The notes under the pieces are model-generated. The model ran no database searches. It had not been told where the DNA came from and saw only the letters and a program-made list of their open reading frames with translations. Source: an uncultured Lentisphaerales bacterium (GTDB lineage Bacteria > Verrucomicrobiota > Lentisphaeria > JABSQK01 > UBA12247). From it: a stretch of 64,000 nt of DNA. Position 1 is the first letter of the stretch. Every line of letters begins with the position of its first letter. The position numbers were made by a program, and so were the translations under genes. The stretch lies in NCBI GenBank assembly GCA_943788985.1, contig CALSSJ010000018.1, positions 1 through 64,000 on the forward strand, in the 5' to 3' direction. This document shows positions 1-64,000 of this stretch, piece after piece.

Positions 1-1545
1 CCACAGCTTGCCGCAGGTAGCAGTCACGTTCGGAGCTGGGGAGGCGCTTCAGGGCGAGCCTTAGCACCTTCAGAGCCGTGGCTCGGCGAGCGGCCTCGGG
101 ATCGGTCTTGCGCAGGAGTGCCAGACGTGCTGGGCTGCGGCTCAGCAGAAAGGCCAACAGCGGTAGCAGCAGCCAGACAGGCAGCAAGAACAGCAACCAG
201 GCGCGCGCCGTGGGCGCGCCAGCCAGCGTCTGCCGGGCGGAGATTATGCCACAGCCCCGCTTCGTTGCGTTCGCGGGCAGCTGCTGTTTTCGCCGGGGAT
301 CTCCAATGCATGTCGGTCACCATCAGGCAGCACCACGATCGAAATGGGCTCGCTGCCAATCTCCCGGTACTGCTGCTGGTCGGGATCAAAAATCGACAGC
401 GAAACCGCGGGCAGCTGCGTCACGGCAGTGCGCCGCGGCACAGCCAGGAAGCGCCAGACACGAGCCCCTTCAGAGATCCGGCCGTGGCCAATCTCTTCGG
501 GCACGATGAAGTCGGTTGCGAAGTCCGCAATTCTGGTCAGCGGTGGCAGCTGCAGCGCTTCTGGATGCGGATGGTTTGTAAGCGAGAGGATGACTTCCAC
601 CGGATCGCCTAAGGTCAGACGCTGCTCAGTCACGGAGAGGTCCAGTGCGCACGGGCCGAGGACGCCGCTGAAGCCCACCGGCCGTCCCTCACCTGGGACC
701 GGAGCGACCTTGAGCGATATTGGCGTACTGCGGGCACTGAGGCGGCTGTAATTTTTGGTTGGCATCGACCGCATGAAAAAAGTCATTGTCGAAGTAGCTG
801 GGATAGGCACCGGCTTGTTTATGACGGCCCTGGATATGCGAGCAGAGCAGGCGCACTGGGGGGATGGAGATCGTGCCGTGACGCAGCGGAATGAGTAGCC
901 GCCTTGAAGGTGATGGCTTGGAACGGCTTGTCGTCGAGGGTGCAGGCTCGCACCCGGGCAATGATGCGTTGGCCCTCCACGGGAAGGCCGATCGTGTTCT
1001 TGCCGGAGAGCCCGCGCTCCGACTCGGGAATCAGCCACCCGCCAGGCAGGATCGGAGAGGATTGGCGCCGAGATATACAAGGCCCGAATGTTGCCCAGTG
1101 GCAAGGCGCTGTACCAGGTGCAAGACAAAACCAGCGCCTGGCCAGCAAAGCACTCCGTGCGATCGACTGCCACTTCCAGCTTGAGCTCGTCGCTGCTGAT
1201 CGCAGAAAGCACGCGAATGGCTTCGGGCTCACTGATGTGCAACTCGGCCTCGATCCGGATTTGCACGACCGGCAGAGGCAGCACCCCATCGCGCGTGGGA
1301 ATGAGGCGATAGCGATACAAGAAAAAGCTTGCTCTCGCCCTGGCTGGCCATGGTCTCGCCGATGAACTGAATGAAGAAGTCCGCACTAGCCGAAACCTCG
1401 GGCGCTTCCGGCGGCTGTTTGGCCAACGCGGTGACGCGTAGCTCAAAGCCTTGCCCTTCATAGAAGGACTCAGCGGCCGCCGTGACCTGCAGGGGGGATT
1501 CTCGCTCGCTGCTCTTTCAGCGCGCAGGCTGAAGAGCAAGGTCAT
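1..1545 (-). CDS. batD: BatD-like protein (multiple frameshifts; runs off the left edge)
   Basis: Last gene of the MoxR/DUF58/vWA operon. Coherent segments hop between frames (YRYRLIPTRDGVLPLPVVQ; KNTIGLPVEGQRIIAR; LLIPLRHGTISIPPVRLLC; PISLKVAPVPGEGRPVGFSG...FDPDQQQYREIGSEPISIVV), followed by a C-terminal TM helix. Confidence 0.7.
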
Positions 1546-1588
1546 GAGTCAACAGAATTCGAGAAGTTATCACCAATTTTTCTCCACA

Positions 1589-3649
1589 TTACCACTCTGC
1601 GCTGCGTGTTTTTTTGGCGCGCTCCTGGCTATTCTCGCGTTCTGCGTCCAGCAAATCTTGGACTGAGTAATCGGGGGTAGGCAGGTCGCGGTTGACGTAG
1701 TCCGTGCGGCTGGCACCGCCGGTCATGGCCGCAGACTGTGAGCTGCTGCTGTCGCTGTCGCTCATCTCCCAATCTTCATAGTCCTCTTCGTCCCACTCGT
1801 TCGCCTTCCCCTTCGCTCTCACCTGACATCGATGAGTTGCCTTCGAGCGCGTCCAACGCTGCCTGCAGACGTGCTCTCTGGCCTTCTGCTGGGCGGCCAC
1901 AGCCGTATGCAGGGCGGCTGGCTGGGGCAGGTTCTCGTCGGCACTGCGCTGCTGCTGGTGGCCACTTTCCACCAGCTTGGCGGGCTCATCGAGCTCAGTG
2001 GGAACCGAGAGATCTTTTGGCAGGTTTTGTGAACTCCGCAACGCCTCGGCCAACTCGTCTCGCAGGCTGCTGAGATTGTCGCGGATAGGTTGGGTCAACG
2101 TGGTGGTGGCCTGCTGGCGGGCGGGGAAGTCTGCGGGGATGGGCGGCGGCGGGGTTACAGGCTTACGATTGCGGTTGCGTTGGGGCAGCAGGGTGTTGCC
2201 CTCGTGGGCTAATGCCGACTGTTGCTCGACGACGATGCGCAGCGCTTCGATGATGGCTGCGAGAGCTTTGTTGATTTGGTGCTGCCGCTCCTGCTCTTCC
2301 TCGTAGGCCTTGCGGGCACGATCGCAGCGCAGAACTAGGCCCTCCAGCAGTTGTTGGGCGGCTGGCTGGCGGGGAAGCAGCAGTAATACGCGAGAAATGG
2401 CGTCGAGCCCTTGCTGAGACCACTGTAGCTGCTCGAGCGCGGCGCCCGATGCATCACAGAGCTGGGCGCAGCACAGCGCCTGATGGTACAGGCAGGCTGC
2501 CAGCTGGAGGTCCGCCAGCTGAGCCGCAGCAAGCTGATCGAGCAGTTCGTGCGCTTCCATAAATTGCTCGTCGTTCAGGTGCTTTGTGGCTTCGCCAAAG
2601 CGCACCTCCCAATCCGAGGCAGGCTCCTCTGCGGCACAGAGGATGCTGGCGGCGAGCACCAGTGCTGGCTTGCGCAGGCCGCGAGGGAGGGAGAGCGGAA
2701 GCAACAGCAGCGCGGCCAGGCCGAGGAGGTAGGGATATAATTCACGATAGACGAGATCGCCAGCGACAGTAATGGGTTGTAGCGGGGCCTCGGCGATCCA
2801 CTCGCGATAGGTCGCTGCTAGATCCATATCGTTGCGAGTCGCGCGCAGGTAGCGCCCATCCGCAAAGTCCGAGGCGGTTGTTTGCAGGCCGCTCTCTTGC
2901 AGGCGAGTCCAGACGTCCTGGCCCTTCTCGGTGACATACTTTAGCGAGCCATCTTGTTGCACGAGCGGAATGCGGGCACCAATCGTGGTGTCGCCGTAGC
3001 CGAGCACGAGCAGGCGCACACCCTTCTCGGCCAGCGCTGCGGCTGCCGCGTCTACCTGGCTGCCTTGGTCTTCGCCGTCGGTCAGCAGGATGATGTCTTG
3101 GTAGCCGCGACGATCGTCGACGAGCAGGCGATCGCCAACCTTCTCGAAAACAGCCTGCAGGAAGGTGCTGCCCTGCGCGGACACTGCTGGGGCCCCGACG
3201 TGTTCTACGGCGAGATGCATGAAGTCGTGATCCACACTCAGCGGTGCCTTGACGGTCGCCGAGCCAGCAAAGACAATGAGCGCGACGCGGGCAGCTGGAT
3301 TGCGCGCTAAACAGGCACGAATGTCGGCCTTGGCCTTCTCGAGACGCGAGGGCTTGGCGTCTCTGGCCAACATGCTGCGCGAGACATCAAGGGCAAAGAT
3401 CAAGTCCCGTCCGCCTTGGCTGATACCGCGTGGCGTGGGGCTGAAGCCGGGGCGCGCCAGCCCAATAATCACGAGTGCGAGGGCCAGGAGTGTGGGCCAT
3501 AAGCGATGAGGGGAGGGGGCCGCAGCCCCGCCGAGCTTCTCTTGCACCTGGCTGCGCGAGCGTTGGGCCGCACGCAGATAGCGTTGCACCGGAATCAGCA
3601 GCAGCAAAAGAAACAGAGCCGCAGGAGATAGCAGGGTGAATTCGCTCAC
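1589..3649 (-). CDS. batB: BatB-like vWA domain protein with TPR/coiled-coil and acidic C-terminal extension
   Basis: N-terminal TM; MIDAS DVSRSM; KPSRLEKAK; ILLTDGEDQ; second TM; helical extension; acidic EWDEEDYEDW tail ending in ..EW. Confidence 0.8.
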   Translation of the reverse strand: MSEFTLLSPAALFLLLLLIPVQRYLRAAQRSRSQVQEKLGGAAAPSPHRLWPTLLALALVIIGLARPGFSPTPRGISQGGRDLIFALDVSRSMLARDAKPSRLEKAKADIRACLARNPAARVALIVFAGSATVKAPLSVDHDFMHLAVEHVGAPAVSAQGSTFLQAVFEKVGDRLLVDDRRGYQDIILLTDGEDQGSQVDAAAAALAEKGVRLLVLGYGDTTIGARIPLVQQDGSLKYVTEKGQDVWTRLQESGLQTTASDFADGRYLRATRNDMDLAATYREWIAEAPLQPITVAGDLVYRELYPYLLGLAALLLLPLSLPRGLRKPALVLAASILCAAEEPASDWEVRFGEATKHLNDEQFMEAHELLDQLAAAQLADLQLAACLYHQALCCAQLCDASGAALEQLQWSQQGLDAISRVLLLLPRQPAAQQLLEGLVLRCDRARKAYEEEQERQHQINKALAAIIEALRIVVEQQSALAHEGNTLLPQRNRNRKPVTPPPPIPADFPARQQATTTLTQPIRDNLSSLRDELAEALRSSQNLPKDLSVPTELDEPAKLVESGHQQQRSADENLPQPAALHTAVAAQQKAREHVCRQRWTRSKATHRCQVRAKGKANEWDEEDYEDWEMSDSDSSSSQSAAMTGGASRTDYVNRDLPTPDYSVQDLLDAERENSQERAKKTRSAEW

Positions 3650-4692
3650 GGGGCCTTCCTCAATACGGTGGCGCTCAGTGCTGATTCGCCGCAGACGGCT
3701 AGCAGTGCGAACAGCGCAAACGGCCAGAACAGTGGATCGAAGCTGCTATACCCAGCGGTGCTGATCTCGCTTTTCTCAAGCGCGTCAATCTCGGTATAGA
3801 CGGCTTCAAGCGCGTCAAGGCTGTCGACTGAGCGAAAGATGCCGCCGGTTTCGCTGGCCATGCGAGTCAGAATCTGCTCTGCTTCCGAGGGGCCTTCTTC
3901 GACGGTGAAGGTGGCATCACCGTGCTTCACTTTCTCGGAAAACTGGGCGCCAGCGAGGCTGATCACGTAAATCCGAATGCCCCAGTCACGGGCCAGGGCT
4001 GTGGCCTCGAGCGGGAGATGTCGGCCGCAGTTGTTCTCACCGTCGGTGAGCAGGACAATGACGCGGCTTTCAACGTTGGCCCCTGGGGCACCGGTAGCTG
4101 CGATCTGGTCAAGGTGCTTCAACCGGGCGGCGGCGAGTGCAACCGCGTCGCCATAGGCGGTGCCATCCTCGTTCGGGCGGTCTTCAATCTCGAGATGGTG
4201 GACGATATCCACCAAAGCATCATGTGCCGGTGTCAGCGGGCAGGCGGTGTCAGCGTAGCGGGCAAAGGTAATCAAGCCCAGCAGATCTTCGGGGCGGCCG
4301 CTAAGGTCTTCGGCATCGCCGGAGATAAACTTGGCAAGCACTTGCTTAACGGCCTCGAACCGGGTGAGCGACTGGTCCTTGCCGCTGGCCATGGTCATGT
4401 CCATGCTGCTGGAAATATCTACCAGCAGCTCGATGGCGATGCCCTGGCGAGTGCGTTGCTCGCGAGTGGTGGCCAGCTGGGGGCCGGCAGAGGCAACGAG
4501 GAGTGCGAGCACGGCGAGCGCCCGCAGCAGCTCAGGGAATTGTCGCCAACGAAGTCGCAGGCTCTTGCTGAAATCCTGGAGGAGGTCCAGCGAAGAAAAA
4601 GCCACAGCGGGCTCGTTGCGCCGCCAGCAAAAGAGTAGGATCGCGATTCCGACTGGAATCGTCCAAAGCATTGCTGGATGCAGGAAATTCAC
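3646..4692 (-). CDS. batA: BatA-like vWA domain protein
   Basis: MNFLHP N-terminus, DISSSM MIDAS, GTAYGDAV, VLLTDGENN, C-terminal TM. Confidence 0.9.
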   Translation of the reverse strand: MNFLHPAMLWTIPVGIAILLFCWRRNEPAVAFSSLDLLQDFSKSLRLRWRQFPELLRALAVLALLVASAGPQLATTREQRTRQGIAIELLVDISSSMDMTMASGKDQSLTRFEAVKQVLAKFISGDAEDLSGRPEDLLGLITFARYADTACPLTPAHDALVDIVHHLEIEDRPNEDGTAYGDAVALAAARLKHLDQIAATGAPGANVESRVIVLLTDGENNCGRHLPLEATALARDWGIRIYVISLAGAQFSEKVKHGDATFTVEEGPSEAEQILTRMASETGGIFRSVDSLDALEAVYTEIDALEKSEISTAGYSSFDPLFWPFALFALLAVCGESALSATVLRKAP

Positions 4693-5159
4693 CGCGCGAA
4701 CTCCGCAAAATCCGCCAGTGCTGGGGGCAAGACGAGCGCCTCGGCTTCGGAGACAACTGAGGTCACCGTAAGGGGAGGGAGGGGCAATTCAGTGACGTCC
4801 GCGCGGACAAGGCCAGTGAGGTTCTGCTGTGCGCCTAGGGCTTGGACGGTCCAGCGAAAGTCGCGCTGGATCCACTCGCCATCCAGACTGGCTGGCAAAG
4901 AGCACGAGGAAATGATGGCCATTCCCGGCAGGCTCAAGGCTACTTCCGGGGTTGCGGAGTTCGCAAGCGAACGCACTGAGGCTTCGACCCGAAAGCTGTC
5001 GCCAGGCTGCAGTTCTAGGTGCTCGCAGCGCACGGTCACAGCCAGAGAATCGTTCTCCACCTGCCGGGAATCGGACCAGCTAATCGCGGGCTCTGGCTGG
5101 CTGCAGCCGCAGGCAATACTGAGTAGAAGAATGGGGAGCAAATCAGCCGCCAGTTTCAT
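4689..5159 (-). CDS. Small lipoprotein of the Bat operon
   Basis: MKLAADLLPILLLSIACGC lipoprotein-like signal; overlaps both DUF58 and batA. Confidence 0.6.
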   Translation of the reverse strand: MKLAADLLPILLLSIACGCSQPEPAISWSDSRQVENDSLAVTVRCEHLELQPGDSFRVEASVRSLANSATPEVALSLPGMAIISSCSLPASLDGEWIQRDFRWTVQALGAQQNLTGLVRADVTELPLPPLTVTSVVSEAEALVLPPALADFAEFAR

Positions 5160-6033
5160 CTGCGACCCTCCGGTGCCGTTCCTGAAAATAGGAAACCAGG
5201 GCTGCGACACAGTCGCTGTCGGAGGTCAGTGGAATGTGCCCGATGTTCGCGGCAGCACACGTTTCTGCCAATTCTCGGGCGCGCGCCTGAGCCATGTCTT
5301 GGTAGCGCTGGCGCGCGGACTCGTTGCCGAGGTCCACCCACTGCTGACGGCCGTTTTCCATATCTTGGCAATGCACCATGCCGAGCACGGGAAGTTCTTG
5401 CTCCAGCACATGCTGCACACAGACGGCGGTAAGGTCGTGGCGTTGCGCGAGGATCTGCAGCGACTGCTCGTAACCCTCTGCCAAAAAGTCTGAGATGACG
5501 AAAAACACGCTGCGCTTGCGCACGACTTCGCCAGCAAATTCGAGGGCAACGCGCAGGTCCGTACCCTGGCCCTTTGGCTGGGTTTCGAGCAGGTCACTGA
5601 CGATCCGCATCACATGGTTGCGACCGCGCGCAGGCGGCACGTAGTGCTCGACTCGGTCCGAAAACAGAATCAGCCCGACGCGGTTTTTGCTGTGGGCTGC
5701 AGACCAGGCCATGAGCGCGCAGAGCTCGCGGGCGGCATCCACTTTGGCGCGCTCCTGGCCACCGAATGAGGTGGAGGCGGAGATGTCCAACATGATGATG
5801 AAGGCTTGCTCGCGCTCTTCGATGTAGCGCTTGATATGCGGTGTGCCCGTACGAGCGGTAACTTTCCAGTCGATCGCCCGCACATCGTCGCCATAGGTAT
5901 ACTCGCGAACATCATCAAACTCGATGCCGTTTCCCTTGAAAATGCTGCGGTACTCTCCGGCGAGCAGATGGCTGACCGGACGCTTACAGCGCAGTTGAAG
6001 CCGGCGCAGGCGCTGTTCGAGAAGATCATTCAT
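5143..6033 (-). CDS. DUF58 domain protein
   Basis: GEYRSIFKGNGIEFDDVREYTYGDDVRAIDWKVTAR signature; DISAS motif; directly after moxR. Confidence 0.95.
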   Translation of the reverse strand: MNDLLEQRLRRLQLRCKRPVSHLLAGEYRSIFKGNGIEFDDVREYTYGDDVRAIDWKVTARTGTPHIKRYIEEREQAFIIMLDISASTSFGGQERAKVDAARELCALMAWSAAHSKNRVGLILFSDRVEHYVPPARGRNHVMRIVSDLLETQPKGQGTDLRVALEFAGEVVRKRSVFFVISDFLAEGYEQSLQILAQRHDLTAVCVQHVLEQELPVLGMVHCQDMENGRQQWVDLGNESARQRYQDMAQARARELAETCAAANIGHIPLTSDSDCVAALVSYFQERHRRVADETGG

Positions 6034-6054
6034 GCAGGCAAAGTTGGCTCTTGG

Positions 6055-7032
6055 TCATTTGCTGTCGATTTCCACCGCGGCGAGGATCTGCTCTACGAGT
6101 TTGACGCTGGTCATGCCCGCGGCTTCCGCTCGATAGTTGATAGCGATTCGATGTCGCAGAATATCGACGGCCACGTCTTTGACGTCCTCGGGGATGATGA
6201 AGTCTCGCTGGTTGAGGCAGGCGCGGGCGCGGGCGCCCTTCAATAAATAAATGGTGGCGCGAGGCGAGGCACCATAGCGAATGTAGCCGGCGAGATCCAG
6301 GCCTGCGTTGGCCGGATGCCGTGTGGCATCGACGAGACGCAGGATGTAGGACTCGATTTTTTGATCGCAGCGCACGTTGTCGAGCAGCTTGCGCATTTGC
6401 ACGATCTGGTTCAGGCCGATGACCGGTTCCACGTCGAGAACCGGGGCAGAAGCGGCCATGCGGCGCATGATCTCCTGCTCCTCAGCTATGGTCGGGTAGG
6501 TGACGAGCAGCTTGAACATGAAGCGATCAATCTGCGCTTCCGGCAGCTCGTAGGTCCCTTCCTGCTCGATCGGATTCTGGGTGGCCATGACGAGGAACGG
6601 GCGTGGCAGGTCGTGGGATTCTTTGCCCAACGTGACTTGGCCCTCCTGCATGGCTTCGAGCAACGCGCTTTGGACTTTTGCGGGGGCGCGGTTGATCTCA
6701 TCCGCCAGCACAACGTTGGCGAAGATGGGCCCTTTCTCGGTGCGAAACGTGCCTTCGGTCGGCTGGTAAAGCAGTGTCCCGAGCAGGTCTCCGGGAAGTA
6801 GGTCAGGAGTGAACTGGACGCGACTGAAATCCGCGTTGAGCGCTTGAGCTAGGACTTTCACCGTGAGTGTTTTTGCGATCCCGGGGATTCCCTCAATCAG
6901 CACATGGCCATTGCAAATCAGAGCCATGAGCAGCCGATCCACCAACTCCTGCTGGCCGACGACGACCGAACCTACGCGTTCTCGTACGGAGTCCAGCAGT
7001 GCTGCCGCCTCTCTCATATCTATCTCAGCCAA
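6055..7032 (-). CDS. moxR: MoxR family AAA+ ATPase
   Basis: Walker A GIPGIAKT, RVQFTPDLLPGD, Walker B VLADEINRAPAKVQSALLEAM, ATQNPIEQEGTY; AGGAGG RBS upstream of the TTG start. Confidence 0.97.
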   Translation of the reverse strand: MAEIDMREAAALLDSVRERVGSVVVGQQELVDRLLMALICNGHVLIEGIPGIAKTLTVKVLAQALNADFSRVQFTPDLLPGDLLGTLLYQPTEGTFRTEKGPIFANVVLADEINRAPAKVQSALLEAMQEGQVTLGKESHDLPRPFLVMATQNPIEQEGTYELPEAQIDRFMFKLLVTYPTIAEEQEIMRRMAASAPVLDVEPVIGLNQIVQMRKLLDNVRCDQKIESYILRLVDATRHPANAGLDLAGYIRYGASPRATIYLLKGARARACLNQRDFIIPEDVKDVAVDILRHRIAINYRAEAAGMTSVKLVEQILAAVEIDSK

Positions 7033-7483
7033 CTCAAATCCTCCTAGCCCATCTCTCGCAACGCGACCTCATACACAACAGCCCCTTACTACAAGTGCGA
7101 CCCGTGTATGTAACCGCATCGGAGGGACTGTTGTCTGGCCGGGGTGTTAGCCCCTAGTTTCATCTACTTAAGGGAAGCGAAAGGTCATTCTTGCTAGTAG
7201 CCCGAAACCCGCTTTACATGGTTCGTCAGGAGTGCGGAATAGAAGGTCTATGACCAGCCAGCCCAATGCCCCCTTTTTCACGGCTCTCGCTCTGCATACA
7301 GCTGGACCTGCGCGAGCTCATGCCACATGCATGACAGAATGGCTGCTGGCCAATTTCACGGTGCTTGCAATTGCAAATAGTCAATATCCGATCTAGCGTT
7401 CCGAGTCTGTACCCGGAAACAACCGGTAGGGCGAGCGACGCTGTCATGTTACCAGCTGGGTCAACTCCTTGGCTTCGCTTCTA

Positions 7484-7542
7484 GTCGAACCATCCGCATG
7501 CTCCGAACTTCGCTCCGCTCGTCGGAGATGCGGGTGTTGAAC
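7484..7542 (+). repeat. attC-like integron recombination site (isolated)
   Basis: GTCGAAC-CATCCG-CAT[G]CTCC...GGAGATG-CGGGT-GTTGAAC: R''/L''/L'/R' layout with one bulged base. A TAG abuts R'' and an ATG follows R' after ~9 nt. Confidence 0.65.
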
Positions 7543-8022
7543 CAGCCCATCGATGAAAGCCAACAATCAATGATTTTGCGTAAACGACGTTGCGACCCGG
7601 AACGCGATCAAAGGCGACCGTGAAATGGGATGTCGAGCTGCCGGGGGATACCTGAAGGGAACGCAGCCGCCGACCAAGATGGAACGAGGACACGCAAACT
7701 ACCGCAGGCAGAGCCCGACCAATTGGTTCCTCGAAACCTGAAAAGGACAACGATGAAGCGTTTTAAACCTAACGGAGTCGCGCATCGAAGCTTTTTGTCG
7801 CGAGGGGTACTTCCTTGCACGAAACCTGATCAGACGGGAGACGGTGGATGCATTAAATGAGTGCTACGCCGAGGAATTCGCGCATCAAGTAGGCTCGCAC
7901 CGGCGTGGCCTCAAGTTTACGGGGGAAGGCCAGGTCGTGCTGAACGTCCCACGGATAATCCGGAGTTTCGAGCAGCTCACTCCTAACAGCCTGTGGAGAG
8001 AGTCAGGGATTATCGGCTGGGA

Positions 8023-9024
8023 TCAAGTCCGCGCTGCGGTCGTGCCCCGGGGAATCAGCCGGGCGGGGAGTCGAATCGTCTCCGGGGAGGTGCGCGTGGA
8101 CTCGGCGATTCGCTTGAGGTAAAGCTCGGCGACTCGGCGACCAATCTCATCCTGCTGTTGATCAAACGTCGTCAGCGTGGTGTTGGAGGGGAGATTGCCG
8201 CAGCCGATGATCGAGAAGTCGCGCGGCGCTTGCAGTCCAATTTTCTCAGCCTCTGCGAGGCATTTTTTTGCTTTTCCATCACTGTAGCAGAACACACCGG
8301 TTGGGCTGTCATCCTGGCTCAGGACTTGGGGAATCTCTTGACTGCTCACTGCACGGCAACTGGCGTCTGGGGTCTGACTGATGACATTGCGGAAGCCTTG
8401 TCCCCGTAAGGCCGAGGTGCTGCACGCTGAGTTGGCGCCGACGAAGAGGAGGTGGCGGTGGCCAAGCTCGAGAAGATAGCGCGCGGCAGCTTCGCCTAGG
8501 GCGATGTCATCCGTCCCGACAAAATCGGTTTTAAACAGAGACATTTCGCGGTCTATGACAATGAGTGGCACGCCGCGTTGCCAGATTTCTTGATAGTAGC
8601 TGTGCTCGAATTCCTCGCAGCTTGGGCGCAGGATCACGCCGTCTACAGCTCGCTCTATCATCTGGTGAACGATCTGCTGCTCGGTAGGATCATCCGCAGC
8701 GGTGATGGCTGCAGGATTCCAGGTATGGATCATCACGTGGCCTTGCGCAAAGAGCATGGCGTTCAACGTGTTCAGCATAGGGCAGTAGTATGCGGTCGCG
8801 GGTATCATCACTCCGGCCATTTTACTACGGCCGGTGAAGATGCTGCGAGCGGCGGCGTTGGGCCGGTAGTTCAGCTGCCGCGCTGTATCCTGCACGCGCT
8901 TGACTGTGGCGGCAGCGAACTTATCGGTCTCGCCAGAGAGGACGCGGGAGACGCTGCCAAGGCTGACGTGGGCTTCACGCGCTACATCACGCATGCTCGC
9001 TCTAGGGGCAGTCCGCTTCGTCAT
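8023..9024 (-). CDS. LacI family transcriptional regulator
   Basis: SMRDVAREAHVSLGSVSRVLS helix-turn-helix, LNYRPNAAARS hinge, periplasmic-binding-protein-like sensor domain. Confidence 0.95.
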   Translation of the reverse strand: MTKRTAPRASMRDVAREAHVSLGSVSRVLSGETDKFAAATVKRVQDTARQLNYRPNAAARSIFTGRSKMAGVMIPATAYYCPMLNTLNAMLFAQGHVMIHTWNPAAITAADDPTEQQIVHQMIERAVDGVILRPSCEEFEHSYYQEIWQRGVPLIVIDREMSLFKTDFVGTDDIALGEAAARYLLELGHRHLLFVGANSACSTSALRGQGFRNVISQTPDASCRAVSSQEIPQVLSQDDSPTGVFCYSDGKAKKCLAEAEKIGLQAPRDFSIIGCGNLPSNTTLTTFDQQQDEIGRRVAELYLKRIAESTRTSPETIRLPARLIPRGTTAART

Positions 9025-9535
9025 AAGGCTGAATCTTAGTTCGTAGGAAAGGGTATTGCGGAAGAGTTGGACAATATAGCCGACGCTTCGGGTACGCACA
9101 ATGCTTTTGTCGGGCCACGGGACGCTTAGCGCAGGCTCTGCCCCCATCTCAAGGTTGTCTCGGCCCGTTGGGCCTGCCTGATTCTTCGAAAGTCACTGTA
9201 ATCGCTCCGTAAACCAGGCTTGAGTCCGACTGTGAAGTCTGGCGATATTGACGCGGCTGGTATGATCGCGTCGACCGGATTTTTCCATCACCAGCAATCG
9301 CATCGGCATTTCGTGATGGGGGCATGATATCTGGGCGATCAAGGTAGGGGCCGGATTGGGAAAGTAGGCAACGCCTCCCGGCGCGGAATCGTCTTGAGTG
9401 AAACTGTTGTAGCTGGAGCTTCGTGGCCTACGATTGTACGATGACGCGGCCTCGTAGCCCATGTGAGGACGGCTGCCTGCGTCAGAAGGTACACAGATTT
9501 CCTACATTCAGGTGTAACTTATTTTGAGAATCTAG

Positions 9536-10477
9536 ATGAGATATTCTGTCCTAATGACCACAATCACCGCATGTGCCTGCTCTAACTTGCTGGCTGTACC
9601 AGTAACTGTTGCCTCTTCAAATGGCCTTGTGGCGGCACTTTCGCGGTCAGCGCTGGATCTCTTTGCTCTACAATCCGGGATGGGGGCGCCTGATCGTGGA
9701 CGCGTCCAAAGTCGAGGTCTTCGCGGAAGCTCCGTTCCAGAATGGCGAGCATTCAGTCAGCAAAGCTGAATCAAGCCCGGCATAGGCCCGTGGGATTGGC
9801 GCGGTCGTACGTATGCCAACGGTGATTTTTACTACGGTATCGACACCCGCAGTTATCTGCGCCAGATCGACTTGTGTGGCGCGTAGGGCCTTGAGTAATT
9901 GACGATTGACGATCATTGGTTCAAGAAGGCTACGCCGGAAGGCCTGGTTCAAGCAGCGGAGGTAGACCTTGAGAAAGTCATGGCCGACGCCGAGGACGAG
10001 TACGTCAGGATCATGCTCTACCACGATCGCAAGAAGGGCGATGTGCCCAACGAAGAAGTTTTCAACCTCTACTCGGCGCTGGGAGCCAGCGGAATGAAGT
10101 ACGGCTTTCACGGCAATCAAGCCGGCTTCACCCGCGACGCAATGAAAAACGCAGCGAAGCACAAGGTGGTCATCAACTTCCACGATAGCCCCTGCCCGAT
10201 GCATCCCGAAGAATACCCAAATAAAACCGACCTTTTTGCGATTCTCAAGGCAATGCCCGGGACTTGGGACGAAGGCCGAGTCTCGAATGTAACCATCGGC
10301 GAATCCATCACGGTCGCCCGCCGGAGCGGCGTGGCTTGGTTCGTTGGCTCGGTCAACGAACAGAACGCCCGCACGCTGCTGGTTACGCTAGATTTCCTCG
10401 CTGCCGACATTCGCATGGGCTCGAGAAACCCGAGACGTAGGTCGTCAGTACCCGGATTGTCAAGAGCGGTGATGTGA
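9536..10477 (+). pseudogene. GH97 glycoside hydrolase remnant (fragmented, internally deleted)
   Basis: GMKYGF, AAKHKVVINFHD and MPGTWDE...IGESITVARRSG.AWFVGSVNE...LDFL segments of GH97; the middle is missing and the N-terminus is broken. Confidence 0.65.
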
Positions 10478-10656
10478 TTCAGGCCAAGATGGCGATCGGT
10501 AGCGGCCATGCCATGATGCTTTTCCTCGTCGCAGGACAGAGAAGTTAGCTGAGGTAAGGAGCGGCTAACCAAGGAATGGCCCGACGAAGATGTTGTATTT
10601 CGGACCGCGAGATTTATGATTCCCGGCACGTTCTTCCGATAACCAGATAAGCTGCT

Positions 10657-11901
10657 TTGATGAACCGGTTCTTCTGCGTCAAGTGCCAGTGGACTTTGTT
10701 TGTACTAGCCTGTACCGGCTACTGCGTGAGCCTGGCCGCCGCTGCGCCCAAAAAGACTGGCCCGCCGCGCGCCCACTATCCAGCGTTTAGTTGGGACACT
10801 GTCCCGCAGTACATCCATATCCGGAAGGCCGATGCCTTTACTGAGGAAGAGGTGGCGTACCTGGCCGGGTTTCCGCTCATAACTCTGGAGAAGACTACGG
10901 GCTCCTCGACCTATGGCTCTAGCGATGTGGGGAGTCTAACGGCTGCAGCGGCGATCAAGGCGATTAACCCAGAGGCGCGCGTCCTTTACTATCGCAATGT
11001 TTTTGTTCATTATCCGGGCACAACCTTTGACCAGGAACTCAAGGAGATTTCAGCGCCTTATCTACGCGGGAAAAAGGGCAAAGGAAAATTAGTGCGGGGC
11101 ACTTTCGAAGGCTATGACCTGACGAATCCCACGGTCCGCGACTGGTGGGTGGACAGCGCCGTAGCGGTTACCCATTCGCCACACATCGATGGACTTTTTC
11201 TTGATGGGAATGTAAAGGCGCTGGAGCCGAGGTACCTGGGCTCTGTGCTCAAGCGTGGCAAGAAGGCGGAGGTTGCAGCGGGCTATCTCCAGCTGATCAA
11301 GGCGACCCGCAAGGCGATGGATCCGAACGATTTCATGTTGGCGAACATCATCCGAGCTCGGTTTCCAAAGGCTGGCTTGGAGCACATGGGCTATTTCGAT
11401 GGTTCGTATCTGGAAGCATTCGAGCATAACGTCGCTCGGTTTAGCCGGGTAGACTATGTGGCGCGGGGGATTTCGGCGGCGCAGGTTGCGGCACGAAAGG
11501 GCAGGATCATCGCCATGACCTTTGGTTTGGGCGAAGCGGCTCAGAGTGAACAGGGAATTGATGAGACGCGCCATCAGCTGACTGACCATGCAGACATTGC
11601 CAGAAAGGTAGAATACTACACTGCCCTGTTCCTGATCTGTGCCGAGAAGTACAGCTACCTGTCTTTGCACGATGGCTATCATGTCGGGATGCTTGGCAAA
11701 AAGGGCAGGCATAATTACCGCTGCGCCAGCCTGCTCTGGCTCAAGCAGTTGCCCGCACTTCAGAAGCCGCTGGGCCCCCCGAAAGGCCCGGCCAAGCGTG
11801 AGGGGTATCGTTACTCTCGTAAATTTGAGCATGCCACTGTCGCCCTGAACATTGAGAGCGAGCGGGCAAAAATTACCTGGCATGAGGTTGCCCCGAAATG
11901 A
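10657..11901 (+). CDS. Secreted putative glycoside hydrolase, GHL15/GH168-like (candidate endo-fucanase)
   Basis: Signal peptide; YPAFSWDTVP, ITLEK, AIKAINPEARVLYYRN, IDGLFLD, DGSYLE, KPLGPPKG...YSRKFEHATV; translationally coupled to a sulfatase. Confidence 0.6.
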   Translation: MMNRFFCVKCQWTLFVLACTGYCVSLAAAAPKKTGPPRAHYPAFSWDTVPQYIHIRKADAFTEEEVAYLAGFPLITLEKTTGSSTYGSSDVGSLTAAAAIKAINPEARVLYYRNVFVHYPGTTFDQELKEISAPYLRGKKGKGKLVRGTFEGYDLTNPTVRDWWVDSAVAVTHSPHIDGLFLDGNVKALEPRYLGSVLKRGKKAEVAAGYLQLIKATRKAMDPNDFMLANIIRARFPKAGLEHMGYFDGSYLEAFEHNVARFSRVDYVARGISAAQVAARKGRIIAMTFGLGEAAQSEQGIDETRHQLTDHADIARKVEYYTALFLICAEKYSYLSLHDGYHVGMLGKKGRHNYRCASLLWLKQLPALQKPLGPPKGPAKREGYRYSRKFEHATVALNIESERAKITWHEVAPK

Positions 11902-13398
11902 CTGACGCGAGGCCCAATATCATCGTGATCTATACCGATGACCAAGGCTATGGCGATGTCAGCGCGCTGAACCCAAAGGCCAAGTTTCAGACGCCCAATC
12001 TGGATCGGCTGGCCCGGGAAGGGATCTGTTTTACCAACGGTCATTGCGCGGACTCGGTGTGCACGCCGAGCCGCTACGGCTTGCTGACTGGGCGCTACTG
12101 CTGGCGCACGAGCAGGAAGCGTGGCGTGATGGGGGCGGAAGGTCCCTGTTTGATTGAGGATGGGCGAATGACGATAGCCTCGCTGCTGCGAGATCAAGGC
12201 TACCACACGGGTATGGTCGGTAAGTGGCACTTGGGTATGACGGTTCCTGGCAGCAAGGGCGAGCGCAATTGGTCGCTGCCGATCACTGACATGCCGCTGG
12301 ACAAAGGCTTTGACTACTTTTTTGGGATCCCGGCTTCGATGAACTTTGGCGTGCTCGCCTGGTTTGAAGGCCGTTACGCCAAGGTACCGCCGACGCTGTA
12401 TACCCGCAAGAAACCAAATGATCGGCACGTGGACTTTCGGATTATGCCGCCCTACGAAGCTGCCCCTCAGGATCGGCATGATATTGAGATCGCGCCTGAC
12501 TTCGACGACACTCAGTGCTTGACGCGGTTTACCGACAAGGCCATCGAGTGGCTGCAGGGCAGGGCGGACGATGCGAAAAGTGGCACCCCGTTCTTTCTCT
12601 ATTTGCCGCTCACCTCGCCGCATTATCCGGTGTGTCCGTTGCCTGAGTTTTACGGTGCAGGCGAGGCCGGCGGCTATGGCGAGTTTGTGGTCGAGACCGA
12701 CCACCATGTCGGGCGAATTCTCGATTTTTTGAAGGCAGCCGAGTTGGATGACAACACTTTGGTGATCTTCACCAGCGACAATGGCCCGGAGAGTTCGTGG
12801 GCATGGCGTATTGACGAATATGGCCACGACAGCCGTGGGAGTTTTCGCGAGGGCAAGCGCTCCGCGTACGAGGGCGGGCATCGCATTCCCTTCTTGGTCC
12901 GCTGGCCCAACGGCATTGCCGGCCCCGGGCGGAGTTGGGACCAGACAGTTGGGCAGACTGACCTGCTGGCAACTTTTGCCGAATTGGTGGGCGCGCACCT
13001 GCCGGATGACGCGGGCGAGGATAGCCAGAGCTTCGCATCCGTTTTACGGGGCTCCTCCACGCATTCGCGCGCGCCACTGATCAATCACGGTGAGTCACCA
13101 CTGCGCTATACCATCACCGATGGCACCTGGAAGCTGGTCCTGCCCGGAGCCGATACACCGGCCGAGCTATATGACCTGGCCCCAGGACCCGGGCGAAACC
13201 CACAACGTTGCCATCGAGCAGCCGCAGATTCGCGAGGCGCTCACGACCAAGATCACGGCCATCGTCATCAACGGCAGGACGACTGTTGGCGCTCCGCAGC
13301 CCAACGACACCGGCTACTGGAATGACCTCACTTGGATAGATGAAGAGACATACAGTCAAAAGAATTCTGATCGAAACATGAACCGCAAGGCAGACTGA
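11898..13398 (+). CDS. Arylsulfatase (S1 family), frameshift near 13175
   Basis: DDQGYGD, CTPSRYGLLTGRY, GKWHLG, FTSDNG. The C-terminus ELYDL / QDPGETHNVA continues in another frame (13090..13398). Confidence 0.9.
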
Positions 13399-13402
13399 GA
13401 CG

Positions 13403-14350
13403 GTGAAGACGAATAGAACGCTACGTATGGTAACGACCGCTTTTTTGCTCTCGTGTGTGCAGGTGTCGGCGGAAACTGCACTGCCCAATGTTGTTCTTTT
13501 CTTGATTGACGATTTAGACTGGGCAGATCTGGCGCTGACCGGCAGCACCTGTTATGCAACGCCGAATGTCGATGCCCTGGCCAAGGAAGGGGGACTCTTC
13601 AGCGATGCCTATGCGGCCAACCCGGCCTGTTTACTGACCCGCGCGAGTATCATGACCGGCAAGTAGCCGAGCCGAATTGGCTTGACCAACCACAGCGGTT
13701 CGAGCGGGGAAAGGTGCCCCAAACCCAAGCTCACGCCAGCAGCCGTGGTCGGCAATATGCCGGCTGAAGATACGACCCTAACCGAGTCTCTCAAGGCAGC
13801 GGGCTACACCACTGCCCATGTCGGAAAGTGTCATTTGCAAGCCCATCAGGATACCTCACGCAGCCACTTTCCCGCCAACCACGGGTTCTACATCAACATC
13901 GCTGGCCACCGCATGGGCCAACCGGGACGCTACTATTTTCCCCATGAAAGCGAAGGCCATCCAAATTCAAATGTGCCAGGCATAGCGGACGGAGAAGACG
14001 GCGACTACCTGACCGATGTCCTGACCACCAAGGCGATTTCGTTTATCGAAGAGCATCTTCCCGGTGATGCAGGTCAACGCCTACTTCTGTGAAATTGCCG
14101 GATACCTTTCTTGGCAGCAGGCTGGCAAAACGTTGCCTGCGCAGGGGCAATGTTTCGAGCCCGAGTAGAGGAGGCCGGTGCTGGATACGCTGTGGACGGT
14201 ATCCCTGAGCGCGGTTGCGAACTCCGCAAACATCACAGATGCCTGTGGTCCTCAACCACGACCAAGGTCTCCCGCGCCAGGGACCACGTCCTTTATTGGC
14301 ATCCACTTCGGCACGTCTTGACGCCGAACACAGCTGTGGCGTATCCTTAG
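13403..14350 (+). pseudogene. Sulfatase pseudogene
   Basis: DDLDWAD; CxPxR degraded to CLLTR; in-frame TAG at 13664; GKWH mutated to GKCH; truncated, with a stray VLYWH fragment near 14290. Confidence 0.8.
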
Positions 14351-14687
14351 AACAGACGAGTCATTGTCGCTGATAGGCCCGTTCTCGGAAGCAACCGCTT
14401 CATCGTCGCACAGTCTCCGAACCCCTCCGTGTAGACCCCCAACATTCGGTAGTTGTTCGGATCGCCCAGCAAGAGTTTAGCAGTTACCGAGATGAAGTAT
14501 TTGATATATGTCATTTAGGAAGAGCGAAGTAATCGCGCATCAGGGATCGAGATTTCGAGCGCCGCATAATCTGTCATTAGGTCAAAGACGAACATTACAG
14601 GTGTCACAGTGGCCAGCGACTCCATACCAACTGGCAGTTCCACTGGCACTCATGTCCTTCGTAGGAAATCTTGAATCCCGGGTGCCG

Positions 14688-14915
14688 CTACTCGGCAAAG
14701 GTCGGGTCATACGGGGCGCAGAACCCTGTAGAATCCATCAGCTGCTTCCAGCCCGCCTCGTAGCCTGGACCGGGCTGGAGCATGCCCGCCAACGGGGCGC
14801 GGATCTGGTCGGTATAGCGGTTGCCAATGAAACGGACGTTCATGGGAACGCCTGGCTGCGGATTTCTGGGGAAAATGGCGCCATACTTGGGATTGCCCCA
14901 GTGACCTGTTGACAA
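14688..14915 (-). pseudogene. Fragment of an (alpha/alpha)6 glycoside hydrolase (MGH1/GH63-like)
   Basis: YEAGWKQLMDSTGFCAPYDPTFAE resembles the AWKQLMDxxGFxAPYGPTxAE segment of MGH1-like hydrolases; the rest of the gene is absent. Confidence 0.4.
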
Positions 14916-15046
14916 ACTCTGCTGCCGCGGAGTCTAGAAACGCCGCGAGTCGCGCGTTAAACCGCCCCCAAAAAACTCGCTGGACGCAAGTCGCGAGTCG
15001 CTAGTCCAAAGACAGAATGGCACCCACATCACCCGTTTGCTGCCGT

Positions 15047-15778
15047 CTATTTCAGCGTCAGGTGTTTGATTGTGAAGGTTCGGTAGGCGACCGCGCCATG
15101 GTCGCCTTGGATGCGAACCGGCCCCCTGGCCTCTTCGGGCGCATGCTCCTTCATCGCTGAGCGAGTCGGGCCTGTGACCTCGGCGTTCTCGTGGACGAGT
15201 TGCCCGTTATGCACGACCTCTACGAATCTTGCATTCTCGGTCTTCTTCCCCGTCTCATCAAAACGCGGCGCGCGGAAGGTGATCTCGAATTTTTGCCATG
15301 TGCCCGGCGCGGTGGATGCATTTACCTTCGGGGCCTGGCCATTGTCCTTGTGCTTTCCCCAGCGTTGGTAGATGCCACCACAGTCGCCATGCTTGACTTC
15401 GGTCTTGCCAAAACTATCGAGCACTTGGATTTCGTACCGGCCCATGAAGTAGATGCCCGAATTGGACCCCTTGGGGACCATGAACTCAATGACCGCTTCA
15501 AGATCGCCGTGGAGTTCCTTCGTGAGCAAATACGCAGCGCGAGACTTTTTTACCACCACAGCGATGGCCTTGCCTGGTTTCGAAACTGTGAGTTCCTTCT
15601 CGTTCGCTGGGTTCACGATCACTTCGTTAGCAGTTGTCCAGCCCGTGGAATCTTGCCACGCGGTTAACCCATCCTTGAGCAGATCGATCGATTCCCCGGC
15701 GACGAGTGAAAACTGGGTGCAGAATACCGCGAGCACCGCGATGGTTGTGAGTTTCAGTGGGTTCGTTGTCATGGGCAT
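15047..15778 (-). CDS. DUF1080 (3-keto-disaccharide hydrolase-like) secreted protein
   Basis: Signal peptide; NSGIYFMGRYEIQVLDS, PGTWQKFEITFRAPRFD, GPVRIQGDHG. Confidence 0.9.
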   Translation of the reverse strand: MPMTTNPLKLTTIAVLAVFCTQFSLVAGESIDLLKDGLTAWQDSTGWTTANEVIVNPANEKELTVSKPGKAIAVVVKKSRAAYLLTKELHGDLEAVIEFMVPKGSNSGIYFMGRYEIQVLDSFGKTEVKHGDCGGIYQRWGKHKDNGQAPKVNASTAPGTWQKFEITFRAPRFDETGKKTENARFVEVVHNGQLVHENAEVTGPTRSAMKEHAPEEARGPVRIQGDHGAVAYRTFTIKHLTLK

Positions 15779-15794
15779 GTTCCTTTTTATTTGA

Positions 15795-17099
15795 TTAGCT
15801 TTCTTTGGCCCAATCGCGGGCAATCGGGCTTTTACACATGGTGTTGGCTTCGTCGTCTTTGACGAAAGCCTCCGTTTTGGTGTCCCACTGTAGCTTACGC
15901 CCAAGCTGGATGCAGATCACCCCCATGTGGAGCATGGTGGACATATGATGCATGTCGAGAGCTGGATACGTGGTACTCGCTCGCGACTTGACGCAGTCGA
16001 GGAAGTTTCGTTGCTCTCTAGGCGGCAGCGGTGGGTGCTTTGACGTACCTGGCTCATAGCGCTTGCGTAGGATTTTGGGATCGCTGGCTTCGATACCAGC
16101 ACTCCAGGTTTTGCGTCGAATCCAGCCCGTAACCCCTTGAAACTCAAGGAAGCAGCTTTGCTCATTCCAGCCACCCCTAGGCCCATTCTGCAGATGCATC
16201 TCGACGCCGTTGCCGTAGCGGTAGGTTAAATCAAACTTAACCGGAACGTTCGTCTGCTGGCCCTCTGGAATCTCGCCGGTACCAGACACCGTCACCGGGC
16301 AGACATCAGGATCGTTTATCGCAAGCTGTGCCGTATCGCCAAGGTGCGTCCCCATGTCCAGAATGGCGCCTTTCGAATAGAGGTTGATCCCCCGCCATTG
16401 CCAAGCGCCGGTTCGTCGTGGTGTGTACTCATGGAAGGCGGCCGGACCCTGCCACAGATTCCAATCCAGATCGCTCGGCGGTGGGGCAGGGGACTCCAAG
16501 GGAAAAGTCTGCCCCGACGGGAGCTTAACTTCGACACGCTCAAGCTTGCCGATTGCTCCGTTCTTCACCCATTCCACCATCTTGTGAAAGTGGATCTGGG
16601 AGCGGTCCTCTATCCCCGCCTGAAAGACGGCGCCGTGCTTTGCGCAGGCATCAGCCAGCACGCGGCCTTCTTGGATGTTCAGCGTGGGTTTCTCGCTGAA
16701 CACATTTTTGCCCGCTTCCAAGGCCATCAGCGACATCGGCACATGCCAATGATCTGGCGTAGAAATCACGACCGCATCGATAGCCGGGTCCTGAATGATC
16801 GCCCTGAAATCCTGATAGGCCTTGCAGTCGGTCGTGCCGTATCGTTCATCGACCGTCAGACGAGCCTTATTGGCTCGTTCCATGTACGCATCACACACCG
16901 CCACAACCTTAGCATCTGGATAGCCCAGAAATGCCGAAAGATTCGCATACATGCCCTGGCTGCCCATGCCGATGAAGCCGAGCGTGATCCGCTTCGATGG
17001 TGCAGTCTCGCCAAGCACACTTGACGGTATGATTGTCGGAAATCCGATCACCGCTCCCGCAGCGCCTACGCGTTGGAGAAAGGTTCTTCGATTCATCAT
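15795..17099 (-). CDS. Gfo/Idh/MocA oxidoreductase with Tat signal
   Basis: NRRTFLQ twin-arginine signal, [30 protein letters not shown]. Confidence 0.93.
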
Positions 17100-17539
17100 A
17101 AGCTTACTCACTCCGTGTGATCGATTCTCGTTCTCAACCGCGGAAGGCACTGAATTGCACGGAAAGAAAACGTTTCTGGTGCCGGTTCTGCAGCGGAAAA
17201 TCGCAGTTTTTCTGTGTTCATGGATTTTTCTTGCCTATCTTCAGTCTACAACCGTTAACCGTGGAGATTGTCTTCGTCACATAGCGAGGGGACCAATGCC
17301 GCTTCCATCGTCTGGTTCGGGCAGGGCTTGGCGTGTTGCCTGGAGCAGCGCCTGCCCATGAAGGGGCCCAATATGCCGCTCCGGTGCCGTAGGTGAGTTC
17401 CATGGGCACCCTGGGGCTACCGCTGGCAGAGTGAGTTCTGCCACATTTCCTGACGCGGCTTGCTGACCACCGCCTCCGGTCCGTCATTCCGGAAACGGCA
17501 GTCCAGACCCATACTCCAATTTCTTGGATGCCCCGGCGT

Positions 17540-17800
17540 TCAGCAGCGTTTAAATACATTTTTCGAAACTGATCGTCCGCCACAATGATAGCGGCGCGTC
17601 GCGATGTGCAAAGCAGTATGGCCGTCGAACGAACGGGTATTGGGATTGGCACCGGCATCCAGCAGTGTCTTGATCGACTCCACCTGCGAATGGCTAAGAG
17701 CCTCCAACACTGGGGTCACCCCGCCACACCGGACAGCTGGCTGTTGAAGATCACACGCCGGATTTGCGTTTCGAACTTCTAAGGCGAGCCATGCAGTCAT
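17540..17800 (-). pseudogene. Ankyrin-repeat fragment
   Basis: GVTPVLEA...IKTLLDAGANPNTRSFDGHTALHIA. Confidence 0.6.
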
Positions 17801-17842
17801 CCCTTCGCCGACTCAAGAAGTGGCGAGGCTCGGCGCGTCAAC

Positions 17843-19225
17843 CTACAGGTCCTGGCGTAGGTTCGAGAAGACGTTGCCAGTTGGCTCCTTGGGCAACGTT
17901 GCCTGCCACCGCTTGAGTTCTGCGAGCAGATCCTCGGCGATCCGAATCTGCTCTTCCTTCAGATTGCAGGTCTCGCCAACATCCCCGGCAATGTCGAAGA
18001 GTTCGAGATGCGACAGGTCTTGGTTGCTAACCAGTTTCCAGCGGCCCTTTACCACTGCCCAAGAGACCCAATGGTCGGGGCGCTTCGGGTCTGGCGGCCA
18101 AGCAGCGCCAATCTTCCAGAAGAGTGGCTTCTCCCGGGTTTCCTGCGAGCGATTCCCCTGCAGCACATCCAGAATGCTCTCGCCGTCCGGCGCATAGTCA
18201 TGCGGCATTTTTGCCCCGGTCACTTCGCAGAAGGTCGGCAAGAGATCGACGGCATTGAGCAACGAAGACTCGTCGACCTTCCCAGCTGCGATTTTCCCGG
18301 GCCAACGGGCGATGAAGGGCACACCGACCCCACCCTCGAAGAGGGCGCCCTTGTAGCCCCGACGTCCGCCGGTTACGCCTTTCGATGCGTCGTTGCCCCA
18401 GCCGGCGCCAGTGGCGCTGTCGTATTGCAGTTGTGGTTCACCCGGATCAACCGCGCGTGATGGGCCATTGTCCGAGCTAAAAATGATGAGCGTGTCATCC
18501 AGGATGCCAAGTCGTTCGAGTTGGTCCAGTACCTGACCGATCCGTTCGTCGGCATGGGCCAGCACGGAGGCATAGATCTGATCCGCTCGTTCGAGGTGCC
18601 GAAACTGCCACTCATACTTCGGTAAGGTGTGGAAGGGCGTATGTGGCTCGTGTAGCCAGACGTTGATGAAGAACGGTTTTTCTTCGGCCACGCTCTGATC
18701 GATAAACGCGGATGTCCGCCGCGCATCGTCATACCAGGGCATCTGTTCGCCGGAACAGTTATAGGCACCATAATCATCGTAGCAATAAGCCGCTGGCGTT
18801 GGCGAATCTGGGATCATGTCGTTGGCCAGATGCCACTTTCCATAATGAGCGGTTCGGTAGCCGGTCTCCTGAAGGGCGCGGGGCAGCAGGGGCGCTTCGG
18901 TGTCGAGCCAGTCCGGCATATTGCGCCGGGCATTGGTCGGCACATGGGCGAAATGCCCGTCGATGTTATAGCGTGCCGGGAAGTGCCCAGTCATGATTGT
19001 GGTCCGGCTGGGGGAGCAGACGCCGCTGGTCACCGTGAAGCGGTGAAAGTCCGTGCCTTCGCGCGCCAGGCGGTCAATGTTTGGTGTTTCCACATAGGGA
19101 TGGCCGTGGCAGCCCAAATCTCCCCAGCCCCAGTCATCGGCGAAGAAAAAGACAACGTTGGGTTGAGGGGAGCCGCTCTCGGCAGCGCTTGGGCTTTGCG
19201 GGGTGGCGTGCGTCGTCATGGGCAT
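17843..19225 (-). CDS. Sulfatase (S1 family)
   Basis: DDWGWGD, CSPSRTTIMTG, GKWHL, FSSDNG, KGALFEGG; no clear signal peptide. Confidence 0.95.
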   Translation of the reverse strand: MPMTTHATPQSPSAAESGSPQPNVVFFFADDWGWGDLGCHGHPYVETPNIDRLAREGTDFHRFTVTSGVCSPSRTTIMTGHFPARYNIDGHFAHVPTNARRNMPDWLDTEAPLLPRALQETGYRTAHYGKWHLANDMIPDSPTPAAYCYDDYGAYNCSGEQMPWYDDARRTSAFIDQSVAEEKPFFINVWLHEPHTPFHTLPKYEWQFRHLERADQIYASVLAHADERIGQVLDQLERLGILDDTLIIFSSDNGPSRAVDPGEPQLQYDSATGAGWGNDASKGVTGGRRGYKGALFEGGVGVPFIARWPGKIAAGKVDESSLLNAVDLLPTFCEVTGAKMPHDYAPDGESILDVLQGNRSQETREKPLFWKIGAAWPPDPKRPDHWVSWAVVKGRWKLVSNQDLSHLELFDIAGDVGETCNLKEEQIRIAEDLLAELKRWQATLPKEPTGNVFSNLRQDL

Positions 19226-19829
19226 ATGGCTTCTCCTAGGTAAGGATTAAAAGGGCAGCATTGTGAGTTGATCTACCGGAGACTACTACGGATACGGCGA
19301 CAAATAACAGTGCATCGGTGTACAAAATATGGGATAACGAAGAACAAACAGCCAACAATCAGATACTGCCCATGGCGAGCAGATCTGAGGGATTAAGGCT
19401 ATAAACTAGCGATTTGTTTTTATTCTTGCCGAAGCAATAGACCTTCGCGGGGGCGCACAACTCGCGCAAGATCGTCTCGACAGCGGGACATCAAACGAGT
19501 TGGCTGAGTTGCACATTGGCTTCGTCGCTTCAGGCGGAGCACAGCACGATGTGACCACTTGTTCGCTCCTATCCAACGGTGGAATCTGAAGCAAAAAAAT
19601 ACCAAGTAATTTGTGCGCATGTCGGTAGTACGATAGTCCGTTGAGGACCAGCCACGCTCGGCAGAGAGGCTTGCATGCCGTGAATCCGCAAGGAATATCT
19701 TCCTCTCGATCCCAATGACTAATCTTACCGATATCCACTGATATCGAGTCATGCCGTGGGGTTGGCCCGCGCAGGACTGCCAAGCATCTCGAAGACAATG
19801 ACAAAGGAGAGCAGGTATCCTCCGCCCCG

Positions 19830-20100
19830 GATAATTGTCGACGATGCATGAAATGGTGCAATGACTTCAGGCTGCCGGTCGCACCTGTCTTTAGCTGGAG
19901 CGGAACGTCGCGCGAGCCATGTGCCAGGAGATAGTCTACCTCGGCCTCGGATCCGTTTTTCTCGCGGCTGTAGTAATGCATGGCTGGATCAACGAAGGTT
20001 CGGACTGCAGCGCGCAGCATCTGCCCCACGGCCTGTCAGCAATCCCACCGGTGTTACCACGAATGAGCCGATCAATCTCTGCATCGTTTTCCAACACAAT
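19830..20100 (-). pseudogene. C-terminal remnant of an AAA-ATPase/DUF4143 protein
   Basis: GGIA.QAVGQML...HYYSREKNGSEAEVDYLL...PLQLKTGATGSLKSLHHFM. Confidence 0.6.
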
Positions 20101-20274
20101 CCCCTGCCATCTCTTCTATGAGTCTTCGATACATAGGGGATACCTATACCGTGAAGCTCAATAGACATTCTATGAGGTCGATAAAAGTGACGGGTGTTTG
20201 GACGTGTTGGTCGACTAAAGTAGCGGGTCTTTTCGCGGGGGCAACGGCGGTCCCAAATTGAAACGCGGTGGCGC

Positions 20275-21453
20275 CTATTTCGTTTTCGTGAAAAACATCA
20301 TGTGTTGCCAGGGGAGTTTGTCGAACGAACGGGCGAGTTCAAAGCCGTTTGCCTTGAGCTCTTTCAGTACTTGCAGCTGGGACATCTTATGGTCTGGTTT
20401 GATCGGCACCTCGGGGTCTTCGGCGCGAAACTCGACGAGCACAACTTGGCCGTCGACCTTCAAGGATTTGCGAATCTCCGCCAACATTTGAGGGGGGTGG
20501 GAAAACTCGTGATAGGCGTCGACCAGCAGGACCAAGTCGACGCTGTTCTCAGGCAGTTTAGGGCTCACATAGGTACCGTTGACGGTGGAGACGTTGGCAA
20601 TACCCGCCTTGGCGGCGCGATCTTTCAGCATGGTCAGCATTTCCGGCTGGATGTCGGAGCCAAAAACCTTACCCCCTGGGGCGACGGCTCGGGCGATTGG
20701 CAAGACGTGGAAGCCGTTGCCGCAGCCGACGTCGGCGACAGACATTCCCGGTTTTAGGCGGAGCTCTTCGAGCATGAGAGTGGTAGCTTCCTCGCGCTCG
20801 CGCTCGGTGCGCAACAGCCATGCTGCGCCTTTCCAGTGCATGGTGTGGGCGACACGTCGGCCTAAATAGTAGCTATATGCAAGCGGGATCGGTGCAGGCT
20901 CTGCCAAGTGTTTTTCGATTGCGGCCACGAGTGTCTTGTCGTTCGGACTCGTTCTGGGCGCAAAACGGCCAGTGACCTTGCCGTGGCGGTCTAGCAAGAA
21001 TTTCTCGAAGTTCCAGCGGATCGTATCAGGACCGCCCGCCTCTTTGATAAGGTTCTCGTAAAACGGGTGCCGCGAACCAGGCGCAACGGAAACTTTTTCC
21101 ATCAGGTCGAATTCTACCCCATAGTTCTTCTGGCAGAATGATTGAATCTCCGCGTGAGTCCCGGGTTCCTGCTTGCGAAAATCGTTGCAGGGAAAACCCA
21201 CAATTTGGAGGCCCTTGGGGCCATAGGTTTCGTGCAGTGCCTGCAGCCCTTTGTATTGGGGAGTGAGCCCGCACTTGCTGGCGACGTTGACGACCAAAAC
21301 CGGCTTGCCATAATAATCTGAGAGATTTCGGCTGGTCCCGTCCAGCGTTTTCATCGTGAAAGCGAGGGCAGGGGGCGGATCGGCGAGTCGCGATTCGCCG
21401 ATTACGGTGGTGGCGTAGACAAGCAATATAGTTGTGATGAGACAGCGGTTCAT
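20275..21453 (-). CDS. Secreted glutathione peroxidase + class I SAM methyltransferase fusion
   Basis: Signal peptide; GPx motifs VNVASKCGLTPQY, GFPCNDF, WNFEKFL; then VADVGCGNG, SDIQPEML, VDAYHEF in one uninterrupted frame. Confidence 0.9.
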   Translation of the reverse strand: MNRCLITTILLVYATTVIGESRLADPPPALAFTMKTLDGTSRNLSDYYGKPVLVVNVASKCGLTPQYKGLQALHETYGPKGLQIVGFPCNDFRKQEPGTHAEIQSFCQKNYGVEFDLMEKVSVAPGSRHPFYENLIKEAGGPDTIRWNFEKFLLDRHGKVTGRFAPRTSPNDKTLVAAIEKHLAEPAPIPLAYSYYLGRRVAHTMHWKGAAWLLRTEREREEATTLMLEELRLKPGMSVADVGCGNGFHVLPIARAVAPGGKVFGSDIQPEMLTMLKDRAAKAGIANVSTVNGTYVSPKLPENSVDLVLLVDAYHEFSHPPQMLAEIRKSLKVDGQVVLVEFRAEDPEVPIKPDHKMSQLQVLKELKANGFELARSFDKLPWQHMMFFTKTK

Positions 21454-21506
21454 GAGCGGTTCCTTTCTGGACAGGGGAGCGGGGGGGATGGGGAAGTGTG
21501 TGTCGG

Positions 21507-22502
21507 CTAGCTGCTTTCGGCGACCTTTGCCTGCACGATCGCGGCACGCTTGGCGGCATAGCGCTTGACGAGTTCATCGGCGATGACTCCGAGCAGGATG
21601 ACAATGCCGATGATGGCGAACTCCAGCTGAGTTGGAATACCGAGAATGTTGATCGAATTGTAAAGCACCCGCATGACGGCCGCGCCGATGACGACGCCTA
21701 GGATCGAGCCCTCGCCGCCGCGCAGACTGCAGCCGCCAAGAACGGCCGCCGCGATCGCGTACAACTCGTAGAAGCTGCCGTGGCCGGATGGCTGGACCGA
21801 ATTGATATCCAAGGCGAACAACAAGCCGCCGATCCCGGCACAGGTCGAACAGATTACGTAAGCAAGAATCTCCATCTTGTCAGTGTCGATGCCGCTGTAT
21901 AACGCCGCCTCGCGATTGCGGCCCAGGGCCAGCATGTAGCGTCCCCAAATTGTCTTATTGAGAAAGATTGCCGCAAGGATCGCAAGAATCAGCAGGATGA
22001 GGCAGGGCATTGGAATCGTGAAACTTTCCACGCCCGGCACTGGAATCTTACCCGTTGCCAGCTTGCGCAGCCCGTCGTAGTCTGACCCAAATCCCATCGT
22101 CTTATCACCGGTTCCCCAGCGCGCCAGGCCTCGGTAGATGAGCAAGCCACATAACGTAACCACGAAAGACTGCAATTTGAGCTTGGTGATGAGAAGCCCG
22201 TGAGCGAGGCCGATCAGCACCGAAAGGCCGATTACTGCCGCCAGGGCAGGGCCGACCGACCACCCGTGCTTGACCAGCAAAAACGGCATGATCGAGCCCG
22301 TCAGCCCAATCACCGAGCCAATAGATAGATCAATGCCACCAGTGATGATCACAAACGCCACGCCGATGCTGATGATGCCAAACAATGCCGTCCAACGTAT
22401 CAGATTCTGGATGTTGTAGGCAGTCAGAAAGTTTGGGCTTTTTAGCGAGGTGAAGACACAAATCGCGACCAATAACCCGAATATGCCGAGAATCTTCTTC
22501 AT
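21507..22502 (-). CDS. Sugar ABC transporter permease (RbsC-like)
   Basis: [32 protein letters not shown]; multiple TM helices. Confidence 0.93.
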
Positions 22503-24007
22503 GCTGCGCTCCCGCCAGTAGCCAAGTGCATGACAGCTTGCTCGCTGAGTTCATCACGCAGCAGCTCGCCGCTGATTCGACCTTCGTGCATCACCAGGGT
22601 TCGATCCGACATGCCCAAGATTTCTTCCATTTCGCTCGAGACAAATAGGACCGCCACGCCTTTCGCAGCGAGGTCTTCCATTAACGCATAAATTTCCTGC
22701 CGCGCTCCGACATCGATTCCGCGGGTAGGCTCGTCGAGCAACAACACGCGCGGCCGCAATGACAGCCATTTGCCGATCACCACTTTTTGCTGATTGCCGC
22801 CCGACAAGTACTGGGAGATCTGCCCAGGTCCGGGTGTGCGCACGCGCAGCTCTCTGATCATCTCCTCGGTATCCCGGTCTTCCTGTTCGCCATTGCGGAA
22901 GCCGCACGGCCGCTGATGGCGGCGTAATCCCGGCAACCCGATATTGTGGGTGACCGACATGCCAAGCACCAAGCCCTGCGCTTTGCGGTCCTCGGGAACT
23001 AGGGCGATGCCTGCGCCGATCGCGTCACGCGGGCTGGAGAAATCGGTGACCTCTCCTGCGACACGAATCTGGCCAGCTAACGCCACATCAACGCCAAAAA
23101 GCACTTGCAGCATCTCGGTGCGGCCAGCGCCGACCAATCCGGACAGCCCGACTATTTCGCCGGAGCGGACGGAGAAGTTTAGTTCGTGCTGCGGGTGAGC
23201 GGAGGTAACCAGGTCCTCGACCTGCAGCATCACCTCACCTGGCACATGCTGCTTACGAGCATAGAACTGCGACACATCGCGGCCAACCATCAGGCGAACC
23301 ATGGCATCGTGGTCGATCTCGTCGCGGTGCAGATCTCCGGCGTTCTCTCCGTCTCGCAGTACCGTGACGCGGTCAGCCAGCTCCTTGACCTCGCCCAGTC
23401 GATGTGAAATATAGATGATGCTGACGCCGCGATCGCGCAGATCGTTGACGACGGTGAAGAGTCGCTGGGTTTCTTGGGCCGAAAGACTCGAGGTGGGCTC
23501 ATCCATGATCAGGACCTTGGCGTTGATCGACAACGCTTTGGCAATCTCGACCAGCTGTTGTTGGCCGATCGACAGGCTGCTGACCAATGCCCCCGGGGCG
23601 ACCTCCAAACCGACTTTCTTGAGCTCGACACGAGTGCCAGCCATCATGGCTTGACGGTCGAGCAGGCCGAACTTGAGCAGCTCACGGCCGAGGTAGATAT
23701 TGGCGGCAACGCTGAGATTGTCGGCCAGATTCAGTTCTTGATGAATGAGGGCAACATGATGGTCCAGTGCCGCCTGCACCGAATTGATAATCACCGCCTT
23801 GCCATCAAGCAACAGTTCGCCGCTGTCGGCAGGCTGAACCCCAGCGAGAATCTTCATCAGAGTACTCTTGCCGGCACCGTTCTCACCGAGTACGGCCAAG
23901 ACCTCGCCGTGCCCCAGGGTAAGGGAGACCTCGTGTAACGCACGGACGCCCGGAAAGCGCTTGCTCATGCCGCGGACTTCGAGAAGCGGCGTCTTCGTGT
24001 CACTCAT
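22499..24007 (-). CDS. Sugar ABC transporter ATP-binding protein (RbsA-like)
   Basis: [36 protein letters not shown]. Confidence 0.95.
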
Positions 24008-24022
24008 GAACGAAATGCTTCC

Positions 24023-25075
24023 CTATTCGGCGGGAGCCGCAGTCTTGACCTTCAGATCGGTCCAGAACTCCTCGACATTCTCTTTGGTGATGTTGCGCCC
24101 ATCAATGTTTAGAAAGCCAGATTCTGGGACACCCAGATCAGCAAGTGCTTTGCCTTGTGCCAGGCCGTTCAGGATTTCCACGGACTTATAGCCGTACAGA
24201 TACGGATTCTGAACGGTCGTGCCGATACAATGGCCATCGATAATTGCCTGCAGCGTGGCATCGGCTTCATCGAAGCCAACAAGCTGAATCTTGCCGAGTT
24301 TGTCTGCACCTTTGAGCGCTTCGAGGATGTATGGCGGGTTGTACGCGAACAAGCCGACCATGCAGCCTAGATCCGGATACTTGGCGATCGCATCTTCTGC
24401 CTGACTCTTGGCAGCGCCGAAGTCGAAGTTGTCAGTGCGGGTATCAAGAATCGTGTACGTGTCGTTCTTGATGACCTCGCCAGGCTCGTCATACCGCGAA
24501 GAATCGGGCTCGCGCCCCATGAGTTCGTCAATGATACCCTGACGGCGCAGCTTAGCATTCAACTGCTCCAGGCGTCCGACGAAGATCATCACCGACCCGC
24601 CGTTTGGCAGCGACTGGGCAACCAGCTTTCCACACATTCGGCCAGCCAGGTAATTATCCATGCCTACGTAGGCCATCCGCTTGGATTTGGGGGCATCCGA
24701 GTCGTGGGTGATGAGGTTGCAGTTCTCCGCGGCTTGGTTGAGGATATCTGTCTGATTATCCGGATCGATCGGGCTCACTGCCATACCGTCGACTCCCATC
24801 GTCAGCAACTCTTCGATCATGCGCTTCTGGTTGGCGACCGCGCCATCTGCTGGCGGCATGCGCACCTCAACCTTGCAGCCAAGATCAGCCTCGGCTTTCC
24901 TAGCGCCCGCTTCAGCGATCACCCAGAATGAGGCAATCCCGTTGGTGACATAGGCCACATGTGCCTTCTTGCTGCTGCTGTCGCCGCCCGCTGCTGGCGC
25001 CGGATTGCCACCGCCGCAACCGGTTATGATAATCAGCGATAGCACCGTCAGAATTGGGTAGACTGTTTGTTTCAT
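24023..25075 (-). CDS. Sugar ABC transporter substrate-binding lipoprotein
   Basis: Lipobox IITGC; ITHDSDAPKSKRMAYVGMDNY; VGFDE; QNPYLYGY. Confidence 0.93.
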   Translation of the reverse strand: MKQTVYPILTVLSLIIITGCGGGNPAPAAGGDSSSKKAHVAYVTNGIASFWVIAEAGARKAEADLGCKVEVRMPPADGAVANQKRMIEELLTMGVDGMAVSPIDPDNQTDILNQAAENCNLITHDSDAPKSKRMAYVGMDNYLAGRMCGKLVAQSLPNGGSVMIFVGRLEQLNAKLRRQGIIDELMGREPDSSRYDEPGEVIKNDTYTILDTRTDNFDFGAAKSQAEDAIAKYPDLGCMVGLFAYNPPYILEALKGADKLGKIQLVGFDEADATLQAIIDGHCIGTTVQNPYLYGYKSVEILNGLAQGKALADLGVPESGFLNIDGRNITKENVEEFWTDLKVKTAAPAE

Positions 25076-25497
25076 TGTCCGTTTTCTCCCTTGAATGTGA
25101 TTGCTTTCATTCGGTACTTTACCACTTGGCCCGAAACAAACCACAAAGCTAGGGGCTCAGGCTCACTGTGTCAAGGACCGCCAATCGGCGCACGGCATCA
25201 CTTTACCCCCGGTGAGGTGTTTTCGCTTGCGCGTGAAACTGCACATAGGTAAGGCTGATGCACCAGTTGGAGAGCTGCCACATTCCAAGGGATCAACACC
25301 GTCTCGCTACGGCTGACGCCAGCGAATTCGCGAGTCTCGCGATGCTGAGCAACAGAGCAAGTAGTAGGATAGTTCTCACAAATTCTTCCGGGAAAAATGA
25401 AAAATCAGCTCAGCTCCGTCTGCGCCCATGCGGAGCTGCGCCATACGAGATTTTCACTTTGCTCTGACACGGACGCGCAGGTCAACAAAAATCCGCA

Positions 25498-27400
25498 TTA
25501 TCTGGGCCCGTGTTGCGGTGTTTTTCCGTGGGTGTCAAACTGCAGATAGGCGAGGCTGATGCACCAGGAGGCTCCGTAATTAGACCAGCCTTCCGGATGG
25601 CGAAAGTCTGTTCCGGGCTGGAACGGATACATCCCTGTGCCGGGCATCGAGGCGATGTTGCCCCGAACGTTCTCCAGCCGGGCGCAGACATCGAGCTTGT
25701 ACCGCCTTGGCCAGCCGCGCTCGATCTCAGGAAAGCCTTGCTGCGGATGGCTCGGTGCGGCGTGGAGCATCGGATTGCGACCGAAGACATGATCAATAGA
25801 GGCCAAGGCCAGCTCTTCCAGGCGTTGTTTGAGCTCCGGATCATCTACCACCCAGGAAGCGGCGGTATAGATGGCTGGTAGACTGAGCGAATTCCCCACT
25901 TCGTTCATCCCCGGGATGGTCCAGAGCTCGTCGCTGAAGCGCCGAAAATCCCAGAGGTTGTTGGCCCGGCTGACCGCGACCTCCGCCCATTCGGTGATCT
26001 TCGCTTTCAAACCAGCGGGAGCCTGGTCGGGATAGCTCTGCAAGAACCAGACGAGGTTGGGAATGGTGCGGTGCTCGCTGAGTCTATGGCCCTTGGTTGT
26101 GAGGGGATTGTGCCAGTCTAGGTTCTGGATGATCCATTCGGTTTGAGTGATCGCAGCGCGGAGGTATCGATCTGCATCTGAGCGTTTCTCACGCTTGGCC
26201 ACTTCGTGCATGAGGAGGTTGGGGACGATCGAGTGACCGGGGGCATGACGTCCCTTGAAGGGGTGCATCTGCTTCCCGCGCCAATCATCAATCACGGTGT
26301 AGGTATCGGCGGACCAGAGTGGGCTAACCTTGAACGACTGCCCCCAATAGGTAAAGCAAAAGGTGCGGCACTGGTCATAGAAGGACTGGGGTAGCCAGCG
26401 CTTCAGCGTCGGCCAGGCCCAGAGGACGTAGGCGATTTGCTCGACGGTTTGTGGCTCGATGGAGCCCACCTCGTCCTTGCTGGAACTCGGGTCACGCCCA
26501 TTCGGTTTCATCAGAATGTAGCCCGCTCCCCAATGGATCAGCTTCACCACATCCGGAGCATCTGGCTTCGGGGGCTCGAGCTGGTAGTAATTCCGCACCG
26601 CATCCATGACGCCACCCGAACAAGGGTTCTTGGCATCAAAGGCGAAGTCTGGCGCGGGTGACGCGGGCTTTGTCCGCCTCCCAATCAATCTGAACCGGCA
26701 TGGCGTTGATGAACTGCGGATCCGACAGGTAGAACTTCACGAGGGCAGGGACGATGGCGTCGTAGTAGGTGCTATCCCGAAAGGCACAGCCGCCGTAGGC
26801 CACTGGGATGAGTTCCCGTCACGGCACGGACATCGTTCAGGAAGTCCACTGCGGTCTGCCAGTACTGTTTCGCGCGCCAGGTCTTTGCGGACCAGGAAGG
26901 GATCACTGGTGTTGGCTTTGAGCTCACCGCCTTCAAGATCGATGACATACCGGACGTCGGAATCCGCTGGCTTGAAGTCTGTAAAGTCACCGATTCCGCC
27001 CTGAATTGCACCGCTGAAAAGAACAGCCGTCTGGTGCTGCGCGCGAATCTTGAATGCAGTTCCATCGGCGGACAAAGGAGCGGTTTAAAACGCTTCGGGC
27101 GTTTCGTGAGGTAGCCGATCTGATTCAGGCCAATTTGATGCTGGCTGAGGCTGATTTCATACGCTTCTGCGTCGCTACCGTGCTCTCCGACATCCTTAAG
27201 TCCCTGCGCTTCCTTATTGTCGTAGACTGCGATCTCGCGAATACGGCCAGCTGTCGGTTTGAGGTGGACAAGACGAATCTTGGACACATTCGTCCGGTCG
27301 ATATAGACCACGCTTCGCAGTCTTGGTGTTCTCCCGAATCTCCCAATCGGCATGTCTTTGCCAGGCTCCGTCCACCTCGAGCAGGACCATCGAAGGCCTG
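25498..27400 (-). CDS. Frameshifted C-terminal part: end of discoidin domain + CelD-like Ig domain + (alpha/alpha)6 GH9-like domain
   Basis: Stitched from ORFs 27214..27438, 26772..27353, 26737..27075 and 25498..26688: RIREIAVY; GLNQIGYLTKRPKRF (CelD_N-like); ASIDHVFGRNP. Confidence 0.6.
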
Positions 27401-30400
27401 CAGACTGTCGCCTTTGTTCCAGCCGGAGAAAACATCAATCATCCCGACGGTAATCGGCTCCGAGAAGGCCAGTTCAAGCCACGGATTCTTATCATGCTCC
27501 GCGCCCAACCAACGCGAGGCGTCGCTGACTACCCTGTCTTTTACCTTGTCCGGCACGTAGGCATCTCGATAACTACTCGCAGAGACGACGGATCGTGCCG
27601 CCCAGTTTATCTCTGCGGCTGTCGCTATTGCCGATGGGATCAGAATGGGTGCTGTGGCGACCATAAGTAACCTCTTTTGAATTTTGCGTGGTTCAGTCTC
27701 TGTTGCTACCTTTTGTGGATCTTTCTCTGGACGAATCACGTCGACCTCGCCACTGGGCTTGTAGCCATTGAGCACAAACGCAAACTTGTCACTCTCGCCA
27801 TCAAGAGGAACGGTTACTTCCCAGGGGAATTCAGTGTCTTCGGCGCGCTTCTCACCTGAGGCCGTCTGATAGACCAATTCGACCTTTGTGTAGTCGTGCT
27901 TGCTGTATTCCAGAAACACATAGGCGAAGCGGCTTGCTGAGCCCAAGTTGAGGATCATCGCTTTTCCAGGCGCGCCTGTTAGTTCGACCAGATCACGAGC
28001 CCAGGCCGTACTTTCGTCGAGATCGGCAATCGTATTTTGAAAGGCTGGTGTTACCTGCAACCGCTGGATGATGAGGGCCGTCACGCCGCGCCCTTTGACA
28101 GGGACGCGTAACGTTCCGTTGCTCAGCGTTGCCTGGGTCCTGTCGCTGCCAGAGATCACGTCCACGACGTACTCTGCATCATGGACCGCAGGCAGACGAG
28201 TCTGGTCAAAGAGAATCTCCGCCTCGATCAATTGCTCCGATTCGTTCATCAACGCTACGTACAGGTCACGTTCGCCACGTGCGGCGATGTAGTTGATCTG
28301 ATCCGGCACGGCAATAAGCTTCTTAGGCATCCACAGCAGCGCATCGTCGCGGCCAAAGAAGGTACCCTTCATCGCCCCATAGGCCTTGTTCTGCATGTAG
28401 GCATAGCCCTCGCTGTAGTTATAGGGGAAGTCAATCTGCCCGTCCGAGCGGACAAAGGCATCGGTCACCAGGTAGTCCATCAGCATCGATAGCATTGGCA
28501 GAATGTGGTTGTAGTGGAATGAACAGACGCTCTGATCTTTGTGGCCACAGAGCGGAAAGTCCTTCTTCTCGTAGGCTGTGGTGCGGGCGGTGTTGATGTG
28601 GTAGCCGGGGAAGTTGCGATAGCGGCCGATGACTGCCGAACGGGCAATCTCCATCAGGAAGCTGTCGCCAGCGAGGTGCCCAATCTTGAGCATCCATGGG
28701 GCGTGATTGGCCATGAAGATCGCGCGGTGGCCGGAGCAGGTTCCGGAGGACTCGGCCGTCAAGCCCATGGCCGAGAGCCGCCAGGCCGGGACAGTTTCTT
28801 CAGGCAGCAGGACCCTCTTGTGCCCCTTGCCTTTCAGATACCAATACTCCGGCGCCTTACCGCCTTTGTTCACAGTGATATCCGTGGGCGGGACCGCCGG
28901 GCTCGTCCATACATACTGCGCATACCGGCGGGCACCGGTTCTGGCAGCGTCAAGAAATCGCTGCTCGCCAGTGGCCTCGAATAGCATCAGAAGGTCGATG
29001 TAGCGCGGCGCATACCCAGTCCAGAACATGGCACCGCCTGCCGCATCCGGGTCGTTGAAGCTTGTTTGCGCCGTCTCAACCCGCTTTCGGATATAGCGGT
29101 CTGCACCAGCGATCGCAGCCTCAAGCTGCCGCTTTTCTCCCGTCGTTCGGTACACGGCCAGCGCGTTCCACCAGGTATTGCCTTTTTCGGGCACATTCAG
29201 ATTCCGAATCCGCGAACGGGTCAGCTCCTGTTCGGCCAGCGTTTTGAACAGGGGCGTCGCTTTGTGAAACATCGAATGTAGGGCCGCCAGTTCACTGATC
29301 GGTGCCGCCGGACCATCGAGACGATACGACGGAAACTGGGTCTTTTGGTTTTCATCGGTGGTGAACAGGAATTTCCCCCGGGAGAGCATGTACTCCATGT
29401 AGGGATAGGCCCGCCGGTCAAACATCGGCTTGTCGTCCATGACAATAGCCAAGTCAAGCGGGTCAATACTTGAGACATTTTTGACTGCCCCAGGCGCATC
29501 GGTGGAGTAATTGCAGCCCTTGTTCTGTTCACGAAATAAGCTGAATGGACTCATCACATAATCCGCGATGTTGTCGACCGTCCGGTTGAGCGAACCAAGC
29601 GCGTTGTTGCGGAGATCGCAAAAGCCGTACAAGTCTCTGGCCACTTGCTCCTGCGCTTTCATACTGTCGCCCGCGGTAGTAAGCAAACGCATGGTAAACG
29701 GATACGAACGCTCTGCGCCCATCTTTGACTCCAGTCCACCAAGCGCAGGGGCGAACAGCATGGGGCGGGCATTTCCGTTCACATCTCGTACCGCGACGCC
29801 AAAGCGGGAATTACTGGAGAGCGGCAACGGATCGAATGGGTACTCTTTCGGATCGGCCACCACCCCAGTGGTTACGCCGTTCTCGGTAACAAAAGCCGAT
29901 GGCACCGGGCAGCGGTAGGCCAAGGTGAGATGGCTCCGTTTTGGGAACCGCTTTTCCTGCCAAACGAGAGGCTGCCAGATCTCGTCGGCTGCCGCCAGGC
30001 TGCAAGCGGGCGCCCCCATGTAGCCAACTGAGTAGTACCCGTCTTGGGCTGGCTTGAACTCAAAGGAGAGCGAGGGGAATGCCGTGCCGGCTTCCAGCGT
30101 CAGCCGAGCGGTCAAGGAAAACAGCGGATGATCATGAAACGAAAACTCCAGCCCATGGTCAGTCAGCGCATAACTCTTGGCAGAGATCCAGAACGAAGGC
30201 GCAGCCTGAAAGACATCAGCGGTTCGCCCTTTTGTTCCCCCTGTGAGAATTGACGGGTCGAACCCGTCACCTACGGCGAAATGATCCGGGCCGCTTGCTG
30301 TCTTCAAGGGGCTTGCCTTGGCGGGATCTGCGGCCGCCCAGGTGGAAACCGTGTAGCGAGGGCCACCGCTCAAAGGCCTTAATCGAAGCAGCGGATCCTG

Positions 30401-32743
30401 CTTGTTTACCAAAACGACGAAGTCTAAGGTGAACGTGCGGCTGCTTGTCGCGGCTTCACGCATCACGATCGTGTTGCTGTCTCTGACCTCGATGCGGAAG
30501 CGCTCGTTTTCCATTACCTCGCACCTGGCAGGGCTGCGCGAGTCCATGGCGAGTGCATATTCATAGGACTCGCCAGGAGCAAGTTCAAACGACAGGGCAC
30601 CAGTCGTCGGAGAGAGCGCATGAGCAACGGGCCTTCCCGTCGCCGCGCTCCAGATTCCAGGGGCGCTGTCCTTGCGCAGGCGCAGCTTGCTGATGGATGC
30701 CCCGTCGGGATGGTGAAACGTGAAGCTTCGTGGCGGTGTGTCGACCGGGTAGATATGCGCCTGTAGGGGCGCGTTGTCGGATGCGCGGGTCACCAAAATC
30801 CCCGTCCCGCCCACAAAACAGGGCGTCTTGCCCACCGGCATGGAAAAGTCCTTGAGGAGCTTGGGGCCTTGGTATTTCTGGCCAGTGTCGTAGTCGAACC
30901 AAGCCCCCGTGGGCAGGTAGAGATCCATTGTTCCAGAGGAATGGTTTTTAACCAAGGGAGCGCACAGCAGCGACTCGCCGGCGAGCCACTGATAATGTGC
31001 GAGTTCCGCTGCATTTTCGTCCTCGGGATAGGCGATGGCAAGCGGGGTCAGGGTGTAGGGATAGCCGGTCTCGTATGATTTCATCGCCGCATCGTACAGG
31101 GTGGGCCCGATCTGATAGTGGAAATTGATCGGCTTCTTGAACAGGGCCTGCTGTTTGGGGCTCCAGGAAAACGGATTTTCTGCAACCGCCAGCCCGGCCG
31201 TGAGCGCCATCAACCAGCCGTGGCGGACCACGTCCTCCGAATAGTGCTTCATCTTTCGAAATCCCACCGTGTCGGAATACACATTCGGCGCGCCGCTGGC
31301 TGCATACTGGAGGTAGTTGATGGGCGTCCGCTTGGTCATATCCTTGACCTGGGTATCGTTGATGCGCAGCAAGGTGCCGGGCGAGCTGAAGCTGCCGCAG
31401 CGAGCCATCACCAGCGTGCCGTCATTGGCGAGCCGAGACACGGGCGCATTGAAAATGTCGAGTAGGCCAGATCCGACATTCATCATCGTATCTTCTTTGA
31501 TGCCATCAATGCCCCAGGAGCGGTAGAGCCCCGCATACCAGTCGACTGCCTCGAGATTGCGGCCGTCCAGCAGGTAGCAGGGGACAATCGGAAACCAAGG
31601 GGAGGTCTTCTTCAGCAGCGTTCCAGACGCGTCTTTTAGGAAGTATCCCTTGTCCACACCAACCGTTGAAAGCGGATTGCCGTTGAAAAACTTTCCTTTG
31701 AGGTTGAAGTCGCGCTTCTTGGTCGCCGGGATATGCGGCCCGCCGGGGAGCACAAAGTTGGTGCGCAGGCCGATCATCCATTTCACGTCGCGCTCATGCA
31801 TCTTCTGCTTAAACGCGCTTGGAGCCGGGAATTTCTCCCCGAACTTCCCGAAGCTGGTGGTGGTGCCGCCCTCTTCCCAGAAACCCGATCCGGTGACCGC
31901 CCACCGAATCGGATAGCCGTGGTCCTGAAAATTGGTAATCGACTTGAGGACGGTTTCCGCGCGCGTCTGATACCCGAGCGCCGCCCAGGATTCCCAGCCC
32001 AATTCGAAAAGTCGAAACTTGGGTTTCACCTGCGGGTAGCCCTTGGCGGTCAACAGGGAGCGGTACTTCCGGTAGATGCCGGGCACCTCTCCCAGAAAGT
32101 AGTGAAAGGTCGCCGGCTCGGCCGCGTTGACGCTCATGGTATAGCCATCGGGCCCCAGAGTCACCTTTGGGTTCTTGCCATCAAGCACCACACCGGCCAG
32201 TTGATTGTGGGGAAAGATGACAAACGAGCTTTGCCAGCGCTCCGAACCGCCATTGTTGAGTAGTTTGTATGTCCTTGCCTTGTCGCGAACAAGGTTCAGT
32301 TGCCCACTCCAGCCGCCTGCATCACCAAGGCCATAGGCGACCGACATGCCGCCTAGGCTCAACGCGATCGTGCACGCGTCCTTCTTTTCCGGGACCACCG
32401 TGATGGCTACGAGCCCCGAGGAAGCCTCGACAGAGACCTCAGCCTTCAGGCCGGTCTCCGTTGCCACCACATAGATGCCAGGACGGCCGGGATTCACCTT
32501 AGTGGAAACCACAGCCTGGCCGTCTATCCGCAGGCCTGTTTGCGTATGCATGGGGGCCAGCGCCTTGCCGCTGGCATCGGCGAATCCAAAGCGAAACCCG
32601 TCCAAGGCAAGTTTCATCTGGTTCTTGCCAATCAGAACAGCCGCCGTGTCTGCGCTAGCTGATGAGGCAGTGAGCAGAGTTGCAATTAGCATCAATCGGA
32701 AAATGCTTCGATGAGACGGCCATTGTGGGGCATTATACGGCAT
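27125..32743 (-). CDS. Large secreted multi-module protein: GH31-like catalytic module + ~930-aa uncharacterised module + F5/8-type discoidin domain
   Basis: Signal peptide from ATG 32743; GH31-like GIDGIKEDT, RINDT, WLAGESLLCAP, YLPTGAWFDYDTG, TPCFVGG; then a second module; then SASSY...SRWLG...WLELAF discoidin. Confidence 0.8.
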   Translation of the reverse strand: MPYNAPQWPSHRSIFRLMLIATLLTASSASADTAAVLIGKNQMKLALDGFRFGFADASGKALAPMHTQTGLRIDGQAVVSTKVNPGRPGIYVVATETGLKAEVSVEASSGLVAITVVPEKKDACTIALSLGGMSVAYGLGDAGGWSGQLNLVRDKARTYKLLNNGGSERWQSSFVIFPHNQLAGVVLDGKNPKVTLGPDGYTMSVNAAEPATFHYFLGEVPGIYRKYRSLLTAKGYPQVKPKFRLFELGWESWAALGYQTRAETVLKSITNFQDHGYPIRWAVTGSGFWEEGGTTTSFGKFGEKFPAPSAFKQKMHERDVKWMIGLRTNFVLPGGPHIPATKKRDFNLKGKFFNGNPLSTVGVDKGYFLKDASGTLLKKTSPWFPIVPCYLLDGRNLEAVDWYAGLYRSWGIDGIKEDTMMNVGSGLLDIFNAPVSRLANDGTLVMARCGSFSSPGTLLRINDTQVKDMTKRTPINYLQYAASGAPNVYSDTVGFRKMKHYSEDVVRHGWLMALTAGLAVAENPFSWSPKQQALFKKPINFHYQIGPTLYDAAMKSYETGYPYTLTPLAIAYPEDENAAELAHYQWLAGESLLCAPLVKNHSSGTMDLYLPTGAWFDYDTGQKYQGPKLLKDFSMPVGKTPCFVGGTGILVTRASDNAPLQAHIYPVDTPPRSFTFHHPDGASISKLRLRKDSAPGIWSAATGRPVAHALSPTTGALSFELAPGESYEYALAMDSRSPARCEVMENERFRIEVRDSNTIVMREAATSSRTFTLDFVVLVNKQDPLLRLRPLSGGPRYTVSTWAAADPAKASPLKTASGPDHFAVGDGFDPSILTGGTKGRTADVFQAAPSFWISAKSYALTDHGLEFSFHDHPLFSLTARLTLEAGTAFPSLSFEFKPAQDGYYSVGYMGAPACSLAAADEIWQPLVWQEKRFPKRSHLTLAYRCPVPSAFVTENGVTTGVVADPKEYPFDPLPLSSNSRFGVAVRDVNGNARPMLFAPALGGLESKMGAERSYPFTMRLLTTAGDSMKAQEQVARDLYGFCDLRNNALGSLNRTVDNIADYVMSPFSLFREQNKGCNYSTDAPGAVKNVSSIDPLDLAIVMDDKPMFDRRAYPYMEYMLSRGKFLFTTDENQKTQFPSYRLDGPAAPISELAALHSMFHKATPLFKTLAEQELTRSRIRNLNVPEKGNTWWNALAVYRTTGEKRQLEAAIAGADRYIRKRVETAQTSFNDPDAAGGAMFWTGYAPRYIDLLMLFEATGEQRFLDAARTGARRYAQYVWTSPAVPPTDITVNKGGKAPEYWYLKGKGHKRVLLPEETVPAWRLSAMGLTAESSGTCSGHRAIFMANHAPWMLKIGHLAGDSFLMEIARSAVIGRYRNFPGYHINTARTTAYEKKDFPLCGHKDQSVCSFHYNHILPMLSMLMDYLVTDAFVRSDGQIDFPYNYSEGYAYMQNKAYGAMKGTFFGRDDALLWMPKKLIAVPDQINYIAARGERDLYVALMNESEQLIEAEILFDQTRLPAVHDAEYVVDVISGSDRTQATLSNGTLRVPVKGRGVTALIIQRLQVTPAFQNTIADLDESTAWARDLVELTGAPGKAMILNLGSASRFAYVFLEYSKHDYTKVELVYQTASGEKRAEDTEFPWEVTVPLDGESDKFAFVLNGYKPSGEVDVIRPEKDPQKVATETEPRKIQKRLLMVATAPILIPSAIATAAEINWAARSVVSASSYRDAYVPDKVKDRVVSDASRWLGAEHDKNPWLELAFSEPITVGMIDVFSGWNKGDSLQAFDGPARGGRSLAKTCRLGDSGEHQDCEAWSISTGRMCPRFVLSTSNRQLAVFARSQSTTIRKRRDLRMSESTVATQKRMKSASASIKLA

Positions 32744-33045
32744 ATTGTATCTCCGGTTTCTCTGTTGAGACGGCGGCGTAATAGGGCAAGGATACGGTGC
32801 CGATCCGTCCTCCGCAGGCAAAGTGCCATACTTGTATTGCTCTCTCAAAAACTTACACTTTTCCATCTAATACCGAGCGTCAAAAACGGGCGCCACGAAA
32901 CGGGAGAGCACTATGCCGAGTATGGCCACTGCCGCCATCTGACGTCTGATCTCCGCGCCAATGAAGTCGCGACCGAACACCGCCTTGTCCATTTATCGGA
33001 TGCGCCCCAAGGCGATGATTCCCATACTTCAGGAATGGCCTGTGT

Positions 33046-33921
33046 TCAGTCTGGCGAAGGTGCTTTCGGTACCGGGTGAAGGCTGATAGCAGCCAAGATC
33101 TCGGCCGGGACATTTGTCGTAATCGACTTCGTGCCCATTCTCTGAAAGCGTTGCGCCGTCTTCCCGTTATCGACAGTCCAGACATGATGCTCGATCCCCT
33201 TAGCTGCCAAACGGCTGATGAAACCGGCATCCGCTAGGTTCTTGCCGGAACTGAGCCCGTCGGCCTTGATCTCAGATAGCGTTTCAAGAACCGCATCATA
33301 TGCCGGGCTAACTTCTCCTGCCTTGTCGGTTTTGAACCCCACCAGCCAACTCGTCTCGTAGTGTGGCACTACCGCCTTCAGCGCCTTGAGCACAGTCTGC
33401 TGGAAAGAGATCACCAAGATTTGCTCATCGCCCAGCCCAGATTTCTCAAACTCCGCCAGCAGGCCCGGAATGATTTCAGGGCCACACTTGATTTCTATGT
33501 AGATTTTCTTTCCTGGCGGTATCATCGAGAGCACCTCGGCCAGCGTCGGAATGCGAGTGCCCGTGAATTTCGGGCCTCGCCAGGCGCCAGCATCCAGCTC
33601 GCGCAGTTCGCTTAACGTTGAATCTGCAACGACCAGAGCCTTGTCAGTGGTCCTCTTTGTCGTGGCGTCGTGGATGCAGACAACCTGCCCATCTTTGGTC
33701 AGATGAAAATCGCCTTCAATCGCATCCGCGCCCTGTTTCCAGGCGAGCTCAAATGCAGGCAATGTGTTCTCGGGTGCCTGCTTTGATGCCCCGCGATGGG
33801 CAACGACCCAAGCCCTCTCTGTCGGATCAATCTTCATCGTATTCCCCCCAAAAGCTGTTCCTGACAATATTACCGTGATTAGCACCAACAAGAGGGTTCT
33901 TGCCGAAACCGACAGCCTCAT
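33046..33921 (-). CDS. glpQ: Glycerophosphodiester phosphodiesterase (GDPD)
   Basis: VVAHRGAS, APENTL, IEGDFHLTKDG, HD, YIEIK, VWTVD, ITTN; N-terminal signal peptide. Confidence 0.93.
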   Translation of the reverse strand: MRLSVSARTLLLVLITVILSGTAFGGNTMKIDPTERAWVVAHRGASKQAPENTLPAFELAWKQGADAIEGDFHLTKDGQVVCIHDATTKRTTDKALVVADSTLSELRELDAGAWRGPKFTGTRIPTLAEVLSMIPPGKKIYIEIKCGPEIIPGLLAEFEKSGLGDEQILVISFQQTVLKALKAVVPHYETSWLVGFKTDKAGEVSPAYDAVLETLSEIKADGLSSGKNLADAGFISRLAAKGIEHHVWTVDNGKTAQRFQRMGTKSITTNVPAEILAAISLHPVPKAPSPD

Positions 33922-34511
33922 GTGAAAATTAAAACAGCGCATCCGCAGGCGAGAGCCTGCATCCGGGGTGCCCCTTCCTTGCCGAAAGCGATTTGGCCGC
34001 CGAGGCTGGCGCCGTTGACATAGGATCTCAGCAGCGCGATTAGGGCCGACATCATATCGCTCGCACGGTAGGCTCATGATTGTGTCTCAGGTAGTTTAGA
34101 TGGCGGAACCAGGGGAGGGCGTTGTCGACGCAGGTGTGAACGTCAGCCGGACTCACGCACCTCTGCCAGCCAAATCAGAGTAATTACTGCGATAGCATAT
34201 CGGGAGCAAACTGCCATACAAGGCTGAACCTTGCAAAAGCAGTTGAACCAGGAATGGCGACTCTATGCCAGAACTGGGAGCGCTGGCAGCCACCGGCATC
34301 TTCTCTTGTCTCCACCGAATATGGGAGCAGCGGGTAGGGGACGTGCCCGCTGAACACGCGCCCCACGCGAAAGGTGCCACCAGCTTGACTTCGGGCGATT
34401 AGGCAGCACCCTACCGCCGCTCACCGCATCAATTCCATCCCCCCTTGGTGGCGACGTCCGAGTTCAACGACAATCATGACTCGACTCCCCCTTGCTTGAG
34501 GAAAAAAAAAC

Positions 34512-35609
34512 ATGTCTGATCTAGCCCTATTGCAGCCGATCGTAATCGGCCCTTACACCCTGAACAACCGCTTGGCGCTGGCACCAATGACCCGCGCCCG
34601 TTCAGGTGCCGACCGCATTCCCACTGCCTTAATGGCCGAGTATTACCGGCAGCGGGCATCCGCAGGCTTAGTGATTTCCGAAGCCACCGTGGTGTCGGAG
34701 CAGGGGATTGGCTGGAGTGAATCGCCGGGCATCTATACCGATGCGATGACCGAGGGCTGGAAGGCCACGACCCAGGCCGTGCACGATGCCGGCGGACGCA
34801 TTTTTCTGCAGCTCTGGCACTGCGGGCGGACCTCACATTCAGATTTCCACAACGGCGAACTGCCGGTATCCGCTTCGGCAGTAATACTCAACGGCGACCA
34901 GATCCACACGCCGCTGGGCAAAAAGGATTACGAGGTGCCCCGCGCCCTGGAAACCAATGAACTGCCGGGCATTGTCGAAGACTACCGCCGGGCCACCGAA
35001 CGCGCTCTGGAGGCTGGTTTTGACGGGGTTGAAGTCCATGCGGCTAACGGCTACCTGTTGAACCAGTTTCTGGACGGCCGGAGCAATCAGCGCACGGATA
35101 AATACGGGGGCTCGGTCGAAAACCGGTTCCGTCTACTGCGCGAAGTGGTACGTGCGGTCACGTCGGTGATGCCCGCCAACCAAGTGTCGGTCCGCCTCTC
35201 TCCCAACGGCGTGTTCAACGACATGGGCTGGCCTGAATGCCGGGAACAGTTTCTCTATGCCGCGCGAGAACTAGATGCCTTCGGCCTGGCGTTTCTGCAT
35301 CTCATGGACGGGCTGGCATTCGGATTCCACGAGCAGTGCGAGCCCATGACCCTGGCAGATTTTCGCGAGGTGTATACCGGTCCCTTAATGGGAAACTGCG
35401 GCTACGACAAAGAGCACACCGAGGCAGCGATCGCTTCCGGCGCCGCGGATATGATTGCGATTGGTCGCCCCTACCTCAGCAATCCCGACCTAGTGGACCG
35501 CTGGGCCAACGGCTGGCCGGAAGCCCCCCTGCCAGACATGGCCGCCTGGTACACCCCCGCAGGCGCCGAGGGCTATACGGATCATCCGGCCTATCAGCCC
35601 GTGGAATAA
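34512..35609 (+). CDS. nemA: Old yellow enzyme / alkene reductase (NemA-like)
   Basis: LAPMTRAR, LQLWHCGR, GFDGVEVHAANGYL, RTDKYGGSVENR, IGRPYLSNPDL. Confidence 0.95.
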   Translation: MSDLALLQPIVIGPYTLNNRLALAPMTRARSGADRIPTALMAEYYRQRASAGLVISEATVVSEQGIGWSESPGIYTDAMTEGWKATTQAVHDAGGRIFLQLWHCGRTSHSDFHNGELPVSASAVILNGDQIHTPLGKKDYEVPRALETNELPGIVEDYRRATERALEAGFDGVEVHAANGYLLNQFLDGRSNQRTDKYGGSVENRFRLLREVVRAVTSVMPANQVSVRLSPNGVFNDMGWPECREQFLYAARELDAFGLAFLHLMDGLAFGFHEQCEPMTLADFREVYTGPLMGNCGYDKEHTEAAIASGAADMIAIGRPYLSNPDLVDRWANGWPEAPLPDMAAWYTPAGAEGYTDHPAYQPVE

Positions 35610-35719
35610 GGAGCGTGTCTCGCAGGAGCGGCAGTCCTGCCCTTACGTTCCTTGAGAGCTACTTCATCCTTTTCTAAGGTGGATGCCCATCCCCCATTGG
35701 CCCGGGCCACAATGCCTGG

Positions 35720-37300
35720 CAGTGACAAATCGCAAAGTAGGCGATTCTCCCTCGAACGCCGCCATCACCCGCCGAGGTACGAGGTTAAGTGCATCCGTCA
35801 CCACGAGCGCGTCGGTTTCTTTCGGCCCGTGATACGCAAGGCTGTTGCTGCTTTTCTGGGTTGCGGCTACCTGCGGGGAGGCTTCGCGCGGGTGCCAATA
35901 AAGCTGTACGCTCGTCACCGCGGCCAATGTCAGAGGGCAATATGGCGGTTTCCGTCCCGCACCTACAGTTCGTCTTCACCATACCGAAACGGTGCCGTGC
36001 CTACTTTCGCTACGCCCGGGATCTACTCAAGCATCTCCCTGCTCTCGCTTGGGAGACAGTGCGCGACGTCTACCGTGCCGCCCTTGATCGCGACGACGTT
36101 GTGCCGGGCATCGTCGGCGCCCCTCAGACGTTTGGCGATCTGATCAACCGGCAGCCGCACGTCCACGCGCTCACCACTGAGGGAGCCTTTGCCAAGTACG
36201 GCCCCTCCCTGCCAATGCCCGATGATCTTACCGCCGAGCCGTTTCTTAAGCTCTGGGAGCAAAAATTTGTTGCGCTTTCCCGGGCAGAGGCCCGTGGTGC
36301 TGAAAAGGAGTCGAACACATGCGAAAATAGAAACACTCTAGCTTAATTATCGACAGCCGACCGCAGAGGACGGCCTTGCCCACCAGAGGGAGCGAACGCG
36401 AACGTCAACGCGTCTACCTATCAGCCTGTGATCAGGCTGCCATTCAAAGGTTGCTCCAGTATATGCTGCGATGCCGGTTCAGCCTGAAGCGCATGATTCA
36501 GACCCCGCCGAATGGCAATGTCGCCCATTGAGAAGCGCGCGAGGAGTGTGTCGCCTTCCGACCCGTGATCATACTCAGTTCCGCCGTGGCGTGTCACATA
36601 ACTTCGAGATTTTTGAGCCGCCGGACTTTATTGCCGAGGCCACGCAACATATTCCAGAGCACGGTGCGCAGACGGCAGGATACTATGGCTGGTATTGGAA
36701 CAAGGCTCGCGGCAGGCATGCCAAGGCTGCAGAAGCGACAAAGGCACAGCAGTCCGTGGGTATCGAGCCCCCCACCACCGCTGAGAGCGATACTCCCTAT
36801 CGCAAATTATGCCGTATGCGCTGGTCGGGGGCCCGAAATGTGGCCGTACCATAGCCATCCTATCGGTCATAGAGCAAGAGGACCAGACCGATGGTATTGA
36901 GCGATTGCCGCCGCCTACGGTCGCTCCCGTCGCTACGGGCGGGCTCTCGCTGCGCTCGGGGCTCAAACACTGTCAACTTTGGAACGGCTATCCAGCGAGG
37001 GCCCCGCCCAAGCCAGCCGCCACTGGTGAATTTGAGCTGAAAGTCGGGTATACGGAATTGCCCCCGACTGTCTCCGCTTTGCTCTAGTTCGACGAGTTTC
37101 TCTTGGGATTCTGAAAGTACCCGTGAGGAAGACGCTACCTCGATACTCGATTCGGCGTATCCCGTTCGCTCAACGCTTGTCAGTGGCCAATATCGGTGGA
37201 CACCCTCCCTTCCGCCTTGCATCGTTTCCGCCCCGTTTCCCTGGACGGCGCCCCCTGTCAGGCCGTCCTTGTAAAAGCGTTAAAAGAAATTTCCCATCAG
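35720..37300 (+). mobile_element. IS91-family (Y2 rolling-circle) transposase remnant
   Basis: FLGCGYLRGGFARV (Zn-binding domain), HLQFVFTIPKR, QTFGD..PHVHAL (HUH), FIAEATQHIPE...YYGWYWNKARG, PKCG..ILSVIE...LKHCQLW...RAPP; broken by stops and shifts; hairpin plus AAATTTCCCATC at the 3' end. Confidence 0.85.
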
Positions 37301-37323
37301 CTACCGAAATTGAATTTAAAATT

Positions 37324-37351
37324 TTGCAAATTGGGACAGCCGTGCTATAGC
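37324..37351 (+). promoter_or_regulatory. Putative sigma70 promoter of the metalloprotease gene
   Basis: TTGCAA-16 nt-(TGC)TATAGC in an AT-rich patch 45 nt upstream of ATG 37397. Confidence 0.35.
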
Positions 37352-37396
37352 TGACGCTGCGCGCATGTGCCATTCACTATTTAAGGAACTACGTCC

Positions 37397-39871
37397 ATGG
37401 ATTCCACCCTCTGTCGCCCGTTGCGAAGCCGCTTTCTCCAATCCCTTGCCTGGATCGCCCTGCTCTCCATGGCGGCGGTGCCGTTGCTTACTGCGGCACC
37501 CCGTGCAAACCCGGTCTCCCAGCTTGCGGCGGATGCCAACCGGGCCTTCGGACTTACGCACAGTGCGGTGATGCGGCTTTCCGTCGGGGCCAAGCCCGGC
37601 GAAGAATTCAGCGTGACCGTCCCGCTCAATGGCGGTACTGCCGTGGTTGACCTCATCCCCCAGCCGATCCGGTCCGAGCAATTCCAGCTCCTAGCCCAGA
37701 ATGCAGCCGGCGAATTGACCCCCATCGAACCCGGCCCTATTACCACCTACCGAGGGATAGTGCGCGGCCGGTCGGGCGCCTCGGCGGCGGCCTCTCTCCT
37801 CAGCGACGGGATTCACCTGCGTGTGGTGGACGGAGAGCATGAAACTTGGATGGAACCACTGGCTGGACGTGTGCCCGGCGCGGCACGGGGCCACCATGTG
37901 GTGTACAACGGCGCCCATGTGGTGCCCGATGGGAGGGGCTGCCTCGCACTGGCCGCGGCTGAAATCGCCGGGGCCGCTGCCGGAGGGCAGAGTGGTGACG
38001 GCGAACCGTCCCCCGTTGCCGCCGGCGCCCTGAAAATCGCCGAACTTGCCTGCGATGCGGATGTCGAATACTTTCTCGACTACGGCTCGGTGAGCGAAGC
38101 CCAAGCGAGGATTGAAAGCGTGATCAACTCCGTGAACATCCAGTACGAGCGGGATGTCGGAATCAGCCACCTGATCACGACCATCCTGGTCCGGACCTCC
38201 GAGTCCGATCCCTACTCTTCCACCGATGCGGAAACCCTGCTGAACCAGTTCCGCAACCACTGGAGTGCCAACCACGGCAATATCAGCCGCGATGTGGCAC
38301 AACTTTTCACCGGCAAGGAAATTGATTCTAGCACCATCGGTATCGCGTGGCTGAATGCCGTCTGCACGTCCTACGGCTACGGAATGGTGCAGTCGGATTT
38401 TAACAACAACTTCAGCTGCGCGACTGACTTGTCCGCGCACGAACTCGGACACAACTGGGGGGCTGGCCATTGCAGCTGCACGTCCTACACCATGAACCCC
38501 TCCATCACCTGCGCGAATGCCTTTAACCCGGTGGGCACGATTCCGGACATCATTGCTTTCCGGGACAGCCGGACCTGCCTGGACGACGCCGCGGTTGATC
38601 CGCCGGTCGCACCCAGCGGTCTGACCGCAGTCACCGCCTCTTTTGCACAGATCAATCTCGCGTGGGTCGATCAGGCAAATAACGAAGCCGGTTTTGACGT
38701 GGAACGTTCAACCGCCCAGTCGCCCTGGACCTTGGCCGCCTCCCTAGGAGCAGGCGCGACCAGCTATTCCGACATCGGCCTTGCCGCCGGCACCCTCTAT
38801 GAGTACCGCGTCAGTGCCTTCAACAGCGCGGGAAGCTCCGGCTACGCAACGGTCTCGGCGACCACCGAGGATGCACCGGACTTCATTGACCAGTGTGCGG
38901 TCGGTGAGTTCTTCGGTTCGGGCAGTATCTCCGGATCGTACCTGGACAGCTGTGCTGATGACGCCATGGTCGAAGCCATAACGGAAGTGGTTTCCAACGG
39001 CAAACCCAGCCGCCGCCACAGCACGCTGGAGCACATTTGGGAATTTAACGTTCAGGCCGGGTCAGCCGTTACCGTGCTGGCCCATGCCTATGGAGGATCT
39101 GCCTCAGATAATTTTATCTTCGAAGCCTCGACAGATAGCGGAATCACCTACAGCAGTCTGTTCACCGCACCGGTAGCCGATGACGGGCAGCTTCTTTCCG
39201 CCCAGCTTCCGCCCACCGCGTCCGGATCGGTACTGATCCGGGTCATTGACAGCGACGGCAGTGCTGGAGAACTCGGGCTCGACACGGTTGAAGTTGATCT
39301 GCTGCTCATCCGGACCTACCTGGCCGCAGGAGCTCCCCCGGCGGCACCAAGCGGCCTGATCGCAGACCCGGTCTCGGCCGGCCAAGTGACCCTGACTTGG
39401 GCCGATGAGTCCGACAATGAATTCGGCTTTGAGATTGAGCGCAGCGTGAACGGCGGAACGACCTGGGAGTTGCTAGACATAGCTGGTCCGGATTCCTCGA
39501 GCTACGACGATTTCGATGTGGCCGCACTCACGACCTACACCTACCGGATTTGGGCCTACAACAGCGCCGGCGATTCTGCCTTTGACGGTCCGGTCTCCGC
39601 GACCACACCGGACGGCCCTGCGGGCATCAGCCTAGACAGCGCGGTGGGGTACAAAGTCAAAGGGGTGCACTACGCAGACCTTACTTGGTCGGGCGCCCAG
39701 GGCGAAACGGTGCTAATCGTTCGCGACGGCGATGACCCGGCTGAAATCTCCGTACTCAACACCGGCGCCCATACCGACAACATCGGCAATAAGGGGGCGG
39801 GCAGTTATACCTACCGGGTGTGCGAGCCGGATGCGAGCGGATGCTCCACAGTACTCCCCGTTGCGTTCTGA
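37397..39871 (+). CDS. Secreted M12 (reprolysin-like) zinc metalloprotease with two FN3 domains
   Basis: Signal/propeptide, HELGHNWGAGH, Met-turn YTMNP, two PxAPSGL...NExGF.IERS...Y.YR..A.NSAG FN3 repeats. Confidence 0.92.
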   Translation: MDSTLCRPLRSRFLQSLAWIALLSMAAVPLLTAAPRANPVSQLAADANRAFGLTHSAVMRLSVGAKPGEEFSVTVPLNGGTAVVDLIPQPIRSEQFQLLAQNAAGELTPIEPGPITTYRGIVRGRSGASAAASLLSDGIHLRVVDGEHETWMEPLAGRVPGAARGHHVVYNGAHVVPDGRGCLALAAAEIAGAAAGGQSGDGEPSPVAAGALKIAELACDADVEYFLDYGSVSEAQARIESVINSVNIQYERDVGISHLITTILVRTSESDPYSSTDAETLLNQFRNHWSANHGNISRDVAQLFTGKEIDSSTIGIAWLNAVCTSYGYGMVQSDFNNNFSCATDLSAHELGHNWGAGHCSCTSYTMNPSITCANAFNPVGTIPDIIAFRDSRTCLDDAAVDPPVAPSGLTAVTASFAQINLAWVDQANNEAGFDVERSTAQSPWTLAASLGAGATSYSDIGLAAGTLYEYRVSAFNSAGSSGYATVSATTEDAPDFIDQCAVGEFFGSGSISGSYLDSCADDAMVEAITEVVSNGKPSRRHSTLEHIWEFNVQAGSAVTVLAHAYGGSASDNFIFEASTDSGITYSSLFTAPVADDGQLLSAQLPPTASGSVLIRVIDSDGSAGELGLDTVEVDLLLIRTYLAAGAPPAAPSGLIADPVSAGQVTLTWADESDNEFGFEIERSVNGGTTWELLDIAGPDSSSYDDFDVAALTTYTYRIWAYNSAGDSAFDGPVSATTPDGPAGISLDSAVGYKVKGVHYADLTWSGAQGETVLIVRDGDDPAEISVLNTGAHTDNIGNKGAGSYTYRVCEPDASGCSTVLPVAF

Positions 39872-41055
39872 TCCCGAAGCCAGGGTTTTCGCTTCGCCTC
39901 ATTATCTGGGATCCCGTACCGAGTATCCCTCCGCGACTGCTTCGGCCTGGCATACATGGTGCAGGCCAAACTTTCCTTCAACACAGCCCAGACCAAACCT
40001 CAGCGCGCAGGCGCCCGGTTTGTTAAGGGTTTCTCGTGGCGTTTTTTTTAAGTAGAGTCCTGCCCTCTTTGAGTTGCTTCTTGGACGCCTTCTTTTTCGG
40101 ATTCTTCAACCAGCTTGAGTCGGTCGTCGCCTTGGAGCTTGGACCGTAACTGGCGGATTCCCAGTCACCGGTTTTAACTTTGATCCGCTTAGACGTCATA
40201 AGAGGGACCGTGTGATCGCTCAGCCCAACACCGAATGTGGTCCCCGGGAAGCCTGGTACTCGGAGCTGAGCCGGTAGATGGTAGCCTCCGTGAGCTCCAC
40301 CTGTTAACTCAGTCCCATAGATCGCGGGTTTGGACCAGTCTATTTGGTCAGATGTACGCCTCCGTCTTTGATCCGGGCCCCAGTTGTGACTCCGTAGTGC
40401 GGGATCCGACCCAGAAACCAGCGGTTGATGCCCTGGGAAAAATCTTCGTTTTCCAACAGTTCAGTCAGTTCGGTGGTGTTCAGGCTTATGGGGGCAAGCA
40501 GGGTGAAAAAGATCCGTTTCATAAGTGCTCTCTCAATATTTTGGGGGTAGGCAGGGTTAAAACACGGGCGGAATCATATCCATTGACACGGGAGGGGGAG
40601 GTTTTGCCCTCGCTGGGCATTTTTACCACCCAGCGTTCGTCCAGGCCTCCGCCGGAGGGTCAGAACTATGGCGGGCACAGCAAAGGACAAAGGAGCAAAA
40701 GGAAAATGGGAAGATTTTCGGGTCCACAACGAGCGCAGAGATCGCAGAGATTTTTATTGGGGGGCTTGCGCCCTGTGCGAACTTCGGTGTCTAGGTCAGG
40801 CGGCTGCAGTGGTTTCTAGGCTGGGGGGATTTTTATCCGCAAGGAGGAGTTGGGGGATACAAGGTTCGGTGTGTGGGAGCGCGCCTGTGGCGCGATAAGT
40901 GTGGGACTTGTCCGCTTAATTTTAATCGAGTTTGCCAAAAATAATTGAACTTGCCGGCTGGTTCGCTTTTTTCCTTTGGTGAACCCGGCTATTCATAGCC
41001 ACTACTTAGGGAAAGTTTGGGGAGTTTATTGCAAGAAGGTACTGCTTTCTCGTAG

Positions 41056-41498
41056 TCATCGAATGATAACCTCAAATACCTTTCGCGTCTCGGCTATTTT
41101 TTTACTCTCAAAGTTAACTTCCTCCCTTTTGCCACTGAACGAATGCCCCGCATATCTTCCTTCTATCGAGCCGGACGAGCCGGAAGTCTTGAAGTGCCAC
41201 TTGGGATAGTCGGTTCTATCACTGAAATATTCAGGATCAAAAAAGAATGCGGCACTTTCTTCTTTCTTGCCCGGTGAATAGCGGACTGTGCCATCGATCT
41301 TGATGGTGAGCTTCCCATCCCATTCTCGAATGGTTGTTGCCCGGAATGTCACGACCTTGTTGTCTTTAATGGTGCCACCGAGAGATCATGTGTAAGCGCC
41401 CAAATCTTAAGGAGCGGCGCAGTCAGCCACTTTCACCTGCTGAGCTAAGGAGTACTGGCAAAGTATTGAGCATGCAATTGTGAGCGGGATTTTATCAT
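41056..41498 (-). pseudogene. Decayed cassette-like gene for a secreted hypothetical protein
   Basis: ATG 41498 with AAGGA RBS directly after the attC-like R'; signal-like start; in-frame stops; AAGCGAACCAG R''-like motif near 40960-40970. Confidence 0.45.
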
Positions 41499-41517
41499 CT
41501 TCGTTCCTTTTCGTGGT

Positions 41518-41573
41518 CGCGAACGGTCAGTTCAACCTGCGGCGATACGTCATGCTGGAGCGCCTGGTTGGGG
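41518..41573 (-). repeat. attC-like site (decayed)
   Basis: Minus strand: CCCCAAC-CAGGC-GCT[C]CAGC...GTTGAAC-TGACC-GTTCGCG. Confidence 0.5.
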
Positions 41574-41849
41574 CTGCGGTATGCGGGGACGGTCGAGGTG
41601 AGCTGCGGAGTCCGCAAGGTCACAACTGGCTTAGAGATGATCGGCTTCGAATGGTTCTTGTTTTCAGGGGGATTGAATAGATTGGCTACTGCTGCTGTAT
41701 TGCTAGTGATGAGGTGCCGAATGGCAATGCGCCTGGTTGCGGTGATTCCCGATGTCGAGGTGAGATATGGTTTGGCGTAACATCAATCCGGGGGCAAGTT
41801 AGGGCCGCGCCCGGGGCCGCGAAATTTACGATAACGGGAAATTGACTTT

Positions 41850-43361
41850 ATGTATCGAATCATTACAGCCGCAGTTCTTTTTCTGGCGGCCTTTACCGTC
41901 ACGGCCGCCGACACCCCCAACGTCATCGTTGTTCTTGCCGATGACCTGGGCATTGGCGACATCTCGCCGACCAATACCGAGTGCAAGATCAAGACGCCGC
42001 ATCTGCAGAAGATGGCGGACGAGGGAATCACCTTTCTCGATGCTCATTCGTCGAGCTCAGTATGCACGCCAACGCGCTATGGCTTGCTGACCGGCCGCTA
42101 CAACTGGCGCTCGCGGCTGGCACGCGGTGTCCTGAGCGGACGCAGCGATCACCTGATTCCCGCCGACCGTGCCACTGTCGCGCACATGCTGAAGGGCGCT
42201 GGCTATCACACACAGATGATCGGCAAATGGCACCTGGGCTGGGACTGGGCCAAGGTAGGCGGCGAGATCGACTTCACGAAGGATGTGAAGAACGGTCCAA
42301 ACATCAACGGGTTCGACGGCTACTACGGGCACTGCGGCTCGCTCGACATGCCGCCGTATGTCTGGGTTGACACGGGCAAGGTCACGGCACAGCCAGATCG
42401 TGAAGAAGGGGTGTCGAAGAGGGAAGATCCCTATGGCTGGTACCGTAAGGGGCCGATCGGCGCCGATTTCCACATCGAGGAGGTTCTGCCGCATCTTTTT
42501 GACAAGTCGATTGCCTATATCAAGGAACGCGCAGCGGAGGCCAAGACGGGCAAGCCGTTTTTTCTCTACCTGCCATTGCCGGCTCCGCATACGCCGATCG
42601 TCCCCCTACCACCATTTAAGGGGGCCAGCGGCATCAATCCCTATGCCGACTTTGTGATGCAGACGGACCACCACATGGGCCAGCTGTTGGCCGCGCTGAA
42701 GGAAGCGGGCGTTGACGACAACACACTGGTGATTTTTACCAGCGACAACGGGTGTTCTCCAGAGGGGAAATTCGCTATACTCAAGGAGAAGGGGCACGAT
42801 CCGAGCGCCGGCTATCGTGGGCATAAGGCAGACATCTACGAAGGCGGCCATCGTGTGCCCTTCGTCGTGCGCTGGCCGCAGGGAATTAAGGCCGGCCAGA
42901 AGACGTCAGCGTTGGCTTGTCTCACCGACATCTATAGCACGCTCGAAGACATCGCGGACCAGCCACGCAAGCCAAGCGGCGGCGAAGACGGCTTTAGTCT
43001 CTTACCTGTTTTCAAGGGAGCTGCAACATCCGGCCGCGAGACCTTGATCAGCCACTCCATCAGTGGTTGCTTCTCGATTCGCCATGGCCAGTGGAAGTTG
43101 TGTTTGTCCGCCGGCAGCGGTGGCTGGAGCGCACCGGGCGAGAAAGACGCTAAGGCAAAGGGGCTACCGCCGCTGCAGCTCTTTGATTTGGGCACCGAAA
43201 AGAGCGAAAGGACCAACCTCGCCGCAACCAATCCTGAGCGCGTAAGCGAGATGGTCCGACTGCTCGACAAGGAGGTCAAGAACGGCCGCTGCACACCGGG
43301 CGACACCGTCAAGAACGACCGCGACGTGACCTTTCTGCCCAAGGGCGTGTCGCTGCCGTAG
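41850..43361 (+). CDS. Secreted arylsulfatase (S1 family)
   Basis: Signal peptide, DDLGIGD, CTPTRYGLLTGRY, GKWHLG, FTSDNG. Confidence 0.96.
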   Translation: MYRIITAAVLFLAAFTVTAADTPNVIVVLADDLGIGDISPTNTECKIKTPHLQKMADEGITFLDAHSSSSVCTPTRYGLLTGRYNWRSRLARGVLSGRSDHLIPADRATVAHMLKGAGYHTQMIGKWHLGWDWAKVGGEIDFTKDVKNGPNINGFDGYYGHCGSLDMPPYVWVDTGKVTAQPDREEGVSKREDPYGWYRKGPIGADFHIEEVLPHLFDKSIAYIKERAAEAKTGKPFFLYLPLPAPHTPIVPLPPFKGASGINPYADFVMQTDHHMGQLLAALKEAGVDDNTLVIFTSDNGCSPEGKFAILKEKGHDPSAGYRGHKADIYEGGHRVPFVVRWPQGIKAGQKTSALACLTDIYSTLEDIADQPRKPSGGEDGFSLLPVFKGAATSGRETLISHSISGCFSIRHGQWKLCLSAGSGGWSAPGEKDAKAKGLPPLQLFDLGTEKSERTNLAATNPERVSEMVRLLDKEVKNGRCTPGDTVKNDRDVTFLPKGVSLP

Positions 43362-43507
43362 GTGTAAGCAGCTCCGGGGCCGGACCAGCCTTGATCACGC
43401 TTTCGCCCTGGTTCCTTGATTACACCTCCCGATCCGCGCAATGCCGACGCATTGGGGAAAAAAGAAATTTCCCACAAGGCAGTGAATTCCTCTACTAGGA
43501 GATTGTT

Positions 43508-45064
43508 ATGAAATCACTTTTGGCTATCGCTCTCTGCATGGTGCAGCTGACTCTGCTGGCGGCAGAGTCGCCGCCGCGCAACTTCGTCTTCATACTCGCC
43601 GATGATCTCGGCATCAACGACATGGGCGTCGAAGGCAGTACCTTCCATGAGACACCGCATATTGACCGGCTGGCCAAGAATGCCGCTCGTTTCAGCAATG
43701 GCTACTCCACCTGTCAGGTCTGCAGTCCTTCGCGCGCCAGCATCATGCTCGGCACCTACCCGGCGCGCAACGGCATTACCGATTGGATTGGCGCCGCCAC
43801 CGGCGAGCGTTGGAAGCGCAATGATCGTGTATTGCCTGCGGCCAACGGCACCAGGCTTCCGGCCGAAGCCATCACCATGGCTGAAGCGCTGAAAGTCGGT
43901 GGTTACAGGACCTTCTTTGCCGGCAAATGGCATTTGGGCGGCAAAGGTTCCTTTCCCGAGGACAATGGTTTCGATGTCAATATCGGCGGTCATCATCGCG
44001 GGTCCCCACCAGGTGGCTATTTTTCGCCTTACAATAATCCCAAAATGAAGGATGGCCCCGTCGGCGAATGCCTGCCGATACGCCTGGCCGAGGAAACGGC
44101 GTCCTTCCTCGAAAACAACGGCGACACACCATTCTTTGCCATGCTCTCTTTCTACTCTGTACATGGTCCCATTCAGACCAAGAAAAAATTGTGGGAGAAG
44201 TACTGTGCCAAGGCTAAGGCGGCCGGGCTCACTCCCGATCGCTTCAAATTTGATCGCACCAAAGCGGTTCGTCAGGTGCAGGACAACCCCGTCTACGCCG
44301 GCATGATGGAATCCATGGACGATGCCGTCGGCATCGTCTTGAACAAGCTGAAGGAACTTGGGCTCGACAAGAATACCGTGATCATCTTCACCTCCGATAA
44401 CGGCGGTGTTTCCTCGGGCGATGCCTTTGCGACATCCTGTCGGCCGCTGCGCGGGGGCAAGGGACGTCAGTGGGAAGGCGGTATTCGCCAGCCGTATTAC
44501 ATATCCGTTCCCGGTCTCGCTGATGACGGATGCTTCATTGCAACGCCAGTGACCGGCACCGACTTCTACCCCACCATTCTCGACCTAGCGGGATTGCCCT
44601 TGCGTCCCGAAGAGCATGTCGATGGCGTCAGCCTACTACCGTTGCTTCAGGGCAAAGCAATCAAGGAGCGCGATCTGTTTTGGCATTATCCGCATTATGG
44701 CAATCAGGGGGGCGAGCCCTGCGCCATCATTCGTTCCGGTGACTGGAAGCTGATTCACTACTTCGAAGACCGCCACAACGAGCTCTATCAGATAAGCGAC
44801 GACCTCTCGGAGCAGCGGGATCTAAGTGCGCAAAAGCCAGAAGTGACGGCAACCCTTGCCACCAAGCTACAGGCCTGGCTCAAGCAAACAGGGGCGCTCA
44901 TTCCTCAACAGGATGCCCGCTTCAATGCAGTTAAAAAGAAAACTCAGTTGGAAGCCGCCCGCGGTAGCCAGCTTCAGGGCCTGGAGAAAACCCATGAGCG
45001 CTACCTCGCCCCCGACTATCAATCCCCCAGCCGCGGCAACGGCTTCATTTCCGGCCGGGACTGA
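43508..45064 (+). CDS. Secreted sulfatase (S1 family)
   Basis: Signal peptide, DDLG, CSPSRASIM, GKWHLG, FTSDNGG, LFWHYPHYGNQGG. Confidence 0.96.
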   Translation: MKSLLAIALCMVQLTLLAAESPPRNFVFILADDLGINDMGVEGSTFHETPHIDRLAKNAARFSNGYSTCQVCSPSRASIMLGTYPARNGITDWIGAATGERWKRNDRVLPAANGTRLPAEAITMAEALKVGGYRTFFAGKWHLGGKGSFPEDNGFDVNIGGHHRGSPPGGYFSPYNNPKMKDGPVGECLPIRLAEETASFLENNGDTPFFAMLSFYSVHGPIQTKKKLWEKYCAKAKAAGLTPDRFKFDRTKAVRQVQDNPVYAGMMESMDDAVGIVLNKLKELGLDKNTVIIFTSDNGGVSSGDAFATSCRPLRGGKGRQWEGGIRQPYYISVPGLADDGCFIATPVTGTDFYPTILDLAGLPLRPEEHVDGVSLLPLLQGKAIKERDLFWHYPHYGNQGGEPCAIIRSGDWKLIHYFEDRHNELYQISDDLSEQRDLSAQKPEVTATLATKLQAWLKQTGALIPQQDARFNAVKKKTQLEAARGSQLQGLEKTHERYLAPDYQSPSRGNGFISGRD

Positions 45065-45082
45065 TCGAATGCGCAGCCTTGA

Positions 45083-45118
45083 TGACGCTTTGCTCCAGCT
45101 CCAGTAGGGCTGGCTCTG
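45083..45118 (-). repeat. 36-bp repeat, copy A (inverted relative to B and C)
   Basis: Reverse complement CAGAGCCAGCCCTACTGGAGCTGGAGCAAAGCGTCA matches 45953..45988 at 34/36. Confidence 0.85.
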
Positions 45119-45129
45119 TGTTGCCTTCG

Positions 45130-45816
45130 CTATTCGGCGTTGTCTGAAACGTGCACGAATTCGCCGTATCGGCCAACGACGTATATTGCTGAATGAGGGT
45201 TGTCGTACTCGCCATCAGAACGATAGGAAAGCTTGTGAGAATGAAAAGGAATGGGCCCAGTAATCTGCATTTGGGCACGCCATCTTTCCCCGTCTGGCCA
45301 GAGCGTGTACGAGAATTCTGGATGGCAGCCCGCACCCGTTTGGATAATCACCTCGCCTCGCTCCGACACGATGGCTTGCAGGTTGACCGGAAAATGCCCG
45401 CGGCTTTCCCGGTATTCACGAATTGCGGCGACCAAGACTTCGCCATTCTCTGCAATTGCCGGAAATGCCTGCCTTCTGGCGGTGCCGATCGCAGCCAAGC
45501 GAACGACCAGAACAAGAATCGCGAAGAGAACGCATGGCCCAATTGGCAGTCCCTTTTCTGCCGGCTGATCTCATAATAAGGCTTGCGACAACCACTGCTA
45601 CGGCCAGCAAAAAGCTAAAGCCAAGTACCAGGTCAACCGCAAGTCCCGCAAAGGAAAAGGTGAAATCCCCAGACCAGATGTATTGCCAATTACAGAGCTG
45701 GCCAGCTAATGGGAGGACGAGCGACAGAGTGACGACGGCTGCGTAGAATTGCGCAACTCGAAAACCAGTGTTGGTGGGATAAAGAGCCGTCCTTCGCAGT
45801 GGAATCTGCTATTCAT
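45130..45816 (-). pseudogene. Frameshifted membrane hypothetical protein
   Basis: Hydrophobic helices (FYAAVVTLSLVLPLAG; LVLGFSFLLAVAVVVASLI; CVLFAILVLVVRLAA) joined across frames to LVAAIREYRESRGHFPVNL. Confidence 0.5.
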
Positions 45817-45952
45817 TGCCTACGCCCTTATCCCGATTATGCTGTGTCCATCAGCCTTCATCAGTGGTTGGCATCGAAATCGGGAGCGCTATCGAGAGGC
45901 GCAGCCCAGCCCTATTTCAGCGCCGCAAAAGAATTTGGCAGACCGCCGCAGG

Positions 45953-45988
45953 CAGAGCCAGGCCTACTGGAGCTGGAGCGAAGCGTCA
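45953..45988 (+). repeat. 36-bp repeat, copy B
   Basis: CAGAGCCAGGCCTACTGGAGCTGGAGCGAAGCGTCA. Confidence 0.85.
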
Positions 45989-46032
45989 AAAAAGGCAGGC
46001 AGAAAAATGAAAGGCAGGCCATCCCATATGGA

Positions 46033-46068
46033 TAGAGCCGAACCAACTGGATTCGGAGCGCAGCGTCA
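46033..46068 (+). repeat. 36-bp repeat, copy C (diverged)
   Basis: TAGAGCCGAACCAACTGGATTCGGAGCGCAGCGTCA, 27/36 identical to copy B and 80 bp downstream of it. Confidence 0.6.
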
Positions 46069-46143
46069 AACATCCTACTACGGCACCCCACAGTTTAATT
46101 TTTCTGCCTCATAATCTTTCTGCCCCTTGTGGTCAGTAATTGA

Positions 46144-46452
46144 TTATTGGCGGTTCTCAGCGGCCCCCTGGCGATCGCGCCAGTTCTCCGGATTGCGGGC
46201 CGCGTGTAGGACCCCCAGGATGAGCACTTCGTCATCACGTGGGTCGTAGAGTATGAAATAGGGGAAACGATTTATGTTGCACCGGCGGGCCCGAGACGAG
46301 ATACGGGGCTAGGCTGTTGGGAATTGGTCGATCCGCCGAGCGCCCCGCTTAACTTCCTCAGCGAATTCGTGACCGAGGCCCTCTCGCTGCTCGTTGTAGT
46401 AGACGATGGCCTCTGCGAACTCTTCCTCGGCAACCGCCAGAAAGCGAATCAT
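46144..46452 (-). pseudogene. RelE/ParE family toxin with a premature TAG at codon 48
   Basis: Manual translation: MIRFLAVAEEEFAEAIVYYNEQREGLGHEFAEEV...QFPTA*PRISSRARRCNINRFPYFILY...VLILGVLHAARNPENW. Not in the ORF track. Confidence 0.88.
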
Positions 46453-46676
46453 CAGCCGATTTCCAACCGCGCGTAGACATCCTCAGCCGTCGATGCCTGG
46501 ATCTCACCGCGTTCGTAGGCATCAATTCGTGCTTCCGCCTCGGTGGCCCAAGCAGCTGCCAGAGCGGGGTCTCGCGGGCTCTCGAAACTTGCAAAAAGGC
46601 GATCGATAAGCTGAGCCCGATCCGCTGGTCGCAACGAAAGCGCTCGATCAAGTACAGCTTCTGCTTCTGTAGTCAT
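46452..46676 (-). CDS. Addiction-module antitoxin (TIGR02574-like)
   Basis: ALSLRPADRAQLIDRLFASF...AWATEAEARIDAYERG; TGATG overlap with the toxin start. Confidence 0.9.
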   Translation of the reverse strand: MTTEAEAVLDRALSLRPADRAQLIDRLFASFESPRDPALAAAWATEAEARIDAYERGEIQASTAEDVYARLEIG

Positions 46677-46711
46677 AGGTTATGCTCCTGATAGTCACGC
46701 ACCTAATTGAA

Positions 46712-46739
46712 AATTTAGTCTCCAGCCGAGCGATTGCAA
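46712..46739 (-). promoter_or_regulatory. Putative promoter of the TA operon
   Basis: TTGCAA-16 nt-TAAATT, then an AGGAG RBS before ATG 46676. Confidence 0.45.
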
Positions 46740-47111
46740 GGTGCACCTGTGGCCATCAGGGCTCGGTGGTTCGACAGCGCGGCGGTCTCTCTTTTTGCCT
46801 CCTCGCCAGAATTCATGGGTTGGCTTGAGGCTGATTACCCTCGAAATGTTGTGGCAGCGAAATGTGTCGCCTTGATTCTTTAGCTGCTGAGGGGGCTGGG
46901 GAACCTCCCCAGGCTCAAATAATGGTTCAATTCATTGCTCAGGAAACCAGCATCCTTCAAGGCGACCCACAGATTCTGGAGAAGAGCCCTCTTTTTTCAT
47001 TGTGAGGATTCAGTAGCGATCTTAAAGCTGCGCCGAGACGCGGAGACATTTCCGAGCCGTGGGTGCAACTTGGCAGCAGCGATATGCAGCTCAATACGCG
47101 TGGGGGCGTCT

Positions 47112-47516
47112 TCAATTTGAACGATCTCGGTAGTGGCCTGTGACACGGGCCCCGGGCGAAGGCGGCGTGAGCACGCGGTCCAGCGATCTCGGTATCTGGT
47201 GTCTGGCCCTCTGCCAGCACAAAGTCACCAGAACGAGAAAGCCGCGCAGTAGATTGTGAAAAAAACTGACTCGGACCAATCCTTTCCTCTTTGCGTTCTT
47301 TCCCCGGCCACCTTTTCTGGATTGCTTCTCTCTTTCCCTGGCTTGAATCGCTTGAGGCGCTCTTCTTGTCGGGGCATCCACTCTTCTCGGATGTGGCGAC
47401 TCGCGGCATAGTCCCCTAAAGACGAGCGTCCCGATGACCAACGCGGCGATCGCGAGCACGTTAAGCGTCATTGACACCCACCTGAGAAGTCTGAGTTTTC
47501 GTATTGTCTTCTTCAT
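47112..47516 (-). CDS. Hypothetical membrane protein (probably frameshifted)
   Basis: MKKTIRKLRLLRW followed by a hydrophobic helix; lies downstream of the cassette array. Confidence 0.35.
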   Translation of the reverse strand: MKKTIRKLRLLRWVSMTLNVLAIAALVIGTLVFRGLCRESPHPRRVDAPTRRAPQAIQAREREKQSRKGGRGKNAKRKGLVRVSFFHNLLRGFLVLVTLCWQRARHQIPRSLDRVLTPPSPGARVTGHYRDRSN

Positions 47517-47529
47517 TGAGATGTCCCGA

Positions 47530-47703
47530 TCACTGGACCCCGCCGGTATTAGCCGATGGGAAGTCGATCAGGATCGACCCAATGGCCTTGATAGCACAGG
47601 CAAGTCGCGCCTCAGAGCGCAGCGTCTGCAGTTTGCCGCGAATGTCCCAAATCTCACTAGCCAGGTAATCGAACTTGGCCCTTGTCTCTTCAGCTTGCGT
47701 CAT
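47530..47703 (-). CDS. Small cassette ORF (57 aa)
   Basis: MTQAEETRAKFDYLASEIWDIRGKLQTLRSE...; ATG is 6 nt after the attC-like R'. Confidence 0.45.
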   Translation of the reverse strand: MTQAEETRAKFDYLASEIWDIRGKLQTLRSEARLACAIKAIGSILIDFPSANTGGVQ

Positions 47704-47709
47704 AGGTGC

Positions 47710-47757
47710 GAGTTACTCTCAGGTCTCCCGCTTGGCGGGAGCTCTGCCACGTTAGCG
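47710..47757 (-). repeat. attC-like site (48 bp, decayed R')
   Basis: CGCTAAC-GTGGC-AGA[G]CTCC-CGCCAAGCG-GGAGACC-TGAGA-GTAACTC. Confidence 0.55.
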
Positions 47758-47769
47758 TTTCGTTGCGGT

Positions 47770-48042
47770 TTAGCAGAACTGCCCATAGTGCGGGGCCCCT
47801 TGCAGCGTTGGTATGTATGGCCAATCAGATTTGGACGAGAGGGCTTGCCCTCGCAGCGTCGACCTCTTCTTCGGTCAGGTATAGGCCCCCAAGATCGTTG
47901 CCACCGTTGACTGCATAGAAGCGCACCGGCGCCTCACCAAGTTGTGCATTGATTATCGCGAAGAGAACGTAGGTAGCCCTCCCCCAGCTAGCTCAGTCAG
48001 ACCTTGCGCAATTCGATTAACCATGAGTGCGTATTCATTCAT
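47770..48042 (-). pseudogene. Cassette ORF, frameshifted hypothetical protein
   Basis: MNEYALMVNRIAQGL... joined to IINAQLGEAPVRFYAVNGGNDLGGLYLTEEE...WPYIP; starts 8 nt after one attC and stops 12 nt before the next. Confidence 0.5.
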
Positions 48043-48050
48043 TTAATGTC

Positions 48051-48129
48051 ATCGAACGTTTAATCTTCACCCGACGAGGCGGCGCGCGTCAGCGCGCTCG
48101 CCGAGTTCGGGTGTAAGGCTTGGTTCGCT
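48051..48129 (-). repeat. attC-like site (79 bp)
   Basis: AGCGAAC-CAAGC-CTT[A]CACC-CGA...GCGCGCTGACGCGCGC...TCG-GGTGAAG-ATTAAAC-GTTCGAT: long imperfect hairpin. Confidence 0.75.
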
Positions 48130-48201
48130 TTTCGGCCTGGGGGATTCACCGCTCGAAGGTGAGGATTCGACAGTAGCAAGGCATCAACATGCGCTCGAGC
48201 T

Positions 48202-48411
48202 CTATCGGCAATGAGGGATTTGTATTAGCTCTATCACTGTACCTTCAGGGAAAGATCTCCCTAGGTGCATGAGCAGAAGACCAGGCGTTACCAATGCGAT
48301 GCACATTGCGATCGTACCAGGATTAAGCATCGCTTTGGTCCAGGCATATGCCCAAACTCTGCGCCGTGCAGATTTTCGCACTTCATTCAAGATGTAATCA
48401 GGGTATTTCAT
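48202..48411 (-). CDS. Cassette ORF, hypothetical membrane protein (likely truncated by a frameshift)
   Basis: MKYPDYILNEVRK...; ATG is 7 nt after the R' of attC 48419..48466; AT-richer than core genes. Confidence 0.5.
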   Translation of the reverse strand: MKYPDYILNEVRKSARRRVWAYAWTKAMLNPGTIAMCIALVTPGLLLMHLGRSFPEGTVIELIQIPHCR

Positions 48412-48418
48412 ATTTCCG

Positions 48419-48466
48419 AGCGAACGCTCAGCTCTGCCCCTTGTGGGCAGCAGCTGATTGTTCGAA
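48419..48466 (-). repeat. attC-like site (48 bp)
   Basis: TTCGAAC-AATCA-GCT[G]CTGC-CCACAAGGG-GCAGAGC-TGAGC-GTTCGCT: L arms pair perfectly apart from one bulge. Confidence 0.7.
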
Positions 48467-48469
48467 TTT

Positions 48470-48722
48470 GATTCGTCGTCGGCAGTCCTCGATCGCCTTG
48501 TCAGTCTACTCTCTCGCGCGTGTGTTCAGTTCAGGCTCGCCCCGGGTCAGTAGGTCCTCCAGATCGCGCGGATGCGTAAGCGCGTTCCAGGCGGCCCTTA
48601 CCACCGGATCATTGGAGTTCCACGGTGGCGTCGCCAACCGCTGGAGAACGCTTTCGCCTTCCTTGACGGCGGAGCAGGGGGCCCCGGGACAGGTCATTCC
48701 ATAATTGCTGGATTCTTTGCAT
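48470..48722 (-). pseudogene. Cassette ORF, frameshifted hypothetical protein
   Basis: AGGA RBS + MQRIQQLWNDLSRG / SAVKEGESVLQRLATPPWNSNDPVVRAAWNALTHP, reading into the next R''. Confidence 0.45.
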
Positions 48723-48754
48723 TGGCGGTGTCCTGGCAGTTGGAGTCAGCGCTG

Positions 48755-48815
48755 GGCGAACGCCCGCGCTCAGCGGGGTGGCCCTTGGGCCATCTGGTGG
48801 CGTGCGTGGTTTATT
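48755..48815 (-). repeat. attC-like site (decayed)
   Basis: AATAAAC-CACGC-ACGCCACC...TGGCCC-AA-GGGCCA...GCTGAGC-GCGGGC-GTTCGCC. Confidence 0.45.
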
Positions 48816-48979
48816 TTGCTGTTCATATCGGAAAGGTGCGTGTTTCGCAGGTTGCCGTCAAGCCTGACGGCTGGATTTCGGGCGGTTGGCTCGGGCTCGC
48901 CGATTGCCGCGGATTCGGGGGGATTGACTGCAACTTGCGGTATCCGCAATATTGGGCGCGCGCGAGTCGGAAATCAGGA

Positions 48980-49865
48980 TGATGGATATCGGATGTCCCC
49001 AAGCCGCAACTGGATGGTGCCCCACGATGGAAAACACCCTGTGTCTGGATACATTGACAAGGGCCCTGGCCACTGGATGGTGCCCGCAGATCATGAACAG
49101 CGACCAAGGCAGTCAGTACACCAGCGCCGCCTGGATCAAGCGCGTTCAAGGGGCGGGCGTTCTTGTCAGCATGGATGGAAAGGGACGTTGGATCGACAAT
49201 GTCCGCATCGAAAGGCTTTGGCGCAGTGTCAAGTATGAAGACATTTACCTCAAGGCGTACGCAACACCGCGTGAATTGGGCAAAGGCCTCGCAGACTGGT
49301 TTGAGCGCTACAACAACCCCCGCCCGCATTCTGCACTCGACTATCGGACACCGAGACAATTCTACACTGAGGAAACTGCAATGAGCACTTTGCGCTGGCT
49401 GCGGCCTTCGGCCGCCATAGGGCTTCGCCCCAAACCCCAAGGTTTTCAAGGCATGGCGGCAACTCTTCAATGTTGCCACCTTGGGAGAAAAGTGGGGGGA
49501 GGCTGGCGACTCCCCCACGGTGCCGACATTGCGTCGTTACCGCTCCGGCTATCCCTCGGCAAGTTGCTCCTCAGCAGAGCTCGCTTCCGTTTCTCCGGAA
49601 CCCACACCGTACACCAAACCCCGTCATTGCAACCGGATAGGAAGGAACTACCGTACCACTCAGCGACCCGCGATTCAATAAGAATTACCGCCACCTGGCT
49701 CCGGCAACGGCACCACCTCTTGCCCCCTTTTATGGCCGCTGTTTTTGAAATCTGTCGTGCGGTAAGGTGTCCAGGCAGGATTACCACAGGTGCCGTTTCG
49801 CTCCGGCCGAAGACGGCCTACGCGAAGCGACCTCATCAACTCAACTGCTGTCTTGACTCACTCTA
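48980..49865 (+). mobile_element. IS3-family transposase remnant (C-terminal integrase core and 3' region)
   Basis: PQIMNSDQGSQYTS, SMDGKGRWIDNVRIERLWRSVKYEDIYL, YNNPRPHSALDYRTP; N-terminus missing. Confidence 0.9.
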
Positions 49866-49869
49866 AATA

Positions 49870-51760
49870 CAATACACTAAATTAAACATAGATCTGAGAT
49901 CACCTTAGGTAGGTTTTAACAACTGGGTGGGATATCCCCAACGAATTATGGAATAACCATTTAGGAAATATGCTATGAGTACTTACAAAAACCCTCAGTG
50001 AGAAAATGTTCTGTTTTGCGGGAAAAAAACTTAATCGATCGAAGAATGAGATTTGTGATCAAATGGAGTGCATCCCCAATTTAGAGGTGCTACTTGATGA
50101 ATATAAGCAAGTAGCTGCTTATTTGCAGGATAAATCAGGCGAAATGGAGAATGACTTTCGGGCACTTGTTCAGTGTCGATTGAAGTTCGAAAAAAAAAGC
50201 CGCACTTCACCGGGCTTGATAGCTGTGTTTTTGTCCTACCTCTTGATGCCTTTCTGTTTGGGTGCTTCTTTCATCAACTTTTTTACCAAAGGTACGCAGC
50301 GTGTCTATGATGAGGCATGTAAGTTATTCGAAGGTTTGAATGAGGAAAGCAGTTGTGAATACAGATATATGCACTAACGAGAGTCTTTATGTTTCAATAA
50401 TTAAGTATCTTGATCCTGACTTGAGGAAGTTAATAGCTCCAAGGTGGGATAAGGTTTTAGAAAAAAAAGAGTGCTGGGCTGGATGGGAGTACTCCAAGTC
50501 GCGATATTACCAACATGGCCGTTCTCAGTTGCTTACTTAACGGTGCTGTCGATGTTTTGTTTTTTCAGTGGCGGATGTTGTCTACGCATGCTTTCCATCC
50601 TGGCCTTGTGCCATCGGAGTCCATCATTGCAGCTATGCAGATGATCCCATTCGCACCATCTGAATCGATGTTTTATGGGCTTCTGGTCTTAACGTTACCA
50701 TACTTCTTTGGGGGTTCCGCTGAGGGGAAGCTGGTCTTTTTATTTTTAGGACCTTCTGCTAGGATTGCTTTTGCTACAAGCCTTACATTGGTTGCCCTTT
50801 TGGTGTAAATGCAGTTTATTGCTTAATTGCTGGCTTATACTTAGTGGCCTTTTTGATTTATCGCAGCGAATCTTCGTCTGACCACCCCGTTCGGAATATG
50901 GGCGTGCCAATCGAAGTGGAATAAAGATCAAATACATATACGGCTCCGAGGATGAAATCTATGGGGAATATTAGCGATGCCCTGGCAGCTGGATTGAAAT
51001 TTTTGGAATGTTGAGATTGAGGATAAAGAGAAATGGATCGAATCCACACGGAACAGTGATATACCGAGGATACAAGATACGATCGAGAAACTGCAAAGTG
51101 AGATTGATATGGAAAATGCCCGGTGGGAAGGTCTGAGTGAGGTTGATAAATTGGCTGAGATTAAAGTGCATGAAGAAATAAAAGACTCTGAGAAATAAGC
51201 AAAAAAATGACGACCTAGTCGCTAAAGAGTTGATGGAGTCTTCTAAACGCCAAGCTGCTGCAGCTGAACGTCAGGCTCAATCCACTGAGAATGCCTTACG
51301 GCCAGCAGGTTTCAGCTGCGCGTGACGCTGCCAGAGCTCAAGAACAGCAAGCCGCTGCGGCAAAAGGATCTGGCTAGAACGCAAGATAAGGCGGCTCGAG
51401 ATCTGGCTGGAACGCAAGAGAAAGCGGCAAATACATGCGTGTATTGTAGAGTCAGTGGTCCAGTTGGGGCCCCCTGTCACAAGAGTCCACACGGACAACA
51501 TCGATTCGGTTAATTTTTGATGCAATTTACTTTCCGGATTTCAGACACTCAGATTTTGCTGCCTTGTTAATGTCTGCCTTAATAGAATCAAACCCTTGTG
51601 GGATCATTGCGGCTAGGCTGAAGTCGCCTATTTTAGCGATGCTCATTGGCGCTATGCCTTTGCGTTTGAGCGATATGTCGGCGATCTGTTTTAATAAGGT
51701 AAGTCTTTTTCTGGGGGTGTATCATTAATTAAAACTCTTTCAAAATCGCTACTGAATTTA
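49870..51760 (+). other. AT-rich foreign segment with decayed hypothetical genes
   Basis: Visibly lower GC than the flanks; broken ORFs 50006..50377, 50340..50540 and 51322..51513. Confidence 0.6.
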
Positions 51761-52107
51761 TCTGCCGTGGGTTATAGCAGAACAATACGCTTATCACTCT
51801 TCATTGTCGTTGCTGAGTCAGCGCTGAACGCCGGCATCTCCCAATGCGCGGAGCGCATTGGGAGAATGCCGTGGCTGGAATTTTTGCTGTTGGTTGCTGG
51901 CGATGTGCGGACTCCGCAGATTGGCGTCAAGCTTGAGCGCGGACTTTCGGCGATTATTCGCTCGTTCGCCGCCGCTGCCAAGAATGTCAATCTATTTTTG
52001 CGCTGCCCCTTGGTGTTTGCCTATCGTGTCGTGACTTCACATGTTGGTCAAAGCTCCGGAAAATCTGTTTGGGGTCGCGCAATCTCGACTGCTGTTCAAA
52101 ATGCTCT

Positions 52108-52215
52108 GAATGTCCAATTTCCCAACAAGGAATGTCCAATTTCCAATGAAGACAGCGGAGCACGCACTCCCATACCTTGGACATTGGAAATTCCTTGTTG
52201 GCTGTTGGATGTTTC
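52108..52215. repeat. Palindromic element built from AATGTCC/AATTTCC units
   Basis: GAATGTCCAATTTCCCAACAAGGAATGTCCAATTTCCAA ... TTGGACATTGGAAATTCCTTGTTGGCTGTTGGATGTTTC. Confidence 0.7.
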
Positions 52216-52936
52216 GGCGGAAGTCGAGATTGCGCGTCGCCATCTTGGCCTTGTGCAAGGTTTTCCGGAGCTTTGGTTGGTACTTCGCCGCCATCGGATG
52301 TTGATCTGTGAAATAGTCCGAAAAACGTGCGCGTTGAGAGAGGAGGGGCAGATTGCCAAAGTGGCCCCGACATTGATCAGAATCTGTCGCCGTAATGAAA
52401 CGCTTGAAGCTTATGGTGCCCGTCAATCACAAAATTTCACCAGCCGCAATCTATGGTTCCCGTGATAGCAATTGGTCGCTGACCGTCATTGATCATTTTT
52501 TCGATAGCGCTCGATTCTTTCGAATTTGAGACTGTCGACCGGCTGAGTATAGACCAGCGTGTGACCAAGTGGGTAGAAGTGATCGCTGTCTTGGTCTGGC
52601 CACCATTTGGAATCGTAGGTGATGAAGTCATAGTCACGGCATTCGGCAACGAAGTGCAGCTGATACTGCCTGGAAACAAATAGCTGCAATAAGGTGTGGA
52701 GCTGCACATGTATCGGCACGTCCGCCCTGAGGTGTCCATCAAGTAAGTGACCGAAGTGAATGCAAGGATTGTTCAAAATTGGATGCCCCGGCACGGGCGA
52801 GATATTGCATTATGCTTCCCTCGCAGTCTGGCCAGTTGAAGGCAATGGGATCCCCCCCAACGAGCAGCATCGAATTAAATTATCCGCCCCGCAGATCGAG
52901 CAGCGAGAACGTATCTGTTAGTGCGAAATCTTCTGG

Positions 52937-52995
52937 ATTCAACGCTATGATCTCCCATTGCGCGTTAGCGCATTGGGAGCATCATCTGGTTCGTT
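52937..52995 (-). repeat. attC-like site (59 bp)
   Basis: AACGAAC-CAGAT-GAT[G]CTCC-CA..TGCGCTAACGCGCA..TG-GGAGATC-ATAGC-GTTGAAT; same L core as 7484..7542. Confidence 0.75.
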
Positions 52996-53384
52996 AATTA
53001 CGCAATTCTGCCGGTATTCCACTGACTTCGTTCTGCAAAATCGGGTAAAGACCAAGGCTGTTGTGCTGTCCTCATGCCATGCCTCCTCCTCCCGCCACTC
53101 GACAACCCAGGCACCGTCGGAATCGCCTCTCTGTGTCACTTTTAGGACGGCAACGCTCGCTTGAGCCGAATGCGAAAGCGTTGAGCGCCTCGTCTTCGCA
53201 ATCGAATTCCTCGTGCCAGCCATCAAACCCGACCGTAAATCCTGGGGGGGGGGGACCGTCAACCACTCAGTAAAACCCAGCTTCGGTTGGGCGGGGCCCC
53301 AATGGCGATATGATCGTCGGTTGCCTGATACGACAACTCAGGGGAGTTGGCCAACTTGGCTTCGATCTTCTCGATGGTGGTCAT
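52945..53384 (-). pseudogene. Cassette ORF, frameshifted hypothetical protein
   Basis: MTTIEKIEAKLANSPELSY / GFTVGFDGWHEEFDCEDEALNAFAFG / LKVTQRG...DSTTALVF...EYRQN; reads into the attC; GTTCCGC lies just before the ATG. Confidence 0.6.
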
Positions 53385-53719
53385 ATCAGTGGCGGAACCA
53401 AGGGGTATCTGGACAGCTGGCAGATGGTGTGCCAGGCGTGCGGTGAAGTTGCTAAAACAGTGAAGTGTAGGTGAGGGAAAGCGGAGGGCGCAAGCAGGGA
53501 TGTTGACGGAGGCCGGGTTCAGGTGTCAGATGTAGCTTGACGACTACCATGCAAGAAAAACTGCGGCGTCAGCCTGGCCCAGTTTCGCCGCCGTTGGTGC
53601 GGGGGGGAAGGGCGGCGGCTGCCAGGAGAATCAAAGAAATGCGGGGGGCCGCACATTTTCTCAGCAGGCAGCTTGCGATGTTCAAGGGTCGACCTGGCGG
53701 CTCACCCCCACGGGACCGA

Positions 53720-56130
53720 CTACGGGGCCATACGGCTGATGCGCAGGGCAAGGTCGCGTTGCAACGGGGGCAGGGCCAATGACTAGCTCGCCGGAATCGG
53801 TCACGTCTAGCTGCGTGGTGGAAACCTCATCGCTGCCCCAGGTTTCCCAGAACTCGACGTTGTATCGGCCTGGCTTGAGGCCGGTGAGGGTGAAGGAGGT
53901 GTCAGCAATGAGATCGAAGCGATCGGGCTCGGTCGCCGTCGCAGGATGATAACGATCGCCCACGAAGCGTTTGTATTGGCGGGTCTGCGCTTTGAGAATT
54001 CCGCGCCAATCCATCCGGTTGAGCTTCTCGGGGGAGCGGAGACTGGTTTTGGGCATCTTCATAGATCCATGCCCAAGCGGTTTCGTCAGTATGCCGGTAG
54101 AAGCGCTCGCAGGTCGCGGATGCCGTCCTAGTTTTCTCAGGGAGGACAGCCCCGTAGTGCCACTCTTTGCCGCGCATCTCTGTCCCCGCCACGAAACGGG
54201 CAGCCGTGGCATGGAAGCGGTCGAGGATTTTTGGCAAACACTAGATTCCACCACCAGGGATATGGCGCGCCAGCGGTCCGCTGCATGAGTCCAGCCCAGA
54301 GACCATCGTGAATATGTTGAGACATTTCCTGGACATTGCCAGCAATCGCACTGCCGCCATACTCCTCAATGATGGCGGGGTTTGTCGAACTTTCGCAGGT
54401 ACTCGGTCACCTCATGAAAGCGGTCAATGGCGCCGTTGGTCTCGGCATAGGCCGCAATCTGGGGTGAAGTCGATTTCGGGCATTCGCCACATCCCGGAGT
54501 CGCCAAAGTTGCCCGCGTACATTGTCGAGATGGGATGCTGTCCGGTATCATAGGTCCGGAGGACAGCGTGCATTTCTTTATGCCAGGCGCGGGTGGGAAC
54601 GCGCTTCGCCCCGACAGCATCCACTTCGATCCAGGTGGTCCAGCCAAAGATGGTGGGATCGGCACCCCAGCGCGCGGCAATGTAGCGAAAGCGCTGATGA
54701 AAACAGGCGCATCGCTTCCGGATCGGTCATGACCTTACGACGATCCTCCAGTGGCCCACCGTGCACACTGTTGTAGGGGTTTTCATTCCACTGCCTGTCG
54801 TAGGTGCTGGCAAAAGGCCCGTGATTCTGCAGGGCCAGATCCACGACAATGCCATGGGCAGCAGCACGCTCGAAGATCCAGTCCAGCTGCTGGGCATTGC
54901 GCAAATTGTACTGACCGATTCCATGATAGCCCGGCACCGTCTTGTGCCACTCGATTCCACCAAACCAGGGCGCCATCCAGATTCGCGCCAGATTGATGCC
55001 GGACGCGCCCATCTGGTCGATGTAGCCCGTCATGGCTCGCGCGCCACCGTTGACTGAAGGCAAGGGATAGTCACGATCCCGAGGGCTGGGCATTGTCAAT
55101 CGGGGGAGCGCAGGTTGATGCCAAGCGGATAGAAGAATTCACCATTCTCATAGGAGAAGTAGCGGTGGTCATCCGGGTCGACCTGGATAAAAACCGCGAG
55201 CCTGGGAAGGGGGCGACCTCCCAGGTCTGCCATGCGGTCTTGACCTTTCCGCCACGATCATCGTGTCCGGTCAATCGCCACCGGTAGGTCCCCGATTCGC
55301 GCGGCGTATAGCGCACGCGCCACTCCGGCGGCCCGACCGGAAACAACAGCTCGTCGTCGCCTGGATAGGTGGCCCGGTAGGCTTGAAAATAGAAGGCAAC
55401 CGCTCGGGTGGTTTCACCGTCGGGGCGGCTGGGATCTCGGGCCGCAACATCAATAGCCCGAGCATCAAAGGGGTTCTTGTAGACCCGGGGAAAGCGTGAA
55501 GCGTGCCTCTGCCATGACGTTCTGGCTGGCAGTTGAAAAGGAACTCAGAACGCTGGCGGCCAGCGGCGCTGGCGCAGCTGGATCTGGCTCCAGAGAAACG
55601 TCCCGGATCTCAACCCCGTTGATTCCGTGATCATGGCTGAATAGTTTCAGCCCGACCGTGCGCACGCGGCGCAGGCTCCAGGGACCAAACTCTTGGCCAT
55701 CGTGCTTCAGCGGGTACCAGTTTTGCTGCAAATCAGCGGTCACGGTGATCTGCTTGCCTTGGCGCACACATTCGCTCACATGCTGCTGGAACCAGCGCTC
55801 GTCGCCATCGCGCAGATGCACAATCGCCTTGAACACCGTTGTCTCGTCAGCCAATTGGCCCAGTGGCTCAACCACGAGTTTAACCTTCGCATTGTGCAGC
55901 CAGTTTTTCTTCGACGGTGAATTCGACTTCGCCCAGCGGGGACATCATGGTGCAGGGCCCGCTTGTTGAATCTGCTGTTCGAATTCAAAGTGCCGGGGCA
56001 GGTAGGAAGCCCCCAGGACCAGGGCCACAGCAGCCGCGAGAATCAGGGCCAGGCTCAGATACCGGCTTCTCAGCGAGCGATTGGCCGGGGCTGGAGTGGG
56101 GGCCGAGGTGGTCTTGGCGGTCGTATGGGG
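53720..56130 (-). CDS. TM + CBM-like + DUF5060-like + clan GH-A (GH5-like) hydrolase region, many frameshifts
   Basis: YKNPFD, EWRVRYTPRESGTYRWR, YFSYENGEFFYPLGINL, GINLARIW, NPYNSVHGGP, RYIAARWGADPTIFGWTTWIEVD, PAIIEEYG, YNVEFWETW, LPPLQRDLAL. Confidence 0.75.
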
Positions 56131-57496
56131 GGAGGGCCATGTGCAGTCTTCTCCCAGTAGAACGGTGCCCAGAGGTGCTGGAGGACGCCTTTCCAGGCAG
56201 CCAGGCTCATCAACGCCCAGTACAGGGGCAGCCCGAGGGCGGGCAGGCACAAGCCGTATCATCCCTCTCTGCCAAGCCCCGATGGCGTGCACGAGCATGA
56301 ACAGGAAATTACACGTCCCCTAACACAACGACAGCTACATACAGATAGGCTGTGTGGGGAGAGGAAGGATGGAAGATCGCTTCAGCTCGAACGGCGCCAA
56401 CAGCCAGCAGCAGCCAGCAAAACGGTTGCATGAGCAAGGCAAAGACGTGGCCGCCGATCACCAACCACAGGCACAAATACTGCCAGATTCCAAACTCGCG
56501 GATACCGTGTGACGGGCTGCGCGTGTGAACTAGCAAGGTCTGCCAATACCCCTTGACCCAACGCGACCGTTGGCGCAGCCAAATGGCCGGGCAGCTCACC
56601 GCTTCTTCCCACGTTGTCGAATTCAGCACCCGCGTTTCCAGGCTCTGGCGCGCCATGTGCATGCCCAGGTCGCAGTCTTCGGTCACGTTCCAGGCATCCC
56701 AACCGCCTAGGTTTTGTAATGTCTCCGTCCGAAAGTGATTGGAGGTCCCGCCCAGCGGAATCGGGGCGCCCAGGGAGTGCAGCCCCGGCAGGAAGAGATC
56801 GAACCAAACCGTATACTCAAGTGTAAACCAACGGGTCAGCAGGTTTTGCCGGGCATTGTAGTAGTTTAGACAGGCTTGAAGGCAGGTGACCCCCGGCAAG
56901 CGCCGAAACGTCGCAACCGCCTTCTTCAGTTGGTCGGGGTCGGGTCGGTCTTCTGCATCAAAGATCACCAGAAACTCGCCTCGGGCACATTCAAGGCCAA
57001 AATTGCAGGCGCGAGGTTTGGTTCTGGGGATGCCATCAGAGACGATCACGGTCGAAATCCATGCTGGCAGCGTAAGCATGGCCACGGCAGCTTGGGTTTG
57101 CTGGTCATCTTCCTCGAGCAAGAACTGGACATCGAGTTTCTGCTGCGGGTAGTCCAGTTGCGACAAGCTGTCGACCATCGGCCCCACCATTCCGGGCTCC
57201 TGATACATGGGGACGAGAATCGTGTAAACCGGCAGACTCTCCTCATCCAGCAAGGCCAACTCTGCGACGGACAGGTCTTCCAGATCATGGCGGATCAGTC
57301 CGCTTAGGATACTGACCAGCTTTACGGCGACAACCAGCGCAAAACCGCCGAGCAGCACCAAGTCAAGGCTGAGGCCAAGCAACTTCCGGTCATAGAGCCC
57401 AAGCCCAGCAGTTGCCAGCATCAGCACAATCACCAAGAAACGCTGACCAACGCTCCAGGTCGTACGGGCAGACTGTCGTGAATTCAAACCGGGCAA
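56070..57496 (-). CDS. GT2 processive glycosyltransferase (cellulose-synthase-like), frameshifted C-terminus
   Basis: PVYTILVPMYQE, PRTKPRACN, IFDAED, PLGGTSNHFR, NVTEDCDLG, QRSRW; C-terminus PLYWALMSLAAWKG...PFYWEKTAHG in another frame. Confidence 0.9.
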
Positions 57497-57715
57497 TGAG
57501 AGTCCTCGGGTGGCAAAAGGCGACGGAAGCCAGGCGGCAAGCGCAGGAGAAAATTAATAGCCCGCGAAAGGCGCGAAACAACGCGATTGTGGATATTTTG
57601 GGGTAGGGGAGGGGGAAGAAAAGTCGCCCGCGAGCCGAACTCAGGGAGATGGGCTCCCAGCAATGAGGCAGCGGATCCGCAAAGACACGAAACGAGGATG
57701 GGGGACGGTGGGGCA

Positions 57716-58117
57716 CTACGATGGCTTTCGAGCAGTATCCAGTACGATGCGCTCCCATTCGCGATTTGGCTGATGACCGAAGTTGACGAGGAGACCGAGA
57801 CGATAACGAGTTGCATTCAGATAGTTGTGCAACTGAGCGCGACGTTCGTCACATAGCTTCGACACTGATTTGGGTTCAAGGATAGCTTTGGCATAGCAGA
57901 TGAAGTCCGGGATGTATCGCTGCTTCAATTCCGGTCCACGATCGCTGAGCTTGAGTTGCGGTTGTGCCATGGCGGAGATGCCTTGGGTATCCAGCTCAAT
58001 CTTCATGCATTCCTGATAGACAGGCTCAAAAAAGCCACAGGCGGTATCTTCGGAAACCTCAAAACAGGCACCGATAATCTGATACGCTTCTTTCCGATAC
58101 ACCACATCCTTATTCAT
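57716..58117 (-). CDS. GxxExxY protein (PD-(D/E)XK-like), possibly degenerate
   Basis: YQIIGACFEV, CGFFEPVYQECM, YIPDFICY, ILEPKSV, AQLHNYL, LGLLVNFG. Confidence 0.9.
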   Translation of the reverse strand: MNKDVVYRKEAYQIIGACFEVSEDTACGFFEPVYQECMKIELDTQGISAMAQPQLKLSDRGPELKQRYIPDFICYAKAILEPKSVSKLCDERRAQLHNYLNATRYRLGLLVNFGHQPNREWERIVLDTARKPS

Positions 58118-58427
58118 GGCTCTTCGCGAGTTTGGGTTATTCATCATCTTCCGTCCCGAGACAATACAGCTACCGTCACATCTCCTTCCGGCAAAGAGGA
58201 ATGGCCGACGAAGCACGCGGATGAAGATATGATGTGTCAGAAAGAGAAAGGGATGTATTGCACGCGAAACGACGCGAAAGTGGAACCGCAGAATTTCGTT
58301 TCGCGGGCCCTATCTTTCCCACGCCCCTACAGTCCCTTTTCCTTTCCCCTTTCGCGGGCGATTTCCCGTCGAAGTGTACGGACAGCTTGCGCGACCGATC
58401 ATGCGGCGGATGGCGCTGAGAAGTGTC

Positions 58428-61025
58428 TCAGCCTTGATCGAACTTAGCCTTCACGATCCACGTTCCCGGTTGAACAGCGAACGTGACATAGCACTTGCTG
58501 TTTTCCCGAAAGGTCAGACCGGCAATTCCTGCACGCGGGGTACCACTTTGCCAGACGGTCGTTCCGTTTGCCTCGACCCGGGTGATTGTGGAACCAGTAC
58601 CTTTGGGGATACCGATGATGGCGGTGGTGTCGGCTGGGGAGGTCAAGGTCATGCTGAATGAAGCTGGCTCATTGCGCAGTTCCAGAGCGATGTTCCCCTT
58701 CACCGCGGGGACCGTGGTCTTGATGTACTTCAGAGGGCCCATCTGTGGGAGGACGTGGTAGGTTCCGTAGCCGGGCGTGACCGGAGCCACACCTGCACCG
58801 TATTGTGACAGCAGGGTTAAGGCACCGCCGCACCAAGCATGGTCAATGGTGCCGCCGCCGTGGCCGCCAATCCGCCAGTCCTCCCAGAGGGTGGTGAACG
58901 GATGATCGGTCATGATCTTAAATCGCTTCTTGGTTCGGGTGATGGCATCGTCCTCGAATCGCATCACGTACAGGGCTTCGCCGACGTACTTCTCCATGTA
59001 GGGGCTGCTGTGTTCCTCGGTTCTGAGGACCTCGCGAATCGCATCGTATTGCTCGGGCTTGGCCAGGCCGGCGAGGACTGCCAAGGCATGCCCACGATCA
59101 TCGGTTTCGCCCTTGTAGTCTGGCGAGCGGTATTCGGTGCCGTTCCAGAAGGTTGTATTGAAGTGTTGCTCGATGCTCTTCATTCTGGCTTCAATGCCTG
59201 CCACATCGCCTTGTGCGCCAACTGTCTGGGCCATGTTCAGCTGTCCCTTAAGGGCCAGGTAATACCAGCTGTTGCACAGGATGGTCATGTCCTTGTTATC
59301 TCCCCAGTCGCCCCAGGTCCAGCCGCCTTTGCGTGGCACCACGAGGCCATCGTCGCCCAGCTTCCAGACCGATAGATAGCGCGCCACCGCGGGATAAACC
59401 GCGCGGATCGTCTTGATGTCGCCGGTATACTGGTAGTAGGTCCAGAAACCAAAATAGCCGACCGAGTTGAGCATCTGCATGGGGAGCTCGTTGTGCCAAT
59501 TTCCCGCAGGAACCGGGGAGTAGATGGTTTGGTCTGCCCGCTGCCAGTTCATCAGCTCAAGGATGCCCTTTTGAGCCAAGAGATTACTGCGAGGATCTAG
59601 CGCATAGAAGGCCTCGCCCATCTCGTTGACCATGTCGCCCCACCACTGTGCGCGCTCGCGATCGGGACAGTCGAAGTAGGTATCACGCATAGTGATGTAT
59701 AAGGTCCGCAAGGCCTTCTGGCGGTAGTGATTCAGAAATTCATCGTCGCACTCGAAGACGCCAGTGAACTCGGCATTGTAGCCGGTCTCCCGGTATTGCA
59801 ATGCGAGAATCTTGAATCCAGCGGGAATGGTGTAATGGGCTTCGTGACCGTTCATCCACCCCAGGTTCTCGTATTGCTGTACGCCCTGCCGCGTCACATA
59901 CTCAGCGCGCACATTGGGCGATCCACCGCCACTGTAGTTGTCCATGCGAATGTCGATGAGTTGTCCCCCTGGGCCTTCGACCTTCAGATATGGCGTGATC
60001 TGAGCGTTATAGGGCAGCTTGGCCTTGATCGTGCTCCCGTCTGAGACGGTCGGTAAATCTGCGGCGTTCGCATAGTCTTTTAGACCAAAGTCTTTCCACA
60101 GCGGAATCACACGGTGCACCAGTTGGTTCCATGGGCTGCACGGCGGCTTGCCGTAGGTGCCCGCAGTCAGCCAGACTGAATCGTCGAATCCCGGATTTTG
60201 CCAGCCGAGCAAGTCGTTCCTGGCATCAAACCGGATATTGGATTCAGGCAGGCGAAAATTCGGCTGCTCGCCAGCTGTTTTTTCATAAGCTGGGTGCGTG
60301 ATGGCCTTCCAGTCGCTGTCACTGAGCAGCGGCGTTCCGTCCAGATCCGCATCGAACACCAGACCAGCCTTGCCGCTGCTGTTGTGGCTGAAGCCGTGCT
60401 TGCCGAAGTACCAAAGCAACACAGCAATCGTGTTGTCGCCTTCCCGCAGATGTGGCGTCAGGTCCACCTGATCGAAATAGGTGTCGTCGCGGGTTGGCCC
60501 GCGCTTGACTTGGCCTTCAAAGACCACCAGCGTGCCATTGATCCAGAGCCAATACTTGGAATCTGCGGCGATTCGCGCGCTCGCCTGCTGGGGCGCTGCG
60601 TCAAGCTGAACGACCTTGCGGTAGCAACTCCAGTGGTTTGCAGCCTGGTCGTTCGGACTCTTCGAGGCCGGTTGTTCCTGGCGAGTCAGGAGATCAAACT
60701 CGTGGTTCTCCGCAACCGACTGCGTCATCTGCTTGCCGTCAACGGTGTAGGCCAGTTCCAGAGTCTTTAGCGTCCCAAGTGCGGGATCGCCGCCGGCTGT
60801 CGCGTTATCCGCGACGACTGTGAAGTCGCCAGAGGCAATGGCCTGCTGAAAGGTCTCCGTGAGGTCAACCCGCCGTCCCGGGTCGCTGCTGACTCCATAG
60901 AGGGCCTGTGTAATTCGTATCTCTGGGATGTGCTGGGCAGGTGCTGACAGCGCAGGGACGCCAATCCAAGTGGCGCGCCACGGAGTTTCAGCCAGACTGC
61001 TCGACGTTGTCATCAGTACACTCAT
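58428..61025 (-). CDS. Alpha-L-rhamnosidase (GH78) with an N-terminal lectin-like insert
   Basis: IAADSKYWLWING, YFDCPDRERAQWWGD, TTLWEDW, HAWCGG; immediately downstream of rhaA. Confidence 0.9.
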   Translation of the reverse strand: MSVLMTTSSSLAETPWRATWIGVPALSAPAQHIPEIRITQALYGVSSDPGRRVDLTETFQQAIASGDFTVVADNATAGGDPALGTLKTLELAYTVDGKQMTQSVAENHEFDLLTRQEQPASKSPNDQAANHWSCYRKVVQLDAAPQQASARIAADSKYWLWINGTLVVFEGQVKRGPTRDDTYFDQVDLTPHLREGDNTIAVLLWYFGKHGFSHNSSGKAGLVFDADLDGTPLLSDSDWKAITHPAYEKTAGEQPNFRLPESNIRFDARNDLLGWQNPGFDDSVWLTAGTYGKPPCSPWNQLVHRVIPLWKDFGLKDYANAADLPTVSDGSTIKAKLPYNAQITPYLKVEGPGGQLIDIRMDNYSGGGSPNVRAEYVTRQGVQQYENLGWMNGHEAHYTIPAGFKILALQYRETGYNAEFTGVFECDDEFLNHYRQKALRTLYITMRDTYFDCPDRERAQWWGDMVNEMGEAFYALDPRSNLLAQKGILELMNWQRADQTIYSPVPAGNWHNELPMQMLNSVGYFGFWTYYQYTGDIKTIRAVYPAVARYLSVWKLGDDGLVVPRKGGWTWGDWGDNKDMTILCNSWYYLALKGQLNMAQTVGAQGDVAGIEARMKSIEQHFNTTFWNGTEYRSPDYKGETDDRGHALAVLAGLAKPEQYDAIREVLRTEEHSSPYMEKYVGEALYVMRFEDDAITRTKKRFKIMTDHPFTTLWEDWRIGGHGGGTIDHAWCGGALTLLSQYGAGVAPVTPGYGTYHVLPQMGPLKYIKTTVPAVKGNIALELRNEPASFSMTLTSPADTTAIIGIPKGTGSTITRVEANGTTVWQSGTPRAGIAGLTFRENSKCYVTFAVQPGTWIVKAKFDQG

Positions 61026-61205
61026 TAGAATTCACATTCCTAGGTTTATGATTGCTCTGTATGTTTGAGATGTGGTGCGGGAAGAGGCCCGCGACGTTGA
61101 TTTACCGTGGGGCCGCATGCCACCGAGCCTTTCTACCCCGGCGAAAGGCACGATCAGTTGCCGAAGATCTTCTGGCAGCTACCGGGGCAACGCGCCAATG
61201 GCTCT

Positions 61206-62465
61206 CTAGCTGCGTAGCGAAAGGACGTCAGTCTCGTAGGCTTCCATATCAGCCAACCAAGCGGCACCAACTGGCACGCCAGTCCTCTCACAGAGCATGT
61301 CCCAAACAGCGGCGAATGGCATGGACGTGAACTCCTCCATCAGGGCGAGGCGATGCGCGTTTTTTCCTTCCAACTCATAGGACTGAAGCTGTTCGGTCGG
61401 GTCCAGTAGGGCATAGAGAATGCCCTTCCGTGCGGCACGGGTGCCAGTCACGTAGGCACCGATACGGTTGATCGAGGCGTCGAAAAAGTCGAGCGCAATG
61501 ATCACGCGATCCCAGACATTGCCGCGCTGAATTTCGAGAAAGACGTTTTTGAGGTCGTCATTAAACAGCGTAACGTGATCGGAATCCCAACGGATCGGAC
61601 GGCTCACGTGCAGCAATATCTGATCCATGAACTGCAGATGGCTGGAAATCTTGCCGTGAATCGTTTCGGTGGGATGGAAGTGCCCCATGTCCATGCAAAG
61701 GCCAATCTTGCGGCTCAGGGCATAATCCGCGCAGAACTCGGCGGAACTGACCACATATTCTTCCGAGCCAATCCCAAAGAGCTTGCTTTCGATAAAGTCG
61801 ACGCACTTGGCTTTATCAACCGAATCATCGGCCATGATCTCGTCGTAGGATTTCGCCATGCGGGCGCGCGGCCCAAAGCGGTCAGCCGGGATGTCCTTAG
61901 CACCATCGGGTGTCCACCAGTTGACGTGGCACGGGGAGCCCTGCGCCTCTGCCATCGCCTCGGCGATTTTGCGGGATGCCTGGCCGTGCTTCACCCAGAA
62001 GGCCCGGATTTCGTCGTCACGGTTTGAGAGGGTGAAGCCGTCTTCGGCTTTCGGGTGGGAAAAGAATGACGGGTTGAAATCGAGCTTGATGCCCTCTTTG
62101 CTCGCCCAGTCCATCCATTTCTGGAAACCGGCAGGCGTCATTTCATCGCGATCGACATAATGATCGGCTTCGTAGTAGAGCGCATGCACATTGCAACGCT
62201 GGGTTCCGGGAATCAGCGACATCGCTTTGGCTATATCAGCACGGGCCTCCTCGCCATTGCGGGCACGGCCGGGATAGTTTCCTGTTGCCATGATGCCGCC
62301 ACCGGCCAGCCCTTCAGGCTTGGTTTCAAAGCCAACCACGTCATCTGCCTGCCAACAGTGCAGGGAAATAGGCAGTGCCAGTGCTTTCTCGATGGCTCTG
62401 TCCGTATTAATACCGAAGGCCGCATAGCGTTCCTTCGCCAGTTTGTATGCTTGTTCGACAGCCAT
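61206..62465 (-). CDS. rhaA: L-rhamnose isomerase
   Basis: ISLHCWQADDVVGFE, ATGNYPGRAR, FNPSFFSH, ESKLFGIGSE, DMGHFHPTE, HVSRPIRWDSDHV, LDFFDASINR. Confidence 0.97.
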   Translation of the reverse strand: MAVEQAYKLAKERYAAFGINTDRAIEKALALPISLHCWQADDVVGFETKPEGLAGGGIMATGNYPGRARNGEEARADIAKAMSLIPGTQRCNVHALYYEADHYVDRDEMTPAGFQKWMDWASKEGIKLDFNPSFFSHPKAEDGFTLSNRDDEIRAFWVKHGQASRKIAEAMAEAQGSPCHVNWWTPDGAKDIPADRFGPRARMAKSYDEIMADDSVDKAKCVDFIESKLFGIGSEEYVVSSAEFCADYALSRKIGLCMDMGHFHPTETIHGKISSHLQFMDQILLHVSRPIRWDSDHVTLFNDDLKNVFLEIQRGNVWDRVIIALDFFDASINRIGAYVTGTRAARKGILYALLDPTEQLQSYELEGKNAHRLALMEEFTSMPFAAVWDMLCERTGVPVGAAWLADMEAYETDVLSLRS

Positions 62466-62806
62466 CTCTTTCTCCTTTGGATACGATGCTGATAGACTAG
62501 CCTTGCAATCGATTATCCGCCTTGACGATATCGCCAAGTTGTAGCATGATCCTCCCATAGCCGCGCGCCTTGCGGTGTCTGCGGCCGGGAGTTCGGGACA
62601 CGGCGTGTGCCATGTCCTGAACTCCTTTTCTCGAATTATGGTGCTAAGCCAGCAGTCAGGGCTGCGACGTTGGCGCTTCCCTGAAACGCGGGAGACTCAA
62701 GTGCACCAGCCGAGGCCGGGCCTTGCTCGCGATACCCGATCCTCAGCCGTGCGACGGTAGAACCTTGACGCGAGCGAAGTTCAACTGGCAGACCTGAGTG
62801 TTTGGG

Positions 62807-63697
62807 CTACTTCAGCAAGTCGATAATCCGGTAGCCGCCCGAGAACCCGGCCTCAGACACGTATTGGACGCGCTCCTCACGGTAGGCGTCGGTGTGTTCA
62901 AAATGCACGTGGCCACAGAAGATGCCGGCCAGGTTTTTGCTTTCGCCTCGCATCAGGAGTTCATACGTCGCGAGGGTGCTCGGGTCGCTGCCCACGACTT
63001 GCCAATGCTCCCGTTTCTCCGCCGTCCAGCCGTGCGGGCTAGCCATCATAATCGGTGCCCCCCAGCTCCTCAGCACGGCCGGTGCGAGGGATTCGATCCA
63101 AATTGGAATATGAATGAACAGCAGGCACGGCTGCCCGGTGGCAAGCTCGCGGCGCAGAAACGTCAGCTGTTCGAGACTGATCTGGTAGGTGCTGTTGTCC
63201 AGCGCGATCAGACGCACGCCGCCCAGTTCCATTGACTGGCAAGCTGGCGTGCCGCCCGTCAGCCGGTGAAGACGCGGGTAGTACTCCTGGCGAACGGCGT
63301 CGGACCAGGCCAAATGTTGGAAATGCCAGTCGTGGTTCCCAGGCGTAAACAGAGTCGGTGCGCCCAGAGCCTTCATTCCGAGTTCGACGTGTTCGATGCC
63401 CGCCCATGCCGGGAAATCAATGATGTCGCCAGTCAGTACGCCGGCGTCTACGCCCAGTTCACGCGCTTCGCTCAGCGTTCGGTCGAAGACCTCGCGCGTC
63501 GATTCGCCATTGGGCGTGTGTTTGAAGAAGAGTCCTGGCCCGCGACTCTGGCTATACGGGACTGCTTCGGGGTCGCGATCATCTACCTCGGTCATATGGC
63601 TGTCCGTAAGGTGCAGGATCCTCAAGTCGCGCTCCAGACCCGAAATGTGAATGCGCGCTCGGTCGCCGCGTCCGGTCGGCTCGTGTCGAATGTCCAT
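62807..63697 (-). CDS. Calcineurin-like metallophosphoesterase
   Basis: LTDSH, TGDIID, PGNHD, FIHIP, CGHVH. Confidence 0.92.
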   Translation of the reverse strand: MDIRHEPTGRGDRARIHISGLERDLRILHLTDSHMTEVDDRDPEAVPYSQSRGPGLFFKHTPNGESTREVFDRTLSEARELGVDAGVLTGDIIDFPAWAGIEHVELGMKALGAPTLFTPGNHDWHFQHLAWSDAVRQEYYPRLHRLTGGTPACQSMELGGVRLIALDNSTYQISLEQLTFLRRELATGQPCLLFIHIPIWIESLAPAVLRSWGAPIMMASPHGWTAEKREHWQVVGSDPSTLATYELLMRGESKNLAGIFCGHVHFEHTDAYREERVQYVSEAGFSGGYRIIDLLK

Positions 63698-64000
63698 CTG
63701 TCGTGCTCCCGGAGTATTCCGTAGTCGTGGCGACTGCCGCCCAACAATGAGATGGGAATGTACCGCCTTCGCTGATTCCTTCACGCACTGGTGATAGAGA
63801 TTGGCCCGCTCTCGCAATCTATTGATGCGGCGCGTTTTCCCGCGTCGAGCGAGAGAGTCGCAGACTTTCTACACAAGACACCTATGCTACCGTGATTAAT
63901 CACGAGAGGAGATCGAAATGAATAACCCCAATCAGCTTGACTGCGACACGCCCAGACGAGCTGGCCTCGGCGACCAGTCCCAGTCGATAGTTGGTGAACC

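Follow-up and report, generated by a model that had tools for sequence, protein, structure and literature searches.

The window, a 64,000-nucleotide stretch of a contig from an uncultured Lentisphaerales bacterium, carries on its minus strand a single gene that joins a GT2 synthase module to a glycoside hydrolase module. The gene begins with a TTG start codon at 57496 and ends with a stop codon at 53722-53720. Its features are the following (residue numbers refer to P0001, the intact 1250-aa form of the gene, which is found in other assemblies):

53723..57496, minus strand: whole gene, 1250 codons plus 24 single bases that are most likely spurious in this assembly (frameshift-aware alignment of P0001)
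57305..57451, minus strand: two N-terminal TM helices, residues 16-64 (hydropathy; helices 13-32 and 34-66 in the AF2 model of the homologue P0008)
56549..57226, minus strand: GT2 catalytic domain, residues 91-316 (Pfam, invariant columns, Foldseek)
56196..56488, minus strand: membrane region after the GT domain, residues 337-433 (hydropathy, P0008 model; two extra bases near 56320 and 56241)
56136..56156, minus strand: WEKTAHG motif, residues 447-453, closing the synthase module (W447, K449, T450, H452, and G453 invariant)
56005..56061, minus strand: predicted TM anchor, residues 478-496 (hydropathy 2.27; a helix in both AF2 models)
55525..55933, minus strand: first beta-sandwich, about residues 520-655 (AF2 strands, pLDDT mostly >80)
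55269..55509, minus strand: DUF5060 Ig-like domain, residues 661-739 (PF16586; aligns to the N-terminal domain of ManDH5)
54178..55191, minus strand: GH5-like (beta/alpha)8 barrel, about residues 765-1100 (phmmer, AF2, Foldseek)
53723..54159, minus strand: C-terminal beta-sandwich, about residues 1107-1250 (AF2 strands; inside the columns aligned to ManDH5)

Gene calls of the full 1250 aa exist on contigs from ENA, GEM, Logan, and JGI. When the 24 extra bases are passed over, frameshift-aware alignment maps P0001 onto 57496-53723 with identity at 1248 of 1250 residues. The GT2 frame, spanning 57496-56312, is 100% identical to P0001, and the hydrolase pieces alternate between frames down to 53723. 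The two gene calls of this assembly at the locus (395 aa and 136 aa) each cover only a piece of the one protein, and the length of about 1250 residues that the original prediction had obtained by stitching frames together proved exact. As that prediction described, WEKTAHG (56156-56136) is followed in the window by CCCTCCCCCC and then by a T/A/P-rich linker; linker and TM helix (56061-56005) lie in another frame, with no ATG, GTG, or TTG in the roughly 55 codons that precede the helix. The proposed single-gene fusion is supported by independent assemblies, which pass from WEKTAHG into the linker without a stop, and by homologues, which are often fused. P0001 and the contigs of other sequencing runs are continuous, with neither a stop after the motif nor a separate start for the hydrolase.

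Synthase half and membrane topology

Processive membrane GT2 synthases share the catalytic motifs D, DxD, TED, and Q(Q/R)xRW. The N-terminal half matches the Pfam GT2 models PF13641 (1.1e-26), PF13632 (8.7e-26), and PF00535 (1.3e-08), and its motifs read DAED (residues 180-183), TED (272-274, within VTEDCD at 271-276), and QRSRW (309-313); 39 fused proteins show no variation at D180, E182, D183, E273, D274, Q309, R310, R312, and W313. The fold was assessed on the model of the homologue P0008 rather than of P0001 (AF2 pLDDT 88.8), for which Foldseek returned BcsA, the Chlorella virus and Xenopus hyaluronan synthases, and the chitin synthase Chs1 at E values of 1e-15 to 1e-12. TM helices surround the GT domain, by hydropathy and in the P0008 model, and the overall fold resembles that of solved synthases.

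On the modeled topology, we infer that the C-terminal half lies outside the membrane. Hydropathy also gives P0001 one more helix, a weak one, at residues 415-433; were this helix to span the membrane, the C-terminal half would be cytoplasmic.

Three pointers to topology were recorded besides: the loop before the anchor helix (residues 434-477) is rich in K and R, with six such residues; the matching motif of NfrB is followed by a c-di-GMP-binding domain; and standalone homologues have a hydrophobic N terminus.

Hydrolase half

The first beta-sandwich, described as CBM-like when the locus was first read, has no Pfam match and a BLASTP match in 45 of the 120 best longer homologues. PF16586 scores 26.4 bits in P0001 (8.1e-06) against a gathering cut-off of 27.2, 32.4 bits in P0002, and 45.3 bits in P0007; by hand count, DUF5060 is precomputed in 57 among the best 120 longer homologues. 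The Pfam GH5 model, PF00150, has no match in P0001, P0002, or P0007 at an E value of 0.01 and is precomputed only in P0085 and P0118 among those 120, and Pfam and NCBIfam searches of the window fragments and of the split relatives returned only GT2 and a weak DUF5060, which leaves the barrel nameless.

The barrel is identified instead by ManDH5, which the titles of its PDB entries (9gmj, 9gpa, 9gpc, 9gpe, 9gpg, and others) give as a GH5 beta-D-mannanase of Dictyoglomus thermophilum. The C-terminal half of P0001 matches ManDH5 (9gmj/9gpc) by phmmer at 3.7e-46 over residues 660-1097. The AF2 model that covers the barrel (pLDDT 92, pTM 0.89) matches it in Foldseek at 9e-42, with target-normalised TM scores of 0.89-0.90 over 626-631 columns at 22% identity. 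DUF5060, barrel, and C-terminal domain are all aligned between the two proteins, the acid/base Glu of ManDH5 (E303, from its E303Q entries) aligns with E952, and the Glu of its GEFG motif aligns with E1039. ManDH5, unlike the window protein, is a soluble enzyme of 568 residues in which synthase and TM anchor are absent. A literature search for ManDH5, which took in Dictyoglomus mannanases, found no ManDH5 paper.

In clan GH-A, the acid/base Glu is normally preceded by Asn ("NE"). The candidate acid/base residue here is E952 (WIEVD, 54627-54625) and the candidate nucleophile is E1039 (IIEEYGG, 54364-54362), which we take to be the Glu residues after barrel strands 4 and 7, respectively. A clan GH-A-like domain with both Glu residues in place and Ile instead of Asn in WIEVD is what had been predicted, and the ManDH5 match and the alignment of fused proteins bear this out. 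Both residues are invariant in all 39 fused proteins and, with three split forms added, in 42 of 42. The residue before the acid/base Glu is Ile in 30 of the 39 fused proteins, P0001 among them, Gly in 4, Asn in 3, and Ser in 2; it is Ser or Thr in the three split relatives. The fused family thus has mostly Ile-Glu where ManDH5 has Asn-Glu. Judged from these residues, the tethered domain is apparently an active retaining glycosidase, and because Asn is replaced by Ile in 30 of 39 members, its activity or specificity may differ from that of a mannanase.

Distribution of the fusion

The C-terminal module is carried by 67 of the 120 best longer homologues, that is, by at least 67 fused clusters at 90% identity among those matches, and 63 of the 67 are at least 1200 aa long; homologues are not, then, always separate genes; had they been, the original prediction would by its own terms have been refuted. 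The fused homologues bear the names Planctomycetota, Sumerlaeota, Kiritimatiellae, and Bdellovibrionota. In a FastTree phylogeny of the GT2 domain, which did not include NfrB, 63 of the 67 form one group with a support of 98. Intact single frames of 1281-1301 aa occur on contigs named Planctomycetota and Bdellovibrionota (L027, L042, and L088), and longer fused frames reach 1570-1612 aa (G060, G190, and G198).

Source names of members go only as far as "glycosyltransferase" or "cellulose synthase/PNAG synthase-like." In the literature searched, no experimental work was found on any member of the fused family; the matches listed for GT2-hydrolase fusions hold no paper on a GT2-DUF5060/GH5 architecture, and the search for DUF5060 returned nothing relevant. 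The description of the synthase as undescribed is consistent with this limited collection.

Four loci (the window, L027, L042, and L088) were compared for conserved neighbors of the fused gene; there are none, and the neighbors differ at every locus. Since no exporter or sugar-nucleotide enzyme gene was seen beside the fused gene at any of the four, the neighborhood gives no pointer to the sugar. The window neighbors are catabolic, encoding RhaA and a protein resembling a rhamnosidase. Neither the Rfam scan nor the tRNA scan gave a match in the window.

Split forms also exist in the window's own order and class, as adjacent or dispersed genes; the GT2 and hydrolase genes are neighbors in G003, G036, G006, G009, and many further pairs. 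A reading of the locus as separate genes, modeled on these split relatives, was dropped once the intact 1250-aa form was found and the split relatives fell on another branch of the tree.

Origin of the frame breaks

Alignment to P0001 places 24 frame breaks inside the gene, every one a +1 duplication of the neighboring base, with no missing base. On the coding strand, 15 duplicate C, 4 G, 3 T, and 2 A, and 19 lie in runs of at least 3 bases and 5 in runs of 2. Contigs of four of four independent marine or estuary runs, from four studies, contain none of the listed insertions; against the window, they show 26-29 one-base gaps and only 6-8 substitutions. Extra bases also occur outside the gene (53643, 53686, 53705, and near 57600), and this 4-kb stretch holds about 27-29 probably spurious single-base duplications. 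Because all the breaks duplicate a neighboring base, none removes one, and the four other runs lack them, they are most likely artifacts peculiar to this assembly, and not a sign of a pseudogene or of two genes.

Extra bases cluster at this stretch, and the rest of the genome is well framed. A GC3-phase plot, drawn to compare the error pattern of the region at 45-53.7 kb, gives too faint a signal to serve. Homopolymer counts per region do not discriminate between regions.

Two other accounts of the breaks have to be weighed. The locus could hold two separate genes, a GT2 gene stopping at TGA 56075-56073 and a hydrolase gene whose start would be the ATG contained in CATGG (56137-56135), in which case the C run would hold another indel. 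In the letters of this assembly, the frame of WEKTAHG does reach that TGA 21 codons on. Among relatives from the same order and class, moreover, the GT2 stands alone, in frames of 463-543 aa (one of 710) that end 10-20 residues past the motif, and the hydrolase is a protein of its own with 780-1323 aa; the pair lies on a single strand in G003, where the two genes overlap. The intact form of the same gene, however, continues as ...WEKTAHGLPHTTAK..., the two extra C's are absent from all four other assemblies, and the split relatives, with identities of only some 45-54%, lie outside the main fused group of the tree, so that we consider two genes here extremely improbable. The gene could also be a real, heavily decayed pseudogene of this strain, its insertions slippage mutations and the intact forms those of other strains. 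Such decay would fit the roughly 9 kb without long frames that adjoins the gene and contains a fragment of an IS3-type transposase and dispersed repeats, as well as the intact state of the other long genes of the window; there is one real amino acid change against P0001 (Q500R), and the 6-8 substitutions against the contigs of other runs make the window a slightly different strain. Decay would be expected to add deletions and substitutions, though, and we found 24 insertions with no deletion or larger lesion, all of them of the +1 duplication type rather than a mixture, and a single amino acid change in 1250 residues. The extra bases, moreover, extend beyond the gene, the listed insertions are absent from all four runs compared, and none of the 20 runs (from 8 studies) that hold window sequence contains more than 0.78 of the window's 31-mers. 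A pseudogene is therefore unlikely in our judgment. If the breaks did arise in assembly, the practical lesson is that spurious single-base duplications within a 4-kb stretch can split one protein into fragment calls.

Comparison with known systems

By analogy, the closest known design is that of the GH17-GT2 cyclic glucan synthases of the NdvB type. NdvB, or "Orphan BcsA-like," of Pseudomonas is described as a GH17-TM-GT2 cyclic beta-1,3-glucan synthase in which the chain is proposed to pass from the synthase to the tethered GH domain, to be cleaved and rearranged there (PMC10237404). The GT2-GH17 precedent on which the original prediction drew is confirmed there; for the GT2-GH26 fusions named with it, no paper was found among the literature matches listed. 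Like the NdvB type as described in that text, the window protein is predicted to unite in one polypeptide, by way of a TM region, a cytoplasmic processive GT2 and a periplasmic TIM-barrel glycosidase or transglycosylase. Unlike it, the window protein carries its GH domain at the C terminus and has no N-terminal GH17, and in place of GH17 it has a GH5/ManDH5-like barrel together with DUF5060 and two extra beta-sandwiches.

Bacterial cellulose synthesis pairs the synthase BcsA with a separate hydrolase, BcsZ. The predicted arrangement here resembles that system in setting a membrane-embedded processive GT2 with QxxRW beside a glycanase that works in the periplasm on the polymer being made. It differs in that the hydrolase is fused or adjacent and of another family, and in that a PilZ domain, a BcsB-like partner, and an outer-membrane porin were not found nearby. 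Escherichia coli NfrB, annotated in NC_000913.3 as a c-di-GMP-activated GT2, shares the overall synthase layout, including a W-x-K-T-x-H motif that ends the membrane module just before the MshEN domain, at only 22% identity to the window GT2 (E 2e-06). NfrB goes on into a cytoplasmic regulatory domain, in contrast to the TM helix and hydrolase of the window protein. Closer relatives of the window GT2 likewise have an MshEN-type domain (PF05157) in the place of the hydrolase.

Proposed activity and product

We think it probable, if well short of certain, that the gene encodes a 1250-residue inner-membrane synthase with a tethered external GH5-like domain that processes the emerging chain, the frame breaks being likely assembly artifacts. 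In such an enzyme, the N-terminal half would be a processive, channel-forming GT2 that polymerizes a nucleotide sugar at a cytoplasmic active site and pushes the growing chain through the membrane. An additional TM helix past the WEKTxHG motif, itself cytoplasmic, would take the polypeptide outside, where a beta-sandwich, DUF5060, the ManDH5-homologous barrel, and a final beta-sandwich would follow one another. As the chain emerges, the tethered glycosidase would act on it by cleavage or transglycosylation and so release it or set its length. The substrate of the hydrolase would be the synthase's own product, which is probably beta-linked and may be manno-configured.

The fusion could be real and the outer domain nonetheless not process what the synthase makes; it might be an anchored catabolic enzyme of the mannanase type, or a module without activity that binds glycan and serves to guide or hold the polymer. 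ManDH5 is a degradative beta-mannanase by the title of its PDB entry, most members no longer have the canonical Asn, and the window neighbors are, as noted, catabolic. The neighbors differ, however, at each locus examined, the Glu pair is invariant in every fused and split form compared, and the GT2 clade and the hydrolase clade are paired repeatedly, fused or adjacent, in many genomes. Because this pairing recurs so widely, a shared substrate is likely needed, and we judge an outer domain with no part in processing to be doubtful.

Within the reading that the tethered domain acts on the emerging chain, a bolder and more tentative version, which we would not call likely, is that PVC-group bacteria, marine ones among them, have in this protein a self-contained, one-polypeptide maker of periplasmic beta-glycans that are short or cyclic and possibly manno- or N-acetylmannosamine-configured. 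A cyclic or length-controlled glycan, which the original prediction raised as a possibility, is likewise speculative. The GH5-like domain would then work by transglycosylation or cyclization instead of hydrolysis, the change of Asn to Ile disfavoring attack by water or suiting a modified C2 substituent, and evolution would have arrived independently, on a mannanase scaffold, at a second analogue of the NdvB type. A product retained in the periplasm would fit, because no conserved exporter or porin gene adjoins the fused gene.

The ManDH5 structures of 2025 are the first of any relative of the hydrolase half to be solved, and they make it possible to plan mutants and comparisons of active sites. 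If the proposed activity is correct, a widespread family, with names from four phyla, joins a synthase to a mannanase-type domain, and a one-gene system that is easy to express would make its polymer, the control of chain length, and possible cyclization directly accessible.

A probably intact fusion behind interrupted reading frames

ORF inspection of the window reveals that from 57496 down to 53723 (minus strand) every single frame is interrupted, with identifiable protein segments scattered over alternating frames 3' of one GT2 ORF:

57496-56309, minus strand: GT2 ORF, 395 aa (PF13641, 1.1e-26; PF13632, 8.7e-26)

The frame carrying ...FYWEKTAHG reads on through CCCTCCCCCC, and a TGA 21 codons further closes it; a T/A/P-rich linker and then a hydrophobic helix lie in a different frame from WEKTAHG, with ~55 codons upstream holding no start codon. 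Frame inspection bears out the originally noted passage from WEKTAHG into a linker and a transmembrane helix lacking its own start. Long intact frames occur elsewhere in the window (1913, 865 and 824 aa), and genome-wide, regions of 2 kb or longer that lack a 200-aa frame add up to just ~125 kb; the frame damage at the fused gene is therefore local.

27125-32866, minus strand: 1913-aa open frame

Searching for longer proteins homologous to the GT2 ORF recovered P0001, a 1250-aa protein with GT2 and DUF5060 domains that is 100% identical across the 395-aa ORF and matches the stitched length of ~1250 aa originally proposed. Its cluster comprises 1250-aa calls on ENA, GEM, Logan and JGI contigs; it also includes the fragments called at the window itself, of 395 and 136 aa, which come from a contig of 143,092 bases. 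In a frameshift-aware alignment to window 57496-53723, 1248 of its 1250 residues are identical, the two mismatches being the TTG start and Q500R. All 24 frame events are one extra base in the window (missing bases: 0), each a copy of the adjacent base, 19 within runs of at least three and 5 within runs of two (coding strand: 15 C, 4 G, 3 T, 2 A). The same cluster holds P0126 (371 aa) and P0128 (899 aa), the gene called as two pieces on one 58,617-base ENA contig, which suggests a single break in that public assembly too.

Independent assemblies

Among twenty public marine or estuary sequencing runs (8 studies), the share of the stretch's 31-mers present is 0.49-0.78 (maximum 0.78), and contigs from four runs (four studies) were aligned to window 53600-57600.

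Contigs from four public runs aligned to the window
X1: whole stretch, single contig; 27 one-base gaps vs window; 7 other letters
X3: whole stretch, single contig; 29 one-base gaps; 7 other letters
X5: main contig reaching 57322; 27 one-base gaps; 8 other letters
X2: four long pieces; 26 one-base gaps summed; 6 other letters

Every one of the 12 gaps listed, out of 29, is common to all four runs; nine lie within 3 bases of one of the 24 alignment events, and three fall past the stop codon (53643, 53686 and 53705). Another one-base extra sits near 57600 (about 57599-57602), likewise not within the coding sequence. Faults thus extend beyond the gene, and the defect belongs to the assembly stretch rather than to the gene. 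A strain-specific pseudogene, in which the insertions would be real in the source strain, is improbable: the lesions are exclusively +1 duplications with hardly any substitutions, which is the pattern of a base-calling or polishing fault, unlike that of decay. Two decayed separate genes, a reading suggested by the split forms found in relatives, is overturned by the intact 1250-aa P0001.

Beside the fused gene, window 45062-53700 is ~9 kb nearly without a long open frame; it carries short repeats common to many other contigs of the genome and an IS3-type integrase-core fragment (48952-49866, plus strand), named from its translation alone.

Split and fused forms

Our first comparison covered 41 genomes, the window's own and 40 relatives, with matches to the GT2 piece in 33/41 and to the hydrolase piece in 17/41; in the 40 relatives, identity never exceeded 54% and the two halves never shared a frame. 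The best-matching relatives encode GT2 in a frame to itself, 463-543 aa long (710 aa in one case) and ending 5-22 residues past the WEKTAHG-type motif in the six loci inspected, and the hydrolase as its own gene of 780-1323 aa, adjacent on the same strand in one genome (G003) and divergent in three (G036, G006 and G009). Comparison of their split proteins with the window (tblastn) confirmed its frame jumps. The window's own genome additionally carries, on other contigs, an intact split-type GT2 in a 491-aa frame with 47% identity (G000:C31:39406-40476) and, apart from it, a DUF5060-type hydrolase in an 801-aa frame (G000:C36:104301-104618).

Among the best 120 longer homologues, whose source names include Planctomycetota, Sumerlaeota and Kiritimatiellae, 67 contain a match to P0001's C-terminal module (E 1e-5 or better), 63 of these 67 being at least 1200 aa; 57 of the 120 carry a precomputed PF16586 (hand count), and the closest fused homologues are metagenome proteins 71% and 69% identical. 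Contigs named Planctomycetota and Bdellovibrionota carry three such fusions, each in one unbroken frame (1297, 1281 and 1301 aa). The predicted single-gene fusion accordingly stands on the intact P0001 and on intact frames in other taxa; homologues are not always separate genes, being fused in 67 of the best 120, though split forms do exist in relatives. In a GT2-domain tree (FastTree, 127 rows), a single group with support 98 unites 63 of the 67 fused proteins; it also takes in a protein of 707 aa whose contig is 3.6 kb long. The remaining four fused proteins fall together with split forms from the window's relatives, so fusion or fission occurred more than once. G+C of the fused gene (0.594) is close to that of the genome (0.583).

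Extending the search to another 300 genomes of the phylum gave 58 with a match (E 1e-30 or better). The majority of the 58 encode both halves, and in about sixteen the halves lie within a few kb of each other (table reading). Three same-class genomes hold both in a single frame of 1570-1612 aa, a second, larger fused architecture with ~300 residues more:

G060:C2:166502-170767: longer fused frame
G190:C1:3670790-3675367: longer fused frame
G198:C80:46308-50465: longer fused frame

Synthase and hydrolase halves

DAED, TED and QRSRW are found in the synthase half, with key residues invariant across 39 fused proteins. NCBIfam returns PgaC/IcaA and cellulose synthase models, all sub-threshold, and for the homologue P0008 an AF2 model (pLDDT 88.8) matches the folds of BcsA, hyaluronan synthases and chitin synthases. 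The E. coli synthase NfrB is distantly related, at 22% identity (E 2e-06), and has the terminal W-x-K-T-x-H motif in common; in NfrB this motif precedes a regulatory domain. Among proteins nearer to the window's GT2, MshEN-type, FHA or GT4 domains occupy the hydrolase's position; the synthase clade therefore accepts varied C-terminal modules.

In the hydrolase half, DUF5060 is the sole domain named by Pfam. Residues 660-1097 match PDB 9gmj/9gpc (E 3.7e-46), titled as ManDH5, a GH5 beta-D-mannanase of Dictyoglomus thermophilum whose structure entries include mannobiose and mannotetraose complexes and an E303Q mutant; the AF2 model of residues 452-1250 (pLDDT 92, pTM 0.89) superposes at TM 0.89-0.90. 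At greater distance the fold also matches an uncharacterised Bacteroides hydrolase, GH140, GH2 and further GH5 entries. ManDH5 E303 aligns to E952, the acid/base candidate, and the Glu of its 'GEFG' to E1039, the nucleophile candidate. Both catalytic Glu candidates noted originally are invariant (39/39 fused proteins; 42/42 with three split forms), and the non-NE acid/base motif is likewise upheld: the residue preceding E952 is Ile in 30 of the 39, with Gly (4), Asn (3) or Ser (2) in the rest, whereas ManDH5 has Asn.

Gene neighbourhood

Directly upstream lies an intact PD-(D/E)XK_3 family gene, and beyond it a rhamnose-use cluster (58428-63817, minus strand), all of whose genes are intact:

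57716-58216, minus strand: PD-(D/E)XK_3 family protein, 166 aa (PF13366, 7.5e-33)
within 58428-63817, minus strand: GH78-type alpha-L-rhamnosidase-like protein, 865 aa
within 58428-63817, minus strand: L-rhamnose isomerase RhaA, 450 aa (1.4e-169)
within 58428-63817, minus strand: metallophosphoesterase, 336 aa

Across four loci (the window, L027, L042 and L088) we found no conserved neighbour genes; the system looks self-contained, its neighbours giving no hint of the sugar. Esterase-type genes adjoin the fused gene at two loci and could hint at an acetylated product; they are not conserved at the other two.

L088:338-1627, plus strand: AXE1 acetyl xylan esterase (6.4e-39)
L042:10798-11658, minus strand: alpha/beta hydrolase (4.6e-17)

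A proposed synthase with a tethered hydrolase

The same design principle is on record in the GH17-GT2 'Orphan/NdvB' proteins (PMC10237404), the precedent that the original prediction had cited; from these, as that source presents them, the fused gene is set apart by its GH family, its domain order and its additional domains. The searches made found no literature on this GT2 + DUF5060/GH5-like architecture. The observation is confirmed, and the interpretation of a synthase with a built-in hydrolase is supported.

Hydropathy indicates two N-terminal helices, the GT domain and a membrane block spanning residues 337-433; after these come a loop rich in K/R (six K+R) that contains WEKTAHG and then a strong helix at 478-496. 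By the positive-inside rule and analogy with NfrB, we infer that the GT domain and WEKTAHG are cytoplasmic and the last 750 residues outside; the predicted topology is reversed if the weak helix at 415-433 spans the membrane. The synthase half would probably extrude a chain with beta linkages, to be cut or transglycosylated as it emerges by the retaining glycosidase tethered to the synthase.
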